Positions 1 through 64,000 of a DNA stretch of 64,000 bases are shown here, in pieces. The position numbers were made by a program, and so were the translations under genes. Each line of letters opens with the position of its first letter. Positions within the stretch are counted from its first letter, which is position 1. The stretch is from a virus. The notes below the pieces were generated by a model that saw nothing but the letters and a program-made list of their open reading frames with translations, was not told where the DNA came from and ran no database searches. The stretch covers positions 1-64,000 of the IMG/VR virus record IMGVR_UViG_3300035698_017305; one strand, given 5' to 3'.

Positions 1-5
1 CCCCC

Positions 6-605
6 CTAACTCCATACCCAGTTAATGCCATCTCCAACATTTGGGCCCTTATCCGCCCTCTCCACGTCCTTTATTATGGTTCTGTGTTTGACCACAACCA
101 CCGGGTAGTGCTGCGGGCCGCTGTTCACGCAGGTATACTGGGAATAAACCGATTGGGTCCCTGTGGCTAGAAGTCCCCGCCACTCAACCTGTACTATCCG
201 GACCCGGTAGTGATCAGAACTCCGCCAACTGTAGTGATCCATATCTTCCAGATAATGTACCCCATGTAAGTAGCCGTAGTCCTGACCCCAGGCTAATGCC
301 CCATCTAGGGTTGTGAAGATGTGAAACCCATTGTCATACTGGTTGTGCCCAAGAGCTTTCCCATAGTATGAGGTCATTGTTATGGGTCTGGTGCCAAGAC
401 TTGTAGATTCGATACCTTTGGCGTGGTAGACCATTTTACCAGTGAGTGGGTCACGGAAATTCATGAGAGCCCGATAACTGCTCTTCAAGAAGAACCCGGA
501 TGGGGCGACCACTACAAACCCGGTGTTAACCTCATCCGTAAATGCCATGTCTTCAACTGATAACGGGTTCTCCCCGTACTTCTTGATTACGTATGATAAA
601 CACAT
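6..605 (-). CDS. Hypothetical protein, paralog of 1737-2291
   Basis: 199 aa; shares MCL start, GFV(V/I) and GFHIF...A.AWG with 1737-2291. Confidence 0.75.
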   Translation of the reverse strand: MCLSYVIKKYGENPLSVEDMAFTDEVNTGFVVVAPSGFFLKSSYRALMNFRDPLTGKMVYHAKGIESTSLGTRPITMTSYYGKALGHNQYDNGFHIFTTLDGALAWGQDYGYLHGVHYLEDMDHYSWRSSDHYRVRIVQVEWRGLLATGTQSVYSQYTCVNSGPQHYPVVVVKHRTIIKDVERADKGPNVGDGINWVWS

Positions 606-614
606 ACCTCCTCC

Positions 615-1178
615 TTAATATGTTGAGTACGGGTGGAAATACGCGTCACTCCAGCTCATAAATCTGTCACTATCCTGCTTTGTAGGGAACTTGAGCAGAG
701 GGTCTTCCCCCAAAACCTCTTTGACATGCTTAACGTTGGTAGTGAACTTCCCCTTGAAGTATCGGTTTGCATCCCAGTCCCGATCCGCATGGTCTAGGTT
801 CTCCTTCCACTTCCGCTCAAACTCAGCATCGGTGATTAACAGCTTGATCAGGACCAGCTCACCTCCACGTTTAGCCACTTGCCTTATATCCCAGGCTGAG
901 GGGACGTATACACTTGTAATCGTGTCAGTAAAGACGTGTATACCTGTTTGGTCCGCCATTCTCGACTCACACCACCCCATGAAACCGTGGATATGCTTAC
1001 CCTCCATCCTTTTCAGCTTATGGTAAGTCATGGGGGTGGCTGTAACCGGTCGGCCCACCACGTATTCAAACTCGGGGGCCATCACAGAAAAATACCGTGG
1101 TACCCCACTGACTTTGTGCACAAACTTGGCAACTATCTTCCAGACCACATGGTCTGTCTTGTCTCTTTTATTCTTCAT
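615..1178 (-). CDS. Hypothetical protein, paralog of 1175-1732
   Basis: 187 aa; VWKIVAKF...RYFSVMAPEFEYVVG and GIHVF shared with neighbour. Confidence 0.8.
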   Translation of the reverse strand: MKNKRDKTDHVVWKIVAKFVHKVSGVPRYFSVMAPEFEYVVGRPVTATPMTYHKLKRMEGKHIHGFMGWCESRMADQTGIHVFTDTITSVYVPSAWDIRQVAKRGGELVLIKLLITDAEFERKWKENLDHADRDWDANRYFKGKFTTNVKHVKEVLGEDPLLKFPTKQDSDRFMSWSDAYFHPYSTY

Positions 1179-1732
1179 TGGCCCCTCTCCTGCGCGTGTA
1201 AGAAGGGGGATATCCAGTCGTGGAACGGCCCCATACTTCGATTCTCCTTTAGATGCAGTCGGAAACTTGGGTCTTCACCAACAACCATCTTGATATGGCG
1301 GACACAGGTAGTGAATACTTCGTCACTAAATAAGGCTGGGTCCCACTTTTCATCTTCTGATTGATCGTAGGACCATCTTGTCCTCAACTCTTCTTCAGTT
1401 ACCAGCATCTTGATAATGACTATGGTCCCGCCCCTGAGAGCAATCTTCTCTACATCCGAGTAGGATGGAAGACACGCCCCAAAGCATTTACTGGAGAAGA
1501 CATGAATCCCCATTTCCGATAATTCTCTTGGAGCAGCCTCGGCTAGACTAACGCAGCCAACCCCCCAGCCTTCAAACCCATACCTACTCTTCCCCTCCAT
1601 CCCACATATTTCCCTGGCGGTGTAGGGGTGGGAGTCTAAGGGCTGGCCGACCACATACTCAAATTCAGGGGCCATAACACTGAAGTAACGTTCCCCAAAC
1701 TTGGCTACTATTTTCCATACTTCAAAATCCAT
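1175..1732 (-). CDS. Hypothetical protein, paralog of 615-1178
   Basis: 185 aa; ATGA overlap with 615-1178; same conserved blocks. Confidence 0.8.
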   Translation of the reverse strand: MDFEVWKIVAKFGERYFSVMAPEFEYVVGQPLDSHPYTAREICGMEGKSRYGFEGWGVGCVSLAEAAPRELSEMGIHVFSSKCFGACLPSYSDVEKIALRGGTIVIIKMLVTEEELRTRWSYDQSEDEKWDPALFSDEVFTTCVRHIKMVVGEDPSFRLHLKENRSMGPFHDWISPFLHAQERGQ

Positions 1733-1736
1733 CGTG

Positions 1737-2291
1737 TCATCCCTCCCAATCTTCGGGCATAACCCCGTCTTCAGTTATTCCTGTTAGAGTTCTGAACCGG
1801 GCTATAACTGTTGGCAGATGTGTCATCATACGGTCATGTCCCCGAGGTATGAAGTGCTGAGACCCAACGGCTAGGACTCCTCGATAATCACACTCCATGA
1901 GCATTAACCCGGAGACATAATCGTTGACCCATTTCCCCCTGATGTCAGGTCTCCGTACCCACCCCATAGTGGCCCCCCAGGCTATCGCTGACCCCCTGGC
2001 GCCAAAGATGTGAAAACCGGCGGGGTATGGGTTGTCGTTATTACTATTAGGGCCGCAGCCGTAAGCCGAGGTTTCCCAGCATATTGCTTCCTTTTCTTGG
2101 CCTAGGGCAAATCTGACCCTGTGTTCCCTAGGCCCCATATACACAATGGACCCATAATTGGGCAGCGGTGTAGGTTTGTTAACGTTGGGTAGGGGTGGGG
2201 GGGTCCGTCTCATTATGACAAAGCCGTGCCCCACAGTGTTCAGGTCTACTTTACCCGGTTCTATAGTTTCTATCACGCAGGTCAAACACAT
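1737..2291 (-). CDS. Hypothetical protein, paralog of 6-605
   Basis: 184 aa; GGAGG-like SD; GFHIF...AIAWG. Confidence 0.75.
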   Translation of the reverse strand: MCLTCVIETIEPGKVDLNTVGHGFVIMRRTPPPLPNVNKPTPLPNYGSIVYMGPREHRVRFALGQEKEAICWETSAYGCGPNSNNDNPYPAGFHIFGARGSAIAWGATMGWVRRPDIRGKWVNDYVSGLMLMECDYRGVLAVGSQHFIPRGHDRMMTHLPTVIARFRTLTGITEDGVMPEDWEG

Positions 2292-2397
2292 ATTTCCTCC
2301 CGGTCCTGGTGTTGTTGTATTACTAATCTTATGTCAGAAAAGGGAGGGGTTATAAGCTAAAAGGAGGGGCGGCCCTCCTCTTCCTTCGGTATACAGC

Positions 2398-2592
2398 TTA
2401 CCCTTTACGGGATCCGCCGCCACCTTTGCCTGCTCCTGTACCTTTACCCGTCCCACCCGTGGCGCACCCACCAGTGTTCCGGCCACCACGGAGCCCTCCG
2501 GTTCCAGATCCTCCACCTCTCCCATCCTTGGGCCGAGCCCCTCCTCGTGGGTTGGTGGATCCGCTTCCGCTTCCGCCTTTCCGTCCAAACAT
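2398..2592 (-). CDS. Small Gly/Arg-rich basic protein
   Basis: Start re-placed at MFGRKGG, adjacent to the stop of 2594-3223; low complexity. Confidence 0.5.
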   Translation of the reverse strand: MFGRKGGSGSGSTNPRGGARPKDGRGGGSGTGGLRGGRNTGGCATGGTGKGTGAGKGGGGSRKG

Positions 2593-2593
2593 G

Positions 2594-3223
2594 TCAGTCT
2601 CCTTCAATTGGAGGTAGTGGGGTAATATTGTCCCGGGTGAAGTGTTCTGATACGACTGACTTCTTACCGCCACCTACCATGTGAGCCCAAAGGAACAGGT
2701 CGTAGATGTCCTCTGGGATAAGTCCTAGTAGAGTATCCTGGTCAATAAAGCTCTTAATCCTGTATCCGTTGGTACCGGTTTCATTCCCGGTGTAGTTGGC
2801 TGGGTAGATATCTTCCTGCCATTTGGTTATGGGCACGTCCAGAGTTACCATCTGCCCCGTTACATCCTTTACCCTTCTAACTCCCACCACGGTGAAAGTC
2901 AGGGTCCCAGCGGTTTTGCACGGAAATCCACAGGTGCCATCGCCAAATATGGAGTAGACCATAGTCTTATTAGATGCATGGAAATGGGTCAGGATTAGGT
3001 TCTCAAGCCCCGCATCACATGGTTTTGTTGTCCCCATATTGAGGTCCTTGACAAATTCGTCGGTGCCTTTGGTAAACCGTTCCTTCAACTGGTCGTAGTA
3101 GGTGAGCATGAACATCAGGAAGAATATGAACAATACGAAGGGGGCTATCCATCGGAATGGGCTCCGGTCATCTTCCTTGATTGGTATTGGTAAGTTGGTA
3201 TATCTCTTGGTATCTATTCCCAT
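2594..3223 (-). CDS. Membrane-anchored hypothetical protein
   Basis: 209 aa; one N-terminal hydrophobic helix (WIAPFVLFIFFLMFMLTYY). Confidence 0.7.
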   Translation of the reverse strand: MGIDTKRYTNLPIPIKEDDRSPFRWIAPFVLFIFFLMFMLTYYDQLKERFTKGTDEFVKDLNMGTTKPCDAGLENLILTHFHASNKTMVYSIFGDGTCGFPCKTAGTLTFTVVGVRRVKDVTGQMVTLDVPITKWQEDIYPANYTGNETGTNGYRIKSFIDQDTLLGLIPEDIYDLFLWAHMVGGGKKSVVSEHFTRDNITPLPPIEGD

Positions 3224-3253
3224 GGGTTCCTCCTATATCTAGGATCTGTTTTA

Positions 3254-3967
3254 TCATCCGTCCACTTCCTTCCCTTTTTCTACTTCAGTTTCCCATGGGG
3301 GCGGCCCCAGTACTGAATACCCCTCCAGAGCTCTCAGGTTGTCCAGTATGGTCAAGAGTTCTGGATTGTCCAGGGTTGTGGGGTGGACATATTCAGGGCT
3401 TAGGCACACAGCAGCCCCGACCACGTTCATCACCTGTAGATCCTCCGGTTGAATCGTAGGGGAGGCTTGTGATCTGAGCTCACCCCACCCACAACTCTCA
3501 GCCAGGGTTGGTGATGCGAAGTTGGGGGTGCGGTAGTCGTGGCATTCAATGTCACATCGGCCTTGGTACAGAAGGGAGCAGGATCTTACCCAGACAAACA
3601 TAGAGTCCGGTTTCCATTTCCACGAAACATAGGTCCCCCAGGTGCCTTCGTTAGCCTCAGGGAAGGTACTCACTTCCTGCTCCGTGACTAGATCGGAGTG
3701 GTAGTCCACATTGATCAAGGTTGCCAGATCTGGTATATCCCTCCCGCTCTGGTTGATAATTGGGAGGTGTTGGTCATGGGTTTCGGTCACAGGGATGGAT
3801 AACCCCTTAGACTTTCCCATCCTCCATAACATGTGTAGGAAGTCTAAGGCCATGGGCATTCTGGATTCCATAACTTTCTCCAAGGGATGATCCACTGATA
3901 ACCAATAGTCTAGATCAACCGACAGCCATACAGGTCTTTGACCCAGGGCTTCTAATCTGAATCTCAT
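3254..3967 (-). CDS. UPF0489-like / arginase-deacetylase-like putative metallohydrolase
   Basis: WLSVDLDYW, LINVDYHSDL, NEGTW motifs. Confidence 0.6.
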   Translation of the reverse strand: MRFRLEALGQRPVWLSVDLDYWLSVDHPLEKVMESRMPMALDFLHMLWRMGKSKGLSIPVTETHDQHLPIINQSGRDIPDLATLINVDYHSDLVTEQEVSTFPEANEGTWGTYVSWKWKPDSMFVWVRSCSLLYQGRCDIECHDYRTPNFASPTLAESCGWGELRSQASPTIQPEDLQVMNVVGAAVCLSPEYVHPTTLDNPELLTILDNLRALEGYSVLGPPPWETEVEKGKEVDG

Positions 3968-4152
3968 GCCAAACTCCTTGCTATCGTTATTAATACTGAC
4001 ACTGCCCCTCGGATCAGTAGGTAGGCTATTGCCCCCAGTAGCCCTAAGGCCACACTAGGCGGGGGTAATGGTGTTGTCACCCAGTGCAGGATGGCAGCCA
4101 CCACTATGTAGATGAGTGCTATCCAATCCAGCACCAATAGAATTTCCGCCAT
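3964..4152 (-). CDS. Small two-TM membrane protein
   Basis: 62 aa, hydrophobic, SD AGGAG, ATGA overlap with next gene. Confidence 0.65.
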   Translation of the reverse strand: MAEILLVLDWIALIYIVVAAILHWVTTPLPPPSVALGLLGAIAYLLIRGAVSVLITIARSLA

Positions 4153-4461
4153 ATCTCCTCCTTTAACGTGGCATATTTCTTCTCCACTCTTCTTATGCCA
4201 TATACCATGGGGGTAGACGCAGAGGTAGGCTGACCTAACATGTCAGAAAGTCGGTTAGTTTTTATTTGGATCTTGGGAATTGATAGGTTGGGTAGTGTCT
4301 GTGTTTACGTTATCATTAACCTTTTTACTTTTTCTTACGTAACCATAGTATCTCCTAATCTTTCTGGGAGATCTGGCAGCTACTTCGTATAAGGTTGATA
4401 ACTTAATCATGCCCCAGTGTAACAGATACCTAAAAAGAGGGGAAGGCCCCTCTAATACTTA

Positions 4462-5028
4462 TTAACCGGGGGTGACATCCCCAATGAGTCTGGCTCTGGG
4501 CAGATACCACTGTTCACCGAACAGCTTGGATGAGTCGTGCATAAACTTGGCCCCTGGGAATGGGTGATCTTCCAGGTCCAGTTCATACTCAGTGACAGAC
4601 CCTGTGTTGTCGATGTCTACCATACCATCCTCATCAGAGGTGCAACCGGGCCCAATGTAGACTCCGAAGCAGTCGCCGTCTTCAAAGAAGTTGACCGCCT
4701 TGCCGAACTCGTTGAGGCCCTTAACGAAGTCTTCCGGGGTGGTGGCACTCTGGTACACAGCCTGACCCAGATCATTGAACACAGCCTGAGCTTTGATCAT
4801 AGTTTCCGCATGTTCCGGGGTTGTGACCAGAAGAACGGGATTCTGTGGGTGAGGCCATAGCACAACCGCCACAGACCCGTTGTAGGAGGCAACCTCTTCC
4901 AACTTGTACTTGAAGAAGGCGCTGTTCATGATCTCATCTGGTGTGTCCATCATGAACTCTTCTAAGTCACCGAAGAAGTAAGTGGTCGGTAGTACTCGTT
5001 TCAATGTAGCGAGAGGTGCGGCTTCCAT
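4462..5028 (-). CDS. Hypothetical protein
   Basis: 188 aa ORF with SD AGGAG, flanked by promoter motif and terminator. Confidence 0.7.
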   Translation of the reverse strand: MEAAPLATLKRVLPTTYFFGDLEEFMMDTPDEIMNSAFFKYKLEEVASYNGSVAVVLWPHPQNPVLLVTTPEHAETMIKAQAVFNDLGQAVYQSATTPEDFVKGLNEFGKAVNFFEDGDCFGVYIGPGCTSDEDGMVDIDNTGSVTEYELDLEDHPFPGAKFMHDSSKLFGEQWYLPRARLIGDVTPG

Positions 5029-5058
5029 AACATTCTCCTAATGGTTTGTGTTAACCAT

Positions 5059-5080
5059 CTTATAGCGGATTTTTAGCTAA
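5059..5080 (-). promoter_or_regulatory. Representative copy of a recurrent phage promoter-like motif TTAGCT-N9-11-YATAAGA
   Basis: Two-part copies at 5059, 6482, 8974, 9580, 25736, 32467; YATAAG core also at 2328, 4192, 7410, 7732, 8009, 14256, 14839, 15117, 26681. Confidence 0.7.
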
Positions 5081-5117
5081 GTGAGAAGGGGTGACCCCCT
5101 CTCTAGCACTGTTATCG

Positions 5118-5741
5118 TTAGAACCGGAACCCCTGGATCGGCTGCACCGCAACCAACACATGGTCCCGACCTGTTTGGGTCAGGATCTCCGTGTGGGTCA
5201 ATCCGTCCAGGATGTGCTGAACTACCCCATCGCGGGGTATGTTTGCCAGAATGGCTTCCTCACCTTTGGCTCTGTCAGTGCCCAGGGTCGCTGCTACCAG
5301 CTTACCCCCGAACCCGTGTCGGCGATGGTCATCGTCAACCGCCACTAACAGGCTCCATTGTGTTGTCCCTTTGTCCCTTACCAGACAAGCCACCCCGACC
5401 AGTTTCCAATCCACATAAACACCGAAGCAGCCATCGAGATCATCACCGTAGTTCAGGGTCCCCCCGAACTTCTGGAAAAAGTCTCTCACCGTATACCTGT
5501 TGTGGATGGGTTTCAGCTCGATTTTAACTTCCCGGTGCCGGACCTGGGTGGTGGTGGTGTGAACAAACACTCGGGGGGTGCGGGTTTCTGCAATCAGGAT
5601 ATCTGCATACCCGATGACCGCGCACCCGGCAACCTTGGCCGCGCCTGCCCCTACTTTGCCGAGAATAGCCAAAGCCTTCTGGCCCTTAGTCTCAGTCTTT
5701 TCCGCATTGAACATATTTTTGAAAGGGTTTTGCATAACCAT
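5118..5741 (-). CDS. Protein with C-terminal GNAT-like acetyltransferase domain
   Basis: Motif A-like VAVDDDHRRHGFGGKLV; start re-placed after SD AGGAG at 5741. Confidence 0.6.
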   Translation of the reverse strand: MVMQNPFKNMFNAEKTETKGQKALAILGKVGAGAAKVAGCAVIGYADILIAETRTPRVFVHTTTTQVRHREVKIELKPIHNRYTVRDFFQKFGGTLNYGDDLDGCFGVYVDWKLVGVACLVRDKGTTQWSLLVAVDDDHRRHGFGGKLVAATLGTDRAKGEEAILANIPRDGVVQHILDGLTHTEILTQTGRDHVLVAVQPIQGFRF

Positions 5742-5841
5742 TACTCCTGACTGATGGGATGATTTTCGATTGGCATCGTCTCTCTTCATCATTCTTATAC
5801 CAATAACCATATGCTTTTTCTCACTTTTTAAGCTAAAAAGA

Positions 5842-5904
5842 GGGGAGTTAGGGGAGTTAGGGGAGTTAGGGGAGTTAGGGGAGTTAGGGGAGGATACCCT
5901 CCCC
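5842..5904. repeat. Tandem 9-mer (GGGGAGTTA)x5 fused to one arm of a terminator hairpin
   Basis: Five exact copies 5842-5886, then GGGGAG-gatacc-CTCCCC; minus-strand T-tract at 5835-5839. Confidence 0.9.
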
Positions 5905-6229
5905 GTCACAATTAGATTACTGGCCGGTCCAGGGTTCGCTAACGACAGTTACCCTGGCGTCAACGCCTACCTTGGACATCACCTGCTCAGGAATAGTGAA
6001 CGATGGTTCGATTGCGGCCCTGAATGGGCAAGGACCCTCTTGGGTGTCCAGGGCATCCATGAAGATTGCCGGGAAGATACTGTAGTAGTGCTGGCTCACG
6101 TTGTAGCAGTCCAGACGCCACACAGGATCCTCAGGAGATCCGTCATTGATGCGATGACCTACGATGTAGAGGCGGTCAAAACACTTCCTCCCCTTTTATC
6201 ACCCTAAACCCTATCTTGGGTCAGAGCAA

Positions 6230-6448
6230 CTAGCAAAAACAGTCACTACAGAAGTTCCAGCGACCATACTTATTCACGCAGTCTTCACACATGACTGCGG
6301 GGCACCCCGGGTTATCACACCTTGTGCCTTCCCCTTTCTCTAAGGGCCGTCTGCATTTGTAACAGACCTCCTCGGAAGGTTTGCTTTTACTTCTCAGATT
6401 ATGGATAAACCTTAATAACTCAGGCCCCGCGAACTTGGTAAGTTTCAT
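6230..6448 (-). CDS. Small Cys-rich zinc-finger-like protein
   Basis: CxxC, CxxxxC, CxxC, CxxC spacing. Confidence 0.7.
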   Translation of the reverse strand: MKLTKFAGPELLRFIHNLRSKSKPSEEVCYKCRRPLEKGEGTRCDNPGCPAVMCEDCVNKYGRWNFCSDCFC

Positions 6449-6627
6449 GACCTTACTCCTATCTATTGTTTCTTCATTACTCTTATGTCAGATCTTTAGT
6501 TAAAGGAACGGGGAGTGTGGGGTACACATCCGTTCCATCTCTCCAAGACCAGTAGTGGCAGGATATAGGGGGGGCTGTTTGCTCTTTGTCACTTCAACAT
6601 CAACTGGGAACAGGGAGAGGGGTTGAG

Positions 6628-7128
6628 TTATTTACGAACTATGACTATTCTCTTGACCATGCCTTGGGCCAGGGCCATCCGCTCTTCTGGATCCATGTCC
6701 TCGGGGGTGAATTTCTTCATTACCCACTTGATTCGAAGATCTTTGGCGCGTCGGGCTTGCCGGGTATCAAGTGTCAGTGCTTCCTGAGTCGCGGGATCCC
6801 CGATCATGTGGGATGCTTTCTTAACCGCTGCGTCCAGCCATCTCCTCCTGCACCGGTCACAATCCACATGTTTTGTTTGAACCCAGCCTTGGTCCCAATC
6901 GAATGTGAGCAGGCGGGAGTCGGTTACAGGTAGCCGCCCACATGAAGTCCGGCCATCCGGTTCCAGTATGTGCAGTTTCCCGAATGGAGCCAAGGCCCCT
7001 AGAACTCGTCGTCCATCGGCGTAGAAGCGGGCATAGGACATACGTTGGAATCGTCCCACACCAACTTTCTGAGCACGGGTTACCGACTCTTTCTCCTGTT
7101 TGTCTATCTTGTGCATAAACTCTGCCAT
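6628..7128 (-). CDS. Hypothetical protein
   Basis: 166 aa; SD AAGGAG. Confidence 0.65.
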   Translation of the reverse strand: MAEFMHKIDKQEKESVTRAQKVGVGRFQRMSYARFYADGRRVLGALAPFGKLHILEPDGRTSCGRLPVTDSRLLTFDWDQGWVQTKHVDCDRCRRRWLDAAVKKASHMIGDPATQEALTLDTRQARRAKDLRIKWVMKKFTPEDMDPEERMALAQGMVKRIVIVRK

Positions 7129-7742
7129 TTGTTTCTCCTTTGTGACGTGGCATTAGAATTGTCAAGTATTTGAACAGAGGCCGACCCCCGGCAGTGTTAA
7201 CCAGGGGCACAGTTCACCGCCGTTTTCAGGGCCGGTCTCTGAGACTGTGAGGCGGAGGGCCCTTCACGTCACCTCCTGGTCTCGTCACTGGGGGCGGAGG
7301 AAACACTTGACGATGCCACGTCATCCCTCCCGCAGTGGGACAGGTTTAATGACATTACACAGGCCCTCCTTTCATAGATAGTTTGGTGTATTTTCTCTCT
7401 CTCATACTTCTTATGTCAGGACTTGGGGGCGTATTTGTACCTAAAAGGAGGGGGAGGGCGTAATGGGCCTCACCACACCACCCCCGTCCCTAACGAAGGT
7501 CCCCTTCCACCCACCACTTCCACCCACAGGTTGGAATAGCGATAGCATCAGTCTTGTTCCGCTTTACCGGAAGTACTTGTAACAACGGCCATTGTCTGTT
7601 GCGGTCACCAACATCAACGACATCACCATTACTTTCATATCCTCAGATGCGGCCTAGCTGGATGAGTTTTAGCTCGCTTCCTCTGTAAATAGAATCATCA
7701 GTGGGCGGGGGAAGGGGTGTTCGTTAAATATCTTATAGCGGA

Positions 7743-7970
7743 TTACCGCCTCTGTTCTCTCAACGTTTCCAGGAACTTAACAGGGTCGTCGGTGTGGTAA
7801 TTGAACTTACCAACTCTACATTCGTTTATTATCTCTGCCATAACCGCCTGATTCGTCCGGACTTCCTCTAGCTTCCCATGCTCTACCGAATAACTGACCC
7901 ACCCAGTAAATGCTCCGACAAGAGCTGCATAGAGAACTAGCGCCAATATTGTTTCTTTCATTCTTCCCAT
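7743..7970 (-). CDS. Small membrane/secreted protein
   Basis: 75 aa, N-terminal hydrophobic helix, SD GGAGG. Confidence 0.6.
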   Translation of the reverse strand: MGRMKETILALVLYAALVGAFTGWVSYSVEHGKLEEVRTNQAVMAEIINECRVGKFNYHTDDPVKFLETLREQRR

Positions 7971-8035
7971 AGTGTTCCTCCTAGTAAGTGTGGCATCTCT
8001 TCACTACTCTTATGTCGGAGTGTACCCTCTATTTC

Positions 8036-8377
8036 CTACTTTTTCATAGCGGTAAGGTCTTTCTTATCCTGTGTTCCGGGCCAGTCGTTTTTGTAGTCAG
8101 GGTTGCTAATGATACGTAGTAAGTGTTGGCGGGTGACTTCTGTTTCCACATTCTCGTAGTCGCAAGAGATTTCACACAGTATGGGCTGACCTGATTCCTC
8201 CAGGAGTAGGACCCCCAGGAACATGTAAGCAGCCAGTAACGCGTCTTCTTCCTCAGAGCCTAGTACATCAACCATGACTTCTTTTAGGTGCCTACTCAGC
8301 CCCTCGATGGTATTTTGATCTTGAGCAGATGTGTCTTCCGGTTGTTTGAAATCAGATAGCTTTACAATATCTCCCAT
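8036..8377 (-). CDS. Hypothetical acidic protein
   Basis: Start re-placed at MGDIVKL after SD GGAGG; TAG stop. Confidence 0.65.
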   Translation of the reverse strand: MGDIVKLSDFKQPEDTSAQDQNTIEGLSRHLKEVMVDVLGSEEEDALLAAYMFLGVLLLEESGQPILCEISCDYENVETEVTRQHLLRIISNPDYKNDWPGTQDKKDLTAMKK

Positions 8378-8454
8378 GATACCTCCAAAGTAATGTACTA
8401 CCAGCGTAGTAGATACCGTGGGCATATGCAAGTAGCTAAAAAGGGGAGGCCCCC

Positions 8455-8940
8455 TTAGTTACGCCTCCCTCTCATACCGGAGAGTACTCCAGCATACCTC
8501 GGATCCTTCTTAGACAGAGTTACCAAAGACCTGTAATCCCCGCCTTGGGCCTTTCGTTCCAAAGCCTGTTTTTCCCTAACCCCAAAGCGGTCAGGGTGCT
8601 CTGTCCTAACGCCGGTTAATTTGAACACTACCACCCTGGGGTTAGTAGGGTCAGAGAATACACATACCCAGTAGCGGTGTACTTTCTCCAACGCTCCACT
8701 CTTCCTGTGGAGTTTGCCCCCGTAATACAGAACCTTGTCCATAAGATCCTGGGTCGTCCCGCCTCTACCCGCCATTTTGGTAATGGTGTTAGATACCACC
8801 ATATAATGGTCAAACCCCCTATCCGAATATGGGGGTCTGTAAGACGCGGGCCAAGTCCCTCCATCATTAACGGATGGAGCCAACCCGATCCCCTTCATTG
8901 GATCTATGATTTCTTTTACAATAACTAACGGAATTGCCAT
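8455..8940 (-). CDS. Hypothetical protein
   Basis: 161 aa ORF. Confidence 0.65.
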   Translation of the reverse strand: MAIPLVIVKEIIDPMKGIGLAPSVNDGGTWPASYRPPYSDRGFDHYMVVSNTITKMAGRGGTTQDLMDKVLYYGGKLHRKSGALEKVHRYWVCVFSDPTNPRVVVFKLTGVRTEHPDRFGVREKQALERKAQGGDYRSLVTLSKKDPRYAGVLSGMRGRRN

Positions 8941-9050
8941 AATGCCCCTCTACTTCATGTTTCCTTCACACCTCTTATACCAGTTTATAGCTAAAACAGA
9001 TCAGGGTTCACTAAGTGATACCCCTGACCGTTCCCCGGTTTCCCAGTCTG

Positions 9051-9536
9051 TTATGCTGCTGAAGACCCCGATGATGTTATGTCTGATAACAATTCCTCAT
9101 ATGCCTCTGTCAAACGTTCCTTATGGAACTGACCCTCAACGCTAGCGTTAGCGCGATATATCTTGGCGTTGTATTTGCCATCGACTGACGAGTACTCTAC
9201 CAAGAAGTATAAGGTGGGCTTGATCCCACTACCGAATAGTTGCCCCCCAACTGTATCCATGCTGACACGTTCTTCTTTACCGGTACCTCTCTTTGTTATA
9301 TCTTGTGATAGCTCATACAGGTTGGTGTCGTCCCATACAAACACCCTCGTCCAGGATATCAACCTTCGGTCACCGTTTCTCACATCGCGCAGAACAGGAG
9401 TTGCCGCCAACAACACGTCATCGGCTTTCAATACAACAGCAGAACTGACGTGTATGGGTGAAACTCCCAGTTCCTTCAACACCGAAGAGAATGCTGGGAA
9501 ATCCCTTATCAGTAGCTCGGCTTTGTATGCTTTCAT
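9051..9536 (-). CDS. Hypothetical protein
   Basis: 161 aa ORF downstream of promoter motif at 9580. Confidence 0.65.
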   Translation of the reverse strand: MKAYKAELLIRDFPAFSSVLKELGVSPIHVSSAVVLKADDVLLAATPVLRDVRNGDRRLISWTRVFVWDDTNLYELSQDITKRGTGKEERVSMDTVGGQLFGSGIKPTLYFLVEYSSVDGKYNAKIYRANASVEGQFHKERLTEAYEELLSDITSSGSSAA

Positions 9537-9625
9537 TGGACCAGTCCTATATAGTTGATGTTTACTTCCTCTTACTTATCTTATAGCGGAATTCAGGGCT
9601 AAGGGGAGGATTCCCTCCCCCCACA

Positions 9626-10384
9626 TCACTGTGTGAAGAAACCGTGAGAGCTCACGGTCCCCGTAGCTGCTTTGCTTGCCCTTATAACAGAGCTAGACAC
9701 TACTCCCATAGCCGCCCTGATTTCACTCGGGTCGGATGTCAGGATGTTCTTCTCCGGAATACCGATGTCTGAGGCCACTTTCTTGGGGTCATACCCAAAC
9801 GCAACCAGTCCTGGGATCAGGATCTCGTCGTGAATACCATTCTCGATCAGCACCTTGGTATTCTTGGCAGAGTCCCGAAGGCTGCTGTTATCCTGGCCGT
9901 CGGTGATAAGCACCCACATAACCCGGACACGGTACCTTGCGTTCTTGAGCAGATCCTGGGCATAGGCCAAAGCCCCGGCCAGTGAACGCTCTGCTGCTGT
10001 GTACTCAGCCGTGGCATCGCCATCAGCGTCGTAGTCTGCCGTGGTGATGGGCTTCACGTCCGCCATCTTCTGGTTGGCGAAGATAATGTCGATGTGGTTC
10101 CGGGTGTCGAACTTCCAGAGTGTCATCAACATAGTATCCGACTCCTTCGAGTTCTGAAGGGAGTCTATCAGGTTGTTGGCACCGTCGATCACTGCATCCC
10201 GGTGACCAGACATGCTCACTGAGTTATCGAGAACCAGGACCACGAGGTTAGCTTCCTCAGCGTCATCCATGTCATCCAGGTCAGGACCGACAGCAGCACT
10301 TGCCGCGTCGTCGTTCATGTTGGTAATGATGGTTTGAACTGCACCATCCTCAAACAGTTGTGCCAGAGCTTTCTTGTCCGCCAT
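9626..10384 (-). CDS. vWA-domain protein (TerY-like)
   Basis: MIDAS DxSxS (VLDNSVSM), T and LITDG motifs. Confidence 0.85.
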   Translation of the reverse strand: MADKKALAQLFEDGAVQTIITNMNDDAASAAVGPDLDDMDDAEEANLVVLVLDNSVSMSGHRDAVIDGANNLIDSLQNSKESDTMLMTLWKFDTRNHIDIIFANQKMADVKPITTADYDADGDATAEYTAAERSLAGALAYAQDLLKNARYRVRVMWVLITDGQDNSSLRDSAKNTKVLIENGIHDEILIPGLVAFGYDPKKVASDIGIPEKNILTSDPSEIRAAMGVVSSSVIRASKAATGTVSSHGFFTQ

Positions 10385-10393
10385 ATTCTTTCC

Positions 10394-11479
10394 TTAGACC
10401 AACCCACACAGGCCGTCGTTAGAGGTTACGATGTTAGCGCCCATTGCCGCAAAGCGGGCGAATTCTGCTTCCGCGATTTCATTGAACTTGATCATGGACC
10501 CGTCGGGCAGAGGGGTGTCCGGAACACTGCTCATGCAGTCTTCGACTATATACACCCTCTTTTTCATATTGTCGTTCAGGGCTCGTCCATCCACTCCATC
10601 GAACAGTTGCTGCAAGGATGTGAGGACACAGTGAGACTTGGCCTGCCCAAACACGAACAAGGCATCCAACTTCTCGATTGCCTGGATGACTTCCAGGTTG
10701 AGACCCTGAGCCGTTGGGTACGAGCTGCTCGGTACAGTCTTCTCCGGAGAGAAGATCCCATAATTCTCTGTCATACCCTCTTGTCCCTTGGACAGCACCT
10801 TGGGCTCCATGATTCGGGCCATGCTCCAGAACATTGCGGCTTCAGCCAGCAGGGGCATCAGAGCCCGGTATGCTGCGAACTGGACACAGTGTGTCGGCCA
10901 GAGGACCAGGGGCGGCTTACCATTGGCTGCGAGGTACTCCACATACTCCACAGCGTCCTTCAGGACCATGGTGAAGGGGCGGATTTTGCCTGCCCGCAGA
11001 ACATCAGGGGTGATGACGGTAAACGGTGCGGGGTGGTTGTTGGTTGAGTCGTCCCACCACGACCAGGGATGAAAGATGCTGAAGATGTGATGGGTGTCCA
11101 GGGATGCCCTGATGGAGGTGACGGCATGGCCATGGTTGTACAGCCACTCTGCGGTTTTAGCCACATCTTCTTGTGCTCCAGGAACATATAATGACCCGGT
11201 GGAAGGTCCAAGGACTCGGGCTATGTCTGCTGCCAGTGGCTCTGTATCTGTCACCCCTACGCTGCCAAGGCACTTCTTCACCTGGGCTTCAAACTCACCC
11301 GGGCCTTCCAGGCAGAAATCGGGCTGCATGTCTATCCAGAGGACCCCGATGTTGGGCCGGGCAGGATCTGCGTTAACTGTGTCCCATCCGGAAGCGTTGG
11401 CCGCCGGTTCGATAATGCTCAGGTCCGGTTGGAACATGAGCCCCGCTTTTCTCCTGTCGAAGAATGAAGGCAATGCCAT
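10394..11479 (-). CDS. Isochorismatase-family cysteine hydrolase (nicotinamidase-like)
   Basis: IDMQPDFC, LDTH, WPTHCV, KG, GQAKSHCV motifs. Confidence 0.85.
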   Translation of the reverse strand: MALPSFFDRRKAGLMFQPDLSIIEPAANASGWDTVNADPARPNIGVLWIDMQPDFCLEGPGEFEAQVKKCLGSVGVTDTEPLAADIARVLGPSTGSLYVPGAQEDVAKTAEWLYNHGHAVTSIRASLDTHHIFSIFHPWSWWDDSTNNHPAPFTVITPDVLRAGKIRPFTMVLKDAVEYVEYLAANGKPPLVLWPTHCVQFAAYRALMPLLAEAAMFWSMARIMEPKVLSKGQEGMTENYGIFSPEKTVPSSSYPTAQGLNLEVIQAIEKLDALFVFGQAKSHCVLTSLQQLFDGVDGRALNDNMKKRVYIVEDCMSSVPDTPLPDGSMIKFNEIAEAEFARFAAMGANIVTSNDGLCGLV

Positions 11480-11481
11480 AA

Positions 11482-13389
11482 TTACTTTCCTTTTCTCATA
11501 GTGATGTGTACGATCCGGTTACTATCTACAGCCAGCAGACCATTACCACATACATGCAGTGATGTCTCTGCTGACACTATACCTTTGGTGTCGGGGAACT
11601 TAGTTATCTTGGTCGTACCATAGATCTCCATCCCGTCATCTGTTGGCACCGCCAATGATTCCCGGAGAAGGGCGATGCCATGCACATCCTCCACATCTGG
11701 TTGGATAGACATAGTAGTTCTGCCAGTGGCGGTATCTATGAAGTCGGCATAGATGGTCTCAACTCCCTTCACCACCAGCTTCTGGAGAATGACTGCCATG
11801 CTGTGGCTATCATCAAACTTGATACTCATGTCCACCATCTTGTAAGGCGGCATCATATCTGTCTGTACCTTGGCCAGGATATAGCCCTGACTGGGGTGTC
11901 TGATAAACCAACTGTCCTTATCAAAGGACCGGTAGAACCCGGCTATAACTCCTGCCGGTGACACGCTGAACCATGTCTGACCCGCAATGGCCCCACACAC
12001 CTGCGAGGACATGAGTCCATACTTCAGATCTTTGGTCTTCACTATGTGAGGTCCCCGTATGAAGTACACGTTATCGCTGTCATCAGTTTCAAACACAGGC
12101 TTAACCCCGTTGTACAGATCAACAGGTGTACGGTCCACGTTACAGTCCCCAATCGCCGTTATCTCAGAAGGTTCCCGGGATACGCCGGACATGATGGTGT
12201 AGTTGGGAGACAGCGCATACCTTGGAGCGCATCCAGGAGTCCGTAGGTCCGTACCACTCACCCCTCCTCTTGTGTTCCTTCTCCACACCATGTCGTTTCC
12301 ATGGCCCTTAGTTATCCAGGCGGCAGAGCCATCCCCGAACAGGCGGAAAGTGGTTATCGGATTGTGCCTATCTGTTGACCACCACGACTCCACTTCGATA
12401 GCTCCTTTCACCGTTACTGCCTGCGGTGCTAGCTGTACCATGGGGGCTACCTTGCTGCACGCTGGGCACGCCTTTCTTTCCTGGCTGAAGAATGCTCCAC
12501 AATCAGAACAGGTGACCCCTTTACCCAGCTCTGCCACCACAGCCGCTATGATGGCTTGGGGAGTCACTGTCTTCTTGTCCCGGAACACCCCAATTAACAT
12601 GTCCAACATCTCGTTAGACATCACGGTGTGCGGAATACCTGATCTGGGGTACTCAACATCTGGGCTTAGCACGTCCACACCTTTCTGAATCCGCAGGATC
12701 AGGTTGCCATTTGGGAACTTCGCATCGTCTGTGTGCCGTCCGCCAAACGGATGTATCATGGTCATACTCTGGAACAGCATCACTAACAATGCCCACCAGT
12801 CAGTTTCCTTGGTGAAGTAGGCGTGGCCGTCATCCAGGTTCTTCCCAATCAATGATGGATGTATGAACTTCTGGGATGCCACCACACACGGGAACCCTTT
12901 GATCTGGAATGAGTCTGCATCCATCCATAGAGTTTTGTGCAGGTTAGGGATGTTCTGTGTCATGTGCATAATGCCGAGGTCATTGAGATCACCGACCACA
13001 ACTCCAAACCCATGTATGACATCAAGGGTTGTAGCGGCATGCCGCATCACGGACAGTGAATCTTTGTTGGTAGCTCCTGACTTTCTTCTCCTACCTTTGG
13101 AAGACAGATCATATACTTCAATAGCCTCACCCAAGGGGGCTAGTTTCATAACAAACCCTATGACCTTTCCTTTCTGGAAAACCAAGTCTTGAGGGGCAAG
13201 TACGTTGGAGGGGAGTGGGAGACTCGCTACAAATGCCTCCAGTTTCTTCCCTCTGTTTGGGGTTGGGTCATGGTATAGCTTTACCGCTAAATCGGTGCTA
13301 AGCCTCACCACTGCTCCTTCCCCTCCCTTACCAAGTAGATCTTTCTGTGGGTCAAGCGTTACTGTCTTGCCCTTTATCTCCACCTTCAT
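11482..13389 (-). CDS. Ser/Thr-kinase-like protein with Zn ribbon and C-terminal extension
   Basis: LGKGGEGAV Gly loop, AVKLY, VVGDLN, DADS, DWWAL..HPF; CxxC...CxxC. Confidence 0.85.
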   Translation of the reverse strand: MKVEIKGKTVTLDPQKDLLGKGGEGAVVRLSTDLAVKLYHDPTPNRGKKLEAFVASLPLPSNVLAPQDLVFQKGKVIGFVMKLAPLGEAIEVYDLSSKGRRRKSGATNKDSLSVMRHAATTLDVIHGFGVVVGDLNDLGIMHMTQNIPNLHKTLWMDADSFQIKGFPCVVASQKFIHPSLIGKNLDDGHAYFTKETDWWALLVMLFQSMTMIHPFGGRHTDDAKFPNGNLILRIQKGVDVLSPDVEYPRSGIPHTVMSNEMLDMLIGVFRDKKTVTPQAIIAAVVAELGKGVTCSDCGAFFSQERKACPACSKVAPMVQLAPQAVTVKGAIEVESWWSTDRHNPITTFRLFGDGSAAWITKGHGNDMVWRRNTRGGVSGTDLRTPGCAPRYALSPNYTIMSGVSREPSEITAIGDCNVDRTPVDLYNGVKPVFETDDSDNVYFIRGPHIVKTKDLKYGLMSSQVCGAIAGQTWFSVSPAGVIAGFYRSFDKDSWFIRHPSQGYILAKVQTDMMPPYKMVDMSIKFDDSHSMAVILQKLVVKGVETIYADFIDTATGRTTMSIQPDVEDVHGIALLRESLAVPTDDGMEIYGTTKITKFPDTKGIVSAETSLHVCGNGLLAVDSNRIVHITMRKGK

Positions 13390-14224
13390 CGTCTTCTGCC
13401 CCCCTGTTCCAAATTAAACATACTACAGCCGTGTCATCGTCAAAGCCCCACTCCGGGTCCGGCTTCGGTTTGAACAATGCGTGACCCGAGTTCATCCACC
13501 TCTGTAGTTTCTTAGGTCCCAAATTAAACAGTTCCTGAGTCCTATCCTCCTTTACCAACCTTTCCATTCCATCAGTGGATATGAACAGGAGGTAAGGGTC
13601 GAGAGAGTAGAAGTTCACTAGGTTGAACTGTTTGTCCCCCATCCCTTTCAGGCTCAATGGGTCCACAGTCCTGTAGGCCAAGTAGGATGGGGTGTTATCC
13701 TTATCTCCCAGTTCGTGCACAACCACCTTATCGTTGTGGGATTGCCGCACCCCCAAGTACCCGTCTCCAGCAGAACCAACGAATACGTGGGCATCCACTG
13801 TCAGGGAGTAGATGATTGTGGTCAGGAAGAATTCGTTAACGAACCAACTCCGCTCATGCTCTGACCGAATGACTGGTAGGCATTGTGCCAGTGTCAGGTT
13901 GATAAGATTTAGACAGGCGTTCTCAACCGCTTGGCTAACCCACTCTTGTTCAGGTACCCCATTATGAACCCCCATGAAGATCAGACGGGAGTTGATTACT
14001 TCCGGTATTATGTTTAGTAGTAGGGTACCTAGGAGGGAGGAGCCAACTTCCGAATGCTTACCACTCCCGCACCCATCCAGCACAACCCCGAAGGTGCACT
14101 TCCTGTCACCGATCTCCCAGGAGCGCACCCCTGAAAAATCCTGACAGTTCTTCCCCTGTAACGCGTGATCCCGTCCCTGTATACAGGCAGAGTACGCAGT
14201 AAAGAAATCCCGCCGTTCCATCAC
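13352..14224 (-). CDS. PP2C-like phosphatase
   Basis: GRDH...NCQD, VLDGCGS, GDG, STDG, DDDT. Confidence 0.85.
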   Translation of the reverse strand: MMERRDFFTAYSACIQGRDHALQGKNCQDFSGVRSWEIGDRKCTFGVVLDGCGSGKHSEVGSSLLGTLLLNIIPEVINSRLIFMGVHNGVPEQEWVSQAVENACLNLINLTLAQCLPVIRSEHERSWFVNEFFLTTIIYSLTVDAHVFVGSAGDGYLGVRQSHNDKVVVHELGDKDNTPSYLAYRTVDPLSLKGMGDKQFNLVNFYSLDPYLLFISTDGMERLVKEDRTQELFNLGPKKLQRWMNSGHALFKPKPDPEWGFDDDTAVVCLIWNRGAEDDEGGDKGQDSNA

Positions 14225-14256
14225 ATCCTCCTTGTTTGTTTACTTCGTCACTACTC

Positions 14257-14811
14257 TTATGGCATTTCGTGGTACTGTTTTCCGTACTTCTGGTTCCAGA
14301 GTCTGATAGCCTCTGTTACTAGCCGCCCGTTGTTAGACTCTCTGGAACAGATCCTAGCTGCCTCTTCCCCGCCAACTAACCTCTTCAGTAAGTCTAGGGT
14401 TTTCCCTCTACTGTTAAACAGATCCGACCATTTCGGAACTTCCTGCCTAGGGTTAGGTGGGAGAGAGTCTCTACCCATTTCCCACAGCCCGTCATGATCC
14501 ATTGAGGGCATAGTCTCAACCAGTTCTTGGAGGACCTTCATGGCATTAACCTTATTTGGGTAGGTGGCTCCGGGTATGTCCAACTCTAGCTTATCGACCG
14601 CAGCAGTGTTTACAATACCGATACCTATCTCAGTCCTCTCCTTCTCCCTGGGGCATTCCAGTTGTCCCCACGCATCCAGCATACGCTCTTCCTCTTCTTC
14701 CCTTGATACCACGTTCACCTTTACTTTAACTTTCTTTCTATTGTCTATTGGTAACTGTTCTTTTTCGAGTTTGTGCACAGAGATGTGCGAGCTGACCTTG
14801 GGCATACTCAT
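14257..14811 (-). CDS. Hypothetical protein
   Basis: 184 aa ORF. Confidence 0.6.
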   Translation of the reverse strand: MSMPKVSSHISVHKLEKEQLPIDNRKKVKVKVNVVSREEEEERMLDAWGQLECPREKERTEIGIGIVNTAAVDKLELDIPGATYPNKVNAMKVLQELVETMPSMDHDGLWEMGRDSLPPNPRQEVPKWSDLFNSRGKTLDLLKRLVGGEEAARICSRESNNGRLVTEAIRLWNQKYGKQYHEMP

Positions 14812-15167
14812 GGTTAACCTCTTGATGTTATTGATACTCTTATGACAAAAAAACGCCCATAGTCTGGAGGGTTGACTATGGGCAAATATAGAACGTGTCT
14901 CACACAGTTACAGTGTAGACCTAAAAGGGTATTGGGTCAATCAGGAGCTAAGGTGATAGCCCAGGGCCGAAGCCCTGAGCACACACCCAAATATTGAACA
15001 TCCAAGTTCAAACATTACCGCACAGAATATCTAATGGAGTAGAAACTCCGAGTATGCCCCTGTTATGGAAGTGAGGTTTTAGTCTCGTGAAACGTCCCGT
15101 TTCTTCTTCCACTACTCTTATAGCTAAAAAGGAGAGGGTGTTCGCACCACCCTTCCTCTTATTGCTC

Positions 15168-16088
15168 TCAGTCGAGCCAGAACACTCCACCAGGACCAGT
15201 GAAGGCACCGGAAGCCTCTGCCCCTACCTCATTGTTCCGGATGACGTGGAACCATTTACGCCCCAACTTGAGGGGTGCATGGTCGGAATGGGTCACACGC
15301 CCTCTTACGAACACTTCCTGGGGACGTACACTGAATCCGTGCTTGAGCCGGTAAGCTTCCGGGATGGTCCTCACGATTTCAGCCGCCTTGTGCGGATTAC
15401 CCCCCGGTCCAATCGGTTCACCTTTGTGGATGAGGTGAGGTTCATCAGCCAGGACCCTCTCCAGGCTCTTCTGCCGTTCCTCATTCAGAGGGAGGAAGAA
15501 CCATTCACCCTGCCTCTTGGTACCCTTGCCAGTGGGTCCATCGGCCAGAGTCAAGGTGGTTGGTTTCAGGCTTACATGGGCATCCTTCACGGAAGTCCCT
15601 TTGATGAACTGAGCGATGAAAAGCTGACGTTCATCAACCCCCATCAGGAACTTGCGGGTGCCCCCTCCAACCTTGGTCTGCCTCCTCTGAACTTGGATGG
15701 AGGACTTTTCGCAGAACTGCTCTTTGCAGATCAGGTTCTTTTCCTTGACAGTGGGGTTGTGGTCCATGCGATGGGTGCGATGGGTGTTGCCGGACACATA
15801 CACATCCCACACGGTCGTGAGCTCTCCCTCTTCTTTGACCAGGAGTGTCAACTGGCGCAGAGATTTGTCAGTGGACATTATCGTAATATTAGCGATCCCA
15901 GGCCACACGCGGAAGACTTCACCACGAGTGGACTTGTGCTTCTTGGAGAACTTACGATTGATGTCGATCTGGAACTGATCCTCGTTGAAAGCCCTCAAGG
16001 GCTTCTGGAGAACCTGGATCTTAAGTCCGGCACGGTCAAAACCTTGCCGAATAACGTGTGCTGCTGTTACTGTTGCCGTCATTACCAC
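15168..16088 (-). CDS. Hypothetical phage protein
   Basis: 306 aa; SD AGGAGG; RQGEWFF, NPH, HSDH motifs. Confidence 0.75.
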   Translation of the reverse strand: MVMTATVTAAHVIRQGFDRAGLKIQVLQKPLRAFNEDQFQIDINRKFSKKHKSTRGEVFRVWPGIANITIMSTDKSLRQLTLLVKEEGELTTVWDVYVSGNTHRTHRMDHNPTVKEKNLICKEQFCEKSSIQVQRRQTKVGGGTRKFLMGVDERQLFIAQFIKGTSVKDAHVSLKPTTLTLADGPTGKGTKRQGEWFFLPLNEERQKSLERVLADEPHLIHKGEPIGPGGNPHKAAEIVRTIPEAYRLKHGFSVRPQEVFVRGRVTHSDHAPLKLGRKWFHVIRNNEVGAEASGAFTGPGGVFWLD

Positions 16089-16106
16089 CTCCTGGTTAGT
16101 ATTGTT

Positions 16107-16991
16107 CTAATCGAACCTATCTCTCCTACGCATCTTCTTCTTCAACTGGGCCATGTGGTCCTCCAGTCTCTTCTCAGCTTCTTTGACCCTATCCTCAGCA
16201 TCTTTGAGCCTAGCCGTCTTAGCGTCTATTCTCTGAAACTCAGGCATGGGCATGGGCGCTCTGGGTAAACCATATCCTCTTCGGCTGCTGACGGGGGGTT
16301 CTATGACATTTTGGAGTTCGGAGTGTATACATGGGTTTCCAATTACCGCCCACAACGCCTTACCTTCAGTCTCCCATCTCCCCTTTTGCTTGTCCGCAAA
16401 CTCTCTCAGGGACTCTGGGGACTCAACGGAGTAGTTGTCAAACCGGTAGAAGTAACGCCACTTCCAGTGGTCGCCTTCCATATAGTATTCCCCAAACCCA
16501 AAGGTCTTGATCCGGCCCCAGTACTTCTTGCTGATGATGTTCCGGGCTATGTCAGCCTCTGGTCTTCCAAACTCAGGCTTAACCAGCATGCCGGTGTGTA
16601 TAGCTCCGATATATCCACCCTTTGTTTTGTACACACATGCTATGTGAGCACCAGCACCACTGTCTAATGGAGTGTGAAAGGAGACTCGGAACAGGCACTT
16701 GTCTTTGTATAACTTGGGTGTGAGGTAATACTTGAACCATATCGCTGCATCCTCACAGTCACCACCTCTGTCCTGATCCGTTTCTTCCACTGTTTTGGGG
16801 TAGCCTCTCCCCACTTCATCAAACTGGTATTCCAGGATTAGGTGCCAGTATAGGAATAGTGTCCAGTCTGTCCCTCTCGTCTCCGCACTGAAAAAGTTAC
16901 AGTATACCCACTCGTAAACCCAGGATATGGGTGATCGCACCACATACCAGATCTTCAGTAGGTATTCCATTTGGTTTCTGTTTAGGGTCAT
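16107..16991 (-). CDS. Transglutaminase-like cysteine-peptidase-fold protein
   Basis: GGDCEDAA plus downstream HIACVY; ATGA overlap with upstream gene. Confidence 0.55.
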   Translation of the reverse strand: MTLNRNQMEYLLKIWYVVRSPISWVYEWVYCNFFSAETRGTDWTLFLYWHLILEYQFDEVGRGYPKTVEETDQDRGGDCEDAAIWFKYYLTPKLYKDKCLFRVSFHTPLDSGAGAHIACVYKTKGGYIGAIHTGMLVKPEFGRPEADIARNIISKKYWGRIKTFGFGEYYMEGDHWKWRYFYRFDNYSVESPESLREFADKQKGRWETEGKALWAVIGNPCIHSELQNVIEPPVSSRRGYGLPRAPMPMPEFQRIDAKTARLKDAEDRVKEAEKRLEDHMAQLKKKMRRRDRFD

Positions 16992-17578
16992 GGGTATTCT
17001 CCGCATACTTTGAACAAGTCATCTAGTTCCTTCCAGGCGGCCTCTCCTATGCCAGTGTCTAAGGCTTCCCGGAATTTCTTGTGTTCCTTGTGGTACATAA
17101 GCAATTTGTGGTGGGAGTCGGCGCGGGATCGCCGAACATTAGCTATCCTGTCACATAACTTCAACCATGTAGCTGTGGGGTGCCCATCTATTTTCAGATA
17201 GGTCTTCTCATGTCTCTCTTTACGGTTACGCCCCGGTTCATCTGTAACTCTCCATACCGCTTCAGCCACTGATGGACCGAACCAAAACAGTACATCCAGT
17301 TGGGTGACGTTTGTGTCTTCCACTATGTCGTGGAGGTAGGCGCATATGCGTACAAGTATGGGTAGGTTAAACTCGCGGACAATTGAGTCCACATCTTCCA
17401 GGTGGCAGTAATAAGGTTCCCCGTGTCCGTACTCTTGACCTCTATGACACGACTCTGCCATTTCTCTGGCGAGTTGTAGGAACGCTTTATCTGGGGTGGG
17501 TATTGTGCAGAAGACTGATGCAGGCAGGCTGGATCTTGTCCAGACATCCAATGGATTGCAGTTTGGTATGAGAGTCAT
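16988..17578 (-). CDS. HD-domain hydrolase, SpoT/Mesh1-type (p)ppGpp-hydrolase-like
   Basis: HRGQ..G.EPY..H, AYLHDIVEDT, VTD, KLCDRIANVR; TAATG coupling. Confidence 0.85.
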   Translation of the reverse strand: MTLIPNCNPLDVWTRSSLPASVFCTIPTPDKAFLQLAREMAESCHRGQEYGHGEPYYCHLEDVDSIVREFNLPILVRICAYLHDIVEDTNVTQLDVLFWFGPSVAEAVWRVTDEPGRNRKERHEKTYLKIDGHPTATWLKLCDRIANVRRSRADSHHKLLMYHKEHKKFREALDTGIGEAAWKELDDLFKVCGEYP

Positions 17579-17808
17579 TACCAAGTACTCGATCTAAGCT
17601 GGATCGGTGGGGTTGCATGGACCGTCCATTTAGGTAGAGTGTCCTCGTTACCGTTGGTCAACTCGGCTACCAGATCAGAGGAAGGCCGCCTCCATGGGCC
17701 CCTGGATAACTTATACTGTGCCCATACCCACATTTTAATGAATAGGTTATCCGGCAGCCTTATGTATTCTATCAAGGATTTACGGGGATGATTGCGAATG
17801 AGTATCAT
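17578..17808 (-). CDS. Small hypothetical protein
   Basis: 76 aa; SD AGGAG. Confidence 0.55.
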   Translation of the reverse strand: MILIRNHPRKSLIEYIRLPDNLFIKMWVWAQYKLSRGPWRRPSSDLVAELTNGNEDTLPKWTVHATPPIQLRSSTW

Positions 17809-17831
17809 TGTATTCTCCTATGGGTGGGTAA

Positions 17832-17906
17832 TGCCCGTGGAGGGATTTGAACCCCCGACACAGAGTACTAGAAGCTCCTGCTCTAACCAGACTGAGCTAC
17901 ACAGGC
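17832..17906 (-). tRNA. tRNA with CUA anticodon (amber suppressor-type)
   Basis: GCCTGTG/CACGGGC acceptor, canonical D and T arms, 5-nt variable loop; loop TT-CTA-GT at 32-38; C31.A39 mismatch. Confidence 0.75.
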
Positions 17907-17909
17907 TTA

Positions 17910-18033
17910 TGGCGGCGGGAGGAATTGAACCTCCAACCTTCCTAGTCCGTCCAGTGTTCCCAAATCAACAGCATTTGACTACGTGTTGTTTGAAGGACGC
18001 CAAGGATGCATCTACCAATTGAGCTACACCGCC
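17910..18033 (-). ncRNA. tRNA-like RNA with anticodon loop replaced by a long hairpin
   Basis: GGCGGTG/CGCCGCC acceptor, D arm, T arm GGAGG-TTCAATT-CCTCC; TCCT/AGGA stem extended by CGTCC/GGACG and CAAACAACA/TGTTGATTTG. Confidence 0.7.
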
Positions 18034-18082
18034 TTAGTGGGGATGAGGCTGTCACCTCCCACCCCCCTCTAGTTCAAAGTCC

Positions 18083-18388
18083 TTATAATAGCTTCAGCGA
18101 TCCCACTGCGTCAGCCATATCTCCGGATGGGGGTCCCATGAATGTGTAAGCTGTGGCTTCATTGCCTATGTCCGGCTCCACAAATATAGCCCCGTCTGGG
18201 ATTGATTCCACAAAGTCTTTCAACTCCGATTCGTCCTGGACCTTTAACAACACCATAGTGCTGTCCCAGTCAGCTAACTATCCAGGGGCTGCGTCAGCAA
18301 CGTATTCTGCTACTGAGTGGCAGGCTTGAACAGCTTGTTGGGATTTGCTTAAATCAGCTCTGACTAATGTGTACAGTCGCTTCTTCAT
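18083..18388 (-). CDS. Pth2-like peptidyl-tRNA hydrolase fold protein with in-frame TAG at codon 37 (not in ORF track)
   Basis: MKKRLYTLVRADLSKSQQAVQACHSVAEY...PG*LADWDSTMVLLKVQDESEL...FVEPDIGNEATA...LKLL; SD GGAGG; 306 nt; TAG at 18278-18280. Confidence 0.75.
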
Positions 18389-18695
18389 CGCTTTCCTCCA
18401 TAGCTGGCTTTGGGATCCTGTAGTCCCCCGATTCGTGTCCCACTTCAGTCACAAAGTCCTGAGCGTATTCGCGTACATCTACACCGAAATGCTTCTCAAT
18501 GAAGTACAGCACAGATCTCTTTGTCGGTTGGTTATGTTCACGATTCTTTTGTTCAATCATACGTAGGGACCGGCCTTTGAGTAAACAATAGGCGATATGA
18601 TTAAATCTCAGGGTTTCTGAGCTAGCAGTGTCCTTCAGATCTTTCTGAAGTTGCTTCAGGTGGGCCATCTTTTCTAGGAACTCTTGTCGTTGCAC
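18354..18695 (-). CDS. Hypothetical phage protein
   Basis: 113 aa; overlaps start of Pth2-like gene. Confidence 0.7.
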   Translation of the reverse strand: MQRQEFLEKMAHLKQLQKDLKDTASSETLRFNHIAYCLLKGRSLRMIEQKNREHNQPTKRSVLYFIEKHFGVDVREYAQDFVTEVGHESGDYRIPKPAMEESDEEATVHISQS

Positions 18696-18772
18696 CTACG
18701 TCATGATCCTGTCCTTTCAGTTACAGGTTATGGTGTATACATGAATGTAACCATCCATGTTCGTGTGTTAAG

Positions 18773-18846
18773 TCGGGGCGAGAGGATTCGAACCTCCGAC
18801 ATCATGCTCCCAAAGCATGCGCGCTACCGGACTGCGCCACGCCCCG
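18773..18846 (-). tRNA. trnP: tRNA-Pro(TGG)
   Basis: CGGGGCG acceptor; CATGC-TTTGGGA-GCATG. Confidence 0.95.
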
Positions 18847-18921
18847 TTACCCCCTATCTATATCACAGACTGTTGATGATGACCACAAAGAATGCAGTTA
18901 AAATCCCAGACATCAAAATAA

Positions 18922-19227
18922 TTATCCTACCCATCTCCCTTCTTTCGTAAAGCCAGCTCTACGTCCTTTCTTTTTCAGCTTGGCTAAGACGTCCCTCTTA
19001 ACAGTCTCGCCAGCCTTAGTCAGTTTCACCCATCTTGGACCCATATCACGCACATGATCATCGTCCCAGACCAACTCCAGTAACCCCTTGTTGACTAATG
19101 CCATCAGGGTTTGGGTCCTATACTCCATCCCGGGAATTTGGTACAGCCCCGGGTGTCCATCTCCAGTATCTTCCCCGGGGTCCGGGATAAAGGTGATCCA
19201 GGTTTTCATTAGTGATGTTAGCCGCAT
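18922..19227 (-). CDS. Hypothetical protein (possible winged-helix C-terminus)
   Basis: Start re-placed at MRLTSL after SD AGGAGG; LVNKGLLELV...VKLTKAG. Confidence 0.6.
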   Translation of the reverse strand: MRLTSLMKTWITFIPDPGEDTGDGHPGLYQIPGMEYRTQTLMALVNKGLLELVWDDDHVRDMGPRWVKLTKAGETVKRDVLAKLKKKGRRAGFTKEGRWVG

Positions 19228-19241
19228 GCCTCCTCCTAAAG

Positions 19242-19329
19242 TGCCTGAGGCGGGAGTTGAACCCGCATGGCCGTATAAGGTACCCAGGGATTTTAAGTCC
19301 CTTGTGTCTACCAGTTCCACCACCCAGGC
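19242..19329 (-). tRNA. trnL: tRNA-Leu(TAA)
   Basis: AGGGA-CTTAAAA-TCCCT, long variable arm. Confidence 0.95.
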
Positions 19330-19339
19330 TAGGATAGTA

Positions 19340-20527
19340 TTATGGCGAACCTACGAATGGAAATCCACTAGTTAATCTGCGGGTGTCTGCATTAAGTACC
19401 CATTGCCTACCTGCCTTTGCCGAGTTAGTCCAGTTGGCATCGCCAGCCTTCTTAACCTTAACGACGTCAGATGTCCCACCACACAGCTCTATATAGCTGC
19501 CAGTTAGCACAGCATCCTTCTTAGGGTCTAAGGCTTTGTGTCCGTAGAATGCGGCAGTCTTCTCAGCATTGAACCCAGATGATAGCATGATGCCTTTATG
19601 TCCACATCTATCCCGGGCTAGTGTACCTTGTACCGCGTGGTATGCCTCCATGCTCACGCCTCTACCATGCTCCCACTTGTCCATCTCCGTGACTAGAACC
19701 TTCTCCTTACCCATAGGAATAGGTACACACCCTTCACAGTACCGTTCACCCGCCGTATCCAACCGGACTCCCCACCACATAGGGTTATCCTTGAACGCGT
19801 CACATGCCTGCCGGGTGGCCTGTAGCTCTTTGCCCTCATAATCTAGCAGGACTACAAACGGAGTACGCGGGTGGGTCTTGTTGAACATGTATGCACTATC
19901 CACTGACGCTAACTCAGCTACACGGTATTCCCGTTCAGATGCTACGCTAACCAAGGTGTTGAGTGCGTGGGGGATAGTACCTACTGGGTTCTTGTCCATA
20001 CCATCGAACGCGTATACTGCACCCTCCATAGTAGAGGTACCGCTGGCTCCTCCTATAGAAGCTGCTCTAACTATATAGGGCCATAACTCTGGCGGGTAGT
20101 GCCGAGCTGATGCATCATATACTGGGGCACCATGGGCAGCAATCCATATGTCGTGCATGTTTAATGCTGTTTTGCACATAGTAAGGGTGGACAGAATCCA
20201 GGTTTCCCATGGGATCAAGTCTACAGCCTTGCCCTCAAACAGGAGCACTATCTCTTTGGCCTCGAAGATCCTACCCTCTTGCAGATACTTGACCCGGGTT
20301 GCCCCCGCTCTTTCAAGCCCGGCAAGAACCCTGTCCATACCAGATATCATTCCAGGTTTACGGAAAAAGGTACGGTATTGTACCTGAGTGTTTATATCTA
20401 TCCCGCTACTAAGGTTCCTGATGACCTCTACTGATCGGGGGAAGTAGATATCTGAATATCTCTTTATAGCAACGTGGTTTGGAATTAACACATCTACCTC
20501 CAAAGTTGAGGGGGCTGCACTACACAA
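19340..20527 (-). CDS. pncB: Nicotinate phosphoribosyltransferase-like (type II PRTase)
   Basis: DASARH, GTIPHAL, LLDY, GVRLDT, SSGFN motifs. Confidence 0.75.
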   Translation of the reverse strand: MCSAAPSTLEVDVLIPNHVAIKRYSDIYFPRSVEVIRNLSSGIDINTQVQYRTFFRKPGMISGMDRVLAGLERAGATRVKYLQEGRIFEAKEIVLLFEGKAVDLIPWETWILSTLTMCKTALNMHDIWIAAHGAPVYDASARHYPPELWPYIVRAASIGGASGTSTMEGAVYAFDGMDKNPVGTIPHALNTLVSVASEREYRVAELASVDSAYMFNKTHPRTPFVVLLDYEGKELQATRQACDAFKDNPMWWGVRLDTAGERYCEGCVPIPMGKEKVLVTEMDKWEHGRGVSMEAYHAVQGTLARDRCGHKGIMLSSGFNAEKTAAFYGHKALDPKKDAVLTGSYIELCGGTSDVVKVKKAGDANWTNSAKAGRQWVLNADTRRLTSGFPFVGSP

Positions 20528-20540
20528 CCCCCTCCGTTTA

Positions 20541-20753
20541 CTAAATACCCTGTGCCGCTTTCAGAGCTTGGCACACCGCGCTTTCCCATGATGTCTTGAT
20601 ACAGGATGCAGTCAGAGATTTGTTGATGTTCCTACCAATCTTGAGTACTTCCTTAGATATAGGATCCGGTTCAGCCGTAGTCTCGGTCTTAACCTCAGCC
20701 TTGGGCTTAACAACCGGTGCCGGTTTGGGGTCTTTGGAACGATCATATTTCAC
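20541..20753 (-). CDS. Small hypothetical protein
   Basis: 70 aa ORF. Confidence 0.5.
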   Translation of the reverse strand: MKYDRSKDPKPAPVVKPKAEVKTETTAEPDPISKEVLKIGRNINKSLTASCIKTSWESAVCQALKAAQGI

Positions 20754-20773
20754 TCGGTGGCGATTTAGGGAAC

Positions 20774-22051
20774 TTACTTTTTTCTTGTTCCGGAAGGTAC
20801 GCTCATATCAAGTGAGATGTCTTGGGCTGCCTTCATGCCCAGGATGGACATGAAATCAGTGGATGTGAACCCAGCGCCTTTGCCATCACCCCCACCCATA
20901 ACGATACTGGGCACCATCGACGGCCATGTCTTGGAAGCACTGGCCCAGAACTCTTGGCTCTTAACCCAGGCATCCAATTTCGGTTGGAGCGCGCCATCCG
21001 CTTGCATGTTCAGCCTTTTACGTTCAGCTTCACCTTGGCCAAGGAGGATATTCCTCTGTTTGGTTTCAACAGCAGCCAGTCGGTCCAGCTTGGCTTGCTC
21101 CAAACTTGCCTCAGCCCTCACAATCTTCTGTGTTTTCGCCACTTCTTCAATGGCCCTTGTCTCTTCAACTTGTGCCAAAGCCTCTGCCTTGGCCTTTTCA
21201 GCACGGGCCCCAGCTTGCAGGGCCTCAGCTTGCTGGGTTATGATATCCATTCGTGCCTTCCTTTGCTTCTCGATCTGGTCCATAACCACCGTCGGGTAGT
21301 CGATGCCGTCGATTACAAAGTTTGTCATTTGGATACCGTACCGTTCGAAGGGGGACTCTTGCCGGAGGAATCCGTTGATGCATTTGGGGTTGGTGATGTC
21401 GGTACAAGCGGTGCCATGGGCGATCTTGACCTTCTTGACTTCACCAGTAACCTCGTCGGTGACATCTTCCTCCTTCAGGTTAACCACCAGGACACCATGG
21501 CGTAACTGATCTTCCGCCAAGCCCAGGAACTCTGCTCGTCTTGCACTGTAGGACTCTGCCGCAGTCATGTGGGGGCCAGTAGCGAAGATAGCCTTACGGG
21601 ATTGGGGGCCGACCAGATTGGATAGCATTCCCTTATGCCCATGGAACTCTGTGTGCATCTGAATCAACTGGCTACACACCATGGGGGTCAACACTCGAAC
21701 CGATCCTGATACAGGTGCCTTGGTGCCATCACTGAATCGAGTAGGTAACGGACCACTCAGGATATCGGTGTTCTCATCGCCTTCACCACGAACTCGGAAA
21801 GCGTATGTGGACGCGACGGGGTACGTGTAAATGTCCCCGAGTCCCTGCCAGTACGTGCCGGGGTCCAACCGACATGTCATTGTGCCAGAATAGATAGCCT
21901 GCTTCACTTGGTAGTAGCCTACCCGGTTTGTCTCGAACAAGTTGCCGCCAAGCATAACCACCACCAGTAGGGCAATGATCCCAATGCATACACCGATAAT
22001 CAGTTTGACCGGCGGGCCAGCACTACGAGCCTGTGAGCTTTTGTCTGCCAT
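20774..22051 (-). CDS. SPFH/band-7 family membrane protein
   Basis: N-terminal TM, band-7 core (FERYGIQMTNFVIDGIDYP), AE-rich coiled coil. Confidence 0.85.
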   Translation of the reverse strand: MADKSSQARSAGPPVKLIIGVCIGIIALLVVVMLGGNLFETNRVGYYQVKQAIYSGTMTCRLDPGTYWQGLGDIYTYPVASTYAFRVRGEGDENTDILSGPLPTRFSDGTKAPVSGSVRVLTPMVCSQLIQMHTEFHGHKGMLSNLVGPQSRKAIFATGPHMTAAESYSARRAEFLGLAEDQLRHGVLVVNLKEEDVTDEVTGEVKKVKIAHGTACTDITNPKCINGFLRQESPFERYGIQMTNFVIDGIDYPTVVMDQIEKQRKARMDIITQQAEALQAGARAEKAKAEALAQVEETRAIEEVAKTQKIVRAEASLEQAKLDRLAAVETKQRNILLGQGEAERKRLNMQADGALQPKLDAWVKSQEFWASASKTWPSMVPSIVMGGGDGKGAGFTSTDFMSILGMKAAQDISLDMSVPSGTRKK

Positions 22052-22080
22052 TTTTACTTCACCTCCAGAATGTTACGGGT

Positions 22081-22497
22081 TTATACCCTGTCCTTGTTTT
22101 GGTCCGGGGAATCATCGGTGTCCGAACCGTCACCGTTATATACTTCGCCTTGCTCAGCTTCCAGTTCCCCGATAAGGGTGTCCTCTTTGTCGATCTGAAT
22201 CTGTAACTGTATCAAGCTGTCTGTGGATGTTTTCATCTCCTTCGTGATCTGGGCTTCGGTTGTAGCTAGTGATAGCTGTGCTTGCAGTACCTTACGGTGC
22301 CGCTTCTTATCCTCCAATCTTTCCCGTGCCGACTCCAGGGCGATCTCATCCCCGAATGGGTCGTCATCCTCTTCCTCTTCTGGCTCCTTCTTTGTAGTGA
22401 GGAGTGGTATGATCACCTTCCACACTATGAGTCCAAGAATGAGCAATCCCGTTAGATAGATCAGTGCTTGTCCTAACAAGGCTCTTTCTCCTTCCAT
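22081..22497 (-). CDS. Membrane-anchored coiled-coil protein
   Basis: N-terminal TM then acidic/coiled region; upstream of SPFH gene. Confidence 0.7.
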   Translation of the reverse strand: MEGERALLGQALIYLTGLLILGLIVWKVIIPLLTTKKEPEEEEDDDPFGDEIALESARERLEDKKRHRKVLQAQLSLATTEAQITKEMKTSTDSLIQLQIQIDKEDTLIGELEAEQGEVYNGDGSDTDDSPDQNKDRV

Positions 22498-22581
22498 GCT
22501 CGCACTATTACTGAAATGAAGTCTATTGCCGCTATCGTCACTACCAACCCTATGGACGCCAGAACTATCATAGTCTGGTTG

Positions 22582-23097
22582 TCATTTTTCTTCTTCCGCC
22601 ACCACATGCTCAACTCCTCCTGTACAGCGTATGTATTTATCCATCCCGTCAATCTTAATGAAGTACTTGACCCCGCGTTCATCTTCCTTCGTATACAGGC
22701 TCACCCGCTTCCGCTTAGGGATGTAGGGGACCGTCATGTCCTGGACAGTGATGAGAGTTATGTCCGTCTCTATAACGGAGTAACCCCCAACCTTAGTTGA
22801 AGGAGTCATGCCAGCAACCTTCCCAAGGTTCTTCTCTACCAGCTTATATTCACTTTGCTGGGACACTACTTCCGATAGTTGTTCCTTAGGAGTCTTATGT
22901 CCGAAAACGCCCAGCGATGACAGGTAAGCCACACCCAGCATTGCCAGCCCAACCCCCATAACTAGCAGCGTCATCCAAGGCAGAGGATTGTTCAAGCGAA
23001 GAGTCAGGCGACGGGTTGGACGATAAACAGACTGTGGCCGCCTCGGTTTTGGCTTTAACTGTCGGTTTCTAACAGGCAGCAGGTTTACTTTTATCAT
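22582..23097 (-). CDS. Bitopic membrane protein with PilN-like N-terminus
   Basis: MIKVNLLP after SD GGAG; TM at about residues 40-62. Confidence 0.6.
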   Translation of the reverse strand: MIKVNLLPVRNRQLKPKPRRPQSVYRPTRRLTLRLNNPLPWMTLLVMGVGLAMLGVAYLSSLGVFGHKTPKEQLSEVVSQQSEYKLVEKNLGKVAGMTPSTKVGGYSVIETDITLITVQDMTVPYIPKRKRVSLYTKEDERGVKYFIKIDGMDKYIRCTGGVEHVVAEEEK

Positions 23098-23234
23098 TGC
23101 TCCACATCTCCTTTTCAACTGCTCAGCAGTCTGCTAGTATCAGCTAACCTTTACGGTTATTGATAATTTAAAACCATTTCAGGTATAAGTGCCTGCAATC
23201 AGGTTACATCCTCCAACAACACAAGGAGAACAAG

Positions 23235-23552
23235 ATGGCCAAGACTCAGTGTGCGGTCCCGGGGTGCAAGAACACAGCAAGCAAACGGTATGATGACCGA
23301 CCTGCGGTGTGCTTGTCCTGCTACCGGACGTTACCACGAAATGGTAATGTTCCAGTGATACCAGGGCTGGATGACGAGCCACAAGCGGTAGAGGCAGACA
23401 GTATTCATTTAGCTCATAATGATACTCCAGAACCGAAACGACTATGGAGACAAGGGATAGATGTGCTGCATCAGGTACAGAAACTCTCTGATAGGTCCAG
23501 AGGTCGGATCGAAACACACATTGCCACCCAGATACTTACTGACACCCCGTAG
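23235..23552 (+). CDS. Zn-finger-containing N-terminal part of a split phosphoesterase gene
   Basis: CxxxxC...CxxC; ends ILTDTP-TAG. Confidence 0.65.
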   Translation: MAKTQCAVPGCKNTASKRYDDRPAVCLSCYRTLPRNGNVPVIPGLDDEPQAVEADSIHLAHNDTPEPKRLWRQGIDVLHQVQKLSDRSRGRIETHIATQILTDTP

Positions 23553-23557
23553 CTATT

Positions 23558-24295
23558 ATGTGGTCTGCCGACTGGCATTTGGGCAGCCTTAGCACAGACG
23601 CGAGGGGCGTTGAGAAACATCTAGATCTGCTCATCAACTCACCCGAACTTAGAATGGTCACGGTCGGGGATCTCATTGAGAACACTCGGGTCTTCAGGTC
23701 TTTGGAAGCGGTCACTTCCCAGTCTATTAGCCCTGAACTACAAATGGATATCGCAGAAGATCTTATTGAGGACCTGTCTTCCAGGGATCTGCTGCTTGCG
23801 GCATTTTGGGGCAATCATGATGTGGAAAGAGACGAACGCCTCTTCGGATCATCACCCCTAGCCAAGATATTCGCCCAGTACTCAGTACCCTACTTTGCCG
23901 GTATCGGGGTCATGGATCTTATTGTGGGATCTCAAACCTACAAGATAGTAGCCACCCACAAGTACAAGGGTAACAGCGCCACTAATGACCTCCACAGTCC
24001 CAATAAGCTACACATGGAAAAGTGCTCGGATGCGGATGTAGCAGTTACTGCTCACACCCATAGGCCAGCTCACAGCACCGTGTTTAGGTACTTGGGTGGG
24101 ATCGAACGGCAAGTGGAACTAATTAAAACAGGCACGTACAAAAGTGATGACGTGTTCAGTGTCAGGCATTTCTCTCCAGGGGTGGTCGGGGTCCCAACAA
24201 CAGTGTTCTACCCTCACCACAAAGAGATGATTACATTCTCTAGTCCGATGGCAGCGGTCACCTACATTCGGGCTGAAAGGAGAGTGAACAAGTAA
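23558..24295 (+). CDS. Calcineurin-like metallophosphoesterase
   Basis: ADWHLG, GDLIEN, GNHD, TH, AHTH motifs. Confidence 0.85.
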   Translation: MWSADWHLGSLSTDARGVEKHLDLLINSPELRMVTVGDLIENTRVFRSLEAVTSQSISPELQMDIAEDLIEDLSSRDLLLAAFWGNHDVERDERLFGSSPLAKIFAQYSVPYFAGIGVMDLIVGSQTYKIVATHKYKGNSATNDLHSPNKLHMEKCSDADVAVTAHTHRPAHSTVFRYLGGIERQVELIKTGTYKSDDVFSVRHFSPGVVGVPTTVFYPHHKEMITFSSPMAAVTYIRAERRVNK

Positions 24296-24303
24296 AGGGT
24301 AAG

Positions 24304-24376
24304 CGCCCCGGCCAGGATTCGAACCTGGGACCTACGGCTTAGAAGGCCGTTACTCTATCCGCTGAGTTACCGGGGC
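24304..24376 (-). tRNA. trnR: tRNA-Arg(TCT)
   Basis: ACGGC-CTTCTAA-GCCGT. Confidence 0.95.
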
Positions 24377-24385
24377 GCAAAACCT

Positions 24386-24565
24386 TTAGAACGGATGGGA
24401 GGGTAAGTACATCATACCCAATATGATCAGGAACACCAACAGATAAGGTATAAAGGCAAAGATCATCCCGTTTAACCATGGGTGATCCATCTGGTCTAAT
24501 GGTGTGTAGTCATAGTCGGGAGGCGGTATATGATTGTTTGGGTCAGTCTTCCATTTCTCTTTCAT
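24386..24565 (-). CDS. Small membrane protein (59 aa, below ORF-track cutoff)
   Basis: MKEKWKTD...hydrophobic C-terminus; fills the gap between two tRNAs. Confidence 0.45.
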   Translation of the reverse strand: MKEKWKTDPNNHIPPPDYDYTPLDQMDHPWLNGMIFAFIPYLLVFLIILGMMYLPSHPF

Positions 24566-24668
24566 TTTTAGCCCCTCATTTGCTACGGATAGTTGTACCT
24601 TACTATCATTAACTCGATCAATGTGAAACCCCTCTTACTTTTCATACCCGCACTCCTTATAATTATTG

Positions 24669-24744
24669 TGGTGCCCCCAGAAGGATTCGAACCTTCGACC
24701 TACCGCTTAGGAGGCGGTTGCTCTATCCCCTGAGCTATGGAGGC
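24669..24744 (-). tRNA. trnR: tRNA-Arg(CCT), CCA encoded
   Basis: ACCGC-CTCCTAA-GCGGT. Confidence 0.95.
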
Positions 24745-24751
24745 TATTTAC

Positions 24752-25327
24752 CTATGTCGCTGAGATCGCTACGTAGTAGTACTTTCCCTTCTCTAGTATA
24801 GCCCCGCTGAGTTCAAGGTACTGTACCATTAGTTCGTCATCTTCACTGCCTGCTTGGATTACGACCATGGATGAATCGTCGTGGGTGCTGGCACCCCTAG
24901 CTACGCACCAGTCTATCAGGTCATCACCAAAACCCGCAGCATCTATCTGGAAGCATAGTGTCAGGCCCCTATCAAATCCTGGTTTGATGGCGTACTCTAG
25001 GTCCTCCTTTACGGATTCAGGGTCGGTCAGGTAGAACTTGGATACTTTCCCATCCCCCTCTACTACCATCGCTATAGCGCCAATGCCGGTAGTAGAGGTA
25101 CCGAACAGTCCGTTTAAGAACCCCAGGGCTCCGAGAGTGTACCACTTGTTATTCTCATCCCCAGCAGAGGAAGTTACCACCTGTATGGAAGGGTGCTTCG
25201 CTACTTTCTCGTTAACCCCAACCCGAATACCGTCCATGAAAACCTGGCATCCCGGTGGGTCATTCTCTAACAGCCAGTTCAGTTGGTCTACCACATCCTG
25301 TGGTGTTATGCTCTTTTTGAATCCCAT
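24752..25327 (-). CDS. Hypothetical protein
   Basis: 191 aa; SD AGGAGG. Confidence 0.7.
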   Translation of the reverse strand: MGFKKSITPQDVVDQLNWLLENDPPGCQVFMDGIRVGVNEKVAKHPSIQVVTSSAGDENNKWYTLGALGFLNGLFGTSTTGIGAIAMVVEGDGKVSKFYLTDPESVKEDLEYAIKPGFDRGLTLCFQIDAAGFGDDLIDWCVARGASTHDDSSMVVIQAGSEDDELMVQYLELSGAILEKGKYYYVAISAT

Positions 25328-25336
25328 TGTACCTCC

Positions 25337-25708
25337 TTAACTGAATGGACTATTATGTTTCGTCACATGCTTTCTCAGGTACTCCTGTGTTTGAGAGGAC
25401 GTCTCAAGCTCCTTGGTCTTTATCTTCTCCAAGAACACATCAAAGGCACTGGAGGTAGGGGCAAGCCGAGTAGGGTACCGTAGGAAGAACGTCCTGTTTA
25501 TGGTATCAATCAACTCTCCTATACACGCGTTGCACCAGTCATACTTCTCTGAGTGGGACTCCCTGTAGTCACTATCACAGTCTACTTCCGCACCATCCGC
25601 GAAGTCAAACCGCACAATCCCATTATTTCCTTGGTCTGACCGGACCACTTTGCCACAACAGTCACAGGTTGTTTCAACTATGGCTGGTTGTATCACCTTT
25701 CTAGACAT
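25337..25708 (-). CDS. Hypothetical protein with CxxC pairs
   Basis: TCDCCG and WCNAC. Confidence 0.65.
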   Translation of the reverse strand: MSRKVIQPAIVETTCDCCGKVVRSDQGNNGIVRFDFADGAEVDCDSDYRESHSEKYDWCNACIGELIDTINRTFFLRYPTRLAPTSSAFDVFLEKIKTKELETSSQTQEYLRKHVTKHNSPFS

Positions 25709-25818
25709 ATATAATCCTCCGTATTCATTGTAGTACTTATGTCAGGATAACTAGCTAAAGAGAAAGGGTGGAGATTTCCCCCACCCCCCTCAGAACTCGC
25801 GTAGCCGGTTGGCCTACC

Positions 25819-26241
25819 TTATTTCTTGCCCGTCGTAACTGCTTTCTTCTTGTACTTCTTTACCACTTTCTTCTTGGCAGTGGCCTTGGTAAGTTTGCCT
25901 TCACATACAGACAGTGCCGTCTTGGACTTGGACAGGCTCATGTTGGCGTCACTGTAGTTAGAGTTGGCCTTGCTCAAGCTGAGCTTCAGTTTACCAATTT
26001 CACCGGCCTGCGCCTTGATGTCGGAGTTGGCCTCAGTCAGCTTGGTGGCGTAACTGCCGTACCCTCCACCGAAGCCGAGTCCGAGGCAGATCAGCCCAAC
26101 CATGATCAGGATGAAGTATTGCATACCGGTCCAACCCGGGTCATCCTTCTTGTCAATCTTGGCGGGGACTTTCACAGGGATTGCCTCCTTCGGTAATACT
26201 GCGTCATCTTTCTTCAGGTCATTGGTCTTGTCTTCGTTCAT
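25819..26241 (-). CDS. Membrane-anchored coiled-coil protein with basic tail
   Basis: Start re-placed at MNEDK after SD GGAGG; track start lies inside a tRNA. Confidence 0.7.
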   Translation of the reverse strand: MNEDKTNDLKKDDAVLPKEAIPVKVPAKIDKKDDPGWTGMQYFILIMVGLICLGLGFGGGYGSYATKLTEANSDIKAQAGEIGKLKLSLSKANSNYSDANMSLSKSKTALSVCEGKLTKATAKKKVVKKYKKKAVTTGKK

Positions 26242-26274
26242 GCGTCCTCCATTAAGGAATGTGGTGTGGGAAAC

Positions 26275-26351
26275 TGGTGGGCCCAGAAGGATTCGAACCT
26301 TCGACAATCCGGTTATGAGCCGGGAGCTCTAGCCAACTGAGCTATGGGCCC
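26275..26351 (-). tRNA. tRNA(CAT), Ile2- or elongator Met-type, CCA encoded
   Basis: GGGCCCA acceptor; CCGG-CTCATAA-CCGG. Confidence 0.9.
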
Positions 26352-26357
26352 TAAGGT

Positions 26358-26645
26358 CTAAACTGCTTTAGGGACATCATCCTCTTCAATCCACTCTTGC
26401 ACCTGCCTGAGTGGGTAACTCCTCCTCTTGCCTTCGGCCAGGAACCGTACCATGGGCCCCAGCACTTGAATTGTATGAACTGCCTTTATGGTCCTCCACT
26501 GCTGGACCGCCTTTAACTTCCGAATAGGTAATGTGCCGTCCTCATCACAGGGCTCAGGTACCAACTCAGACAGTAGATGCACTTTTACAGTGGTCGGTTT
26601 GTCCATTTTGATGGTGAGATATTCACCCACGATCTTGTCTGACAT
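26358..26645 (-). CDS. Hypothetical protein
   Basis: 95 aa; SD AGGAGG. Confidence 0.65.
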   Translation of the reverse strand: MSDKIVGEYLTIKMDKPTTVKVHLLSELVPEPCDEDGTLPIRKLKAVQQWRTIKAVHTIQVLGPMVRFLAEGKRRSYPLRQVQEWIEEDDVPKAV

Positions 26646-26694
26646 GTCTCCTCCTTTGGGCTAGTTTCTTCTCTAACCCTCTTATGGCACAAAG

Positions 26695-26715
26695 TAGGAC
26701 GAGAGGGATTTGAAC
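26695..26715 (-). repeat. 21-bp direct repeat of the 3' end of tRNA-Leu(CAA)
   Basis: taggacgagagggatttgaac at 26695-26715 and 26941-26961. Confidence 0.9.
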
Positions 26716-26717
26716 TA

Positions 26718-26927
26718 CTAATCATAATCTTCCCCACCGGCATCTAAATATCTAAGATATGATTTATTGTATTCGTCAAGTTCTCCTCCTTTAAACCATT
26801 TATCCCAACACCTAGATGAGCAGAAATGATCTTTCCACACAGGATTTTCAATAGTAGACTTTGTATACGCCTTCTTGCATGTTGTGCACATTACGATAGG
26901 AGTCTTCTCTTTGTCTGCCACTTTCAT
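26718..26927 (-). CDS. Small Zn-binding protein (FCS/TRASH-like)
   Basis: CTTC...HFCSSRC. Confidence 0.65.
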   Translation of the reverse strand: MKVADKEKTPIVMCTTCKKAYTKSTIENPVWKDHFCSSRCWDKWFKGGELDEYNKSYLRYLDAGGEDYD

Positions 26928-26940
26928 TATGATCCCCTAA

Positions 26941-27024
26941 TAGGACGAGAGGGATTTGAACCCTCACAAGGTTTCCCCCACCAGATTTTGAATCTGGCGC
27001 GTCTACCAGTTCCGCCACCGTCCC
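26941..27024 (-). tRNA. trnL: tRNA-Leu(CAA)
   Basis: CCAGA-TTCAAAA-TCTGG, long variable arm. Confidence 0.95.
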
Positions 27025-27027
27025 ATA

Positions 27028-27255
27028 TTACAGTGCTGATATAGAGCTCCACCACCATCCAGTCATGGTACATACCCCGACCATCAGGGACATAAGCATC
27101 AATGGTAAGATCCTCTTACGGATAAGCTTAGGTCTATCTGCTGCAAAGGGGAGAATTGTATCTTCCTCAAACTTTCCGCGCTGTTCCCACCCAAAGAAAC
27201 CCCCAAGGAAAAACAGTAAGGCTATCACTCCAGCGAAGAGTACAGAGTCCATCAT
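27028..27255 (-). CDS. Small two-TM membrane protein
   Basis: 75 aa hydrophobic. Confidence 0.6.
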   Translation of the reverse strand: MMDSVLFAGVIALLFFLGGFFGWEQRGKFEEDTILPFAADRPKLIRKRILPLMLMSLMVGVCTMTGWWWSSISAL

Positions 27256-27296
27256 TGTGGCACCTCATATATTTGTGTAGGTTTATCCAGAACCAG

Positions 27297-27369
27297 TTGC
27301 CGTGAGTGGAGTCGAACCACCTACCTAACGCTTATCAGGCGTTCGCTCTACCAGATGAGCTACACGGCA
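27297..27369 (-). tRNA. trnI: tRNA-Ile(GAT)
   Basis: AACGC-CTGATAA-GCGTT. Confidence 0.95.
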
Positions 27370-27372
27370 ATA

Positions 27373-27448
27373 AGCCACCCCCCGGAATCGAACCGGCAAA
27401 GTTGGATGTTTTGCAGACATCCCGCCCCAACCAGGAACACAAGGTGGC
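27373..27448 (-). tRNA. trnC: tRNA-Cys(GCA), degenerate D arm
   Basis: GGATGT-CTGCAAA-ACATCC; U73; G.G mismatch in T stem. Confidence 0.8.
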
Positions 27449-27457
27449 TTCTATCTA

Positions 27458-27544
27458 TGGACTACCTAGGAATCGAACCTAGCTGACCGCTTCCACGATA
27501 CTGAGTTTACAGCCCAGTCACCCTCCATAGATGGCTAGTAGTCC
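27458..27544 (-). tRNA. trnY: tRNA-Tyr(GTA)
   Basis: CTGGG-CTGTAAA-CTCAG; long variable arm; GGACTAC/GTAGTCC. Confidence 0.9.
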
Positions 27545-27549
27545 TTCTC

Positions 27550-28101
27550 TCACTTATTGTACCAGATCCAAGACCAGCACCATAACATATCTCCGTTGGA
27601 TAGTATCAGCCCTACTGGGATAATTCTACCATCCCCGTCATTGGGTCCAGTGCATCCTGTGTACCCATGGCCCATGAACACCTTATGAAGGTCACTGAGG
27701 ATAGGACCCTTGGCTTTAGGATCCATAGAACTTCTCCAGAAGTTGACATCGCACGCCATGTCCCACTTGTAGTTGCTCTTCATCTCACCTGGGTAGGAGT
27801 TAAACGTGGGGTCATCTGTTACCAGCATCTGAGGGATGAGCCAGTAGTATTTGTTTCCATATTCTAAAGGGCACTCGTACTTCACACACTCTTCCACCGT
27901 GCGAGAGTCTACCCCGAAGCGTTTCCGTAGGGTAACCCAAGGGTTAAAGTCAAAGCAGCTCAGAAAGACCTGAGTCTTGAAGTCAGTTACGTCCGGTGGG
28001 GGCAGTATATAGTCCTCCCCGCGTATGAAGTCGCCTCCTATATCATCTGGGACATACACATTAGGGGCTTTCAGAATCTCTACTCTCTTTTCAGTCGCCA
28101 T
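27550..28101 (-). CDS. Hypothetical protein
   Basis: 183 aa ORF. Confidence 0.7.
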   Translation of the reverse strand: MATEKRVEILKAPNVYVPDDIGGDFIRGEDYILPPPDVTDFKTQVFLSCFDFNPWVTLRKRFGVDSRTVEECVKYECPLEYGNKYYWLIPQMLVTDDPTFNSYPGEMKSNYKWDMACDVNFWRSSMDPKAKGPILSDLHKVFMGHGYTGCTGPNDGDGRIIPVGLILSNGDMLWCWSWIWYNK

Positions 28102-28309
28102 TGCCGTTCCCTTTCATCAATTCCTTGTTACATCCAGACTCCACCCGATACTGGCCACCTTCCCTATTTGGGTCATTGGTTTGCATCTGTCGTAATAGAT
28201 CCCGTATCATAGTCATTGCTTCATCATTAGTTAGGTCTATCACTAACAGGTCCCGCATGTGATCCTTCGGGTTATCCCAATCAGGCTTCCTTAGTAAACT
28301 TGCTCTCAT
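28091..28309 (-). CDS. Small hypothetical protein
   Basis: 72 aa; overlaps next gene. Confidence 0.6.
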   Translation of the reverse strand: MRASLLRKPDWDNPKDHMRDLLVIDLTNDEAMTMIRDLLRQMQTNDPNREGGQYRVESGCNKELMKGNGNGD

Positions 28310-28336
28310 TCAACCCACTCCATCCACTGTTGTTAA

Positions 28337-28409
28337 TGTGCCGAGCGGGACTTGAACCCACAGTCAACAGATTAAAAGTCTGCTGCTTTACCAATTAAGC
28401 TACCGACAC
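28337..28409 (-). tRNA. trnK: tRNA-Lys(TTT)
   Basis: GCAGA-CTTTTAA-TCTGT. Confidence 0.95.
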
Positions 28410-28419
28410 TAGACACTAT

Positions 28420-28671
28420 TTACGCCAGATCATACCGCCTCAGGCTCTCGATGCCCTCTTCTGTGTACTGACTCTTGGGGTATAGCAGTATCACATCGCT
28501 ATGCCAGGGTTCCCCAAAGTCCAGCCTGTGCTCTCTGGTAGGAGTGTAGACAGGTTCTTCAACCTCATCCTCCGGTTCCGGTTCACTGCCTACAGGTTTG
28601 GCCGTTATGGCCTCTACTGCAAACGCCATAAACCCGACTAGCACTAACATTACCAACACAATGTCAAACAA
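28420..28671 (-). CDS. Small membrane-anchored protein
   Basis: TTG start after GGAGG; N-terminal TM. Confidence 0.6.
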   Translation of the reverse strand: MFDIVLVMLVLVGFMAFAVEAITAKPVGSEPEPEDEVEEPVYTPTREHRLDFGEPWHSDVILLYPKSQYTEEGIESLRRYDLA

Positions 28672-28683
28672 CGTCCTACCTCC

Positions 28684-29124
28684 TTAGTCTAGGAAAACTG
28701 TTTCTGCCTTATTCGTCTTAGGGTCCCAGGTCAACCTCAGTGTCATGGCGGTGATGCAACCAACTCCGTCAAACTTGTAGGTCTTACCGTCACTGGACAC
28801 AAATGGGTATAGCCACACCGAGTTACCCTTATGAACCGTAACCCTGGAGCACCTACATCCATTATGCGGGAAGTAACAGTGGTCGATACCGACAGGACCT
28901 ATCTTCACTTGGGTAAACACGGGCATGGGCAACATGAACCCGGAGTCCATGATAGCGTCTACCAGCTCTTCTGAAGATTTTTGTATCACGTCTACCACAG
29001 ATAGATCTAGCTTCTCCTGAGCCATTTTGCGTATTTCTAACCGACTGTGATATTCTACCCAATCCCTGGTCAATTTGCGCCAATCAACTTCACATACATC
29101 CTCACTTAGGAATTCCATAGTCAC
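28684..29124 (-). CDS. Hypothetical protein
   Basis: 146 aa ORF. Confidence 0.65.
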   Translation of the reverse strand: MTMEFLSEDVCEVDWRKLTRDWVEYHSRLEIRKMAQEKLDLSVVDVIQKSSEELVDAIMDSGFMLPMPVFTQVKIGPVGIDHCYFPHNGCRCSRVTVHKGNSVWLYPFVSSDGKTYKFDGVGCITAMTLRLTWDPKTNKAETVFLD

Positions 29125-29149
29125 CTACTCTTTCTACTTATTGTGTTAA

Positions 29150-29221
29150 AGCGGATGATGGGAGTCGAACCCACAACCTTTAGCTTGGAAGGCTCCTGCT
29201 CTACCATTGAGCTACACCCGC
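29150..29221 (-). tRNA. trnG: tRNA-Gly(TCC), weak anticodon stem
   Basis: GCGGGTG acceptor; loop CTTCCAA; two G.A mismatches at top of stem. Confidence 0.85.
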
Positions 29222-29516
29222 AGATGACCGCTGGCAAGTTGTCTAAGGGGACGGTCAACTCCCTTTGTCCCACTTATACCCGGCATGCCTTTACCTGATG
29301 TTAGGTGGGATCAGAATAACGAAGTAGTTTACAGGACAAGGGGGAGAGAACGATGAGCCGTACACAGGATCAGAACATCGGGTAGACTCTTCAAAGAATC
29401 CCTAGTCGTCCTACGTCGAACACTCACCTGCCTCCTCTCCCCCTTGTGGTTCCTGAGGGTGACTATGATATCATTGTCGGACAGTTGAAGCTGACCTCGC
29501 CACCTTTTTCGTTGTA

Positions 29517-29588
29517 AGCGGACAGTGGGATTTGAACCCACGGCAACCTGCATGGCAAGCAGGTACTCTACCACTGAGTTATGCCCGC
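29517..29588 (-). tRNA. trnG: tRNA-Gly(GCC)
   Basis: CCTGC-TTGCCAT-GCAGG. Confidence 0.95.
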
Positions 29589-29589
29589 A

Positions 29590-30660
29590 CATAGGGAATG
29601 GAGTTACTCGGCAAGAAGCCTACACAGGTCTCGAATCTGGGATTCAGTATTCACCTTTTCGGGTACTGGGTTGTTCCCCTATCCCACTTGCCGCCAATCC
29701 GCGTGTCCCTATTCTGAGTACGATACCACAAGTGTGCTGTCACGCCAAAGAACATGTCATCTCACTCCTCGTGACCCGTCTACCCACATCCCTTTTGAGA
29801 AGCGAAGGAACGGATGTAGGACCGGTGTGTCTCCGGTAGGCGTGGCATGCCCGAGTTTAACCTAACTACGCAGCCGTAGTGTGGCCGGACATGTCAGCAG
29901 TACCCTTGCAGGAGCCCCTATCAGGCACACCCGGAACTCATTCGACAACCACGGCCAATGTGGCGGCAAATGACCGGACCTTTAGTTCTCTCCCTACGGG
30001 CCTGTGCGATCACAAAGGTTCACTCATTATAGGCAACCCTTCAACCCCACTGATACTAAGGTTGTTGGGAAGGGACGGTTAATTCCATCCTGGCTGCTTC
30101 TAAGCCCACCTCCTGATGGTATTCGTACCACAGACTGGGTTGTGAGTTTCCAGCTCACGTCCCGCCTGATTATTGATTAGTGACAGCATAGGTGTGCTGT
30201 TACGCCAAAGAGAAACCCCTTTCCTGTCGCTGAAGGTTACCTGTCCCTAGGAGACTGGTAGGGTTACTTCCACATTTACCCAAGCCTTGAAGTTCACATC
30301 CTGTTACCAGACACACTCCGTTCCTCGCTTGGTGCTTCGTCTCACTCCTTAGAAGCGACTTGACATCCAGAGATGTCAAGAAGGGACAGTTAATTCCGTC
30401 CTGGCTGCCTCTATGCCAACTTTCCTATGCTATCGAATGGGTAGGTGGTCTTTCAGATATTTTTGCATACTTTTTGACATTTAAACAGTTTGTCCATTTA
30501 CACATTACATCCTACACGCCTTACGTCTGCAACATAAACCTTATTAGGGTCGATAGTGTTTGGGATCATATCAATTCGCCTTCACCCAGGAGGCTAGCTA
30601 TACTTTCGGGTATAACGCCTACTCGTGCTTAGGCACGTCTTCTCTTACTCAACCCGCCTA
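29590..30660 (-). ncRNA. Large (~1 kb) structured ncRNA, GOLLD-like candidate, with two 23S-rRNA H43/H44-like domains
   Basis: No credible ORF; many stems; repeated GGC(T/A)TAGA(A/G)GCAGCCA...TTTGGCGT(A/G)ACAGCACAC; ends approximate. Confidence 0.7.
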
Positions 30661-30669
30661 CCCAAGGCG

Positions 30670-31206
30670 TTATAGTTCCATCTCTAGATAGTCCAGGTCA
30701 GCAGCTTCCAATGGGATTTCCAGTTCCAACGCATTGAGTTTAGACAATCTGGCCTGCAACTCTCTCTTCCTCTTCTTCAGCCCCTTGATCTGGAGCTTTA
30801 TACTGGCACGGCTGTCCAAAGGTCTCACCTCTACCTCGGTGATTACCTTCAGCCCGCCGTTTACTTCAACGCTGCTTCTCTTGGATGCTTCCGATCCTTC
30901 CAGAGCTACATCACATAAACCCAGTAATTCCTCAGTGTTCTTGATATCCCGCACAGTTTCACCCACGCCGTTGTTTGTGTTGAACGCGGCGAGGTGTGTG
31001 TTAACCAAATTGGACACTCGGAATGCGGCCTTGACCTTGGGCAGATATGTATCGAAGTCATCCATCTCCCCACGGCCTTCTACCACTACCCCATCGTTTA
31101 AGACCTCATGGTAGGCTACTCTGAATCTGGATTTCCCCAGCAAGGCGTTAACCACCTGCATAATTTCATTCTTGATAGGTAACCATTCGTTCACCGTTTT
31201 TCTCAT
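30670..31206 (-). CDS. Hypothetical coiled-coil protein
   Basis: 178 aa; SD AAGGAG. Confidence 0.7.
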   Translation of the reverse strand: MRKTVNEWLPIKNEIMQVVNALLGKSRFRVAYHEVLNDGVVVEGRGEMDDFDTYLPKVKAAFRVSNLVNTHLAAFNTNNGVGETVRDIKNTEELLGLCDVALEGSEASKRSSVEVNGGLKVITEVEVRPLDSRASIKLQIKGLKKRKRELQARLSKLNALELEIPLEAADLDYLEMEL

Positions 31207-31255
31207 ACGTTTTACTCCTTAATTGTACGTGGGCCCCTCTGCCTGTCAGAGTTAA

Positions 31256-31343
31256 GAGCATACCGGGATTCGAACCCAGACCAATGCCATAACAGGTAGG
31301 AATCGAACCTATGGGGGAAGCTAACCCGACCGACTCTTTGCTC
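31256..31343 (-). ncRNA. tRNA-like element with two T-loop hairpins and no anticodon arm
   Basis: GAGCA/TGCTC closing stem; TAGG-TTCGATT-CCTA and CTGGG-TTCGAAT-CCCGG. Confidence 0.55.
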
Positions 31344-31398
31344 AAGGCCCTTTATTTATAGTAACATTCGTCCTGTTAGTGTGCATGTTTTTGGTTAC

Positions 31399-31514
31399 TG
31401 TTGATGACCTGGGGCAGGATAGTTCTAGCCGCAGAGGGGCACCTAGATGCATCTAGATACTCCGTCCGTCCTTTCCGCCATGCTTGCAGAGGGCACTAAC
31501 ACAGGTCATCAACA
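31399..31514. other. Structured element closed by a perfect 13-bp inverted repeat
   Basis: tgttgatgacctg/caggtcatcaaca enclosing two GCAGAGGG(G)CAC copies and palindrome ctagatgcatctag. Confidence 0.6.
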
Positions 31515-31686
31515 ATATTGTTTCAGGCAGGAGGCAACCTACCGAGGGACTGTAACTCCCGAGGGTGTGCCAAGGGCGCAGGCGCTGCGGGATATCAGCT
31601 CCCTCAACTTTGTCTCCGGAGACTCTATTGAGTTTGCTCTAGACAGTATCATCTTAGGAATCGAACCTAAGCTCCATGCCCTTGTA

Positions 31687-32040
31687 TGGTGGAGGTGGCG
31701 GGAATCGAACCCGCGTCCGCGAACACTTACCGTGCTCATCTACGTGTGTGTCCAACCTTTCTATCCTGAAAGACATGGTTGGCAACGCTTTCAGGACCCC
31801 ACTGCCTTACCCGTGTGGGGAACACCGGGACGGGTTTTGTCAGCTATTACCCGATACTGACAACCGGGGAGTCTAAGGTGACGTTCTAGCCTACAGCGAC
31901 TCTCCGTAGGTAGACCGCGCTACTCTCTAAGCAGCGATGGGAAGTTGATTTTCGGCAACTATCTAGGTTTGTTCTGTAACGTAGAACATCCGACACGCAA
32001 AGCACGACTCAATTATTCCCGTCGAATCCAGGTCACCCCC
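31687..32040 (-). ncRNA. ssrA: tmRNA, tag (A)AENQLPIAA
   Basis: GGGGGTG..GGATTCGACGG 5' end; CACCTCC-A-CCA 3' end with G3.U70; ATAGTT resume context then GCC GAA AAT CAA CTT CCC ATC GCT GCT TAG. Confidence 0.95.
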
Positions 32041-32045
32041 ATAAG

Positions 32046-32118
32046 AGCTCGGGACGGGACTTGAACCCGCGATCACCAGATTGAAAGTCTGGTGGCTTAA
32101 CCACTGGCCTACCCGAGC
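32046..32118 (-). tRNA. trnE: tRNA-Glu(TTC)
   Basis: CCAGA-CTTTCAA-TCTGG. Confidence 0.95.
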
Positions 32119-32124
32119 AAAGCA

Positions 32125-32427
32125 CTATTTCTTTTTGGGTTTTATCTTAACCTTGACCAAACGCCGAAGCTCTACTGTATCTCCATCCAGTAAATCAAGC
32201 AAGCGTGTTTTGAGATTTTCGATCTTAGCCTTCAGCCCCTTCTTCTCACCTTCTGGTAGGGATGGTTCAGTTAACTTCTTGACATGCCGACGTACCTGAG
32301 CGGCTAGCTCTGCTGCCTTAGACTTACGTATGGACTCAGCTCTTACACTGACCTCGCACATCTCAAACAACTTAGAGGCGTCGGCTTTCTTTGCAGCAGC
32401 CTGTATCGCATCCCGAATATTTTCCAT
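32125..32427 (-). CDS. Small basic helical hypothetical protein
   Basis: 100 aa ORF. Confidence 0.65.
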   Translation of the reverse strand: MENIRDAIQAAAKKADASKLFEMCEVSVRAESIRKSKAAELAAQVRRHVKKLTEPSLPEGEKKGLKAKIENLKTRLLDLLDGDTVELRRLVKVKIKPKKK

Positions 32428-32520
32428 GGTGGAAGGTTCCTTTCCGTGTGATTTTGCTTCATATTCCTTATGTCAGGATTTACAGCTAAAAAGCGGGGGG
32501 GTTCCCCCACTTAATTCCAC

Positions 32521-33576
32521 TTATGCGGTAGTAAAGATCTGCTGAATCCTCTCATCTTCCCAGTATACTTTGGGTGGTTCCTTGCCAACCCACGGTGGGG
32601 GCAACTTTTCAAGATGAGAATGTCCTAGCAGAGCTTCATCATAAGGTCTGTCAAAGTCTAGACCTTCTAAGGCTCTCCATACAGGGAACAAATCCCGTAG
32701 GAATTGCTTGACCATGTAGCGTAGAGCCATGTTGTGCATGTGCCCCTTCCAACCCTTCTCATCCTTACGGGCGAGCAGGTCCTCCCTATGGGCAAGCCTG
32801 TAACGGTATTGATCATAGATTTGTCTGTAGCGTTTGTGACCACACTTAATCAGGTTAGCGGACATCACCCCGATCAACTTAGTTTTGAGCGTAGGGTTGA
32901 AGGTGATAGCCTTCTTTGTCTTCGTCTCACCCGCCGCATTAAGGTACTCCACATCAACCAAGTGCTCTGCTCTACGACTCCTGCCTAGCCCGTCCTTTGC
33001 AACGTCTAGACCTGCATACTTCCACAGACTGGATACGTGCCGTGCTTTGTGGATGTCAAACTCGGCGACTATGATACCACCCATGGCGGGGCCAATACCA
33101 CTGATACGTTCCAAGTATTCATTCCAGATAGGAAACTCTTCCAGCCCCATCCTGATAAGGCTTAGTTGTTCCCTTTCAACCCGTTCCAGCGCGACGTAGT
33201 GTTCCACTAGTTTGAGGGTGGCATAGTCTCCTATAACCCCGTCCCCTTCAAACTTGTGTGGTCTGATCCGTACAACGCCGTCTGTGATTCTCTTGTACGA
33301 CAGCTTCAGTGTCTTGAGGGTAGACTTGGCTTCCCCGCTGAGCTCATCCTTTTCAGCCTTCCCTGGGATCTTTCCGTTCTTGACCTTCCAGCTCTCTACC
33401 ACTCGGTTCCCCAGACCTATCCGTGTTTTCTGGATGTCCAGGTTCCCTCTGACCTGTGCTCTGAACCTCATTCGAGGTCCATCTGGGTCCACCACTGGGT
33501 CTGGAGGAGGAGCTTTTGCCTTCGGTTTGACCTTCGGTTTGACCTTGGATACCCTGGATTCTGCTGCTTCTCCCAT
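32521..33576 (-). CDS. IS110/IS116-like (Nop-related) protein lacking a RuvC-like DEDD domain
   Basis: FPIWNEYLERISGIGPAMGG..VAEF...SSLWKYAGL...A.R...K.FL; N-terminus is Pro/Lys low complexity. Confidence 0.7.
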   Translation of the reverse strand: MGEAAESRVSKVKPKVKPKAKAPPPDPVVDPDGPRMRFRAQVRGNLDIQKTRIGLGNRVVESWKVKNGKIPGKAEKDELSGEAKSTLKTLKLSYKRITDGVVRIRPHKFEGDGVIGDYATLKLVEHYVALERVEREQLSLIRMGLEEFPIWNEYLERISGIGPAMGGIIVAEFDIHKARHVSSLWKYAGLDVAKDGLGRSRRAEHLVDVEYLNAAGETKTKKAITFNPTLKTKLIGVMSANLIKCGHKRYRQIYDQYRYRLAHREDLLARKDEKGWKGHMHNMALRYMVKQFLRDLFPVWRALEGLDFDRPYDEALLGHSHLEKLPPPWVGKEPPKVYWEDERIQQIFTTA

Positions 33577-33585
33577 AAGTTCCTC

Positions 33586-34239
33586 CTACAAGGTGGTCAT
33601 AGTGGCGAAGTCCATACGCGTCACCTTGTTGAATGTTCCACCGTTGATGTGCTGTTTGATAACGCCTGTGATAATACACGCGATACCAAATGCTGTATAG
33701 ATGATTGCTCTTTCCGTGCACGGTGCAGGAGTAGCCTCACTACTGGGATAGAGATTCTTTTCGTACATCTCTATGTCATCTGGATCGGTGGGGTCCACAG
33801 CGTACACCTCAGCATACTCTGCTCCCATGCGGGCTTCGATGAATAGGGGGATGTTGAAGTTGGACTTGCAGGCATTCCATATCTTGATACGGGTATCCAT
33901 TGAGTCAACTGCTACCACCACGGTACCTTCCAACTTTTGACTGGTGTACCACATAGGTTTGGTAGTGAGGGACGTGTCATGGAAGCACTTGACGATTTCG
34001 TTCATCGCCACCACCTTCATCTTACCCAGGTCTTCCTTCCGGAACATTTGGTTGGGGAGGTTGTGTGCTTCCACCTTATCGTTATCCCATACCGTCACCT
34101 TGCTTACACCCATCTTAGTGAGGGCAAACGTGGTGGGTGAACCTATTCCACCGACTCCGATGATGTGGACTTCGTAGTCTTTGATGGCGTCGGCACGGAG
34201 AATTCCGCTTTGACGGCAATAGATATCGCTTGCGAGCAT
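33586..34239 (-). CDS. ThiF/E1-like activating enzyme (set 1)
   Basis: IGVGGIGS, WDNDKVEAHNLPNQ, AVDSMDTR, ARMG, CTER. Confidence 0.9.
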   Translation of the reverse strand: MLASDIYCRQSGILRADAIKDYEVHIIGVGGIGSPTTFALTKMGVSKVTVWDNDKVEAHNLPNQMFRKEDLGKMKVVAMNEIVKCFHDTSLTTKPMWYTSQKLEGTVVVAVDSMDTRIKIWNACKSNFNIPLFIEARMGAEYAEVYAVDPTDPDDIEMYEKNLYPSSEATPAPCTERAIIYTAFGIACIITGVIKQHINGGTFNKVTRMDFATMTTL

Positions 34240-35225
34240 TGTAGTATGTCCTTTAAGTGGGATTTCTTCGTGTACAAGTATTCATCTAGTTCAATGATAC
34301 CATTGTCACCTTCAGATTCGTTTATGAAGAGGTCATCAAGTAGCTCCATCATCTTTTCAGATGAAGCTTGGACGATGCTGGCTAGGCGATTTGAATCTCC
34401 GATGACAGGCTCTTCCTTAGGCATATCCACCCAAGTGTCCTCTATCTCATCTTTTACCTTTTCTGCCGCGAGATCTTCTGCCATGAGTTCTTCTTCGTCC
34501 CCTACTACGTGAAGACCCATTTCCGCCAGCTCGTCCTCCATTTTTTTTGCTAGAGACTCCTGTAGATGTGCATCCATCTCCAGGTCTCCATACTCATCCT
34601 CCATGTACATGTTGTGAGGACTGCATAAGCCACGGGGGTCACCCCTACCGTTGCCCCTAGCAGTACCGTTACCACCGGGCCATGGACCTCCTTGACCGTA
34701 GTGGTGGGTGTGTACAGGTAAGGCTCGTTTTACCTTCTCTTCAATCTCTGCTTTGGCTATAGCCATCTCATCTATATTCACCTTCAGCACTGGGGTGATG
34801 AGTACATTGCTAACTGTGAGTCGCAACGGTTTGTACACGTCCACCCTACAGGAGTATTCCCCCCTCTTGTTCATGCACAACGATATTAGGAACGTATCGT
34901 TCTTCAGATCGTCGTCGATGGTGGAGTCGTCTACTGATGAGAAGGCGGTGTCCATGTCAACGTGTGAGTGCTGCCATAGGCGTAGTAGCACAGGGTCTAC
35001 CCCCGCCTTGTCTAGGTCATACACTAACTTACCGACATCATCTTGGTCCATATCCGTAGAGGCCCCATGACATTCCTGCTTAGGCAGGTACACATCAGAT
35101 ATGTGGAGCTTATTTGGGCGGTTCTCATCTTGGTGCACAATCCCTAGAGAGGACATCTCAATAGGGCAGGCGCTTACCCAAGCTTTCAGCTTATCCCAAG
35201 CTTTCTGGTCAATAGTAATTTCCAT
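34143..35225 (-). CDS. JAB/MPN peptidase (set 1) with acidic C-terminus
   Basis: E...WQHSHVDMDTAFSSVD (HxH-x7-S-x2-D). Confidence 0.85.
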   Translation of the reverse strand: MEITIDQKAWDKLKAWVSACPIEMSSLGIVHQDENRPNKLHISDVYLPKQECHGASTDMDQDDVGKLVYDLDKAGVDPVLLRLWQHSHVDMDTAFSSVDDSTIDDDLKNDTFLISLCMNKRGEYSCRVDVYKPLRLTVSNVLITPVLKVNIDEMAIAKAEIEEKVKRALPVHTHHYGQGGPWPGGNGTARGNGRGDPRGLCSPHNMYMEDEYGDLEMDAHLQESLAKKMEDELAEMGLHVVGDEEELMAEDLAAEKVKDEIEDTWVDMPKEEPVIGDSNRLASIVQASSEKMMELLDDLFINESEGDNGIIELDEYLYTKKSHLKDILQCSQAISIAVKAEFSVPTPSKTTKSTSSESVE

Positions 35226-35230
35226 ACAAT

Positions 35231-37648
35231 CTACTCCTGGTCTTCTTCTTCTTCTGGTTCTTGCTCTCTCAACGCTTCTACCAACTCGTCTCCAATGGCG
35301 TCCAACATGGCTGCCGAGACAGTCCCTGCGTCTATGACAGCGGGTACCGGTGGTATTCTGAGTGTTGCCTCATTCAGTACTCTATGTACGGCCTGTATCG
35401 CCGCATCCCTAGCTGGGGTTTCCTCAGTCATAATTGACGGTGATATAACTATAGGCTCAAGTGCCTCACCTTCTGCGTCCAGGGCGGCTTGGAAACTATC
35501 CCTCATACCCTGTAACTCTGGGGAACCTTGTGCTAGCTCTACTATGCTTGGGTCTATCTCCAACACATCCTCAAGGGACTCCCCACTGCAACGGTCTACT
35601 TGCTCAACCGCAGAATCAACCTCAGCTATGTAATTCATAACTTCTTGGGCTCCTGGACTGTCCAGTGGGCCATACGGTACCGGTTCCTCATCTGCCATGT
35701 CCTCATCCCCAATGATCATCTCGTCTACAACCCTAGCAAACTCCCGGTCTTCCTCACTACGAATTTCAGTTGTTACACTAATCTCGTAAGGTTCAGCTCT
35801 CCCATATGACCAAGGCACAGTTGTTGAATCGTGGGCTGGAGGCATAGTCGGACTAGCGGCATCTACATGTCTCTGTGGAGCCCTGGGTGCTGCCACAAAC
35901 CCATACTGATTAAACCCATCACCACTGTCAGGTTGCCCCTCAACTACTTCAACTCCTACCTGCGGCGGTTCCACAGCGGCCTCAGATGCAGTTGAGTGTG
36001 CACATCTCGGGGATATGGTGCACCGAGCACAAGCTTGGGACCTATTTACCCTGTCGTAACAGAACTGTTGAGCAGCGACAATGGGGTAGTAGGGGCAGCC
36101 CGCTTGGTGGCATTCGGTACCCGATGAAGAAGATCCACTCACACGTCGTCTCTGTAAACAACTAATAGGTCCGGTCTCACCAATCTGTTGACCGTTTTGA
36201 CACGCGGTAATGCTCCGGTCTGTCCCTTCAGTGCAGTCATCCCTACTAGAACAAGTAGCACACTGAGACCAGTCACCTTCTTCTTCTAGATACTCAGCGC
36301 ACCTAGTGTAGCCAGAGTCGAAGTGGGGGCAATTCTCATCATCACAGACAGCGCAATCATGGTAACCGCTGTTTTCCCAACAACTATCCCGTCTGTTATC
36401 ATCGTCCTCATCTTCGTCATAGTCCTCATCATCACTGCCCCCATCACTGCCCCAGTTAGCAACCCTGACGTAGGAATCGTTGTCATTAGCATGGCGGAGG
36501 TAATCAGCTATTAGAGCCAATGCTGCCGCATACTCCTTGGTCTCTATCAGGTTCATTAACTGGTTGTCAATATTACCTAGGCAAGGGATACCAGAGTCAG
36601 AAATGTGCGGGTGACCAGAGCTCCGCCTGAACTTGGTGTCGTCCTGTTGATTTATCTTGAGGGCCCCAGTCCTGTCGTTGAGGGTTACCTCAAACCACCC
36701 CACGTCATACTTTACCCCATCATTCTCTCCAACGATGATGACCCTGGGGGTTGTGGCTACTATGTTGTCCTCTGATACCCTGATCTCTCTGTACACGTTG
36801 GGGATGAGTTTACACATAGCACCAAACTGGCCATCAAACTGAGACTTTTCCGAATCTTCAAAGTAGAGGTTGATGGACTTCATCTCTACCCTCTTCTTAT
36901 CACGCTCTCTACCCAGGACTAGGGCTTTTTGTCTCAGCTCCCTAATCTCGTGTCCAGCGGTGGTAATCTCCAGGTGAATGGCTGCAACCCTCTCCGATAC
37001 TGTCTTTCTACGCGTCCTGATGAAGTCCTCTTTGAGCTGTGTTGGGTCCCACACATGGTCTAACTCCTTGGTCAGCATCACCTCAATAGCCGCCCAAAGC
37101 CAGTTTACAGGGGCTTCTACGTCCGTACTGGACATATTTCGGAAACTTAGGGGTAAGAAGATATGACTACCCCCGTAAGAGAATCCGAAAAGTCCCGCCT
37201 CTTCTACTGGCGGGATTAGCTCAAAGGGTGTGCCTTCGTTTACATGCAAGGCTGTGTTGTATGGGCTTGAAATGACTCGTACCCCAGCCCCCAGGATTCT
37301 CCTTTTGGTCGCGTTTAGATCAGAGTAGAACTTAGCGTAATCAAATACTTTCGTTTTGACCTCAATGATCTTGTCCTTGACCTCGGTCCTGAACGTCTTC
37401 ATATCTCCTGACGTGTTGGATTGTACATATAGATGTAGTCCACGCCTCAGTACCATGTACCCTTCCGGATCTCGGTTGGTATACCCTTCAATCGGGTGAT
37501 CCCCAGCTAGTAACCGGGATAGTGGCTGTTGTAAGTCACATTCCGTATAGATGATTGGGATCCCCTTACTTGAGGAGAAGAACTCTAGTTGAGCCTTTAG
37601 TGCTGGGGGTGGTGCCGTTGTTGTGTTTTGTATCTCCGCTGTCGGCAT
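35231..37648 (-). CDS. Large protein with prokaryotic E2-like domain and Cys-rich region
   Basis: HPHISDSGIPCLG followed by helical YAAALAL..YL; many CxxC C-terminal to it; start re-placed at MPTAE. Confidence 0.75.
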   Translation of the reverse strand: MPTAEIQNTTTAPPPALKAQLEFFSSSKGIPIIYTECDLQQPLSRLLAGDHPIEGYTNRDPEGYMVLRRGLHLYVQSNTSGDMKTFRTEVKDKIIEVKTKVFDYAKFYSDLNATKRRILGAGVRVISSPYNTALHVNEGTPFELIPPVEEAGLFGFSYGGSHIFLPLSFRNMSSTDVEAPVNWLWAAIEVMLTKELDHVWDPTQLKEDFIRTRRKTVSERVAAIHLEITTAGHEIRELRQKALVLGRERDKKRVEMKSINLYFEDSEKSQFDGQFGAMCKLIPNVYREIRVSEDNIVATTPRVIIVGENDGVKYDVGWFEVTLNDRTGALKINQQDDTKFRRSSGHPHISDSGIPCLGNIDNQLMNLIETKEYAAALALIADYLRHANDNDSYVRVANWGSDGGSDDEDYDEDEDDDNRRDSCWENSGYHDCAVCDDENCPHFDSGYTRCAEYLEEEGDWSQCATCSSRDDCTEGTDRSITACQNGQQIGETGPISCLQRRRVSGSSSSGTECHQAGCPYYPIVAAQQFCYDRVNRSQACARCTISPRCAHSTASEAAVEPPQVGVEVVEGQPDSGDGFNQYGFVAAPRAPQRHVDAASPTMPPAHDSTTVPWSYGRAEPYEISVTTEIRSEEDREFARVVDEMIIGDEDMADEEPVPYGPLDSPGAQEVMNYIAEVDSAVEQVDRCSGESLEDVLEIDPSIVELAQGSPELQGMRDSFQAALDAEGEALEPIVISPSIMTEETPARDAAIQAVHRVLNEATLRIPPVPAVIDAGTVSAAMLDAIGDELVEALREQEPEEEEDQE

Positions 37649-37740
37649 GTTGGGTTCCTCCCTAAATAAAAGGTGGGGGTGGGGGAAAAGGAAGGGGGAG
37701 TGCTGTCCTCCCCACATCCTACGCATCCCCCCGGAATGCT

Positions 37741-37950
37741 TTAGTTTCCACCCTCGATCTTGGGCACGAGCTGAATGGTGTCCTCTTCCCCGATCTGGAC
37801 AGTGGGGGAGGCTTCTTCACCGTTGAGCAAGACGCGGAATCCTGAGCGATCCAGTTGGGCAGCGGCCAGGGCATCCTGAATTGTAGCGCCCGGTTCCACT
37901 TCGACTTCTCTTGTGTTAGTACCCTGTTTCAACACTCTTACAGTGGCCAT
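37741..37950 (-). CDS. Ubiquitin-like (ThiS/MoaD beta-grasp) protein ending GG-N
   Basis: MATVRV...GATIQDAL...FRVLLNGEEA...IQLVPKIEGGN. Confidence 0.9.
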   Translation of the reverse strand: MATVRVLKQGTNTREVEVEPGATIQDALAAAQLDRSGFRVLLNGEEASPTVQIGEEDTIQLVPKIEGGN

Positions 37951-38060
37951 GTTTTCTCCTTCTTTCCCAGGTATGAATTGGGGTTTACGTTGACCCACTT
38001 ATGGCAGGCTTTTTCTTATATTCTCTACATGCTATACTCGGGGCGGAGGGTTATAATTCA

Positions 38061-40916
38061 ATGATTTATGTTCTCACATCTCGCCCTAGCGGTAAGGGGT
38101 GCAAGGCTATGCTCCAACGGGGTAAGTCTTTAGGCATTCCCATCAAAGTCATTACAGGCAACACCGCAATGAGTCCAGGTGACGTGGTATTTGTATACGA
38201 AGCCAAGAAGCCAGCACTCAACACTATCAAGAACAGAACTGATATCACTGTAGTTAATGGTGTTAGGTACAACAAGCAGGGCCAGTATAAGATTCTTGCC
38301 CCGGGCGGTGTACCTGTACCTAACTGGGCTCTGTTAAAGCCGGGCCAGAAAAACCGTTTCGATACAGTGGCTTTCCCCGCTATCATGAAACCCAACGTCG
38401 GGGGATACGCCCGTGGGGTTAAGCTGGTACCCTCAGCAGATAAGGCTAAGTCTATAAGGCTCAAGGAGAATATGATTCTCCAAGAGTATGTGGACTGTAA
38501 GGGGGAGTGTACCAGAGTCCTGATGGTTGGGGACGACCCAGCTATTGTTGTGACCAGGATAGCGCATGATGGGTACATAGCGGCATACGACTTTGGTCGG
38601 AAAGGTAAGTTGGAGTTCACACCCCTGACGGACAAAGAGCTGGAGATATGTATAAAGGCGTGTAAGCTTCTAAAGATCGAGATTGGTGGGGTAGATATCA
38701 TCCGGGACTCCAAAACAGGAGAGCCCTATATACTGGAGGTGAATCACTTCGCAGTACCCTTCTACCTCAAAGAGATGTATAAAGACGCTACAGATACTAT
38801 ATTGAGGTATCTACACAAATTGGAAAAGCCGAGAACTACCAATATCAAAAGGACGAAGGCCGTGCCTACTAAAACCTCTATCAAACCAGCTAAGCCGAGA
38901 GTGCTGTGGATCGTAGATAAGCCAGGGTGGTCCCATGACAACAAGACTGAGGCTATCACCCGTCAATTATCTGATGAGTTTGACTTTGATAAACAGTATT
39001 TGTACCAGTCAGGCAATGTCTACGACTACTCTAAGTACTCACACGTACACATCTCACTGTGGTATTGGCCCGTTCAGCATAAGGACTTCCCAAGACCCCC
39101 CGCAGACATCACTACAACTACCATCAGTAGCTGGCAGTCCTGGGAGAAGTATGGGAGGGCCAAGACAGCGGCTCATGTGAAACATCTGTATGGTGGAGCT
39201 GTTTGTGTGAACCGAGAGCTGTTTAATGAATTCTCTCCTATCATACCTAGGACCTACCACTGCCCCAATGGGGTAGATACCGAAATGTTTACACCAGGAC
39301 CCGCCACCTCAAACCCAAAGTTCACGGTAGGGTTTGCCGGTAACCCCTGGATGCACAAGGGGCGCAAGAAGTACTTCAAGCTGATTAAACCTGCGTTGGA
39401 CTCTTTGAAGAACGTGACTCTACGCACCGCTCTGGGTAAGTACCCATACAAGGACATAAAGCCTCATGCTGAGATGCCCGCGTTTTACCAATCACTGGAT
39501 GCTTACGTCCATGCCGCTGGGGGCAAGTGGGATACAGCCCCTAACCCAGTGTTGGAGGCCGCTGCCTGTGGAATCCCGATAATTATCTCCCCAGTGGGTG
39601 ATTGGAAAGAGTTGTTTGTGGATGGTGAAACCGCGTTGGTGCTGCCTACTGACCCCAATCCTAAGGATATAGTTAATGCTATCAATAGGTTAGCTGGGGA
39701 TAAGAAGCTACAGCGCAAGCTAGCTATTGGGGCTAGGTTCGTAGCAGAGAAGCTTAGCTGGAGTGGGTTGGCTGAGAAGTATAGAAAAGTGTTTAAGGCG
39801 CACAACAGGCCACGGGGAGTTATAAAACCATCCAAGACTAGAACAGGGCTATCCTTAAAGGACAGGTTGGGTAGAAGGGATGCTATGAAGACAACTCTAC
39901 CCACGTTAAATAGTAAGATTAAGAAGTCCCCCAAGGCACAGGTCATAAAATCAAAACCACGCATAGGATTGCTAGTTGATTATAAAGGGTGGGCCTGGGA
40001 TATCAATGCCCATAACATAGCTAAGCACCTATCTCAGTACTACGACTTTGACATATACTATACATCCGGTGGGGGTGGTGGTCGAATACTGTTCCCCGGA
40101 CTAGACCTAGTGCTGTGTTTCAGAATAGATGAGACGCAACGACGAGGTGGTTACGTTAGAAGGATACCTGCCCATAAAAGGTTAGCATCCATATCCAGTT
40201 TTACCAACAAGGTGGCCAAACGGATACTGTCTGATAACAAGGAAGGGGCAAAGTTCCTACGTAACAGTTATGCTGGGGTGGGGGCTGTGTCCAGGGAACT
40301 CGCCGACTTCATTAAACCCTACCACAGACGCGTATACTACATCCCTAGGGGGGTTGAGACAGACCATTTCTTACAGGCTCCTAGGCCAAACGGTAAGAAG
40401 CTAGTGGTGGGTTGGGTAGGGACCCGGGACAGGGCCAACAAAGTGTACCCAGCATTTGAATTAGCTAAGAAGCATCTCGGTGACAAGTTCATTTGGTCTC
40501 CCAGGACAGAGAGTAGGGGGAACCCGGGCAGTCCCAAGTTGACCCATGAGGATATGGCCACCTACTACAGTAAGCTGGATGTGCTAGTTCACACAGCGTG
40601 CCATGACGGCACTCCTAACCCTATCTTTGAAGCTGCCTCATCTGGAGTCTGCATCGTTAGCACCCCGGTCGGGTCAGCCCAGGAGTTTATGCGGGATGGG
40701 GTTAACTGTCTAAAGCTAGAAAATGGGGGCAAGAGGGACATCGCAAGGTCTTTGGTAACTGCGTTAGAAAAGCTAGATGGCAACAGAGAACTAGTTGATA
40801 GGTTCGGTAGGACTGCCTCCAGAGAGATGAGAGATAATTGGGACTGGGAGAAGATCATACCGTTGTACAAACGGATGTTCGACCAATCCCTAACCCGAAG
40901 AAAGGGAGTAAGGTAA
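38061..40916 (+). CDS. RimK-like ATP-grasp + two GT4-type glycosyltransferase domains
   Basis: IMKP..G....GV, LQEY, GGVD, LEVN; two (W/G)..PNP..EAA..G motifs; start placed at MIYVL. Confidence 0.85.
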   Translation: MIYVLTSRPSGKGCKAMLQRGKSLGIPIKVITGNTAMSPGDVVFVYEAKKPALNTIKNRTDITVVNGVRYNKQGQYKILAPGGVPVPNWALLKPGQKNRFDTVAFPAIMKPNVGGYARGVKLVPSADKAKSIRLKENMILQEYVDCKGECTRVLMVGDDPAIVVTRIAHDGYIAAYDFGRKGKLEFTPLTDKELEICIKACKLLKIEIGGVDIIRDSKTGEPYILEVNHFAVPFYLKEMYKDATDTILRYLHKLEKPRTTNIKRTKAVPTKTSIKPAKPRVLWIVDKPGWSHDNKTEAITRQLSDEFDFDKQYLYQSGNVYDYSKYSHVHISLWYWPVQHKDFPRPPADITTTTISSWQSWEKYGRAKTAAHVKHLYGGAVCVNRELFNEFSPIIPRTYHCPNGVDTEMFTPGPATSNPKFTVGFAGNPWMHKGRKKYFKLIKPALDSLKNVTLRTALGKYPYKDIKPHAEMPAFYQSLDAYVHAAGGKWDTAPNPVLEAAACGIPIIISPVGDWKELFVDGETALVLPTDPNPKDIVNAINRLAGDKKLQRKLAIGARFVAEKLSWSGLAEKYRKVFKAHNRPRGVIKPSKTRTGLSLKDRLGRRDAMKTTLPTLNSKIKKSPKAQVIKSKPRIGLLVDYKGWAWDINAHNIAKHLSQYYDFDIYYTSGGGGGRILFPGLDLVLCFRIDETQRRGGYVRRIPAHKRLASISSFTNKVAKRILSDNKEGAKFLRNSYAGVGAVSRELADFIKPYHRRVYYIPRGVETDHFLQAPRPNGKKLVVGWVGTRDRANKVYPAFELAKKHLGDKFIWSPRTESRGNPGSPKLTHEDMATYYSKLDVLVHTACHDGTPNPIFEAASSGVCIVSTPVGSAQEFMRDGVNCLKLENGGKRDIARSLVTALEKLDGNRELVDRFGRTASREMRDNWDWEKIIPLYKRMFDQSLTRRKGVR

Positions 40917-41986
40917 TGGGAAACATACGACTATTAGTTCTGGGAATGAACCGTAAGTGGTTTACGAGAAGGTCTACAGACTTTGACGATTCAGTTAACA
41001 CTGACCTACTTGAAAAGCATGGCATAGATGCCTTTGTCATAGGCCCTGGACATGGTGAAGTGCCACGTTCCTTTAAGGAGGTACTAACCATCATGGGGGG
41101 ACCCCCAGATGTAATCATCACCTCCGCTGTCTGGAAGTCCCAGTACTGGCGTAAAGGAGACCCCAGGAAGAGGTTGGTAGAAAAACTAATAGGGGCTACC
41201 CCTCTTCAGTTTGAGAACTTCAATAGGATCTGGGAAGAGGTCATGGCCTCTGAATCCCTATTCAAGATCGCTAGAATCGAACATGACTTCTGGTTGAAAA
41301 AGGATTCAGGTAGTGTGGTGGCGCAGCCACAGGCTGACTACAGGATAATCAACCCATACGCCTCCCCGTCTATGCTGGGGGATATATCCAGGTTCTGGCC
41401 CAATGCAAGGGTGTACTTTTTGCCCTTCAGTGTGAAGCCGGAGTTTATCAGGGACGTTAACCCGCCCAATAAGATATGGGATGTGTGCGTGCCGGGTAAG
41501 GGTAATCTAGGGCACCCATTGTACCCCTACCGTGGGCCTATGAGAGCCATAATGACGTCCTCAGGATTCTCTTATCCACCGTACAGTAACTCCACGGGTA
41601 AGCGACCGACTCAATGGGATTTCTTTAACCTCATGCGTGCCAGCAGGATGGTGGTGTTTAGTGGCACTAATTGGAAGGTACCGATAAAGAAATTCTCCGA
41701 GTCATTGGCTTCCGGGTCCTTGGTACTGGCTCATCCAGGTCTCAAGATATACAAGGATCTAGGGATAGTACACGGTAGACATTTCATACAGTGTCCTATA
41801 GATGAGGCGGAAAGTACGGTTAAGAGGTTCCTAGATAAGCCTAGGCTGCGGGAGAAGGTGGCTGCGGCGGGTAAGAAGTTCTTTATAGAAAACCTATCAC
41901 AGGACGTAGTGACCGAGAGGTGGTTTGTCCCATTAGTCCATGAGATACATGGGGAGAGTGAAGTTAATATTAGAGGTAAGCTATGA
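40916..41986 (+). CDS. GT-B glycosyltransferase-like protein (CgeB/YkvP-like C-terminus)
   Basis: KKFSESLASGSLVL...GIVHGRHFI; start coupled to upstream stop. Confidence 0.65.
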   Translation: MGNIRLLVLGMNRKWFTRRSTDFDDSVNTDLLEKHGIDAFVIGPGHGEVPRSFKEVLTIMGGPPDVIITSAVWKSQYWRKGDPRKRLVEKLIGATPLQFENFNRIWEEVMASESLFKIARIEHDFWLKKDSGSVVAQPQADYRIINPYASPSMLGDISRFWPNARVYFLPFSVKPEFIRDVNPPNKIWDVCVPGKGNLGHPLYPYRGPMRAIMTSSGFSYPPYSNSTGKRPTQWDFFNLMRASRMVVFSGTNWKVPIKKFSESLASGSLVLAHPGLKIYKDLGIVHGRHFIQCPIDEAESTVKRFLDKPRLREKVAAAGKKFFIENLSQDVVTERWFVPLVHEIHGESEVNIRGKL

Positions 41987-42711
41987 ACCTGATCTTGACT
42001 AGCTACTTCACGGGCAGTGACAATCCTATGTTTGGGGCTAACAAAAAAGGACTGCATAGAATTCAGCAGCACTCCCCTGACCAGTTCGCTCTGATGGAGA
42101 GTTGGTATAGATCGGTGGAGAGGCATGGGTTGAGCGCAGTTGTCCTGCATGATGAGCTGTCGGACGCCTTCGTGGAGAAGTACTCTACTGATCAGATCTC
42201 ATTCCTTCGCACCCCTCTTCAACACCCCCACCTATCCATTAACGAGGAAAGGTTCATACTTTGGAGGAAATTCCTTCTGGAAAAGGGGGACGTTGAGTAC
42301 GCCCTTCTAACTGATTTATTTGATGTTCATTTTCTTCGGGACCCTTTCCCCTTCATGGAAGAGCATCCTGAGTCTGGTTTGTTCACAGGGGACATCCAGG
42401 GTAAGCTACTTAGTGACCGGAAGGGTAAGTACACCTACACTCAGATCGTAAAACTGTTCGATGACTTCCCTTACTGGGACAATCCCAAACTAGGAGCCGG
42501 TACGGTGGGGGGAAGCAGAGAGAACTTGCTGAAACTGTTGGGGGGCATGGAGCAGTTGTTCCTCCACTTTAGGCAACCCAGAACTGATATGGCTGTGTTC
42601 AACTACTGCGCCTATTCCCTATTTGGTGGCCGCATCTTCTGTGGTCCTCCATTTAACAGCCCCTTCGGGGGATATGTTACGGGTGGGGACTTCATCGTGG
42701 TTCACAAGTGA
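41983..42711 (+). CDS. Putative GT-A glycosyltransferase
   Basis: LLTDLFDVHFLRDPF, G..GG, DMAVFN. Confidence 0.55.
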   Translation: MNLILTSYFTGSDNPMFGANKKGLHRIQQHSPDQFALMESWYRSVERHGLSAVVLHDELSDAFVEKYSTDQISFLRTPLQHPHLSINEERFILWRKFLLEKGDVEYALLTDLFDVHFLRDPFPFMEEHPESGLFTGDIQGKLLSDRKGKYTYTQIVKLFDDFPYWDNPKLGAGTVGGSRENLLKLLGGMEQLFLHFRQPRTDMAVFNYCAYSLFGGRIFCGPPFNSPFGGYVTGGDFIVVHK

Positions 42712-42718
42712 GGAACAT

Positions 42719-43636
42719 ATGATTATATACACGCCATTGCTTAATGAGATGCCGTGGACTCCGTTCCTACTACGTAGTCTGCTAGATCATGACTGCCCTA
42801 TAGTACTGGCTGAGGGGAGGTCTGATTGGTTAAGTGGGATGGACACATCCAAGGATCCTTTTGAAGCCGCCCGTAGTGATGATGGTACTTGGGAGCTGTG
42901 TAAGCACTTCGCTAAGACTTGGCCGGATAGGGTTACACTGAGATACAACGACCCAGGGGAACAAAAGGTTACCTCAGGTAGGGAGAAGCGCAGACCTAGA
43001 CATCTCCACAGAGAGTATGCCTTCTCCCAGATTAAGAACGGGGATTGGCTTCTGACTTTGGATGGCGATAGTTTCTTCTATCCACCCGACATTCCTAAGC
43101 TAAAAAAGCTTATGGGGGCCAAGGAGAACAAGGAAGTGTTGCAGGTACTAGTGGCACAGAAGGTGTTCGTCCTGAACTTCCAGACGTATGTAACTAAGAA
43201 GAAGGTTCCAGGATTGGTTAGTACGTGGGCGTCCTTGTGGCCACTCATTTACCGTAAGGATCCTAGGGTTACTATCCCTATAGGGGATGAGCTGTACAGG
43301 TCTCTTACAGGTAGGCGGATAGTTAAAACTGGATGGCAGAGTAAGGAGTCTTTGCAAAGTGGAGTGGTGCGCCCCAACCCTCATGCTCTAATAGACAGGG
43401 GGATACAGTTCTTCCACTACAAAGGGGTTAAGAAGACGCACAACAGGCGTCTAAGGTATGGAAGAGCGGGAGGGGAAGCATTTGTGGAGCACCCATTAGA
43501 GGCTCCTTATCTCCACCCATATGACGGGCCACACCCAGCCTTGCTTGATACTCACCCGTGGAGGAATGTACCGGATGTTAGAAAAGAAGACCCCAGTTTT
43601 GATTGGCGTGACTACGCTTACCTACTGGATAGATAA
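42719..43636 (+). CDS. GT2-like glycosyltransferase
   Basis: LLNE, EG..SDDGT, DWLLTLDGDSF, FFHY; start re-placed at MIIYT. Confidence 0.7.
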   Translation: MIIYTPLLNEMPWTPFLLRSLLDHDCPIVLAEGRSDWLSGMDTSKDPFEAARSDDGTWELCKHFAKTWPDRVTLRYNDPGEQKVTSGREKRRPRHLHREYAFSQIKNGDWLLTLDGDSFFYPPDIPKLKKLMGAKENKEVLQVLVAQKVFVLNFQTYVTKKKVPGLVSTWASLWPLIYRKDPRVTIPIGDELYRSLTGRRIVKTGWQSKESLQSGVVRPNPHALIDRGIQFFHYKGVKKTHNRRLRYGRAGGEAFVEHPLEAPYLHPYDGPHPALLDTHPWRNVPDVRKEDPSFDWRDYAYLLDR

Positions 43637-43647
43637 AGAGGATTACG

Positions 43648-44187
43648 ATGGGTAAATTGGAGAGGTATGTTCAGTCACCCAACAGGTTAGACTCCTACAG
43701 GTACCAAGCCATTAAAAGGATATGCAGTGGGCTGTATACCACTGGTAGTACTGCACTGGAGGTCGGCCCAGCAGATGGCACCTTTGCCAGACTGATATCT
43801 GATTTAGGGTTTACCACCACAGCGGTAGACATGGAGAGGAACCCGCAGGTCAGGACTGAAAAGAGAAACGCATACGAGTATGTTATTGTCCCCGGTGGGA
43901 TAGAGAAGTTTGACCATACCCCGTTTGATCTCGTCCATGCTGGGCAAATGCTGGAGCATGTACCCGATCCTTATGAAGTACTATCCCATATCAAGCAATT
44001 GGTTAGGGGGCATATGATCATGACAGTACCGAACTTTCAGATAAAGAGCGGTGAGCACCTAACGGTGTTTACTAAAGAATCAGCTATGGACCTGTTCTCT
44101 AGTTGCTTTGAGGTGACCCACTCAGAAGTGGTGAGGGACCCCAGGAAACATAAAGAGGATTATGTCCTAGTTGGGAGGCCAATATGA
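43648..44187 (+). CDS. Class I SAM-dependent methyltransferase
   Basis: ALEVGPADG, FDLVHAGQMLEHVPDP, TVPN. Confidence 0.9.
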   Translation: MGKLERYVQSPNRLDSYRYQAIKRICSGLYTTGSTALEVGPADGTFARLISDLGFTTTAVDMERNPQVRTEKRNAYEYVIVPGGIEKFDHTPFDLVHAGQMLEHVPDPYEVLSHIKQLVRGHMIMTVPNFQIKSGEHLTVFTKESAMDLFSSCFEVTHSEVVRDPRKHKEDYVLVGRPI

Positions 44188-45209
44188 GCCCTGTTATATC
44201 CAAGAGTGAGCCAGACATTCTAGCACTCCATGCCGCTGGAGGCAGTGGACACTCCGGTGCTTTTCTAAACTATGTAAAGAGACACCATCCAAACTTCTGG
44301 TCCAGGATAGGGATGCGGCGGTTCAACATGTCCAAGGATGCAGCACGAACTGATACGTTTCCGTGTGTGGCTGATAAGTACAAGCTCCTGCTACTATGGT
44401 CCCGTGACAGTCTAGGTCTCACTAACCCAGTACTGCTACAGAGGCTGATGGAGCTGGAGGCTAGAGCTTCCACTAAAGGTGTACCATTCATTAACCCACC
44501 TTCAGCATCTGACTCCACCTCCCGTACAGAGCAGTGCCGGATTTGGTATGAGTATTCTCTGCCCGGCGCTGTAGTTCAGGTATGCCCACGAACACTGGAG
44601 GGGTTCAAACACTTCGGTGACACCTATGGCTGGCCATTCATCATAAAGCGTAACTGGGGGCACGGTGGGGGTGACCACGTACAGCTTATAAGCTGCATTG
44701 AAGACGTGAACCTAGAGTCTATGGTAACTGATCGTGTTTGCATTCAATATGTGGAAACTAAGGGACAAGATGGGCTGTATAGGAAGTACAGAGCTGTCGT
44801 GGTGGGTAATCAAGTCATACCTGCTCATGTACAGATATCTAAAACGTGGATGGTAAATTCCGGATCTCAGGATGTTCCCAGCCAGCTTCTGTCTCAAGAG
44901 ACCAAGGAGTATGTGGATGATGACATGCTACCTCACCTACGCTACAACCTGAAGCTGGCGGTACACACACTAGGCTTGACCATAGGGGCGGTGGACTATT
45001 CCTTTGACGCTAAACACGGTTTGGTGCTGTGGGAGGTCACGCCCTGTTTTTCTTTAGCTGACACTATTAAAAGGTATGGATCCGCTGTGTCTAACCGAGT
45101 GTGTGAGGCTATCTACCGGCATTACAAGACTACGTTGGGGGAAGAGTTTAAGGACTTTGAGCTAAAAAGGAAGTGGCCGTTAGACCACCCCTTTTTGTTA
45201 CGCAGCTAA
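44184..45209 (+). CDS. ATP-grasp-fold protein, paralog of 53084-54103
   Basis: PFIIKR..GHGG, IQYV, YRKYR..VVG, GAVDY, WEV. Confidence 0.75.
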   Translation: MSPVISKSEPDILALHAAGGSGHSGAFLNYVKRHHPNFWSRIGMRRFNMSKDAARTDTFPCVADKYKLLLLWSRDSLGLTNPVLLQRLMELEARASTKGVPFINPPSASDSTSRTEQCRIWYEYSLPGAVVQVCPRTLEGFKHFGDTYGWPFIIKRNWGHGGGDHVQLISCIEDVNLESMVTDRVCIQYVETKGQDGLYRKYRAVVVGNQVIPAHVQISKTWMVNSGSQDVPSQLLSQETKEYVDDDMLPHLRYNLKLAVHTLGLTIGAVDYSFDAKHGLVLWEVTPCFSLADTIKRYGSAVSNRVCEAIYRHYKTTLGEEFKDFELKRKWPLDHPFLLRS

Positions 45210-46235
45210 GCCAGCAGCCTCTAGCTTGATGAGGTTGTAGGCCATAGCTTTCTTGCTGGCCCCGTCATCAAACCACGCTGATTGGTAGCGTTTCCCGTCA
45301 TCGGAACCACGGTGGTGGTCCAGGTATTCAACGATAGCGTTGTAACCCCCCCACCATGTTCCATGGATTCTGTCCGACCCAAACCCAGCCCCCTCGTGCA
45401 GGCCGAGGATAGAATCCCAGATGTTTTGGGTCCGTGCTGACGCTTCCCCTTCCTCAGGTTCCGGCCAAATTCTCTTAATCACCCTGAACAAACGCTCGTT
45501 GGTCATGTTGGATCCTGCCAACTGGAGGAATTCACCCTGCATATTCCCGAATATGACATCACTACCCCTGACCATATCTTGCATGTCGCCCATTCGTTGG
45601 AGGGCACCTGACCTATGGACTATCCTGAAGAGGCGGGAACCGGTGCGTAGGGCGGTCATGAGCATGTTTGTGCAGGTGACCCTGATAGCTGTTAGTGACA
45701 TCCACAAAGCCCCAGTTCCACCATGCGCGTTAGTTACCATGACATACTTGGTAAGCTGATCTCCACGAACATCCATGGACCCGCCGGGGTATTGGAACAT
45801 CATGAATACCTTCTTACCGTTAGCGTAGTGACCAGCTACTGCCGGGATCATGCCCATCGCTATGAGCTCGTTGGCAATTCCGACCAGCATGCCATTCTGG
45901 ATTGGGATGTACCGTTCTGTCACGGTTCCCAGGGAGATGGGTGGGTGGTTAGGCCCTAGGTCCCGGATGATTTTGTAGTCTCCGTCATGGATGACTTGGG
46001 TCTTAACCTCCGTTTCAACCCACTCACCATTCTCATCAACAGTGGTGGGCGCAGTCTGTTTGAATGGGTAGTACAGGGGCATTTTCGTTACATCCCAGTT
46101 CAACCCAGCCGTCTCTAGAAGTTGCGCTCCAGTCCCCACCCCTCTCAGGTTGGTGGCGGATGAATGGTCTGACTCTTCTAAAGCCAAAGGTAGCCAGTTT
46201 TCAATAGGTTCATTCTCTGGTCTTTCAAAGGACAT
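45198..46235 (-). CDS. DUF932 family phage protein
   Basis: LNWDV, LGTV..RY.PIQN, YVMVTNAHGG, RVTCTN, GTWWG.YNA..EYLDH. Confidence 0.85.
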   Translation of the reverse strand: MSFERPENEPIENWLPLALEESDHSSATNLRGVGTGAQLLETAGLNWDVTKMPLYYPFKQTAPTTVDENGEWVETEVKTQVIHDGDYKIIRDLGPNHPPISLGTVTERYIPIQNGMLVGIANELIAMGMIPAVAGHYANGKKVFMMFQYPGGSMDVRGDQLTKYVMVTNAHGGTGALWMSLTAIRVTCTNMLMTALRTGSRLFRIVHRSGALQRMGDMQDMVRGSDVIFGNMQGEFLQLAGSNMTNERLFRVIKRIWPEPEEGEASARTQNIWDSILGLHEGAGFGSDRIHGTWWGGYNAIVEYLDHHRGSDDGKRYQSAWFDDGASKKAMAYNLIKLEAAGLAA

Positions 46236-46293
46236 GATCTACTCCTTATGTTTACTTAGTATTCTTTTGACAGAATTAGGGCCTCGATTACTC

Positions 46294-46323
46294 TTGACAT
46301 CACTATGCAATCACCTCTACAAT
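46294..46323 (+). promoter_or_regulatory. Sigma70-type promoter
   Basis: TTGACA-N18-TACAAT in a divergent intergenic region. Confidence 0.55.
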
Positions 46324-46568
46324 TCTAGGTATACAATACTTGCTTGAGGAGTTGGTGCATTGGAAACAAATTGGACAAAGGCTCGCAAGGCTGGAAATGA
46401 TAATGCGCTTATCAGGACACACTTCCCTAGGCGGGCTGTAAGGCTGCGCCCACAGAGTCGCTCAATAGTTGATATCCTTACTATTTACGTCCCAGTAATA
46501 GCTGGGCTAGTCGGTACAGCCGGATAGAGTTCTTAGTAAACCATACCAAGAAAGGGGGGCGCACAGAG

Positions 46569-46808
46569 ATGAAAACGCCCGGAGAATTGCAAACTGAGTT
46601 GCTAGATTTACCTGGGGTTGTCTTCGCTTCCGTGAAGGCATCTCAACGTGTTGGGGCTATGGCTGTGTACATCGGTACTAGCATCGAAGAAGAAGATGCA
46701 GCCGGTCTCATCCGTGAACTGTTGGGGCAATACCCTAACCACGACTTCGGTGTACAGATTGTACGTGGGGAGACCAGCCTACGATTTAACCGAGGATTGG
46801 TGAATTAA
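46569..46808 (+). CDS. Small hypothetical protein
   Basis: 79 aa; coupled to next gene. Confidence 0.6.
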   Translation: MKTPGELQTELLDLPGVVFASVKASQRVGAMAVYIGTSIEEEDAAGLIRELLGQYPNHDFGVQIVRGETSLRFNRGLVN

Positions 46809-47017
46809 TGCAAGGGTCCAAGGTACCAGCACCACTGTGTCCGAATCCTTTATGCCGCAATCAGTTCACCATACGAGTGAAGACTGTGGCAGGTGGGAAG
46901 CGCGCTGAATACATCTGTCCTAAATGCGCGGAGTCTTTTGAGATTCCTCGTGTTGTTATGGGGGAACCCAACCTAAAAAGAAGGGGGAGCACCATTGGCT
47001 CTCCCCCCTCTGACTAA
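46808..47017 (+). CDS. Small Zn-ribbon protein
   Basis: CPNPLC...CPKC. Confidence 0.6.
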   Translation: MQGSKVPAPLCPNPLCRNQFTIRVKTVAGGKRAEYICPKCAESFEIPRVVMGEPNLKRRGSTIGSPPSD

Positions 47018-47664
47018 CTGAACAGGTTGTAGGCAGTCATCTTCATGTCTTTCAACGTGAACATGTATCCTAGGTACTCGTCGTTGTCTATAAACCGGCA
47101 TATAGCCTCAGCCATCATACCCACAGTGAAGTGTACTAGGTTACGCGCAAGTGGGTACTCACACACATCCAGTCCGTCCTCTTCAACAGCGGGTCGTTTA
47201 AACCTAGGGTTCCAATACACCTCGGAGTAACCTTGAGCGGCCATCCCTCCGTGTAAGCAGGGCACCACACCATTTCCGCATGTGTCATGGATTAGTTGCC
47301 GGGAGTCCCAGTTGTCAAACGCATCCACCACAAGGCGGTTGCCCCTAAGTATCTTGAGTGCGTTCTTTTCAACCAGCCTACACGTCTCTATCACAGGTTT
47401 AACCCGGTATGCTTGGTAGATCATAGCCTGCATCACAGCAGCTTTGTTCTTCCCAATGAACCTCCTTTCAAAGTTCTGGTTACCTAGGTTATGAGATTCT
47501 ATCTTGTCATCATCCAGGAACCTGACGTTATTAAACCCCAGTTGGTACAGGATAGGAATTAGGTTTGACCCTAAAGCCCCCACGCCACACACCATTATCT
47601 GTGAGTTCTTTCTTCGTGTCAGGTCACCTCGATACAACTCCTCATGGGTTAGGGCATCCGCCAT
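47014..47664 (-). CDS. ThiF/E1-like activating enzyme (set 2)
   Basis: CGVGALGS, LDDDKIESHNLGNQ, DAFDNWDSR, CEYP. Confidence 0.9.
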   Translation of the reverse strand: MADALTHEELYRGDLTRRKNSQIMVCGVGALGSNLIPILYQLGFNNVRFLDDDKIESHNLGNQNFERRFIGKNKAAVMQAMIYQAYRVKPVIETCRLVEKNALKILRGNRLVVDAFDNWDSRQLIHDTCGNGVVPCLHGGMAAQGYSEVYWNPRFKRPAVEEDGLDVCEYPLARNLVHFTVGMMAEAICRFIDNDEYLGYMFTLKDMKMTAYNLFS

Positions 47665-48127
47665 TTTTCCCTCTTATCTGCGGTAGACATGCCTGTCCGA
47701 GTATGGAGGCCCCTTCAAAGTAAAGGTTTCGTCCACGCATGGATAGCAGATCTATGCGGTTGTGGATTTGAATTGGTTGCTTATCCGGCAGGGGTAGAAA
47801 CAGGAAACACCCTATGGTTTGGAAGTCACCAGACGCTGATGCGATGATACATAGCAACGGTCTTCCCAATGCTATTGCCCACCCTGAGTGAGTCCTATGG
47901 TCTGTAGCACTCCAGTGCACGCCCCCACCCGGTGGATGCGTATGCAAGAAGCCAATGAAGTCACTGTGGGGTACAGACAGTTCGTGCAGTCTTTCCATAG
48001 TGACTTCAAAGTCGAAGTTAGCCGGTCCGTTGTCAGTGTAATCAATAGGTATCTTCTGGAGGAGGTGCTCAGCATCTATAGCCTCAGCGAAGTGCAAGGT
48101 CCATCCTAGTTCCCGGAACCTAGTCAT
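47642..48127 (-). CDS. JAB/MPN peptidase (set 2)
   Basis: GFLHTHPPGGGVHWSATD. Confidence 0.8.
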   Translation of the reverse strand: MTRFRELGWTLHFAEAIDAEHLLQKIPIDYTDNGPANFDFEVTMERLHELSVPHSDFIGFLHTHPPGGGVHWSATDHRTHSGWAIALGRPLLCIIASASGDFQTIGCFLFLPLPDKQPIQIHNRIDLLSMRGRNLYFEGASILGQACLPQIRGKNGGCPNP

Positions 48128-48890
48128 AGTAGACACCCCGATTGACCAGACCGCGTTTAGCGGCTTCTATAACCTGGGGGCTGACTCCCAGCTCATCCAT
48201 CATCTGTGAGGTGTGTAGGTTCCGTTCCACTATCATAGAGAACACTCTCCGCTCTAGGTCAAGCTGCTGTACAGCCTCAGTGAGAACTGTAGTCACGCCC
48301 TCACTGGATGTAACAGCCCGTACCGTACCACCAGTTGGGGCTGCAAACTCGGCGAATGCTTCCTCCAACGGTATATCGTGGTGTCCATGTACACATAGGG
48401 CGTGAATGATCACACCTTTCTTCTCAAATGCGGATGACACGTCATCCTCTGTGATACCTTCCCCCTGAGGGTAATGGTCATACTCCTTGTACTTGGGGAT
48501 CCCGTGTTGAGGGGCGTCACCAACCAGTATGCAGTACTTAAGGGAGTGCTCCCTCCATGGGTACTTCAGCGAGGCCGCCAACCCAGTCAGTACTGCCTCA
48601 GGAGCGTCAGCCCCTCCACCAGCGGTGAGCTTACGGATCATAGGTCCCACTTCGGATACCGGGACTAACCTACCATCCGTCATGTCCTTAACTATCCAGG
48701 CATCTGTGAAGTCTCGGTAGGCTGTCACCCCAACTTTGATGTCGGTGTCGGTGTCCTTGGCTACCTTGTTGATCATGCTGAGCATGGTTGTTTTGCAGTA
48801 TTCTAGATCTCTACCCATGGATCCAGTGGCGTCTAAGCAGAACACCAAATCCAGGGATGAGATGTTCTCTTTTTCACCAATCGTATTCAT
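48120..48890 (-). CDS. vWA-domain protein
   Basis: LVFCLDATGSM, YRD, GGGADAPE, LVGDAPQHG; start approximate. Confidence 0.9.
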   Translation of the reverse strand: MNTIGEKENISSLDLVFCLDATGSMGRDLEYCKTTMLSMINKVAKDTDTDIKVGVTAYRDFTDAWIVKDMTDGRLVPVSEVGPMIRKLTAGGGADAPEAVLTGLAASLKYPWREHSLKYCILVGDAPQHGIPKYKEYDHYPQGEGITEDDVSSAFEKKGVIIHALCVHGHHDIPLEEAFAEFAAPTGGTVRAVTSSEGVTTVLTEAVQQLDLERRVFSMIVERNLHTSQMMDELGVSPQVIEAAKRGLVNRGVYYD

Positions 48891-49743
48891 CATCATCTCC
48901 GTCATCATCGTCATCTCCAATAGAGTCGGCCCCGTTGGTCCCGGGAACGCTCACTCTGTAGATCAGTTTTCTACGTTCCCCCTCAGCCACTACGCTTCCT
49001 AGTGCGGTTAGGTCATACACCTTGTCGGTACCATTCAGACATATCCCGGCGTTTACCACCTGGAAGTTAGTCTTTCTGACCCTGGTGAAGTAGGGGTTGC
49101 CAGCCCTAGACTTCCATTCGATCACAAGGTGGTCTCCTTGGTCCATCAGACGCATGAGCTTTCCGCCTGAGGCTAAGAGAGCGTCTCCTACCAACTCCTC
49201 TACAGATTTCTTGCGCCGTGCTTTCTCGTGCTGTACAGCCATGGCTAGGGCTAACAAGTCTGTGGGGGTCATGAACTTGGCTTTCTCTACAGTACCTGCC
49301 TTGAACATCTCTAACATGACAGGGGTTTGATCGAACCCTATCCCAGCAGGTTCCCAGTAGTACCAGTTGGTATGATCGGAGGCTACCCTGACCACATCAA
49401 ACCTTTCCGCACCCTCGACCAAGTGGATCGGAATGATCTCATCGTTCCAGGCACCAAACCAGATGCCGTCTTCTTCATAGAACAAACGTACATTAGCCTT
49501 CACAGGGAGGCACTTCAGGTAGTCGTCCTTCTCTATCTCATCTGCGGGCCGTTGAATTCTTAACCAAGGGGGAGCACATCTGAACAGATGCCACCCATGA
49601 GATGGATTACCCTGCACCTTGAGGGTTACCAGGGTCTTGTCCATTATCACTTTGATGCGCCTACTCCCTAGGAAAGGAGCTACCACGTCAGTAGGTGGTT
49701 TGGCACGCTCCTTTTGGATCATCTTTTCGACAAGACTATCCAT
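48874..49743 (-). CDS. Hypothetical protein of the Ro60/E1 operon
   Basis: 289 aa; C-terminal GICL.G.D..YDL.AL. Confidence 0.75.
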   Translation of the reverse strand: MDSLVEKMIQKERAKPPTDVVAPFLGSRRIKVIMDKTLVTLKVQGNPSHGWHLFRCAPPWLRIQRPADEIEKDDYLKCLPVKANVRLFYEEDGIWFGAWNDEIIPIHLVEGAERFDVVRVASDHTNWYYWEPAGIGFDQTPVMLEMFKAGTVEKAKFMTPTDLLALAMAVQHEKARRKKSVEELVGDALLASGGKLMRLMDQGDHLVIEWKSRAGNPYFTRVRKTNFQVVNAGICLNGTDKVYDLTALGSVVAEGERRKLIYRVSVPGTNGADSIGDDDDDGDDDEYDW

Positions 49744-49784
49744 AGGACTCTCCTTTCATTGTTTAGGAATGTGTGGGTAGGGAG

Positions 49785-49858
49785 GGAGAATGACGGGATT
49801 CGAACCCGCAGTACCTGGAGTCACAGTCCAGTGCCATAACCGTTAGGCTACACTCTCC
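49785..49858 (-). tRNA. trnH: tRNA-His(GTG) with G-1:C73
   Basis: CTGGA-CTGTGAC-TCCAG; 8-bp acceptor. Confidence 0.95.
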
Positions 49859-49887
49859 ATAAATTCTCCGCCCCCTACCCACACTAA

Positions 49888-51606
49888 TTAGGCTGCTCTA
49901 TCGTCTACGGGCAGTGGTGTGTCCATGATCTCTTGCAGAGTGTTCCTAAGAGTTCTGCGAGACAGGAACCTGATAACATCCGGGACCGCAATGAGGTCAG
50001 TGCTGTCGTCCAGGTTGAACACTTGAATGGCGGTGCCAGCGGTGGCCGCAGCATCACGTACACAGCGGTGTCTCTTGTCTTCCAGACTGCCCCACCTTCC
50101 CAGTTTAATCAAGCAAATACTTACCTCATCTGATCCAGGAGGAGCCGTCTCCAGATACTTGGGCCACACATCCGGGAACCGAGGAGCACTATTCTCTCCT
50201 TCATCCGTGATGATAATGACGTTTTCCGCAAAGTCACCACTCCTCATCATCTCGTCGATGCCTACACCAACAGAGGTGGATCCAAGTGCTCTTACCCTAC
50301 GGAACGCCGTAGTCCAGTCCTGTAGCGTACCTCTGCCCGGTACATTGATCTTGTCGGCTTTCACCTCGAAGGTGTATGTGTGCAGAGGAGTACCCGCAAC
50401 CATGGAGGCCGAAATCATAGACCCCAAGGTCTTGGCCAGCTCGATTGCAGCACCCATGGACGTACTACAGTCAACCAGAAGAACGGTCGGCTTGTTGATA
50501 ACCTTCTTGACGCGGGCGTCAGACACTTGGAGAATTTTCTCCTTGATATCTGCGCTGACAGCGGTAGATTCCGCAGCTTTCACCGCCTTTAAGGTATCAA
50601 CCCGACCAGACTTCTTGGCCTTCTTCAGTCGAGACTCCAAGAGCTTGGCAAGGTCCGGGTTGTCCCATGCACCTTTCTTCCTGAATGCTTCCACATTCAT
50701 CAGAAGCTCCTGAGGAGACATTACACTGATCAGTGCTGCCATAACAGCAGGAGTCTGAGTAGTCACCGAGCCTACCGCGATTGGGTAGGGGATTTTGTAC
50801 TTGGCGATCAATTCAGCCTGCTCAGCAGGGTCACTTGTGGTACTCAGCACCTTCTGGTAGTACAGCTTAGGAGTCCTGTGTTCGAGTGGATTCTTCTCAA
50901 ACAGGGCTGACTGTACCCATCCAACTGGTGGTGTATGCGTCCAACTGTACAGAGACTTCAGTGCGCTACCAGCTCTGACAGCGATGGCATCAAACATTTC
51001 TGTGTTGTCCTCCAGGTCACGGAGTAGGCCACCCACAACCTTGCTGACCCTCTTAGGAATGTTCTTAGCTCCCGGGATACCGGTTACCTGGAACACTGAG
51101 GTCATGTAGGTGCCGTCCCGATTCTTCTCAAACCGGAGGTCTGCATCTTTTGCTCTGGGAATCTTGGCTTTGACCAACCTCAGGAATGCTTCCCGTTCCG
51201 TAGCCGTGGAAGTGCCGTTCCGTAGCTTTGGGTTTAGGTCCGTCTTTGCCTTCATGATGTCCTTGTCGTCAGACAATTTCACCACAACCTTACCTTCCTT
51301 GAGCAGGTTGATGATCCGGTGAATCTCATACACTGGGAACCTGGGCAGTAAGGCAGCCCCAACATCCCTGAACAGGACGTCATCAGGCATACCTCGGAGT
51401 AAGTACGCTGTCATCAGTTCCTTGTGATCCCGGATCTCCGTGTTGTCCATGGCCCATACAGCGAGGTGGGCGAAGAATTCCGGGTCCGCTTCGAACATTG
51501 TCCGGAATAACTCATGAGATCCCTTGCCGATATTCCGGTGTGGAGTACTCATGAAAGCCTTTAGCATGTCCAATCGGACATCAGCTTCTCTGGTTTCGGT
51601 CGCCAT
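49888..51606 (-). CDS. Ro60-like TROVE + vWA RNA-binding protein (divergent)
   Basis: Helical N-terminus (DPEFFAHLAVW..IRD), SPQELLMNV, C-terminal vWA LVDCSTSM, GSTS, IITDEGEN; SD AAGGAG. Confidence 0.75.
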   Translation of the reverse strand: MATETREADVRLDMLKAFMSTPHRNIGKGSHELFRTMFEADPEFFAHLAVWAMDNTEIRDHKELMTAYLLRGMPDDVLFRDVGAALLPRFPVYEIHRIINLLKEGKVVVKLSDDKDIMKAKTDLNPKLRNGTSTATEREAFLRLVKAKIPRAKDADLRFEKNRDGTYMTSVFQVTGIPGAKNIPKRVSKVVGGLLRDLEDNTEMFDAIAVRAGSALKSLYSWTHTPPVGWVQSALFEKNPLEHRTPKLYYQKVLSTTSDPAEQAELIAKYKIPYPIAVGSVTTQTPAVMAALISVMSPQELLMNVEAFRKKGAWDNPDLAKLLESRLKKAKKSGRVDTLKAVKAAESTAVSADIKEKILQVSDARVKKVINKPTVLLVDCSTSMGAAIELAKTLGSMISASMVAGTPLHTYTFEVKADKINVPGRGTLQDWTTAFRRVRALGSTSVGVGIDEMMRSGDFAENVIIITDEGENSAPRFPDVWPKYLETAPPGSDEVSICLIKLGRWGSLEDKRHRCVRDAAATAGTAIQVFNLDDSTDLIAVPDVIRFLSRRTLRNTLQEIMDTPLPVDDRAA

Positions 51607-51653
51607 ATGACTTTCTCCTTTTCATTTCTGGACCGCTACCGTTTTATAGGTAT

Positions 51654-51714
51654 AAAAAAAGATCGCAGGAAGTCACCGAGGTAGGTCCAATACCACGGAA
51701 GTGCTTGCGATCTT
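51654..51714 (-). terminator. Long hairpin plus T-tract between RNA array and Ro60-like gene
   Basis: AAGATCGCA...TGCGATCTT followed by TTTTT on minus strand. Confidence 0.6.
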
Positions 51715-51746
51715 CCCCATGTGGGGACTGTCTAATGAATATGGTT

Positions 51747-51825
51747 AGAACAGCTAGCTAGTCGTGGGAACCGTTGTTTTTCGCCAAATGAAAATGTATG
51801 TTCCGACTGTAGGGCTAGCTGTTCT
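51747..51825 (-). ncRNA. Y-RNA-like unit 1: scaffold only, no tRNA module
   Basis: 12-bp outer stem AGAACAGCTAGC; CCTAC-AGTC-GGAAC-ATACA ... GTTCC-CAC-GACT-AGC. Confidence 0.75.
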
Positions 51826-51842
51826 TTTCTGACTTGGTTTCT

Positions 51843-51982
51843 GGGGTAGCGAGTCTGTAGGCCCAATTGATTTGTTAGTCTGATCCGTAGTCAGATGCCT
51901 TAACCACTTGGCCACATATGATTTCTCACATGATGGGATTCGAACCCACGTTAAAATGTATGGCCCACATGTAGGGCTACCC
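51843..51982 (-). ncRNA. Y-RNA-like unit 2: permuted tRNA T-acceptor-D-anticodon (ACG)
   Basis: GTGGG-TTCGAAT-CCCAT; CATGTGA-GAAA-TCATATG; TGGCCAAGTGGTTAAGGC; TCTGA-CTACGGA-TCAGA. Confidence 0.85.
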
Positions 51983-51999
51983 TAGAACTGTATAGTGTT

Positions 52000-52149
52000 T
52001 TTCGAGAGTGCTAGTCGAAGGACCCATTGTAAAACTGGATGCTCTACCATTGAGCTACTTGGGCTCAAGCCCAAGACAGGAATTGAACCTGCGCCTTCCC
52101 CTTGGTATGGGACGTTTGTGTATGGCCCGTCTGTAGGGCACTCTCGAAA
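52000..52149 (-). ncRNA. Y-RNA-like unit 3: permuted tRNA (anticodon ACC)-T-acceptor-D, YrlA-like
   Basis: TCCC-ATACCAA-GGGG; GCAGG-TTCAATT-CCTGT; CTTGGGC-TTGA-GCCCAAG; TAGCTCAATGGTAGAGC. Confidence 0.85.
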
Positions 52150-52163
52150 TTGTGTATAAATGC

Positions 52164-52317
52164 TATGGAACTAGCGAGTCGTAAAGCCCATTGATCTTTA
52201 ATCGCTTGTGCTAAATACAAGTGCCTTTACCAATTTGGCCACTCTGGGTGAGCCCCAGAGGAAGGATTCGAACCTCCAAAATGATATGTATGGCTTAACT
52301 GTAGGGCTAATTCCATA
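52164..52317 (-). ncRNA. Y-RNA-like unit 4: permuted tRNA T-acceptor-D-anticodon (TTA)
   Basis: GGAGG-TTCGAAT-CCTTC; CTCTGGG-GCTCA-CCCAGAG; GCCAAATTGGTAAAGGC; CTTGT-ATTTAGC-ACAAG. Confidence 0.85.
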
Positions 52318-52334
52318 TTGAAACTGTTAAGGTG

Positions 52335-52464
52335 CGGCTAGCTAGTCGAGAGACCCATATTAGGTACACCGAGGTGGAATTGAACCACCGACTTTTTGCT
52401 TAATAGGCAAATGCTCTATCCAACTGAGCTATTGGTATGTATGGCCTAACTGTAGGGCTAACCG
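52335..52464 (-). ncRNA. Y-RNA-like unit 5: unpermuted Asn-like cloverleaf (ATT) inside scaffold
   Basis: ATACCAA/TCGGTGT-ACCT; GCTC-AGTTGGATA-GAGC; TTTGC-CTATTAA-GCAAA; GGTGG-TTCAATT-CCACC. Confidence 0.85.
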
Positions 52465-52492
52465 AACCTATATTTGATTTCCAAAGAACTGA

Positions 52493-52664
52493 ACATTAGA
52501 GAAGATGGGGCAGCTAGTCGAGAGATCCCAAGTAACTTAACTAAGCTACTCCCCCGTAGTGGTGGGGGAGGCTGGAATTGAACCAGCGACACTTTACTTT
52601 CACGTAAATGCTCTACCATTGTTTGTATGATCCAACTGTAGGGCTACCTCATCATCTCTAATGT
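52493..52664 (-). ncRNA. Y-RNA-like unit 6: tRNA opened in the D loop (Phe-like GAA)
   Basis: GGTAGAGC; TTTAC-GTGAAA-GTAAA; GCTGG-TTCAATT-CCAGC; CTCCCCC-ACCACTAC-GGGGGAG; TAGCTT. Confidence 0.85.
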
Positions 52665-52674
52665 CAAAGAATTA

Positions 52675-52810
52675 AACTGTGAGCGGGTAACTAGTCGAAG
52701 GGCCTTTGTAACGTTCTGCTTCATCAGCAGCCCCCGTATGGTGGAGGCTCAGGGAGTTAAACCCCGAACTGTTATGTACGGTCCCACTGTAGGGTTACCC
52801 CGTCACAGTT
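52675..52810 (-). ncRNA. Y-RNA-like unit 7: T arm plus closed Ala/tmRNA-like acceptor
   Basis: CGGGG-TTTAACT-CCCTG; AGCCTCC-ACCATAC-GGGGGCT (G3.U70). Confidence 0.8.
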
Positions 52811-53036
52811 ATTTACCGAACTTACCGTCTGGCCTCAAGTGTACTGTGCCGGACGCTTCAAATGGGTCTGCAACAAACGAGTTGAATGTTGAGACGTCTT
52901 TGCTGAGTGCACCGGCTACTGCCAGCTTAAGGTCTGCTTCATCGAAGACATCTCCTAAGTCCAACTCCTCCACTGGGAGTGTTTGGGATTGTCCGTCAAC
53001 GAACACGTTTATGAATTGGAAGTTATTACGTTCCAT
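52809..53036 (-). CDS. Small ubiquitin-like (beta-grasp-type) protein ending FG-K
   Basis: 75 aa after SD AAGGAG; INVFVDGQSQTLPV...GTVHLRPDGKFGK; same operon as JAB/E1 set 2. Confidence 0.6.
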   Translation of the reverse strand: MERNNFQFINVFVDGQSQTLPVEELDLGDVFDEADLKLAVAGALSKDVSTFNSFVADPFEASGTVHLRPDGKFGK

Positions 53037-53083
53037 CTTGATCTCCTTATGGCGTACTTTATACCTGATTCTCAGATGGCCCG

Positions 53084-54103
53084 TCAAGAACTTTTTATTT
53101 TTGATTTCCCCCACATGACCGGTGCAGGTTTTCCGTCCTTGAGTATGGGCTTAGCCTTGTGTTTCTTCTTTGGCCTGGGGGGAGGGGCTGGTAGCTTGTC
53201 AGACTTCCTGATCTTATCCAACGTTAGCTTAGCCACGGCCTCTCCTATAGCCAGTGCCTGTGAGTCCCTGGGGAATAGATGGCGTTTACCATCAGATAAC
53301 CCGTAGTGCCGGTTACCTTCCCAGAATATATAGCTACCATCCCGTAGTTTACTGTAGTCTAGTGCTACGAAATCGTGTCCGAGCAGTTGGCCCGCCCGCA
53401 ATACTTGATCAGCATTAGGCTCACCGCCCCTCAAGAACATCCTGTCCTCGTGCAGGGCCTGTGGGTGTGTAAGTGTATCCCTCATGTGAACGTTCCACTT
53501 GTCAGCGACAACCAACTGGCGCAGAATCAGTTGATCTCCTATGACAAACGTTCTCCACTTCCGGTAGTATCCATCTTCACTCTGGTAATCTGCATACTTG
53601 ATAGCCAGGGTTAGCTTTACCCTACTGTCTTTGATTACCTTAGCCGCCTCTTTACTGTTGTGTACGAGGTGCATGTGACGGCCACCATGGTCACTGTCTC
53701 TTCTTAGAATGGCTGGGTAGCCAATAGATAGAGCAGTGAATGATGAGAACAGTTGATGCTGCGGAGTTGGGATACCATTATCTTCCCACACCCTATACAT
53801 CGTAGAGTGTTTGTTATCGAACTTACTGATTGGTTGTATCACAGGCAGGCCAATCTCGCGTGCCCGGACTTCTATCTGTTTGGCTTTGGAGAGGTACTCT
53901 TGCTTGGCTCCATACGACCAGAACAAGATCGCATCATAGTCGAACAACTTGGGCATGGCCGTGAACTGGGGACATATAGTTGTCCATTTCAGCCCAGCCT
54001 TTTGAAACCCGTCAGTCAGGGATTTACCTGCGGGGTTACGGGTAAACATCGCTTCTGTGTTAGTTACCACTAGAACTCTAGGTCCCTGACCGACTGGTGC
54101 CAT
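53084..54103 (-). CDS. ATP-grasp-fold protein, paralog of 44184-45209
   Basis: PAILRR..DHGG, YYRKWRTFVIG, FVALDY, FWEGN. Confidence 0.75.
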   Translation of the reverse strand: MAPVGQGPRVLVVTNTEAMFTRNPAGKSLTDGFQKAGLKWTTICPQFTAMPKLFDYDAILFWSYGAKQEYLSKAKQIEVRAREIGLPVIQPISKFDNKHSTMYRVWEDNGIPTPQHQLFSSFTALSIGYPAILRRDSDHGGRHMHLVHNSKEAAKVIKDSRVKLTLAIKYADYQSEDGYYRKWRTFVIGDQLILRQLVVADKWNVHMRDTLTHPQALHEDRMFLRGGEPNADQVLRAGQLLGHDFVALDYSKLRDGSYIFWEGNRHYGLSDGKRHLFPRDSQALAIGEAVAKLTLDKIRKSDKLPAPPPRPKKKHKAKPILKDGKPAPVMWGKSKIKSS

Positions 54104-54107
54104 TATG

Positions 54108-54563
54108 TTATCCCCTCCACAAAGATTTGTGCCCTATTGGTACGATGGAACGAGCCCTGTCAACGATACCCTTTGCGCCAGGGTTCACGATCTTAAGGCT
54201 GTCGGTTCTCCTTAGACCCGCTAGGATAGCACGGGTGAAGGCCAGAGTCTCGCCTACTATTCTTTCTTCCCCATCCTCATCCACTTTGAGAGCGATACCG
54301 GTGGCAGTTCCAGTCGGTGTTGTGATGAAGCAGGTACGGATGCTGGATTTATCCGCATACCTCTTTAGTTTGAACTGTACATCAGATGCCTCCAGGCTTT
54401 CGACCGCGATCCTGTTCATCCTTTTCTGGATCTGTGGCCCTACCACCCCCAGAACTTCGGAGTCCTTTTCATCCACGAAGTCTTCCAGGATGTAGTTCAG
54501 GGTTCTCTTGACTGACCTTTGCGTTCGATGGTTGTGTGCGTGGTTTATTGCTCGTTGTCCCAT
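54108..54563 (-). CDS. Hypothetical protein
   Basis: 151 aa ORF. Confidence 0.6.
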   Translation of the reverse strand: MGQRAINHAHNHRTQRSVKRTLNYILEDFVDEKDSEVLGVVGPQIQKRMNRIAVESLEASDVQFKLKRYADKSSIRTCFITTPTGTATGIALKVDEDGEERIVGETLAFTRAILAGLRRTDSLKIVNPGAKGIVDRARSIVPIGHKSLWRG

Positions 54564-54869
54564 TTACAATGCTCCTTTGTCTCGTAGCTCTTCAATGACT
54601 GCTTTTTGAATCCGCTTCTTTTTCAACGCTGGTGGCCTATCCACCACTACTCTCTTCTTGCTGCCATCAGGCACCAGGACTGTAGTGAACAGTGTCCGGG
54701 CCCTGGCCTTGGCTAATAACTCATCCTCAAATACATGGCATGCAACTTTTATCCCATCGACCAATATGGGAACAATCAGACCGTTTAACATAGAATACCT
54801 CCAAGTCTTGAACCTCTTATGGCGGGAACTGATCAGTTTTTCCTTGACAGATGAGTATGGTTTATTCAT
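54564..54869 (-). CDS. Small basic hypothetical protein
   Basis: 101 aa ORF. Confidence 0.55.
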   Translation of the reverse strand: MNKPYSSVKEKLISSRHKRFKTWRYSMLNGLIVPILVDGIKVACHVFEDELLAKARARTLFTTVLVPDGSKKRVVVDRPPALKKKRIQKAVIEELRDKGAL

Positions 54870-54905
54870 ATACTTGAGTACTGTATATGTATAACCGGAG
54901 TTGGA

Positions 54906-55151
54906 ATGGCAAACGTAAAAGAGGGTGAAGGATACCAGAGGGAGTTGGACGAACTCCTAGATATACTGGATTCGAAGAAGAAAGCCCGTAGTGCTAACAA
55001 CCGTATAGCCCATTGTCCTAAGTGTGACTCAACAAAGTACCGTGTAAAAGTAGCAGGCAGAACAGTTACTTACACCTGCAAGGACTGTGGTGGGTCTTGG
55101 CAGGGAACCATGTTTTCACCTATGGGAGTTATAGCGAATGGCAGAGAATGA
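54906..55151 (+). CDS. Small Zn-ribbon protein
   Basis: CPKC...CKDC. Confidence 0.65.
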   Translation: MANVKEGEGYQRELDELLDILDSKKKARSANNRIAHCPKCDSTKYRVKVAGRTVTYTCKDCGGSWQGTMFSPMGVIANGRE

Positions 55152-55941
55152 GGGACCGACGATCCAAGATCTACTTGAGGCGACCAAAGGAAAGAGCGCC
55201 CCGCGTGGAGGAGCAGGTGCAGAGGATGGAGTTAAGAGGATAGTTAATCGTCCGGCTAAGGGGGGCGGATCCAAAATTGACCCTGAGGCGGCCATGGCTA
55301 TGCTGGAGGGCATGATTCAAAAGCAGGAAGGCTCACCTAGCATGTCGGAAGATGCATTGGAACAGCATCTAGATGAACAGCAGCACGTCCCAGAACCGGT
55401 AGCGGCAGTAGAACCGCAGGAGACTAACCCAACTGATGATCTCCAAATGGAGATGCTGGCGGAAGAGGAAGCTTTCGCAGAAGTCTCAGAGCATATTACA
55501 GCCCTTGTTTCAGACTATAGAAGGGAGGCCATCGAGAAGCGGTGCACCCCACTAGACGTGGAACAGCTCATTGTAAACGGTGAAGTGAGGCAAAGGGTCA
55601 TCGTGGTACCGGGTAAGTTCGAACCCACCTTCAGATCAAACAGCACCAGAGAAGACATGTTCATCAAAGAAGTGATGTTCGGAGTTACTGGGTCAGCCCA
55701 ATACATCCGGGACAAGTTCGCTTTGATGCAACTGACCCTCGGGGTTGTGGCAATTAACAACCAACCATTACCGTCTCACCTGGATGGGTCAGGTAGGCCG
55801 ACTAAGGATCTGTTCTGGGCTAAGTACGAAAAGACCCTGGACCTTCCTGCTACTCTCATTGCGGACTTGGCTGTCAACCACACATGGTTTAGCCAGCGAG
55901 CCCAAGGTCTGACAATATTCGACGAAGTAAAAAATGGTTAA
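55138..55941 (+). CDS. Hypothetical phage protein (possibly assembly-related)
   Basis: 267 aa; coupled to next gene. Confidence 0.7.
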   Translation: MAENEGPTIQDLLEATKGKSAPRGGAGAEDGVKRIVNRPAKGGGSKIDPEAAMAMLEGMIQKQEGSPSMSEDALEQHLDEQQHVPEPVAAVEPQETNPTDDLQMEMLAEEEAFAEVSEHITALVSDYRREAIEKRCTPLDVEQLIVNGEVRQRVIVVPGKFEPTFRSNSTREDMFIKEVMFGVTGSAQYIRDKFALMQLTLGVVAINNQPLPSHLDGSGRPTKDLFWAKYEKTLDLPATLIADLAVNHTWFSQRAQGLTIFDEVKNG

Positions 55942-56312
55942 TGACTCCACTAGGGTGGGCAGTAGGCAATATGATGTACGACAAATCGCCTGTGCCCGAA
56001 CATGGCACCCCCGTGGAGTTGATGTTCCTATTGATCCGGTCCATGAAGTTCAATGCGGATATCGAGAAGACTCGTGCTTTGATGACTGCGGCGATCAACC
56101 CGGAGAAGGCACAGGATGCTTTCAAGGAATACAGGATAGCCGTACTTCCCTACCTAGTGAAGCAGGAAGAGAAGGAGAAAGCAGAGTTGGCTAAGGTCAT
56201 GGACAGGATGGTAGCTCAAGGACCACTGCAAATCACCCCGATGGTTGACCTAGGTGACCAGTTGCGGAAGATGAAGAAGGATGCACGTAGTGCCAAAAAA
56301 ACCGCAAATTGA
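55941..56312 (+). CDS. Hypothetical protein
   Basis: 123 aa; TAATG coupling. Confidence 0.65.
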   Translation: MTPLGWAVGNMMYDKSPVPEHGTPVELMFLLIRSMKFNADIEKTRALMTAAINPEKAQDAFKEYRIAVLPYLVKQEEKEKAELAKVMDRMVAQGPLQITPMVDLGDQLRKMKKDARSAKKTAN

Positions 56313-56432
56313 TATCACTGATGCCATGAAGACGTTTAAGAGAGGGGTCACTGCGGGTGAGAAGATAGCTGAACAATTGGAGAGGCTCAACAATACTTTA
56401 GACAAGGTGGTTAAGTCCACTTCTAAGAAGAG

Positions 56433-56804
56433 TTGGCCTCTCCCAGGCACGGAGAAGGTATGACGCCAAGAATTGAACTAATCGGACTAGTTAATGTGGT
56501 AGAAACAGATCTATTTGGTAACTGTAGTTCTAACCAGTCTTTCATCAAGGTTAGAGTTGACGGAAACGAACAATTGATCCCTGGGACTATCAACAAGGAG
56601 GCTTTGGCATCTCTCCGTAAGACCACTGAGCCTTTGTATGAGAGCATGGGGTGTAAGGTGCCTGACGCTGAACCCGTGGAGGTAGAAGCAGCCCCTTTTC
56701 CAAGCCCCCAGATGCCTATGACTCCGGAAGGGTTGCAGGAAGAGATCGAGACACTGGCAGGGGGAGACCCACACACAGACTCGGACGGGGTAGCGCCCCT
56801 TTAA
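56433..56804 (+). CDS. Hypothetical acidic protein
   Basis: Likely start at MTPRIEL. Confidence 0.55.
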   Translation: MASPRHGEGMTPRIELIGLVNVVETDLFGNCSSNQSFIKVRVDGNEQLIPGTINKEALASLRKTTEPLYESMGCKVPDAEPVEVEAAPFPSPQMPMTPEGLQEEIETLAGGDPHTDSDGVAPL

Positions 56805-56810
56805 AGGTAA

Positions 56811-57209
56811 GTGATGAGCAAAGAATCAATACTAGCGGAGTCTCTATTACGCATCGAGGGGAAACTGGACTGGCTGGCCTTAGCCATGGTGCAGAAGGCG
56901 AGGTACGACGGAGCCCCATTCGATCCACTACCGGAGGCCCCACCATACGATATATCCGTGGTTGGAGGCAGATGTCCTTTTTGCAACCACGACATCAAGC
57001 TGGTGTCCCAGGACGGGGTAGCAGTAAGGCAGTGCGAATGTAAGTCAGGGGTGAAACCTATGGATGTAGGGGCACTCAAAGATATAACTGATGCCGTTGG
57101 TGAAAGACTGCGGCAGGAACAAGAAACTGTGAGGAGAACGAACGATGCCAGAAGCGCCGACGCAAGCAGATTATCTGAGACAGATGGGGATGACTCTACC
57201 GGAGCGTAG
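56811..57209 (+). CDS. Hypothetical protein with Zn-ribbon-like CxxC...CxC
   Basis: CPFC...CEC; TAG stop. Confidence 0.6.
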   Translation: MMSKESILAESLLRIEGKLDWLALAMVQKARYDGAPFDPLPEAPPYDISVVGGRCPFCNHDIKLVSQDGVAVRQCECKSGVKPMDVGALKDITDAVGERLRQEQETVRRTNDARSADASRLSETDGDDSTGA

Positions 57210-57528
57210 TACCGGTAAGGCTCAGGTATTAGGAGTGTTTAAGATTGAACACCTTCTAGCAATCAAGTATGACGATGGACGGAAGATCAATACCCAGATG
57301 GGGTTTATGGCGGGGGATGAGGTAGTACTACTCCCCATTGATGTTGGTAAGGAGAAGTACAAACCGGACCACGCAACCACGTCCAAAGCTTCCGGGTTCA
57401 TTAACGAAGCTATCAAGAAGTGGAAGAAGAGGTTTGACGCGGCCATTGGTAAGGTGGACGTGGATCTAGCCCCAGAAGCACCTATGATGGGAGGAGAAGA
57501 CAAAGATGGCGATGAAGCCTCTAAATAA
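57145..57528 (+). CDS. Hypothetical protein
   Basis: 127 aa ORF. Confidence 0.6.
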   Translation: MPEAPTQADYLRQMGMTLPERSTGKAQVLGVFKIEHLLAIKYDDGRKINTQMGFMAGDEVVLLPIDVGKEKYKPDHATTSKASGFINEAIKKWKKRFDAAIGKVDVDLAPEAPMMGGEDKDGDEASK

Positions 57529-57814
57529 ATGGGTTCAGATAAAGCCCGATCCCCGTCCAGAAACTACCGAAGCTGGCTTAGTGTTGGTTGAGTCCACCAC
57601 TGAGAAGCTAAGTGCGAGCGCGGGGACGGTCCTCGCGGTGGGCCTAGATGTTGATCATGCAAAAGTGACTGTCGGGGATCGGGTTATGTACAGGTTCTTC
57701 TTGGAACAAGCCCACACTCTGCAAGACGACTCGTGCTTGATTAAATACGATGACCTGATGGCTGTTGTTGACAAGGACACACCAGTAGGGTTCCTGAACA
57801 AGACAGGAGACTGA
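57506..57814 (+). CDS. groES: GroES-like co-chaperonin
   Basis: MKPLNKWV.I...ETTEAGLVL, GTVLAVG, VGDRVMY, IKYDDLMAVV. Confidence 0.9.
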   Translation: MAMKPLNKWVQIKPDPRPETTEAGLVLVESTTEKLSASAGTVLAVGLDVDHAKVTVGDRVMYRFFLEQAHTLQDDSCLIKYDDLMAVVDKDTPVGFLNKTGD

Positions 57815-57815
57815 C

Positions 57816-58538
57816 ATGGGAGAGATCAGAAATGTATCCCCGCGTAAGGTTGATTACTACTGGGTTATACCCCTTAGTGAGATAGACTTCCCGGTTAAGG
57901 GCATCTATAAAACTCGGAGTGGGGAATTGCCCACGCGTATGAAGTTCCTACACCCCAAGGCTTACTGGGATTTCAAACGTCTTCAGAGGGACACTGACTT
58001 CAAGCTGGTGTACTCAGACATGTACCGGTCCTTTGCGGAGTCTCTGGCTGCTAAGAAACGTAAGCCTAGGCTGGTAGCGTCTCCCTCTTTCAGTGGTCAC
58101 AACTTCGGTGTCAGCTTTGACATCGACATGGGTAAGGCCCAGGAAGTGATTGGGAAGATACATGGCGCTGCCGATGCTACAGTGTTTGCAGTCCAGCAGT
58201 TCCTAGCGAAGTATGGGTGGACTCATATCAACAAGGAAAGCTGGCATTTCAACCATGTAACTGGGTACGGTTACTCTAGGCCATGGATAGACGCTACATA
58301 CGGTGACGAGTTTAACCTGACTGCTGAAGAGATTCAGTCGGCTCTGAACGAACTTGGGTACAACGTATGGCCTATTGACGGAGACATCGGTCCCCAAACT
58401 GAGGCAGCAGTTGAAGAGTTCCAGGAGGACTACAGCCTTGCTGCTGATGGGGTCCCGGGCAGAATGACCCAGAGGATTCTGGCTAGCTTTGCCGCTGAAA
58501 TTGAACTCATAGACCCGGTGGAATATACTAATGAGTAA
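57816..58538 (+). CDS. Endolysin: M15/VanY-type peptidase + peptidoglycan-binding domain
   Basis: YRS, SGHNFGVSFD, ESWH; IQSALNELGY..IDGDIGPQTEAAVEEFQ..ADGVPG. Confidence 0.9.
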   Translation: MGEIRNVSPRKVDYYWVIPLSEIDFPVKGIYKTRSGELPTRMKFLHPKAYWDFKRLQRDTDFKLVYSDMYRSFAESLAAKKRKPRLVASPSFSGHNFGVSFDIDMGKAQEVIGKIHGAADATVFAVQQFLAKYGWTHINKESWHFNHVTGYGYSRPWIDATYGDEFNLTAEEIQSALNELGYNVWPIDGDIGPQTEAAVEEFQEDYSLAADGVPGRMTQRILASFAAEIELIDPVEYTNE

Positions 58539-58686
58539 GAAAGTTCGGGTTAACTACCTGATACCGGAAGACGTCAAGAAGTTCTTGGGCAAGTACGCCA
58601 AGGACAATGACACTACCTGTACGTCCGTGGTGGTTAAGCTCATAAAAAGGCTCAAGCACGAGGTAGAACATGTCGAATCAGTATGA
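58531..58686 (+). CDS. Ribbon-helix-helix DNA-binding protein (51 aa, not in ORF track)
   Basis: MSKKVRVNYLIPEDVKKFLGKYAKDNDTTCTSVVVKLI. Confidence 0.65.
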   Translation: MSKKVRVNYLIPEDVKKFLGKYAKDNDTTCTSVVVKLIKRLKHEVEHVESV

Positions 58687-59290
58687 TGGCTACAAACTAG
58701 TAACGGATACCTATCCTCTACCGGTTAAGGCCACATTAGACGATGTTATCGGGGCACTGAAGGAAGTATTCCGACAGCCCTTTGTGCAGAGTTTAGTGAT
58801 CAGGATAGGTCTCGGCGATCCTGTTACGGTGGAGAGGTATGTCCCTGCGGATGCCGTTAGGGAAGTGACTGAATACGTAGAAACTAGTGTGTTGTCGGCT
58901 ATACGCAACGCTGATATGGAGGGTTTGAGGTCAGATGAACTTCCTCAGACAGTGCTTGGTAAGGTGGCAGCTATGTTCTACTACATCCAAAACAGGCGTC
59001 TACAACCAGCTTTTGTAGTTGTAGGATCGGTATCATTTCTTCTGGGTGAGTTAAGTAAAGAAGTAGAGGGTACTCCTCTAGCGAGCATGGTTGCTGACAA
59101 TATAGAAGAGGGGATCGACCGCATACTCGGAGTGTCTCTGGTGGAGGACGATGATCTCCCACCCGATGCTTTGATAGTATGCGGTGCCCCTACATCATTA
59201 GCTGAGCCTATAGACGTTAAGCTCAGTGTTATCACAACCATGGAGAACGCGAATGAACCCATCAGAGAAAGCCCCGATCCTGGAAGTTAG
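58670..59290 (+). CDS. Hypothetical protein
   Basis: 206 aa; TAG stop. Confidence 0.7.
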   Translation: MSNQYDGYKLVTDTYPLPVKATLDDVIGALKEVFRQPFVQSLVIRIGLGDPVTVERYVPADAVREVTEYVETSVLSAIRNADMEGLRSDELPQTVLGKVAAMFYYIQNRRLQPAFVVVGSVSFLLGELSKEVEGTPLASMVADNIEEGIDRILGVSLVEDDDLPPDALIVCGAPTSLAEPIDVKLSVITTMENANEPIRESPDPGS

Positions 59291-59408
59291 GAAAGACAGG
59301 CTGAAGATTGATCTAACCGATGAAGGTATTGATTTCAAACTGGACATGTCGTTGTCCAAGATACTGGATGCAATTGAACGATGGCTGAAATCTCTACGCA
59401 AGGGTTAA
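59226..59408 (+). CDS. Small hypothetical protein
   Basis: Likely start MNPSEK. Confidence 0.5.
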   Translation: MLSQPWRTRMNPSEKAPILEVRKDRLKIDLTDEGIDFKLDMSLSKILDAIERWLKSLRKG

Positions 59409-59680
59409 GTCTACGTACTGTCGAGGCAGAGATAGTGGAGTCTAGTCTCGACTACAGATCCTTATTCGATGCTAGAGACGGTGTACGTAAGCGGGTGGAG
59501 GCCCAGTCTGACATCCCTCGAATGCTAACCCCACTACAGTATTGGTCTGGTACCGACGCTGTTCTTGGGTCTTTGGATATGGCTATCAGTGCGGTAGAGC
59601 GGACGATGGCAGAACTGAAAGAACTTTCCCGAAAGATTAGGGCGGGTGAGATACCCAACTTAGACACCGGGATTAATTGA
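59381..59680 (+). CDS. Hypothetical protein
   Basis: 99 aa ORF. Confidence 0.6.
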   Translation: MAEISTQGLSLRTVEAEIVESSLDYRSLFDARDGVRKRVEAQSDIPRMLTPLQYWSGTDAVLGSLDMAISAVERTMAELKELSRKIRAGEIPNLDTGIN

Positions 59681-59687
59681 GGTAGGC

Positions 59688-60170
59688 ATGGCTGAATTCG
59701 ACAAGTCCCTAGTGGACCAAATAGTTAGAGCCCTGAACGCAACAGGGGGAGAGGTGATTGAAGTCACTTCGGTGACCCCACAGGTTAACTTCATTTGTAG
59801 GGTCAAGCCCGAAGATGAGGGGCAGTGGGTGCATGGACCGGTTGAACGGCTGGTTAAGTTTGCATTTGATTACAAGATGGAAAATGCAGGGGCTGAGCAA
59901 TGGAAGATCCATGCCTGTAAGCAGTATATGTACCGTCTACAGAAAGTAGGCGGGGCTAAGTATGCTTACGGTTGGAACCTATCATTCCGATTCAACATCC
60001 CCCTAGAAGACCTAATGGATGAGGTAGTCGGTTGTATCAGAGGGGTAGACGACAACAAGAAGGTGAATATCACTGAGATGGATCTACCGTTTGATCCTAC
60101 CTCCCCAGCTAACCCAGATGCCAGGGGCCTTCTAAGGGCCGGTAGGGGCATGACACCGGTTGAAAGTTAA
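59688..60170 (+). CDS. Hypothetical protein
   Basis: 160 aa; SD GAGG. Confidence 0.7.
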   Translation: MAEFDKSLVDQIVRALNATGGEVIEVTSVTPQVNFICRVKPEDEGQWVHGPVERLVKFAFDYKMENAGAEQWKIHACKQYMYRLQKVGGAKYAYGWNLSFRFNIPLEDLMDEVVGCIRGVDDNKKVNITEMDLPFDPTSPANPDARGLLRAGRGMTPVES

Positions 60171-60173
60171 ACT

Positions 60174-60746
60174 ATGGAGTCAGTACCGTACAGTGTTCAA
60201 CTAGGGCGTGAGGGAGCAGGTAAGGACCATGACTGGGGTAAGTGGAAGGTAGAGATCACCTTTGCCAAAGACAGAACCCCCGGAGGACCTAACTCTTTTG
60301 TGGTAGAGGTATATGAAAATGGCATAGCCTTGGGTGCAGCAGGAGATATGAGAGCTTACCTATGTAGAGACATCGAAGAGAAGGATCTTGGGTGTCAAAA
60401 GGTATTCTCCGCCCTGTACGTTGACTTCAAGACCATAGCGGTGTGCCCTCACTGTAAACGGACCTGGAACCCCAACAGGTTAACCACGACCGTGGTATAC
60501 AGGCTGTCCACAGACAAAGCCGCTATCGCCATAGCCAAGATTATGCGGAGGGTTGAGTTTGATGCGGACATCTTTATCAAGTACCACCCCTCTGATATAC
60601 GTTACCAGGAAATGGTTAGAGAGCTGGGGTTGGACAAGGCTGCTACCCTACAAGGACTACTGGTATACAAGAAGTCAGACCTGATAAATGCCATATCAAC
60701 TGGAAAAGGTTTGGAAGAAGAGTTGAAAGGACTGCTCAGTGCGTAA
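60174..60746 (+). CDS. Hypothetical protein with C...CPHC
   Basis: 190 aa ORF. Confidence 0.7.
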   Translation: MESVPYSVQLGREGAGKDHDWGKWKVEITFAKDRTPGGPNSFVVEVYENGIALGAAGDMRAYLCRDIEEKDLGCQKVFSALYVDFKTIAVCPHCKRTWNPNRLTTTVVYRLSTDKAAIAIAKIMRRVEFDADIFIKYHPSDIRYQEMVRELGLDKAATLQGLLVYKKSDLINAISTGKGLEEELKGLLSA

Positions 60747-60758
60747 TATACTATACCC

Positions 60759-61196
60759 ATGTATTCTTTTTTACACGAGACAGACCAAATCAAACTCTCC
60801 GGTCTCAATGACTGGCTAGGGAAGATACGGTCAACTAAGGAACCTTCGCAACGGAACGTTGATAGGGCGGAGAGGTTAGCTAACGATCCTAACTGGAAGG
60901 ACTTCAATAGACGCCTGTTAGACCCACAGTTTCAGATGGCTGTCATTGAGAACAAGGATAGCGATGATAGGCTAAAAAGATATGTCATTTCGATGGCCCA
61001 ACTCTACAAGGGGGATAAGGTCGGACGAGTGAAGGGCAAGTCAGGCTCTTATGAAGTGCGGCAATTAGCAGATGGTAGACTGGGATGTACATGCCTGGAT
61101 TGGAAGTACGCTAAGTCACATAGAGGCGAGGACTGTAAGCACATCACAGCTTGGAAGAAGACACATCGTTCAGAGGGGAAGAATGTGAGGCTATGA
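60759..61196 (+). CDS. SWIM zinc-finger protein
   Basis: YEV...GCTCLDW...CKHI. Confidence 0.8.
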   Translation: MYSFLHETDQIKLSGLNDWLGKIRSTKEPSQRNVDRAERLANDPNWKDFNRRLLDPQFQMAVIENKDSDDRLKRYVISMAQLYKGDKVGRVKGKSGSYEVRQLADGRLGCTCLDWKYAKSHRGEDCKHITAWKKTHRSEGKNVRL

Positions 61197-61312
61197 GAAC
61201 TTCACCTTTCTCCTCTTCTACACATTCTGTGTTCTCCGATTCAATCAGTGAGGTGGCCGGTCTCTACCGGCGGATTCCAATGCCGCCATTCTCCTTATAG
61301 CAGGAAAGTAAT

Positions 61313-61582
61313 ATGAAGTTCCATGAGCTAAAACAGAAAGAAACTACGTTAATGCACCGAGCTGCGGTGCTATCCAGGGTAGCTGGGTTTATCAAGACTA
61401 ACTACCTACCAGATGACTCAGGTGAAGCCTCTGGTAAATTGTATGTTGAAGGCTGTTCTGTAAGTGAGGTCCCGGAAGAGACTCTATCAGACATGTACGA
61501 TACATTCATCGAGGAGATCCAGGACATCAATAAAGAGATAGACACACTACATAATTTGGAAGTTCAGGAGGGTGACGAATGA
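61313..61582 (+). CDS. Hypothetical protein
   Basis: 89 aa; ATGA coupling to next gene. Confidence 0.65.
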   Translation: MKFHELKQKETTLMHRAAVLSRVAGFIKTNYLPDDSGEASGKLYVEGCSVSEVPEETLSDMYDTFIEEIQDINKEIDTLHNLEVQEGDE

Positions 61583-62022
61583 GTAAAGGCAAGAAGAGCA
61601 AGTCTGTAGACCCTGGCCGGGTGTCCTACAAGGACCTACTATTCAGGCAGGTAAAAGCAGAAAGAGCCATTGAAGCACTTGGACTTGATCTTACTGCGTT
61701 TAAGAAGAACGTCAGGGAGGCCATAAGTACTCTGTACGAGAACCAGATACTACTGGGCCGTAAGGTGGACACCCTTGATGAGTCTCTGACCGTTATAATC
61801 AGACTCCTACAGGACAAGAACATCATAGAATCTACTGAGGAGATCGCCGAGCTGTCCAAGGAGATGAGACAGGTGGTGGCAGCATCCAACTTGATTCTGT
61901 TGCTCACGGCACCGGTGGCTAAAAAAGGAGAGGGGGTAGAGTCTCCCCCACCCCCATCTACACCGCCGCAAGAAGCGGGGGCGCAACCGTATCCAAAAGG
62001 AGCCAGGATCTATAAGTCCTAG
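61579..62022 (+). CDS. Coiled-coil hypothetical protein
   Basis: 147 aa; TAG stop. Confidence 0.65.
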   Translation: MSKGKKSKSVDPGRVSYKDLLFRQVKAERAIEALGLDLTAFKKNVREAISTLYENQILLGRKVDTLDESLTVIIRLLQDKNIIESTEEIAELSKEMRQVVAASNLILLLTAPVAKKGEGVESPPPPSTPPQEAGAQPYPKGARIYKS

Positions 62023-62360
62023 ACTTCCATAGTTCCGTCCTTTGAATTGATCTTAAGGCCATCCCGCACAGGGACAACGTATCTGATCATGTCTTTGTGT
62101 ACCATTAGAACGATTTCGGGGGTAACATCAGTGTTGTCCTCTTCCTCCTCACCGTCCTTGGGGGGCTTGCTCATCCTACGGAAGAACCCAATGAAGTCGT
62201 CCCCGATCTCGGAGATAGCACACACTGATTTGATCTTTACCGGGTTAGCATCCACTTCCGCTCCCTCCTTTGTCGGCTCCATAACAAGCAGCACATCAAT
62301 TGAATCAACGTCCCCGTACCCTTCGAAGTCAATCATCTCTGTATCGCAGTAAGTTCCCAT
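62019..62360 (-). CDS. Hypothetical acidic protein
   Basis: 113 aa ORF. Confidence 0.6.
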   Translation of the reverse strand: MGTYCDTEMIDFEGYGDVDSIDVLLVMEPTKEGAEVDANPVKIKSVCAISEIGDDFIGFFRRMSKPPKDGEEEEDNTDVTPEIVLMVHKDMIRYVVPVRDGLKINSKDGTMEV

Positions 62361-62361
62361 G

Positions 62362-62625
62362 TCATCTACTCCATTTCTCTATGAATTTCACTCGCTCGGC
62401 CCTGGTGATAAACTCCGGATTCGGTTCATCTTCCCCAATGTCGTGGGGGCTGTAGAACACCAGATGCTTACCTCTTTCCTCAATCAGAATTGTGTTTGAA
62501 ACCCGCAGCACTTGGTTTGGTTCATCGGGCTTCACCGACTCCACTATCACCTTCAGTGTCTGGGGCTTGTTGTACTCTGCTACCTTTACCGGTCTGTCTT
62601 CCTGCTGCTCTTCGCTCATGCTCAC
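62362..62625 (-). CDS. Small hypothetical protein
   Basis: 87 aa ORF. Confidence 0.6.
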   Translation of the reverse strand: MSMSEEQQEDRPVKVAEYNKPQTLKVIVESVKPDEPNQVLRVSNTILIEERGKHLVFYSPHDIGEDEPNPEFITRAERVKFIEKWSR

Positions 62626-64000
62626 TCCATATCAAGTAGTTCGTTCCCACACTCACTCGGTTCTTTGTCAGTCCGAACCCTCCTCTGCCTAGGAAAGGTT
62701 ACGGCGTTGGATATCTCTCCACGGGAAAGGTACTTCCTTTTAGCGTACTCCACTTCCCAAACCTGCGGGTACATACTCGGATCGGCATTATCTTTAGCCC
62801 AGTCGTCCGTAAAGCCTGAACCACAGTTACAGATAAAGACTGGAGTTCCTTTCGAATCGTACTGGTATAACGCCACTGATCCCACATGCCCCATATGTTT
62901 CCCTGTTCCATATTCTCCCATCCCTTCATCTGGATTCCAATAAATTACGAAGTCATCTTCAAAGATTGGCTTCACCTTACACGACACCGCTGATGGCCTG
63001 TACGGTTTCCCATGAAACATTAGGCCCTGTTCACCCATGATACCGTCTGGGTCTGTCACCACAAACCCTTCCCACTTGGCTTCAACCGCGATAGCTAACG
63101 CTACTGCCACCGGGTCCTTCATGTCTACCTCGGTCCTATCTGGGCCACTTACTCCTGATAGTAGGTTCCCCGTACTTAGAACTTCTGGGGGTAGAAGCTG
63201 CTCAAATCCTCGACACCCGGTGATCTTGTCCTTAACCCAACCGATCCGTTCCCTCATGTTCATGCTGCGGATGTAGTCATTCCCATCTACAAATGCTACG
63301 TCCCACACGTAGTAGAACAGCTTACCCTGCTTAGCTTGGCGCTCTACCGCGTCATTAGCATTGGATATACCGGTTACGTAGTCGAAGTTATCATCTTCCT
63401 TAGAGGCTACCAGTTCCCCCAGTAGTACTGTGTTGTGGGGGATCTTACCCATAGCACACCAAGTCTCTAACGACCTGACTATGTGGTCAAACTTCTCACT
63501 CCAAGTGATTGACTCCGTTTTCTTCTTATCCAGAAGTCTCCGGGAGTACAGCCTAGCTTTGCCGTCATCTTGGATCACTGCCACGCACATAAGTCCATCC
63601 CTCTTACGCATGAACCACGCGGTCTTGTCCACCAGGATCTTCTTCATCATAGCTTTGCTGGGGTTGTGGGCTGGCTTATAGAATGCCCAGTTCTGTGGTA
63701 GTGGTCCGTCGAATACAAACCCCTCATACTTTGTCATGTTCAGTTTCTCTACTTCTTCCTGCTTCACCGACCCGTCACTGTTTAACCCAATGTATCCCTC
63801 CCTCTGTTTCATCTCAGCCTTACGGGTTGCCGTGTTGATAGCTACCTGTTCCGGGCTGATCTCATTTGTCTTACCAACGTTCTTGGCTAAACAAACATCT
63901 GTTGTAGACTGCATCTTCCCACCCTTGATACCCCAAGTGGCAGTGACTGATGAGCCCTCTGTCTCAATCGACCACGCCTTTGTTTTGGCCGTCCGGCCTC
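62622..64000 (-). CDS. ATP-dependent DNA ligase with WGR-like N-terminus (5' end outside window)
   Basis: KRDG motif I, GEL, YVWDV, EGFVV, KVKP, OB-fold CGSGF; frame stays open to the edge (AWSIETEGSSVTATWGIKGGK). Confidence 0.9.
   Translation of the reverse strand, partial: GRTAKTKAWSIETEGSSVTATWGIKGGKMQSTTDVCLAKNVGKTNEISPEQVAINTATRKAEMKQREGYIGLNSDGSVKQEEVEKLNMTKYEGFVFDGPLPQNWAFYKPAHNPSKAMMKKILVDKTAWFMRKRDGLMCVAVIQDDGKARLYSRRLLDKKKTESITWSEKFDHIVRSLETWCAMGKIPHNTVLLGELVASKEDDNFDYVTGISNANDAVERQAKQGKLFYYVWDVAFVDGNDYIRSMNMRERIGWVKDKITGCRGFEQLLPPEVLSTGNLLSGVSGPDRTEVDMKDPVAVALAIAVEAKWEGFVVTDPDGIMGEQGLMFHGKPYRPSAVSCKVKPIFEDDFVIYWNPDEGMGEYGTGKHMGHVGSVALYQYDSKGTPVFICNCGSGFTDDWAKDNADPSMYPQVWEVEYAKRKYLSRGEISNAVTFPRQRRVRTDKEPSECGNELLDME

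Follow-up and report, generated by a model that had tools for sequence, protein, structure and literature searches.

Genes and RNA elements at the locus

The locus lies within the first 64 kb of one 132,813-bp (132.8-kb) contig from a salt-lake metagenome; these 64 kb, the whole stretch of DNA that was analysed, are referred to below as the window. Across the whole genome, a phage character is indicated by 16 tRNA genes, a tmRNA, and proteins matching PHROG families. The features considered here are all on the minus strand, and are listed in 5' to 3' order on that strand:

18846..18772, minus strand: tRNA-Pro gene
18354..18704, minus strand: upstream gene (upORF), starting at 18704 or 18695, ~104–116 aa
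18696..18704, minus strand: candidate amber gate 1, the ATG-ACG-TAG start of the upORF as read from the sequence, with TAG at 18698..18696, followed by G
18388..18083, minus strand: Pth2-like gene, 101 sense codons if TAG is read, with a TAA stop at 18085..18083
18280..18278, minus strand: proposed amber gate 2, the in-frame TAG at codon 37, context GGA-TAG-T
17910..18033, minus strand: tRNA-like element (Rfam tRNA, 39.9 bits)
17832..17906, minus strand: tRNA(CUA), of the amber suppressor type (ARAGORN; Rfam, 56.5 bits)
Between tRNA(CUA) and the HD-domain gene, minus strand: doubtful 76-aa ORF
16988..17584, minus strand: HD-domain phosphohydrolase gene (Pfam HD_4, 5e-8; phrog_990, 5e-37)

The window has all of the elements by which the module is defined, namely an upORF with the HIAYCLLRGR motif, followed by a Pth2-like gene and then a tRNA(CUA), all encoded by one strand, with UAG in the genes. 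The HD-domain gene that lies 3' of tRNA(CUA) is possibly linked to the module.

An earlier note on this DNA had described a 306-nt frame with a good Shine–Dalgarno (SD) sequence, the product of which would adopt a Pth2 fold upon read-through of an in-frame TAG at codon 37. The frame is present, with GGAGG located 6 nt 5' of ATG 18388, and its codon 37 is TAG (18280..18278, minus strand). The 101-aa read-through product can be aligned over its full length to uninterrupted homologues (91–111 aa), and an AlphaFold (AF2) model generated with a 76-sequence alignment has a pLDDT of 95.1 and a pTM of 0.86. The claim of a Pth2 fold agrees both with this model and with Foldseek, for which the top 13 matches are exclusively Pth2 chains (probability 1.00, TM 0.57–0.76). 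In the AF2 model, residues 1–36 contribute a core strand and helix, and codon 37 is in the loop that joins helix 15–32 to strand 41–50; the read-through protein is thus predicted to be one compact Pth2-fold domain, which neither half would be able to form by itself. The TAG had been placed between conserved blocks, and the alignment of homologues bears this out: codon 37 corresponds to a variable linker or loop just 5' of a conserved Trp. The family-invariant residues on either side of the TAG are intact in the window copy, which is free of frameshifts.

The window protein matches phrog_1866 (E 7.5e-10) and scores 19.5 bits against PF01981 (E 1.2e-3), which falls short of the gathering cut-off of 23 bits; the family profile matches the Pth2 structure 2zv3 (E 2.4e-6). 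Q21, H24, D73, and T79 are retained in the window protein, and Q21 and H24 are invariant in the family. D73, in the sequence E-P-D-I-G, is the probable counterpart of the D-A-G aspartate, in a region where the alignment is uncertain. In Pth2 the GKGK lysine is catalytic, and in the S. solfataricus enzyme the catalytic residues are reportedly Lys18 and Asp86. When aligned to 2zv3 with HMMER, the protein has Gln17 opposite the second GKGK lysine, and certain relatives have Tyr at this position. Because the canonical catalytic Lys aligns to Gln17, hydrolase activity is not assured, and the peptidyl-tRNA-hydrolase-like activity that had been proposed for this gene appears to be the weaker half of the earlier claim.

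Confirmation of the TAG in independent data was obtained from Logan contigs of three salt-lake runs (X1 from 2019, possibly the source sample; X2 and X3 from 2017), all of which cover the TAG with zero differences. A mistake in a single assembly can therefore be discounted as the origin of the TAG. The tRNA(CUA) is covered by contigs of two of the three runs.

A tRNA of canonical length with a CUA anticodon, claimed to lie about 180 nt 3' of the Pth2-like gene, is located at a distance of 177 nt (ARAGORN; 56.5 bits against the full Rfam model). Its stems, as read by hand from the fold, form an ordinary type I cloverleaf with U33, C34-U35-A36, G1-C72, and A73, together with a G18-G19 D loop, a 5-nt variable loop, and the T-loop sequence UUCAAAU. 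ARAGORN reports this gene as tRNA-Pyl, a label that it applies to any CUA anticodon; we reject this identification, as the small D loop, short variable loop, and long anticodon stem are all lacking. The anticodon arm has the loop UUCUAGU (G37, U38), and the C31.A39 mismatch noted previously is real, such that the context of efficient suppressors (A37, A38, and paired 31–39) is absent. G37, U38, and C31.A39 in the anticodon arm are expected to weaken suppression. Among the 120 module tRNAs, the window tRNA is an outlier: the loop C/UUCUAAA is found in 102 of the other 119, and G37 in 5 of the 51 module tRNAs of the metagenome set. The nearest relative of the window tRNA(CUA) is the CUA tRNA of locus L031 (79% identity), and it shares at most 72% identity with tRNAs of its own genome.

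The stretch between the Pth2-like gene and tRNA(CUA) has the expected length (177 nt), but it is not empty, as it includes a tRNA-like element (17910..18033). This element has good acceptor, D, and T arms, with a hairpin of ~50–60 nt replacing the normal anticodon loop, and is recognized by the Rfam tRNA model (39.9 bits) with a 61-nt insert. The intron mode of ARAGORN yields no convincing anticodon for the element, only a poor Asn(GUU) model.

The upORF encodes a protein with the motif R-x-x-H-I-A-Y-C-L-L-(R/K)-G-R-x-x-x-x-I-E (also written R-x-x-H-I-A-Y-C-L-L-R-G-R-x-x-E-Q-I-E). It matches no Pfam or PHROG family and has no informative Atlas neighbour; its predicted structure is all-helical (pLDDT 73), with no fold match. 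In at least 24 of 80 viral loci, a member of this family is the gene immediately preceding the Pth2-like gene, and in L023, L047/48, L066, and L072 the two are fused. The frame begins ATG(18704)-ACG-TAG(18698..18696)-GTG, with AAAGGA 7 nt 5' of ATG 18704, and ATG-ACG-TAG-GTN is also the start of Pth2-like genes or leaders in relatives. From this start sequence, the TAG at codon 3 of the upORF is probably a second gate. Homology to the N-termini of upORFs in relatives begins at ATG 18668, where a Shine–Dalgarno sequence is absent; translation could still begin, without a gate, at GTG 18695 or ATG 18668. RNA structure in the region of this candidate gate is not significant (z −1.17). The candidate gate in the upORF, the tRNA-like element, the wide occurrence of the module, and the Pro-Pro-stop leaders and cultured-phage starts that are described below did not feature in the earlier note.

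Linkage and TAG pattern among relatives

The locus was compared with a viral set of 80 IMG/VR loci that have Pth2-like homologues (28–47% identity) and a metagenome set of 80 loci, together comprising 160 homologues (3 of which run off the contig, leaving 157 complete genes). No relative with >54% identity was found in the viral, metagenome, or genome collections. A profile search recovered 2,292 representatives (50% identity clusters) at an E of 1e-10 or better, some of which may be canonical Pth2. The family is nearly absent from cellular genomes, with eight MAG contigs among ~186,000 species.

A tRNA(CUA) is encoded in 72 of the 80 viral loci (in one case called with the four-base anticodon CUAA), and in 71 of them it is on the same strand as the Pth2-like gene. 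In 55 viral loci the tRNA(CUA) is 0–1100 nt downstream of the gene (25 within 100 nt, and 30 more within 1.1 kb), and it is frequently the sole tRNA in 12 kb; the second commonest anticodon occurs in 14 of the 80 loci. In the metagenome set, tRNA(CUA) is present in 42 of the 53 loci that have at least 700 nt of downstream sequence, and it is likewise present in six of the eight MAG loci.

In-frame stops are found inside 44 of the 160 homologues (14 viral, 30 metagenome), and every one of the 44 is TAG (0 TAA, 0 TGA). The earlier note had asked whether such a TAG co-occurs with a CUA tRNA; it does so in 14 of 14 viral loci with an internal TAG, and in 18 of 30 TAG-bearing metagenome loci, many of the latter being on short contigs. 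Pth2-like genes are themselves terminated by TAA or TGA, with TAG as the terminator in only 5 of the 157 complete genes. With regard to the residue aligned to codon 37, the TAGs of many distant relatives fall in the same variable loop between helix 1 and strand 2, and this loop is the main hot spot of internal TAG in the metagenome set. L003 and L021 have TAG four residues before W41, the exact position in the window, and the L031 group has TAG right after a PG that is shared with the window.

The start of the gene is also a site of TAG. About 27 of the 80 viral homologues begin with ATG-NNN-TAG and have no usable start codon after the TAG. Short leaders of the form M-x-UAG-...-Pro-Pro-stop are found ~350 nt 5' of the Pth2-like gene (27 and 15 loci); no locus has a Pro-Pro-stop leader with TAA or TGA at codon 3. 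The density of ATG-NNN-TAG upstream of the gene is 1.13 per kb compared with a background of 0.35 per kb (threefold), and there is no such upstream enrichment of ATG-NNN-TAA. The Pro-Pro-stop leader is absent from the window, where MT-UAG-VQRQEFLEK is in frame with the upORF. A purine 3' of TAG favours suppression over termination, and a purine follows 36 of 43 internal gating TAGs and every one of the early TAGs listed; the codon-37 TAG of the window is followed by T, an internal context shared with 7 of 43 relatives.

A proposed tRNA(CUA)-dependent switch and alternative readings

Comparison of these sequences leads us to propose that the window has a module which is widespread among phages and includes UAGs in its own mRNA, and that both proteins are made only as the phage tRNA(CUA) reads UAG; we assign this reading a probability of roughly 0.6. 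The earlier note had proposed a local suppression switch dependent on the suppressor tRNA of the phage, and the comparison supports such a switch through the linkage of gene and tRNA, the restriction of in-frame stops to TAG, and the use of the standard code. By default, the UAG at codon 3 of the upORF and the UAG at codon 37 of the Pth2-like gene would halt ribosomes; the halt would be lifted when tRNA(CUA) is made, receives an amino acid from a host synthetase, and prevails over release factor 1. Because ribosomes would otherwise stop at the UAGs, the output of both proteins would be conditional on, and proportional to, UAG reading, which accords with all of the comparative results. Elsewhere in the genome, TAG would act as an ordinary stop. 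We infer charging of the tRNA and suppression by it, with read-through as the step that limits expression. Strong suppression would carry a cost, given that TAG terminates ~20% of the genes of the phage itself. With its unusual tRNA loop and its TAG-T context, we read the window copy as a weaker or tighter gate, not as decay.

Decay is the alternative that fares best: here, the codon-37 TAG would be a nonsense mutation in a dispensable gene, with a tRNA arm that is degenerating and no full-length product made. Such a reading fits the outlying UUCUAGU loop with C31.A39, the strong stop context TAG-T, and the apparently disrupted tRNA-like element nearby, and relatives no nearer than 54% identity are too distant for gauging selection on the window copy. 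Against decay, relatives that are only 41–46% identical have TAG in the same loop position, TAG accounts for every one of the family's 44 internal stops, and the window frame retains its invariant residues on both sides of the TAG without frameshifts. Furthermore, the 2017 and 2019 samples do not differ in sequence, and G37 recurs among other module tRNAs. We consider decay improbable, and favour the tRNA(CUA)-dependent switch.

Global recoding had been discounted on the grounds that TAG is a true stop at 8036, 57209, 59290, and 62022. TAG ends ORFs at all four positions, and of the 153 greedy ORFs across the 132.8-kb genome, 31 (~20%) terminate in TAG. The absence of global recoding is corroborated by coding coverage, which is 0.863 under code 11 compared with 0.886 with TAG open, a difference comparable to those of the TGA and TAA controls. 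The window's genome has neither the low code-11 density nor the in-frame TAG in many genes that characterize code-15 genomes, and the coding density of related loci is normal when code 11 is applied. Other in-frame TAGs in the same genome were sought by coding potential flanking TAG, and by ATG-NNN-TAG ahead of long ORFs; neither approach found another that was credible. ATG-GTT-TAG at 55884 is inside the gene upstream, the true start being a TAATG overlap; ATG-ATT-TAG at 84121 (minus strand) is antisense to a large gene; and MR*DISPPG* at 73528, the single match in the genome to the Pro-Pro-stop pattern, is inside a 1043-aa gene. The TAG junctions at 16109, 33588, 36288, and 76490 are ordinary stops, each followed by an SD sequence and a start codon. 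Two cases are ambiguous: an ATG-ATT-TAG that precedes the well-placed start of a 2058-aa gene by 11 codons, and a TAG in the frame of the HD gene (17596..17594).

These data bear on a second alternative, that of incipient or tolerated recoding, in which TAG sense codons drift in neutrally while a suppressor is present and have no regulatory role. Phages that have recoded TAG and encode suppressor tRNAs are well known, and it has been proposed that recoding can follow from the acquisition of a suppressor (bioRxiv 10.1101/2021.08.26.457843). Neutral drift is, however, difficult to reconcile with the lack of another credible in-frame TAG in the window's genome and with the standard-code density of related loci. 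Within the module, the TAGs are concentrated at patterned sites (codon 3, one loop, and Pro-Pro-stop leaders, with a purine after the TAG), which argues for selection for the TAGs over mere tolerance; we regard tolerated recoding as very unlikely.

A further alternative, to which we give little credence, is that the CUA tRNA does not suppress and serves the Pth2-like and upORF proteins as a substrate, decoy, or cofactor (such as in tRNA-targeted defence or counter-defence), with the UAGs acting as a throttle through low host read-through; linkage to a single tRNA and not to general tRNA clusters, a protein with a tRNA-ester hydrolase fold, and fusions of the Pth2-like domain to the upORF protein or to another N-terminal domain (RAS14, XacN1) are consistent with this, but the amber loop (U33, CUA, A37, A38) in 102 of 120 module tRNAs and their normal cloverleaves fit ribosomal decoding, and the module stops are exclusively TAG, matching the anticodon.

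With low confidence, we suggest that the Pth2-like and upORF proteins may act on an acyl or peptidyl ester at the 3' end of a tRNA, the substrate being either the suppressor tRNA itself or read-through products. Action on tRNA 3' ends is suggested by the exclusive linkage to one tRNA, by the upORF fusions, and by the N-terminal-domain fusions in XacN1 and RAS14. The UAGs would then couple the dose of the enzyme to suppressor activity, constituting feedback. A more specific version is a homeostat, in which the Pth2-like protein, targeted by the upORF protein, removes acyl or peptidyl groups from tRNA(CUA); as the protein would itself be made only when this tRNA reads UAG, suppressor activity would settle at a fixed level. 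This is speculative, and we think it unlikely to hold in this form. If true, it would allow calibrated UAG read-through (for timing or extended isoforms) without poisoning TAG-terminated genes.

If gating holds, the module would represent a natural and portable translational switch operated by a tRNA, would tie a Pth2-fold enzyme to read-through control, and would be a probable intermediate towards full stop-codon recoding.

Comparison with known systems

The decoding of in-frame stops by phage suppressor tRNAs is known; what would be new here is its confinement to a single self-referential operon of standard-code phages. A search of the literature on suppressor tRNAs of recoded phages, PTH2 of jumbo phages, and XacN1 found no description of linkage between tRNA(CUA) and Pth2-like genes, or of gated genes. 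PTH2 has already been noted in jumbo phages, in a study that does not mention linkage to a suppressor tRNA (PMC7824862).

The module as proposed is functionally like code-15 phages (crAss-like, Lak, and others), in which TAG encodes Gln, and a phage tRNA(CUA) reads in-frame TAG in a standard-code host. For recoded phages, it has been proposed that this arrangement delays or conditions expression (bioRxiv 10.1101/2021.08.26.457843). Unlike code-15 phages, the window's genome uses the standard code, and its in-frame TAGs are confined to the operon adjacent to the tRNA; furthermore, the candidate gated genes encode a Pth2-like protein and a small protein, rather than structural or lysis proteins.

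The module as proposed resembles prfB (RF2) in that an in-frame stop in the mRNA of a translation factor reports on termination or decoding activity. In prfB, a +1 frameshift at UGA senses the gene's own protein, whereas in the module the neighbouring tRNA would be sensed, and feedback by the protein is hypothetical. The short Pro-Pro-stop leaders 5' of the operon in relatives recall stalling leader peptides (Pro-rich, RAPP/RGPP-type, SecM, ErmCL), but differ in that the stall site would be reachable only if UAG is read at codon 3.

With archaeal and eukaryotic Pth2 (MJ0051, 2zv3; human PTRH2, 1q7s), the family shares the fold and the R-x-D-L, V/A-Q-x-x-H-A, and T-A motifs. It differs from them in its shorter length (~100 aa), in Gln17 in place of the GKGK Lys, in a motif of its own (F-x-E-P-D-I-G), and in its linkage to a suppressor tRNA.

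Among cultured phages, counterparts are found in RAS14, which infects Stenotrophomonas maltophilia, and in the Xanthomonas phage XacN1, a standard-code jumbo phage with two tRNA(CUA) genes and a Pth2-like homologue (ORF364), which passes the PF01981 cut-off at 25.3 bits. The frames of ORF364 and of the RAS14 homologue both begin ATG-AAG-TAG-ACC, and in RAS14 there is conserved N-terminal sequence between the TAG and the annotated GTG start. The XacN1 arrangement differs from that of the window in that the tRNAs(CUA) map to the terminal repeats, remote from ORF364, and ORF364 is a fusion. In both XacN1 and RAS14 the Pth2-like domain is joined to a longer N-terminal domain, which has a weak HD match in RAS14 (E 0.011) and H...HD-like motifs, recognized by eye only, in XacN1; this domain has no sequence similarity to the HD protein of the window. 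Two CUA tRNAs were reported for XacN1 with no identifiable target, and that analysis examined only the sequence beyond terminal amber stops (PMC5852040). The suppressor tRNAs of standard-code phages have so far been without a known target, and the module offers one that is specific and conserved, namely the adjoining genes; because cultured phages share the arrangement, the question is directly testable.

Possible further gates in this genome

Two in-frame TAGs near the 5' ends of genes, together with four TAG junctions between neighbouring genes, were considered as possible further amber gates:

Window 17594-17632 (-), ATG (17629) to TAG-A (17596..17594) in the frame of the HD-domain phosphohydrolase (HD) gene
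Genome 123873-123881 (374-382 of L081, a stretch of the same genome), beyond the window, mini-ORF ATG-ATT-TAG, 11 codons before a 2058-aa gene
Window 16107-16109, 33586-33588 and 36286-36288 (-), in-frame TAG junctions
Genome 76490 (+), in-frame TAG junction

In the frame of the HD gene, which lies downstream of the tRNA(CUA), TAG-A follows ATG 17629 by 11 codons and precedes ATG 17578 by 6 codons; over this short stretch, codon usage favors the HD frame over an overlapping 76-aa ORF. This TAG could be a third gate or a chance occurrence. The mini-ORF shares the frame of the 2058-aa gene and lies ahead of its SD-led start, and read-through would add an N-terminal extension to the 2058-aa protein. 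ATG-ATT-TAG may have arisen here by chance. At each of the four junctions, the partner genes are separated by one in-frame TAG and a short spacer, and amber read-through would fuse the neighbouring proteins; the frequency of TAG junctions was not above that of TAA junctions.

A tRNA-like element and variant tRNAs

One element lies between the Pth2-like gene and the tRNA(CUA):

Window 17910-18033 (-), tRNA-like element (Rfam tRNA, 39.9 bits)

Its acceptor, D, and T arms are good, and a hairpin of ~50-60 nt replaces the anticodon loop; anticodon and intron models were sought for this element, and none was convincing. A contig from X3, a 2017 salt-lake sequencing run, matches short segments of the element, 19 nt in the D arm and 22 nt in the variable/T-arm region; the 19 nt separating these matches would form an anticodon arm of the ordinary Val(UAC) type. 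This contig may originate from a related phage.

At or near the usual CUA tRNA site, relatives' loci (L042, 6307-6382; L055; L066; L068) carry tRNAs called as Phe with anticodon AAA, or with a four-base anticodon. The four-base anticodons are UAAA (L055) and CUAA (L065). Such tRNAs may be mis-registered, or may be variant stop-reading tRNAs.

Other RNA and protein genes of the window

31687-32040 (-), tmRNA (Rfam, 126 bits)
52363-52438 (-), tRNA called as Asn, anticodon AUU (Rfam, 60.8 bits)
19340-20527 (-), nicotinate/quinolinate phosphoribosyltransferase-like gene (QRPTase_N, 1.2e-8)
32521-33576 (-), transposase-like gene (phrog_4285, 9e-31)

The tmRNA, which the phage itself encodes with AENQLPIAA as its tag peptide, adjoins a tRNA-Glu, and a tmRNA is also found near the module at three relatives' loci (L011, L040, and L170). 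The AUU anticodon of the Asn-called tRNA is unusual. Both the phosphoribosyltransferase-like and the transposase-like gene are contained in the tRNA-rich region.

The fused gene of two cultured jumbo phages

L171 940-963, Xanthomonas phage XacN1 (AP018399.1), ATG-AAG-TAG-ACC start of fused gene
L172 940-1017, Stenotrophomonas phage RAS14 (OP752703.1), ATG-AAG-TAG-ACC start of fused gene

XacN1 and RAS14 encode a fused gene, comprising a longer N-terminal domain and a Pth2-like domain, with ATG-AAG-TAG-ACC in frame 5' of the annotated start. Because conserved N-terminal sequence precedes the annotated GTG in RAS14, that annotation is truncated.

Follow-up and report, generated by a model that had tools for sequence, protein, structure and literature searches.

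Two tandem domains rebuilding the GTPase-associated centre of 23S rRNA beside a phage tRNA gene

The gene-free gap upstream of a phage tRNA-Gly gene holds two tandem RNA domains, here called A and B, each of which rebuilds the GTPase-associated centre (GAC) of 23S rRNA. In bacterial 23S rRNA, the GAC comprises the top of H42 together with H43 and H44 (E. coli 1051-1108), and a 58-nt fragment of it binds uL11 and thiostrepton. This uL11-binding domain, among the best-studied RNA folds, is where the translation GTPases dock, and thiopeptide antibiotics as well as at least one bacterial toxin act on it. The phage RNA appears to be an unusually elaborate tandem member of an apparently undescribed phage RNA family. 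Judged from its sequence, there is about an even chance that it is an off-ribosome, two-site imitation of the GAC which most likely captures host uL11.

Two GAC-like domains in a gene-free gap

The source is a 132.8-kb IMG/VR virus record, estimated to be 71% complete, and the window analysed here is its first 64 kb. Translation genes in the window comprise 16 tRNA genes and a tmRNA. The tRNA-Gly gene lies 130 nt downstream of the tandem domains and on the same (minus) strand, and the remaining features of the locus are collected in Table 1. The gap contains no long open frame, either in the standard code or with any single stop codon recoded. Whichever stop was recoded, the longest stop-free runs across it (113-146 codons) fell on the opposite strand, and a coding region under another genetic code was rejected on that account. 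Pfam and PHROG searches with the 178-aa ORF upstream of the gap returned no match, and the two ORFs flanking the gap are without relatives in IMG/VR.

Table 1. Features of the locus and of domains A and B. R1 is the covariance model described in the text; the last row gives the genuine 23S rRNA used for comparison.
Feature	Position	Strand	Remarks
tRNA-Glu	32045-32118	minus	upstream of gap
tmRNA	31687-32040	minus	126 bits; upstream of gap
Small ORFs	between tmRNA and 178-aa ORF	minus	
ORF, 178 aa	30670-31206	minus	directly upstream of gap
Gene-free gap, 1081 nt	29589-30669	minus	
5' leader	30432-30669	minus	between stop of 178-aa ORF and domain A; no ORF
Domain A	30178-30431	minus	R1 85.1 bits, E 6e-28, model positions 1-166
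A: closing helix (top of H42)	30424-30431 with 30185-30192	minus	AGCAUAGG pairs with CCUAUGCU; R1 alignment
A: H43	30402-30423	minus	E. coli 1056-1077 equivalents
A: two-hairpin module in H43 3' strand	30361-30401	minus	after A1077
A: hp1	30384-30401	minus	loop AAUUAA; MFE and centroid folds
A: hp2	30361-30378	minus	MFE and centroid folds
A: H43 3' strand, J43/44 and H44 start	30343-30356	minus	GCUUCUAAGGAGUG; ~1078-1091
A: H44 insert, 134 nt	30210-30343	minus	base stem GAGA/UCUC
A: H44 3' part	30192-30209	minus	UUUG + GCGUAACAGCACAC; 1091-1100 hairpin, then 1101-1104
Inter-domain linker	30123-30177	minus	one predicted hairpin
Domain B	29718-30120	minus	R1 63.8 bits, E 1e-20, model positions 1-166
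B: closing helix, 5' strand	30112-30122	minus	pairs with 29723-29732
B: H43	30091-30111	minus	
B: two-hairpin module in H43 3' strand	30034-30090	minus	
B: hp1	30073-30090	minus	16/18 identical to domain A hp1; same AAUUAA loop
B: hp2	30034-30067	minus	
B: H43 3' strand, J43/44 and H44 start	30021-30034	minus	GCCUAUAAUGAGUG
B: H44 insert, 272 nt	29750-30021	minus	base stem GAAC/GUUC
B: decayed inner 5' half within insert	29757-29799	minus	
B: H44 3' part	29732-29749	minus	UUUG + GCGUGACAGCACAC
3' trailer	29589-29717	minus	between domain B and tRNA-Gly(GCC)
tRNA-Gly(GCC)	29517-29588	minus	Rfam 70.4 bits and ARAGORN; next gene downstream of gap
Salmonella 23S GAC	L102:94-164		R1 50.1 bits, E 6e-16

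On the minus strand, the H43-like 15-mer GGCTTAGAAGCAGCC is found at 30092-30106 without mismatch and at 30403-30417 with two mismatches. Only 0.08 such matches are expected by chance per window, and two copies were seen in 0 of 100 shuffles. The H44-like 15-mer GGCGTAACAGCACAC is likewise present twice, at 30192-30206 (0 mismatches) and 29732-29746 (1 mismatch), with 0.10 matches expected by chance. Repeat finding further showed a 54-nt block and a 30-nt block duplicated between the copies, at 81% and 83% identity, respectively.

A covariance model, R1, was built from 20 members taken from other phage contigs, with the window sequence excluded. It matches domain A, domain B and the true Salmonella 23S GAC, in each case end to end, and domain B scores 55.5 bits with filters off. 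The first-pass annotation, made from the DNA letters, had proposed a uL11-binding GAC mimic with large insertions that occurs twice. Both parts of this proposal hold: R1 gives two full-length matches, no more than 8 nt from the limits it had given, and the top of H42, H43 and H44 are found in both domains. No further copy of the GAC-like domain was detected by R1 in the 132.8-kb record.

R1 found no match in the leader or in the trailer, nor did either match Rfam, and no tRNA was detected in the trailer. The leader adopts a closed predicted fold that beats shuffles (z -2.5), and the fold of the trailer is no better than shuffles (z -0.95); the linker region (30121-30185) folds at -18.1 kcal/mol (z -2.1). 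A scan for sigma-70 promoters and intrinsic terminators found none on the RNA strand within the gap. An AT-rich patch in the leader (75% AT at 30460-30499), which is not a repeated motif, might be a candidate promoter (30460-30500).

Fold of the domains and their phage relatives

The two domains follow the helix order of the ribosomal GAC. In domain A, the closing helix consists of 8 Watson-Crick pairs in the R1 alignment, and in domain B of about 10 pairs and one bulge. The H43 loop of domain B, UUAGAAGCA, is identical to that of bacterial 23S rRNA; the loop of domain A reads AUAGAGGCA, equivalent to U1065A and A1070G relative to bacteria. The junctions read CUUCUAAGGAGUG in domain A and CCUAUAAUGAGUG in domain B. 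Both domains keep the tertiary pairs U1060-A1088 and 1082-1086 as well as G1071/C1072, and the small hairpin G1091-C1100, C1092-G1099 and G1093-A1098 is retained. Unlike the ribosomal GAC, however, the window RNA reads U1101A and U1097C, and position 1095 of domain B is G (A1095G).

Furthermore, several pairs differ between the copies by changes on both sides. Pair 1058-1080 is A-U in domain A and G-C in domain B, the lone tertiary pair 1082-1086 is C-G in one and A-U in the other, and two-sided compensation is also seen in the closing helices. A hairpin shared by the copies (GGACGG..CUGUCC versus GGAUGG..CCGUCC) had been singled out in the first-pass annotation for retained pairing. The pairing is indeed retained, but each of the two differences alters one partner only, to or from a wobble (C-G becomes U-G, and G-U becomes G-C), and neither is a double compensation.

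Beyond the core, the domains differ from the ribosomal GAC in that they stand alone, each closed by its own helix of free sequence, and in that they carry a helix insert of 134 or 272 nt in H44 together with the two-hairpin module in H43. In addition, the RNA is encoded by a phage among tRNA genes, and its similarity to rRNA is limited to roughly 55 nt. The extra structure is placed at two tolerated points, namely after A1077 in H43, where the R1 alignment of domain A contains a 45-nt insertion, and between U1090 and G1091 in H44. The latter is the insert site of the whole family, in the H44 5' strand after GAGU and before UUUGGCG. It was mapped by comparison with the Staphylococcus 23S fragment AAAGAGUGCGUAAUAGCUCAC, and the inserts of both window domains stand there.

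The family as a whole carries a variable insert in H44. That of domain A belongs to a recurrent class, which opens with GAGUGRRRCGAAGYRCC and contains a GGAAGUAA-type element, as seen in an alignment with nine to ten other phage members; Pseudomonas phage pf16 and about ten other members share the class. The insert of domain B has a sequence match in none of the other family members fetched. An informal reading by eye of the inserts as a mimic of the sarcin-ricin loop or of a kink-turn (ACGAAG..ACC and GAA motifs) was abandoned, since the non-canonical pairs that these motifs require are not maintained on the opposing strands from member to member.

The GAC secondary structure was written onto an alignment of 29 non-redundant family members, and pairing holds in 79.8% of cells. 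With a score of 0.421, covariation exceeds both the 0.146 of shuffles (0 of 500 reach 0.421) and the maximum of 0.176 obtained when the partners are slid. Across the family, compensated changes affect the lower part of the H43 stem, the closing helix and the inserted helix at its base: H42 pair 1054-1105 is GC in 17 members and AU in 12, H43 pair 1058-1080 shows four pair types, and the base of the insert stem shows three. The 1082-1086 pair also covaries (UA 16, AU 4, CG 3). U1060-A1088 is kept in 29 of 29 members, as are positions 1069 and 1071-1073, and A1067 is kept in 24 of 29. Position 1061 is A in 9-10 of the 29; a U1061A substitution has been used to stabilise the isolated rRNA fragment (PMC1802607).

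Nearest-neighbour minimum free energy folds of the window domains recover the closing helices and local hairpins but not the H43/H44 core, and forcing this core on domain A costs about 21 kcal/mol. Such a failure is to be expected of a fold held by tertiary contacts and ions, but it is not positive evidence for the core.

The family was gathered by an exact IMG/VR search for an H44-like 17-mer, which returned 98 contigs; the invariance of the H44 3' block in the alignments is thus partly built in by the search pattern, and variation in this block is seen in the pf16 member. Together with the two copies in the window, the motif occurs 100 times, and in 93 of these cases an H43 motif lies 75-390 nt upstream. 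At least 90 IMG/VR contigs and the cultured Pseudomonas phage pf16 carry the family. In pf16 (KU873925.1), the element is unannotated, lies between tRNA-Asn and tRNA-Pro at about 29408-29605 of the minus strand, and scores 97.4 bits. A BLAST search with another member retrieved, over its 5' arm, annotated 23S rRNA at 94-97%, and also the cultured phages Pseudomonas pf16 and Astolliot, Aeromonas 4_4572, Cronobacter GAP32, Pectobacterium CBB, Xanthomonas XacN1, Serratia BF and Paenibacillus Pd_22F. Of four IMG/VR matches to GGCWTAGARGCAGCCAGG, two (L100 and L101) fall in coding DNA by chance and were set aside.

Prokaryote genomes amounting to 596 Gb contain 63 matches to the 17-mer, which is about chance level; only 14 of these proved to be full-length members, each of them on a MAG contig. 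It follows that the family is strongly enriched in phages. A tRNA gene lies within 300 nt of 44 of 83 elements, always on the same strand, and within 50 nt of 29. A comparison of the genes next to the element across 64 non-redundant groups revealed no recurrent protein family, a result that points to a host-encoded partner or to one encoded at another place in the phage genome. The gathered loci match no Rfam family other than tRNA, and a literature search found no description of such a phage RNA; the family, absent from Rfam 15, thus appears to be undescribed.

Proposed function and competing explanations

In the proposed mechanism, the putative RNA would be transcribed together with the neighbouring tmRNA and tRNA genes, and would work away from the ribosome as a two-site GAC imitation that captures a host component recognising its shape. 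The most likely target would be ribosomal protein uL11, whose capture would alter stalk-base function or uL11-dependent signalling in infection. uL11 is favoured because its C-terminal domain binds the isolated 58-nt rRNA fragment alone (PMC2175356; PMC1802607). L11 reads the 1067 stem in its minor groove, chiefly via the backbone, and contacts U1060-A1088 (PMC2175356; PMC1802607), and the E. coli protein binds even the yeast version of the domain (PMC2175356). Retention of the contacted U1060-A1088 pair in both window domains gives the proposed uL11 binding indirect support.

Titration of uL11 by the tandem RNA is plausible. Effective titration would, however, need a very abundant RNA, because uL11 is itself abundant and mostly ribosome-bound. 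Titration of the L10-L12 stalk is less likely, as no conserved lower-H42 element is copied: the L10-binding part of lower H42 is absent from the domains, and what lies below pairs 1054-1105 and 1055-1104 is a plain closing helix of free sequence, with no conserved element.

Two features of the window domains tell against uL11 capture. The two-hairpin module sits in the stem that is read by the L11 C-terminal domain, and uL11 binding could be weakened because this module is spliced into the H43 3' strand of both domains. The second is formed by the loop substitutions noted above, U1065A and A1070G in domain A and A1095G in domain B.

That this free-standing copy of a ribosomal centre is a new phage takeover or counter-defence agent, acting via uL11 or via GAC-directed toxins or factors, is proposed with slightly less than even confidence. 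If true, sequestration of uL11 would strip new ribosomes of the protein or blunt uL11-dependent activation of RelA; alternatively, the RNA would divert host toxins or factors directed against the GAC. The conserved H44 inserts would then add a second function. A widespread off-ribosome phage copy would constitute a natural decoy of a ribosomal active site, and no description of such phage-host interplay was found in the literature. uL11 capture is open to direct testing, with the purified L11/58-mer binding system, with thiostrepton, and with cultured phages that carry a member, such as pf16 on Pseudomonas putida.

The same fold could serve a different target, by acting as a sponge or decoy that takes up a GAC-directed enzyme or toxin, such as an ADP-ribosyltransferase, nuclease or methyltransferase of bacterial conflict or anti-phage defence. 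Diverting the enzyme would spare the ribosomes that the phage needs. We consider this rather unlikely. To our knowledge, no anti-phage system is aimed at the GAC; in addition, many of the conserved loop bases are also required by the fold itself, and domain B has G at 1095. Such an enzyme would nevertheless suit the exposed H43 and H44 loops, which are strongly conserved across the family, the location in tRNA arrays, and the lack of a phage-encoded partner nearby. Enzymes of this kind do exist, an example being the T6SS toxin Tre23, which ADP-ribosylates positions 1095-1098 in H44 and blocks EF-G (PMC8661411).

It is more doubtful still that the RNA binds a translation GTPase or stringent factor (EF-G, the EF-Tu ternary complex, IF2, RF3 or RelA) or the tRNA elbow, and so would directly tune translation or (p)ppGpp signalling. 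The GAC and uL11 together do form the ribosomal docking site of translation factors (PMC2175356; PMC8661411), and the translation gene set of the window represents a heavy phage investment in such parts. Yet to bind the ribosome, these factors also depend on the sarcin-ricin loop and the L7/L12 stalk, neither of which is copied here, and no RelA/SpoT, L11 or L12 homologue is encoded in the 132.8-kb record.

Slightly less probable again is a structural module that belongs to the tRNA/tmRNA transcript and acts in cis, for instance in processing or stability, with an rRNA likeness that is inherited and has no trans function. Such a role would fit the shared strand and the frequent spacing of no more than 50 nt from a tRNA (29 of 83). 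A processing element, however, needs no GAC-specific tertiary pairs and loop bases maintained across very different phages, and roughly half of the members lack a tRNA within 300 nt.

The near-identity of H43 to the ribosomal sequence, which the first-pass annotation had remarked on at 30091-30115, was borne out against genuine Salmonella 23S rRNA (L102), with 23 of 25 positions identical. This enterobacterial match would also suit a captured host 23S rRNA fragment, decaying and without function, but such an origin is highly improbable. The LSU model (RF02541) is silent in 29200-31700 at E<=10, and this negative carries weight because the same library detects short genuine 23S pieces (154 bits for 156 nt and 202 bits for 234 nt). 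Moreover, compensated changes are present in the closing helix that each domain possesses, and at least 90 unrelated contigs share a single insert site.

Imitation of a ribosomal protein leader, such as the L10 leader, was rejected, since there is no Rfam match and the neighbours are an ORF of unknown function and tRNA-Gly, with no ribosomal protein gene. These leaders are cis-regulatory parts of ribosomal protein mRNAs. The window element resembles them as an off-ribosome RNA imitating a protein-binding site of rRNA; it differs in copying the uL11 site far more literally and in not lying upstream of a ribosomal protein gene.

The 4227 families of Rfam 15, which presumably include GOLLD and ROOL, were searched against the whole window at the gathering score and against 29200-31700 at E<=10; only tRNAs and the tmRNA were found in the window, and nothing beyond chance in the shorter interval. 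GOLLD and ROOL are likewise large structured non-coding RNAs of phages and prophages, often near tRNA genes in phages (PMC12286853), and the window RNA shares that setting, but membership of either class, which the first-pass annotation had suggested for GOLLD, is scarcely credible for an RNA made of two GAC-like domains that gives no covariance-model match to GOLLD, ROOL or LSU, in one domain or two, even at E<=10.

A probable tandem duplication

The window domains share the core blocks, the insert site and the tRNA-array setting of the phage family, and differ from it in their tandem arrangement and in the H43 two-hairpin module, which is common to both copies and found in no other member. 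Two full copies are rare: among about 100 fetched loci, only one other (L054) has them. A blastn search for close relatives against 50,697 phage records returned nothing, and local BLAST against about 100 family loci matched core blocks only. The hp1 motif is absent elsewhere in IMG/VR and in metagenome contigs. Because hp1 is shared only by the two window copies, these are each other's nearest relatives, which points to a duplication within this phage lineage.

No other insert is as large or as unusual as that of domain B, which also encloses the decayed inner 5' half. The inner copy keeps GGGAUGUGGG and, later, GAGGAGUG, but its H43 loop is gone; scored against R1 along with only the 3' block (29718-29799), it reaches 27.2 bits. 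We infer that it is a relic of a further duplication, and this decayed third 5' half would then reflect repeated turnover of copies. The tandem RNA thus offers a view of copy number under turnover, and its decorated domains show which positions of the fold tolerate large insertions. Repeats D5 and D6 connect the inner copy to the junction of domain A.

Family members in a cultured phage and on other contigs

The family of phage RNAs resembling the GTPase-associated centre (GAC) of 23S rRNA extends to Pseudomonas phage pf16, where its member is unannotated and is flanked by tRNA-Asn and tRNA-Pro. The H44 insert of the pf16 member is of the same class as that of domain A, and its H44 loop is a variant, GCGUAGAAGC. 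As a cultured Pseudomonas phage, pf16 provides a ready experimental model for the family.

Only one other fetched contig, L054, carries two full family copies (1120-1239 and 2175-2368). Yet while domains A and B of the window are arranged in tandem, the copies in L054 are not, and lie approximately 0.9 kb apart. A further 14 full-length members occur on contigs binned into MAGs (L121, L166, L154, L144 and ten other loci from genome_contigs, a prokaryote genome collection). The bins belong to very different phyla, and one of them is archaeal. These contigs are probably derived from phages or mobile elements, rather than the members being chromosomal genes.

Position 1061 and local hairpins

In the alignment of 29 family members with GAC structure, 9-10 possess an A at E. 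coli position 1061. This is the U1061A substitution with which the isolated rRNA fragment is stabilised in its tertiary fold in laboratory work (PMC1802607).

Domains A and B also share a hairpin with an AAUUAA loop (30384-30401 and 30073-30090, respectively, both on the minus strand). Since the AAUU core of this loop is self-complementary, the two loops could conceivably kiss, either within one RNA or between RNAs. In addition, the junction of domain A (30343-30358, minus strand) can form an alternative local hairpin, UCGCUUC UAA GGAGUGA, a competitor of the GAC fold that the MFE prediction contains; domain B has no such alternative.

Neighbouring genes, unusual tRNAs and the genetic code

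The tRNA-Glu and tmRNA genes directly adjoin one another in that order, with an ORF that matches a transposase family just upstream of the pair. The GAC-like domains lie approximately 1 kb downstream of the tmRNA, whose encoded tag peptide is AENQLPIAA.

TAG still terminates 9 of 41 long ORFs, which suggests that the genetic code of the phage is the standard one despite the tRNA with a CUA anticodon. Adjoining this tRNA is a 124-nt stretch (17910-18033) that scores 39.9 bits against the Rfam tRNA model, a match that would imply a long insert.

Features of pf16 and of the window
Feature	Location	Strand	Basis or content
pf16 family member	L108:1497-1694 (KU873925.1, ~29408-29605)	minus	97.4 bits (covariance model R1)
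tRNA, amber anticodon CUA	within window 17832-18033	minus	ARAGORN call: tRNA-Pyl
tmRNA and tRNA-Glu pair	window 31687-32118	minus	Rfam; tmRNA 126 bits
Transposase-like 351-aa ORF	window 32521-33576	minus	match to PHROG transposase family phrog_4285, E 9e-31
Fusion protein, 971 aa	window 38001-40916	plus	ATP-grasp (RimK-like) and group-1 glycosyltransferase domains
tRNA-Asn, unusual anticodon AUU	window 52363-52438	minus	ARAGORN call

What the first reader, a model, noticed from the sequence alone, without database searches (positions are those of the whole stretch)
47014..53036. One operon couples a ubiquitin-like conjugation set with the Ro60/RNA array
Seen: minus-strand order Ubl (ends FG-K), RNA array, Ro60-vWA, tRNA-His, hypothetical, vWA, JAB, E1. 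The Ubl stop overlaps the first array unit, and the last four genes overlap each other. No E2 is present in this set. Established: JAB peptidases trim Ubl C-termini to a Gly that ThiF/E1 adenylates; E1/Ubl pairs also act as sulfur carriers in tRNA thiolation. Inference: a combined RNP system in which the Ubl modifies Ro60 or its clients, or chemically modifies the tRNA mimics or damaged RNA.
Basis: partly seen in the sequence, partly recalled or inferred. Interest (0 to 1): 0.8.

Follow-up and report, generated by a model that had tools for sequence, protein, structure and literature searches.

The report
Ro60 RNA particle with ubiquitin-like module
This large phage carries a gene set, also kept by other huge phages and many bacteria, that joins a Ro60-type RNA-binding protein and its tRNA-shaped small RNAs to a small ubiquitin-like protein with its activating and trimming enzymes; I found no paper describing this link between RNA surveillance and protein-style tagging.

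Summary
On the minus strand lie a 75-aa beta-grasp protein ending FG-K, seven Y-RNA-like units, a divergent Ro60 (TROVE+vWA) gene, tRNA-His, a 289-aa unknown ("H289"), a stand-alone vWA, a JAMM/JAB peptidase and a minimal ThiF-type E1.

The link to Ro60 is not chance.
- Viral loci with enough flank: H289 18/20, E1 18/20, JAB 17/20, Ubl 16/20.
- Bacterial loci with enough flank: Ubl 56/62, H289 38/49, E1 36/49, JAB 8/49.
- The Ubl family ends in a near-invariant RPEAV(F/Y)G. Extra residues after the Gly occur only where a JAB gene is present (8/26 against 0/31).

H289 is tandem OB-like barrels plus a C-terminal domain with an invariant Cys (GxCLxGxD). No test showed it to be an E2.

Most likely reading: JAB exposes the Gly, E1 adenylates it, and the Ubl passes through a Cys to a target chosen by the Ro60/Y-RNA particle. 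The target is unknown, and a sulfur-carrier role is not excluded. "One operon" is unproven, because a terminator-like hairpin separates the RNA array from Ro60.

This scan has found the same cassette before on other DNA: 42 notes in at least 36 genomes.

The parts
52809..53036 (-). Ubiquitin-like protein (75 aa), ends ...LRPDGKFG-K with one residue after the conserved Gly
51746..52806 (-). Array of seven Y-RNA-like units (conserved CCUACA / GACU(A/C)G scaffold closing a tRNA-like module). One unit holds a tRNA(AUU) cloverleaf at 52363-52438.
   Evidence: Sequence read. Motif plus stem scan finds 7 units only here. Rfam YrlA sub-threshold hits and tRNA hits. The same kind of scaffold lies next to Ubl/Ro60 in L002, L009, L011 and L014, and a YrlA-like hit lies in bacterial L077.
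51654..51714 (-). Terminator-like hairpin followed by U7, between the RNA array and the Ro60-like gene
   Evidence: Fold of 51650-51760: -33.3 kcal/mol, z -3.1, a 9-bp closing stem then UUUUUUU. It was not listed by the simple terminator scan.
49888..51606 (-). Divergent Ro60-like protein (helical-repeat part plus vWA with intact MIDAS residues D379/S381/S383/T444/D468)
   Evidence: phrog_850 'RNA-binding protein', 7.7e-10. Family profile hits only Ro60/TROVE chains in the PDB. Pfam vWA_Ro60 in homologues. Invariant residues from alignment A1.
49784..49857 (-). tRNA-His(GUG)
   Evidence: ARAGORN and Rfam, 65.5 bits.
48874..49743 (-). H289: new family with two OB-like barrels (about residues 16-142), a long helix, a 4-strand domain with invariant G233-x-C235-L...D240, and an acidic tail
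48120..48920 (-). Stand-alone vWA protein (accessory component)
   Evidence: Pfam VWA_4, 4.9e-8. Homologues in the same position class in L005, L012/13, L030, L034, L036, L041, L060 and L087. 27% identity, E 4e-23, to the Gemmataceae copy.
47642..48136 (-). JAMM/JAB metallopeptidase
   Evidence: Pfam Prok-JAB, 3.8e-4, below the cut-off. Family alignment has invariant G-x-x-H-x-H-P...S-x-x-D plus an upstream Glu. Present in 17/20 viral loci.
47014..47664 (-). Minimal ThiF-type E1 adenylating enzyme (216 aa)
   Evidence: Pfam ThiF, 1.3e-23. Invariant R12, G27xG29xxG32, D51, K74, D117 (followed by near-invariant N118) and R122. Cys168 is conserved in all 14 Ro60-linked copies. No NCBIfam equivalog is reached.

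Best explanation
This is one conserved functional module, shared by huge phages and many bacteria. It joins a Ro60-like ring protein and its Y-RNA-like, tRNA-mimicking RNAs to a dedicated ubiquitin-like activation pathway.

Proposed steps:
1. The JAB peptidase removes the residue(s) after the conserved C-terminal Gly of the Ubl (Lys75 here). It probably also reverses conjugates.
2. The minimal E1 adenylates that Gly.
3. The activated Ubl is taken up on a cysteine: E1 Cys168 and/or the invariant Cys235 of the 289-aa OB-fold protein. That protein is the best candidate for the carrier or specificity factor in place of a classical E2.
4. The Ubl is attached covalently to a target brought in by the Ro60/Y-RNA particle.

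Shown: the folds and families, the catalytic motifs, the co-conservation, and the link between Ubl tails and JAB.

Inferred: every chemical step, the role of Cys235, and the identity of the target.
For: **Ubl.**
- Beta-grasp model, pLDDT 85. All top 50 structural neighbours are ubiquitin-fold domains.
- The family ends in RPEAV(F/Y)G followed by a stop in 58 of 61 bacterial and 10 of 17 viral copies.
- Tails of 1-4 residues occur only in loci with a JAB gene: 8/26 against 0/31, Fisher p 0.0009.

**E1.**
- ThiF family, 1.3e-23.
- Invariant Arg finger, GxGxxG, and the Mg/ATP Asp (D117, with near-invariant N118); Cys168 in all 14 Ro60-linked copies.

**JAB.** Invariant HxH...S..D and an upstream Glu.

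**H289.** G233, C235 and D240 are invariant in 96 representatives of a family of 1064 clusters. It has OB-like barrels.

**Ro60-like.** The family profile hits only Ro60/TROVE structures.

**Synteny at 25-40% identity.**
- Viral loci: H289 18/20, E1 18/20, JAB 17/20, Ubl 16/20.
- Bacterial loci: Ubl 56/62, H289 38/49, E1 36/49.
- The bacteria span Planctomycetota, Cyanobacteriota, Chloroflexota and others.
- Y-like/tRNA-like RNAs flank the Ubl gene in other loci too.
- The four downstream genes overlap.
Against: - No conjugation target, E3 or recognisable E2 is present.
- The H289 C-terminal domain gave no hit to UBC, RWD or Prok-E2 by any method:
  - HMMER against the PDB and Pfam;
  - PADLOC and NCBIfam;
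  - hhalign against a Prok-E2_A sequence and against the phage's other E2-like protein, probability 2.5% and 0.1%;
  - fold search of the whole model.
- Most bacterial copies lack JAB (8/49), so de-conjugation is not a universal step.
- A terminator-like hairpin lies between the RNA array and Ro60, so co-transcription in this phage is not shown.
- The tail/JAB test counts related loci, which are not independent events.
- The Ro60-like protein is below Pfam TROVE detection.
Confidence: 0.55

Rival explanations
1. Sulfur-carrier pathway. The E1 adenylates the Ubl so that it becomes a C-terminal thiocarboxylate, as for ThiS, MoaD, TtuB or Urm1. The sulfur is then used, through the conserved Cys of H289, to thiolate the tRNA-like RNAs or RNAs held by Ro60.
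For: - The best named matches of the E1 are ThiF, MoeB and the SAMP activator, all below their cut-offs.
- There is no E2 or E3.
- A single invariant Cys would fit a persulfide relay.
- tRNA-like RNAs are part of the set.
- JAB trimming of sulfur carriers is known (QbsD/QbsE, CysO/Mec; my own knowledge).
Against: - No PP-loop ATPase, rhodanese or cysteine desulfurase is conserved in the cassette.
- The E1 has no rhodanese domain.
- The C-terminus is aromatic-Gly, not the Gly-Gly of known sulfur carriers (comparison from my own knowledge).
- H289 models as OB barrels plus a small domain, not as a thiolase fold.
Confidence: 0.15
2. Phage counter-defence or hijack. The phage copy exists to interfere with the host's own version of the system, or with other host Ubl-based defences (Bil, CBASS Cap2/Cap3), rather than to run the pathway for itself.
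For: - The same cassette exists in bacterial chromosomes.
- Phage copies keep JAB far more often than bacterial ones, 17/20 against 8/49.
- The tree of the Ro60-like protein needs at least 4 switches between viral and bacterial rows.
- The phage has a second Ubl/E2-like/JAB/E1 set.
Against: - Phages keep the complete set with intact catalytic motifs, including the RNAs. That points to a working pathway, not a single inhibitor.
- No PADLOC defence model matches any part except generic E1 similarity.
- The host of this phage is unknown.
Confidence: 0.1
3. The Ubl acts without covalent transfer. It would be a small subunit or regulator of the Ro60-like particle, or an adenylated intermediate that only signals. 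The conserved Cys of H289 would have an unrelated role.
For: - No target, E2 or E3 was found.
- Beta-grasp domains can be RNA-binding (TGS; PMC1779556).
- The Ubl gene is embedded among the RNA genes.
Against: - A near-invariant free C-terminal Gly, a dedicated E1 with all adenylation residues, and a peptidase tied to C-terminal tails are hard to explain without activation of the C-terminus.
Confidence: 0.1
4. Two unrelated modules that merely sit side by side in a tRNA-rich region of a large phage.
For: - A terminator-like hairpin lies between the array and Ro60.
- The region is full of tRNA genes.
- Other genes are inserted between members in several loci.
Against: The same neighbours recur in about 100 loci from several phage clades and at least six bacterial phyla, at low sequence identity and in a fixed order: Ubl, RNA, Ro60-like, H289, (JAB), E1.
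Confidence: 0.03

Closest known systems
Ro60 (Rsr) with Y RNAs: bacterial YrlA/YrlB particles, the Deinococcus Rsr-Y RNA-PNPase particle, Thermus phage phiLo Ro60 with Yrl1/Yrl2 (PMC4201824, PMC12135203)
   Same: - A ring-type Ro60 homologue with a vWA/MIDAS domain.
- It is encoded next to small RNAs that join a closing stem to a tRNA-like module.
- Phage copies are known.
   Different: - The protein is too divergent for Pfam TROVE.
- The RNAs form an array of seven with their own conserved scaffold motif.
- The locus carries a Ubl, E1, JAB and a Cys protein in place of RtcB or PNPase-type partners. No RtcB was found in this record.
E2-independent prokaryotic Ubl systems: archaeal SAMP/UbaA/HvJAMM1 and Thermus TtuB/TtuC with a JAMM peptidase (my own knowledge; E1 matches)
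   Same: - A small beta-grasp protein with a C-terminal Gly.
- A single ThiF-type E1.
- A JAMM peptidase.
- No classical E2 or E3.
   Different: - The C-terminus is aromatic-Gly rather than Gly-Gly.
- The E1 is much smaller and reaches no family cut-off.
- There is an extra conserved Cys/OB protein.
- It is fixed to a Ro60-like RNP locus.
Bil (BilA-D) and Bub operons, and CBASS Cap2/Cap3 (10.1101/2023.09.04.556158, 10.1101/2023.09.26.559546, PMC11601596)
   Same: - Ubl, E1 and JAB genes in one cluster.
- There is a phage-bacterium conflict context.
- The E1 is weakly similar to the Cap2 E1 domain.
   Different: - No detectable E2 domain.
- No PADLOC model fits the set.
- The partner is an RNA-binding particle, not a tail-fibre target or a CD-NTase.
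- A separate, more Bil-like set lies at 33586-37998 in the same phage.
Sulfur carriers made with a removable tail: QbsE/QbsD/QbsC and CysO/Mec (operon types 4a-4c in PMC1779556)
   Same: A JAB peptidase trims residues after the Gly that the E1 then adenylates. The tail/JAB link seen here fits that logic.
   Different: There are no biosynthetic enzymes, rhodanese or cysteine synthase in the cassette, and the carrier does not end in Gly-Gly.
Eukaryotic parallels (analogy only, my own knowledge): the Ro/SSA antigen pairs Ro60 with the E3 ligase Ro52/TRIM21; Atg8 and Atg12 end in aromatic-Gly, and Atg8 is trimmed by Atg4
   Same: - An RNA-surveillance particle is associated with ubiquitin-type tagging.
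- An aromatic-Gly C-terminus is exposed by a protease.
   Different: No homology was shown, and the enzymes are different. The resemblance was not tested here.

Membership tests
Ro60 / TROVE | Sequence membership in TROVE (Pfam PF05731) | tested here: not met
   No Pfam hit for the protein or for the whole record. None of 27 family members hit TROVE.
Ro60 / TROVE | Homology to solved Ro60 proteins, including the Ro60-type vWA with MIDAS | tested here: met
   Family profile hits 9l5y/9kop, 9nen, 1yvp and 2nvo, E 1.5e-7 to 5.5e-4, with no other proteins at E up to 1. Pfam vWA_Ro60 in 4 members. DxSxS, T and D are invariant.
Ro60 / TROVE | Closed helical-repeat ring that binds a Y RNA stem | not tested
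Y RNA / YrlA | Closing stem plus tRNA-like module, scoring over Rfam RF02553 gathering (69 bits) | tested here: not met
   Best hits are 36.4 and 25.2 bits. The architecture is similar, but this is a different sequence family.
Ubiquitin-like modifier / carrier (beta-grasp with reactive C-terminal Gly) | Beta-grasp fold | tested here: met
Ubiquitin-like modifier / carrier (beta-grasp with reactive C-terminal Gly) | Conserved C-terminal Gly, free or exposed by processing | tested here: met
   The Gly is invariant in alignment A2. 68 of 78 listed copies stop right after the Gly. Tails occur only where a JAB gene is present.
Ubiquitin-like modifier / carrier (beta-grasp with reactive C-terminal Gly) | Adenylation by the partner E1, then conjugation or thiocarboxylation | not testable with these tools
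   Needs biochemistry.
E1 / ThiF adenylating enzymes | ThiF fold with Arg finger, GxGxxG, and the ATP/Mg Asp | tested here: met
   Pfam ThiF, 83.8 bits against a cut-off of 28.1. R12, G27/G29/G32, D51, K74, D117 and R122 are invariant.
E1 / ThiF adenylating enzymes | Catalytic Cys for a thioester or persulfide | tested here: inconclusive
   Cys168 is conserved in all 14 Ro60-linked copies. Its equivalence to the ThiF or Uba active-site Cys was not tested structurally.
JAMM / JAB peptidases | E...HxH...S..D metal site | tested here: met
   H65, H67, S76 and D79 are invariant, with an upstream Glu. The Pfam Prok-JAB score of 20.8 is below the cut-off of 25.
E2 / UBC fold (for H289) | UBC or RWD-like fold, or a sequence match to UQ_con or Prok-E2 families | tested here: inconclusive
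   No match by Pfam, PDB HMMER, PADLOC, NCBIfam, hhalign or whole-model fold search. The C-terminal domain was never folded and searched on its own.
E2 / UBC fold (for H289) | Invariant catalytic Cys | tested here: met
   C235 is invariant in 96 representatives, in the motif G-x-C-L-x-G-x-D. This feature alone does not make it an E2.
Bil / Bub type bacterial ubiquitination operons | Ubl, E1, E2 and a peptidase in one operon | tested here: not met
   No E2 is detected. No PADLOC model matches except generic E1 similarity.
Sulfur-carrier systems (ThiS/MoaD/TtuB type) | Gly-Gly terminus, a sulfur donor (rhodanese or desulfurase), and an acceptor enzyme in the neighbourhood | tested here: not met
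   The terminus is F/Y/W-Gly. No such enzymes appear among the conserved neighbours. A sulfur donor encoded elsewhere cannot be excluded.

The most novel reading that the evidence does not exclude
The Ubl is not attached to a protein at all. After adenylation of its C-terminal Gly (the same chemistry as amino-acid activation), it would be esterified to RNA: an end of the tRNA-mimicking Y-like RNAs, or of damaged RNAs threaded into the Ro60 ring. The OB-fold/Cys protein H289 would act as the RNA-directed transferase. That would be a protein-to-RNA tagging system in bacteria and phages.
Probability: 0.08. Interest if true: 0.95.

Novelty: new variant of a known kind. Interest (0 to 1): 0.75.

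Why it matters
Ro60 particles and prokaryotic ubiquitin-like pathways are each well studied, but always as separate subjects. Here they are locked together in one cassette.

- **Spread.** The Cys/OB protein family alone has more than 1000 representative clusters. The cassette occurs in huge phages and in chromosomes of cyanobacteria, planctomycetes, Chloroflexota and others.
- **Open question on Ro60.** What bacterial Ro60 particles actually do to their clients has long been unclear. This cassette offers a testable answer, with a compact enzyme set to reconstitute.
- **A possible new carrier.** It may reveal a Ubl carrier that is not a UBC-fold E2.
- **Link to translation.**
  - Cyanobacterial copies carry a mimic of the 23S rRNA GTPase-associated centre.
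  - Some also carry an L7/L12 paralogue.
  - Together these suggest the system watches or protects the translation machinery during phage-host conflict.

Tried and rejected
**Searches for close relatives**
- Close phage relatives by DNA: none.
- Single-sequence locus searches: none. Profiles were needed.
- GenBank phages: only one unannotated 595-kb uncultured phage has an H289 homologue.
- No source names any member of these families, apart from 'hypothetical protein' and one 'uncharacterized protein with vWA domain'.

**E2 identity of H289: everything came back empty**
- Pfam and PDB HMMER on the C-terminal domain with 17 sequences and then 96 sequences.
- PADLOC and NCBIfam.
- ESM Atlas, twice.
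- Whole-model Foldseek and VIA-align, where the OB barrels fill the list.
- hhalign against one Prok-E2_A sequence and against the phage's other E2-like region.
- An attempt to build an E2 profile found too few sequences.
- This does not show that H289 is not an E2.

**Other points**
- The upstream ATP-grasp gene (53084-54103; weak RimK/LysX match) is rejected as part of the module, because no related locus has it.
- The exact scaffold motif of the window's RNAs is absent from the other loci, although a relaxed version is visible in folds.
- Rfam did not detect an rRNA mimic at 29400-30900. A motif search did find two H43-like sites there.
- My greedy ORF caller produced antisense artefacts in high-GC bacterial loci ('cluster 5'). 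Counts therefore rest on HMM searches of six-frame translations.

**Literature**
- No paper that I could search links Ro60/TROVE with a Ubl/E1/JAB set.
- An Asgard-virus preprint lists Ro60 and ThiF genes in one virus without linking them.
- The 2016 NAR survey of RNA repair systems and the 2020 Ro60 review were not held. A prior description there cannot be ruled out.

Full report
**Setting.** The window is the first 64 kb of a 132.8-kb IMG/VR virus record, estimated 71% complete. It has about 50% GC, 16 tRNA genes and a tmRNA. No close relative exists among GenBank phages.

**The observation.**
- ORF listing, tRNA scan and family searches give this order on the minus strand:
  - a 75-aa ORF (52809-53036);
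  - 1.06 kb without long ORFs;
  - a 572-aa protein (49888-51606);
  - tRNA-His (49784-49857);
  - a 289-aa protein, here called H289 (48874-49743);
  - a 266-aa vWA protein (48120-48920);
  - a 164-aa JAB protein (47642-48136);
  - a 216-aa ThiF-family protein (47014-47664).
- The last four overlap by up to 47, 17 and 23 nt.
- The gap holds seven units. Each is closed by a stem that brackets CCUACA on the 5' side and GACU(A/C)G on the 3' side, with a tRNA-like module inside.
- Rfam gives sub-threshold YrlA hits and tRNA hits there. One unit encloses a complete cloverleaf with anticodon AUU.
- The first unit starts right at the Ubl stop codon.

**The Ro60-like protein.**
- It misses Pfam TROVE.
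- A profile of 27 family members matches only Ro60/TROVE chains in the PDB: Thermus phage phiLo Ro60, human and Xenopus Ro60, and Deinococcus Rsr, with E 1.5e-7 to 5.5e-4.
- Four members hit Pfam vWA_Ro60.
- The MIDAS residues are invariant.
- I read it as a divergent Ro60 homologue. Its ring shape and RNA binding were not tested.

**The Ubl.**
- With an alignment of 15 homologues, the 75-aa protein models at pLDDT 85 as strand-strand-helix-strand-strand with a floppy tail.
- Foldseek finds nothing significant, though protein L and ubiquitin-type domains lead the list.
- The stronger argument is the family itself.
  - It ends in a near-invariant RPEAV(F/Y)G.
  - The stop codon follows the Gly directly in most copies.
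  - Eight copies, including this one (FG-K), carry 1-4 extra residues. All eight lie in loci that encode the JAB peptidase.
  - None of the 31 complete loci without JAB has a tail (Fisher p 0.0009). The loci are related, so this is not a strict probability.
- This is the signature of a Ubl whose Gly is exposed by a JAMM peptidase.

**The enzymes.**
- The E1 family keeps the Arg finger, GxGxxG, the ribose and Mg/ATP aspartates, and a Cys about 50 residues after D117/N118 (Cys168). It reaches no curated equivalog; ThiF, MoeB, UbaA and the Cap2 E1 domain are all far below cut-off.
- The JAB family keeps Glu...HxH...S..D.

**H289.**
- It belongs to a large unnamed family: 1064 representative clusters at E up to 0.001.
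- Its model (pLDDT 84) has, in order:
  - a long helix;
  - four strands;
  - a loop with the motif G-x-C-L-x-G-x-D;
  - a final helix;
  - often an acidic tail.
- G233, C235 and D240 are the only invariant residues across 96 diverse members.
- The order of elements and a 'GxCL' cysteine recall an E2, but every test for that was empty.
- I therefore call it a conserved-cysteine OB protein and a candidate carrier, not an E2.

**Co-conservation.**
- A profile search of viral contigs gave 22 loci from phages of 23 to 572 kb.
- One scan of species-representative genomes gave 421 bacterial loci, of which the best 80 were kept.
- HMM searches of six-frame translations, counting only loci with enough flanking DNA, gave:

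| Loci | Ubl | H289 | E1 | JAB |
|---|---|---|---|---|
| Viral | 16/20 | 18/20 | 18/20 | 17/20 |
| Bacterial | 56/62 | 38/49 | 36/49 | 8/49 |

- All lie on the strand of the Ro60-like gene, in the order Ubl, (RNAs), Ro60-like, H289, (JAB), E1.
- Protein identities to the window are only 25-40%.
- The bacteria include Planctomycetota, Nostoc, Moorena and Spirulina, Chloroflexota, Armatimonadota, Acidobacteriota and others. Some loci are on multi-megabase contigs next to ordinary sensor kinases.
- A quick tree of the Ro60-like protein needs at least four switches between viral and bacterial rows. It puts this window's copy on a very long branch.
- tRNA-like genes closed by the same kind of scaffold flank the Ubl gene in other phage loci. 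A YrlA-like hit lies between Ubl and Ro60-like in Moorena.
- The stand-alone vWA recurs in about nine other loci, so it is an accessory.
- The upstream ATP-grasp gene recurs nowhere.

**How it most likely works.**
- The shown facts are:
  - a beta-grasp protein with a conserved Gly end;
  - an intact adenylating E1;
  - an intact JAMM peptidase tied to Ubl tails;
  - a partner with one invariant Cys and RNA-type OB barrels;
  - fixed linkage to a Ro60-like protein and its RNAs.
- From these I infer four steps:
  - JAB trims the tail;
  - the E1 adenylates the Gly;
  - the Ubl moves to a Cys on the E1 and/or H289;
  - it is attached to something selected by the RNP.
- I put this at 0.55.
- A sulfur-carrier pathway for RNA thiolation is the main rival, at 0.15.
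  - It fits the ThiF-like E1 and the lack of an E2.
  - It lacks any PP-loop enzyme, rhodanese or Gly-Gly end.
- Counter-defence use by the phage, a non-covalent role, and mere adjacency are less likely.

**'One operon'.**
- A hairpin with a 9-bp closing stem followed by U7 sits between the array and the Ro60-like gene.
- In this phage the Ubl-plus-RNA part and the protein part may therefore be separate transcripts, or joined only by read-through.
- In many other loci the Ubl stop lies 4-60 nt from the Ro60-like gene, which does fit co-transcription.

**Known or new.**
- I found no paper that links Ro60/TROVE with a Ubl/E1/JAB set.
- The jumbo-phage survey mentions ROT/TROVE proteins only as an RNA-repair platform.
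- The 2006 catalogue of prokaryotic Ubl operons has no such type.
- An Asgard-virus preprint lists Ro60 and ThiF genes separately.
- Two likely sources were not held.
- No curated library (Pfam, NCBIfam, PADLOC, PHROGs) names the Ubl or H289.
- The notes of this scan show the same cassette was reported before on other DNA: 42 notes in at least 36 genomes.
  - Their conclusions match mine.
  - One early report is marked 'part of it fell', without saying which part.
  - I reached my reading before opening those notes, except for the lead to the second Ubl operon.

**Verdict.**
- The feature is real, strongly conserved and apparently undescribed.
- The parts belong to known families, and their predicted chemistry is conventional.
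- The coupling to a Ro60 particle and the new Cys/OB protein are what is new.
- I class it as a new variant of known kinds, with high interest. The target and the chemistry remain open.

Noticed in passing
window 33586-37998 (minus strand): A second, separate Ubl set in the same phage. It has an 85-aa ThiS-like protein ending GG-N (Pfam ThiS 4e-6), an 831-aa protein with an E2-like 'HPH...PCLGN' stretch (no Pfam hit; no homologue of comparable length found (457-1455 aa searched)), a 360-aa protein with HxH...S..D, and a 217-aa ThiF E1. That E1 is 30% identical to the Ro60-linked E1.
   Followed up: partly
L077 11543-11627; L086 11962-12044; L100 12345-12400; motif also in L071, L079, L085, L094, L097: Cyanobacterial copies of the cassette carry a mimic of 23S rRNA helices 43-44 (the GTPase-associated centre) between the Ro60-like gene and H289. 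It scores 52-55 bits over the LSU gathering score.
   Followed up: partly
L085 9351-9740 (also L073, L074, L100, L101): A 130-aa paralogue of ribosomal protein L7/L12 (Pfam Ribosomal_L12, 1e-23) sits just upstream of the Ro60-like gene in filamentous cyanobacteria (four Nostocales loci and one Spirulina). Together with the rRNA mimic it points to the ribosomal stalk.
   Followed up: no
window 30089-30106 and 30400-30417 (minus strand): Two H43-like sites (GGCTTAGAAGCAGCCA-type, 2 and 3 mismatches; 0.15 expected) lie about 17 kb from the cassette. Rfam found no rRNA hit there.
   Followed up: partly
window 53084-54103 (minus strand): A 339-aa ATP-grasp-like protein (weak RimK/LysX matches, E about 3e-4) ends just upstream of the Ubl gene. 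It is absent from all related loci. RimK/LysX-type enzymes add residues to protein C-termini, so a local link to the Ubl tail is conceivable but unsupported.
   Followed up: partly
window 17832-17906 and 31687-32040: A tRNA with anticodon CUA (called Pyl by ARAGORN, so a possible amber suppressor) and a phage tmRNA with tag AENQLPIAA. Related loci L001, L004, L015 and L016 also carry tmRNA genes near the cassette.
   Followed up: no
L042 11649-13295; L056 12279-13307: AAA-family ATPase genes are inserted between the Ro60-like gene and H289 in some bacterial copies.
   Followed up: no
L002 1540-1741: A partial match to bacterial RNase P RNA (72 bits, below the gathering score of 100) in a related 123-kb phage contig.
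   Followed up: no
L051 and L032: Two short contigs filed under bacterial MAGs nest inside viral clades of the Ro60-like tree. L051 also has JAB and a tailed Ubl. They may be phage contigs binned with bacteria.
   Followed up: no
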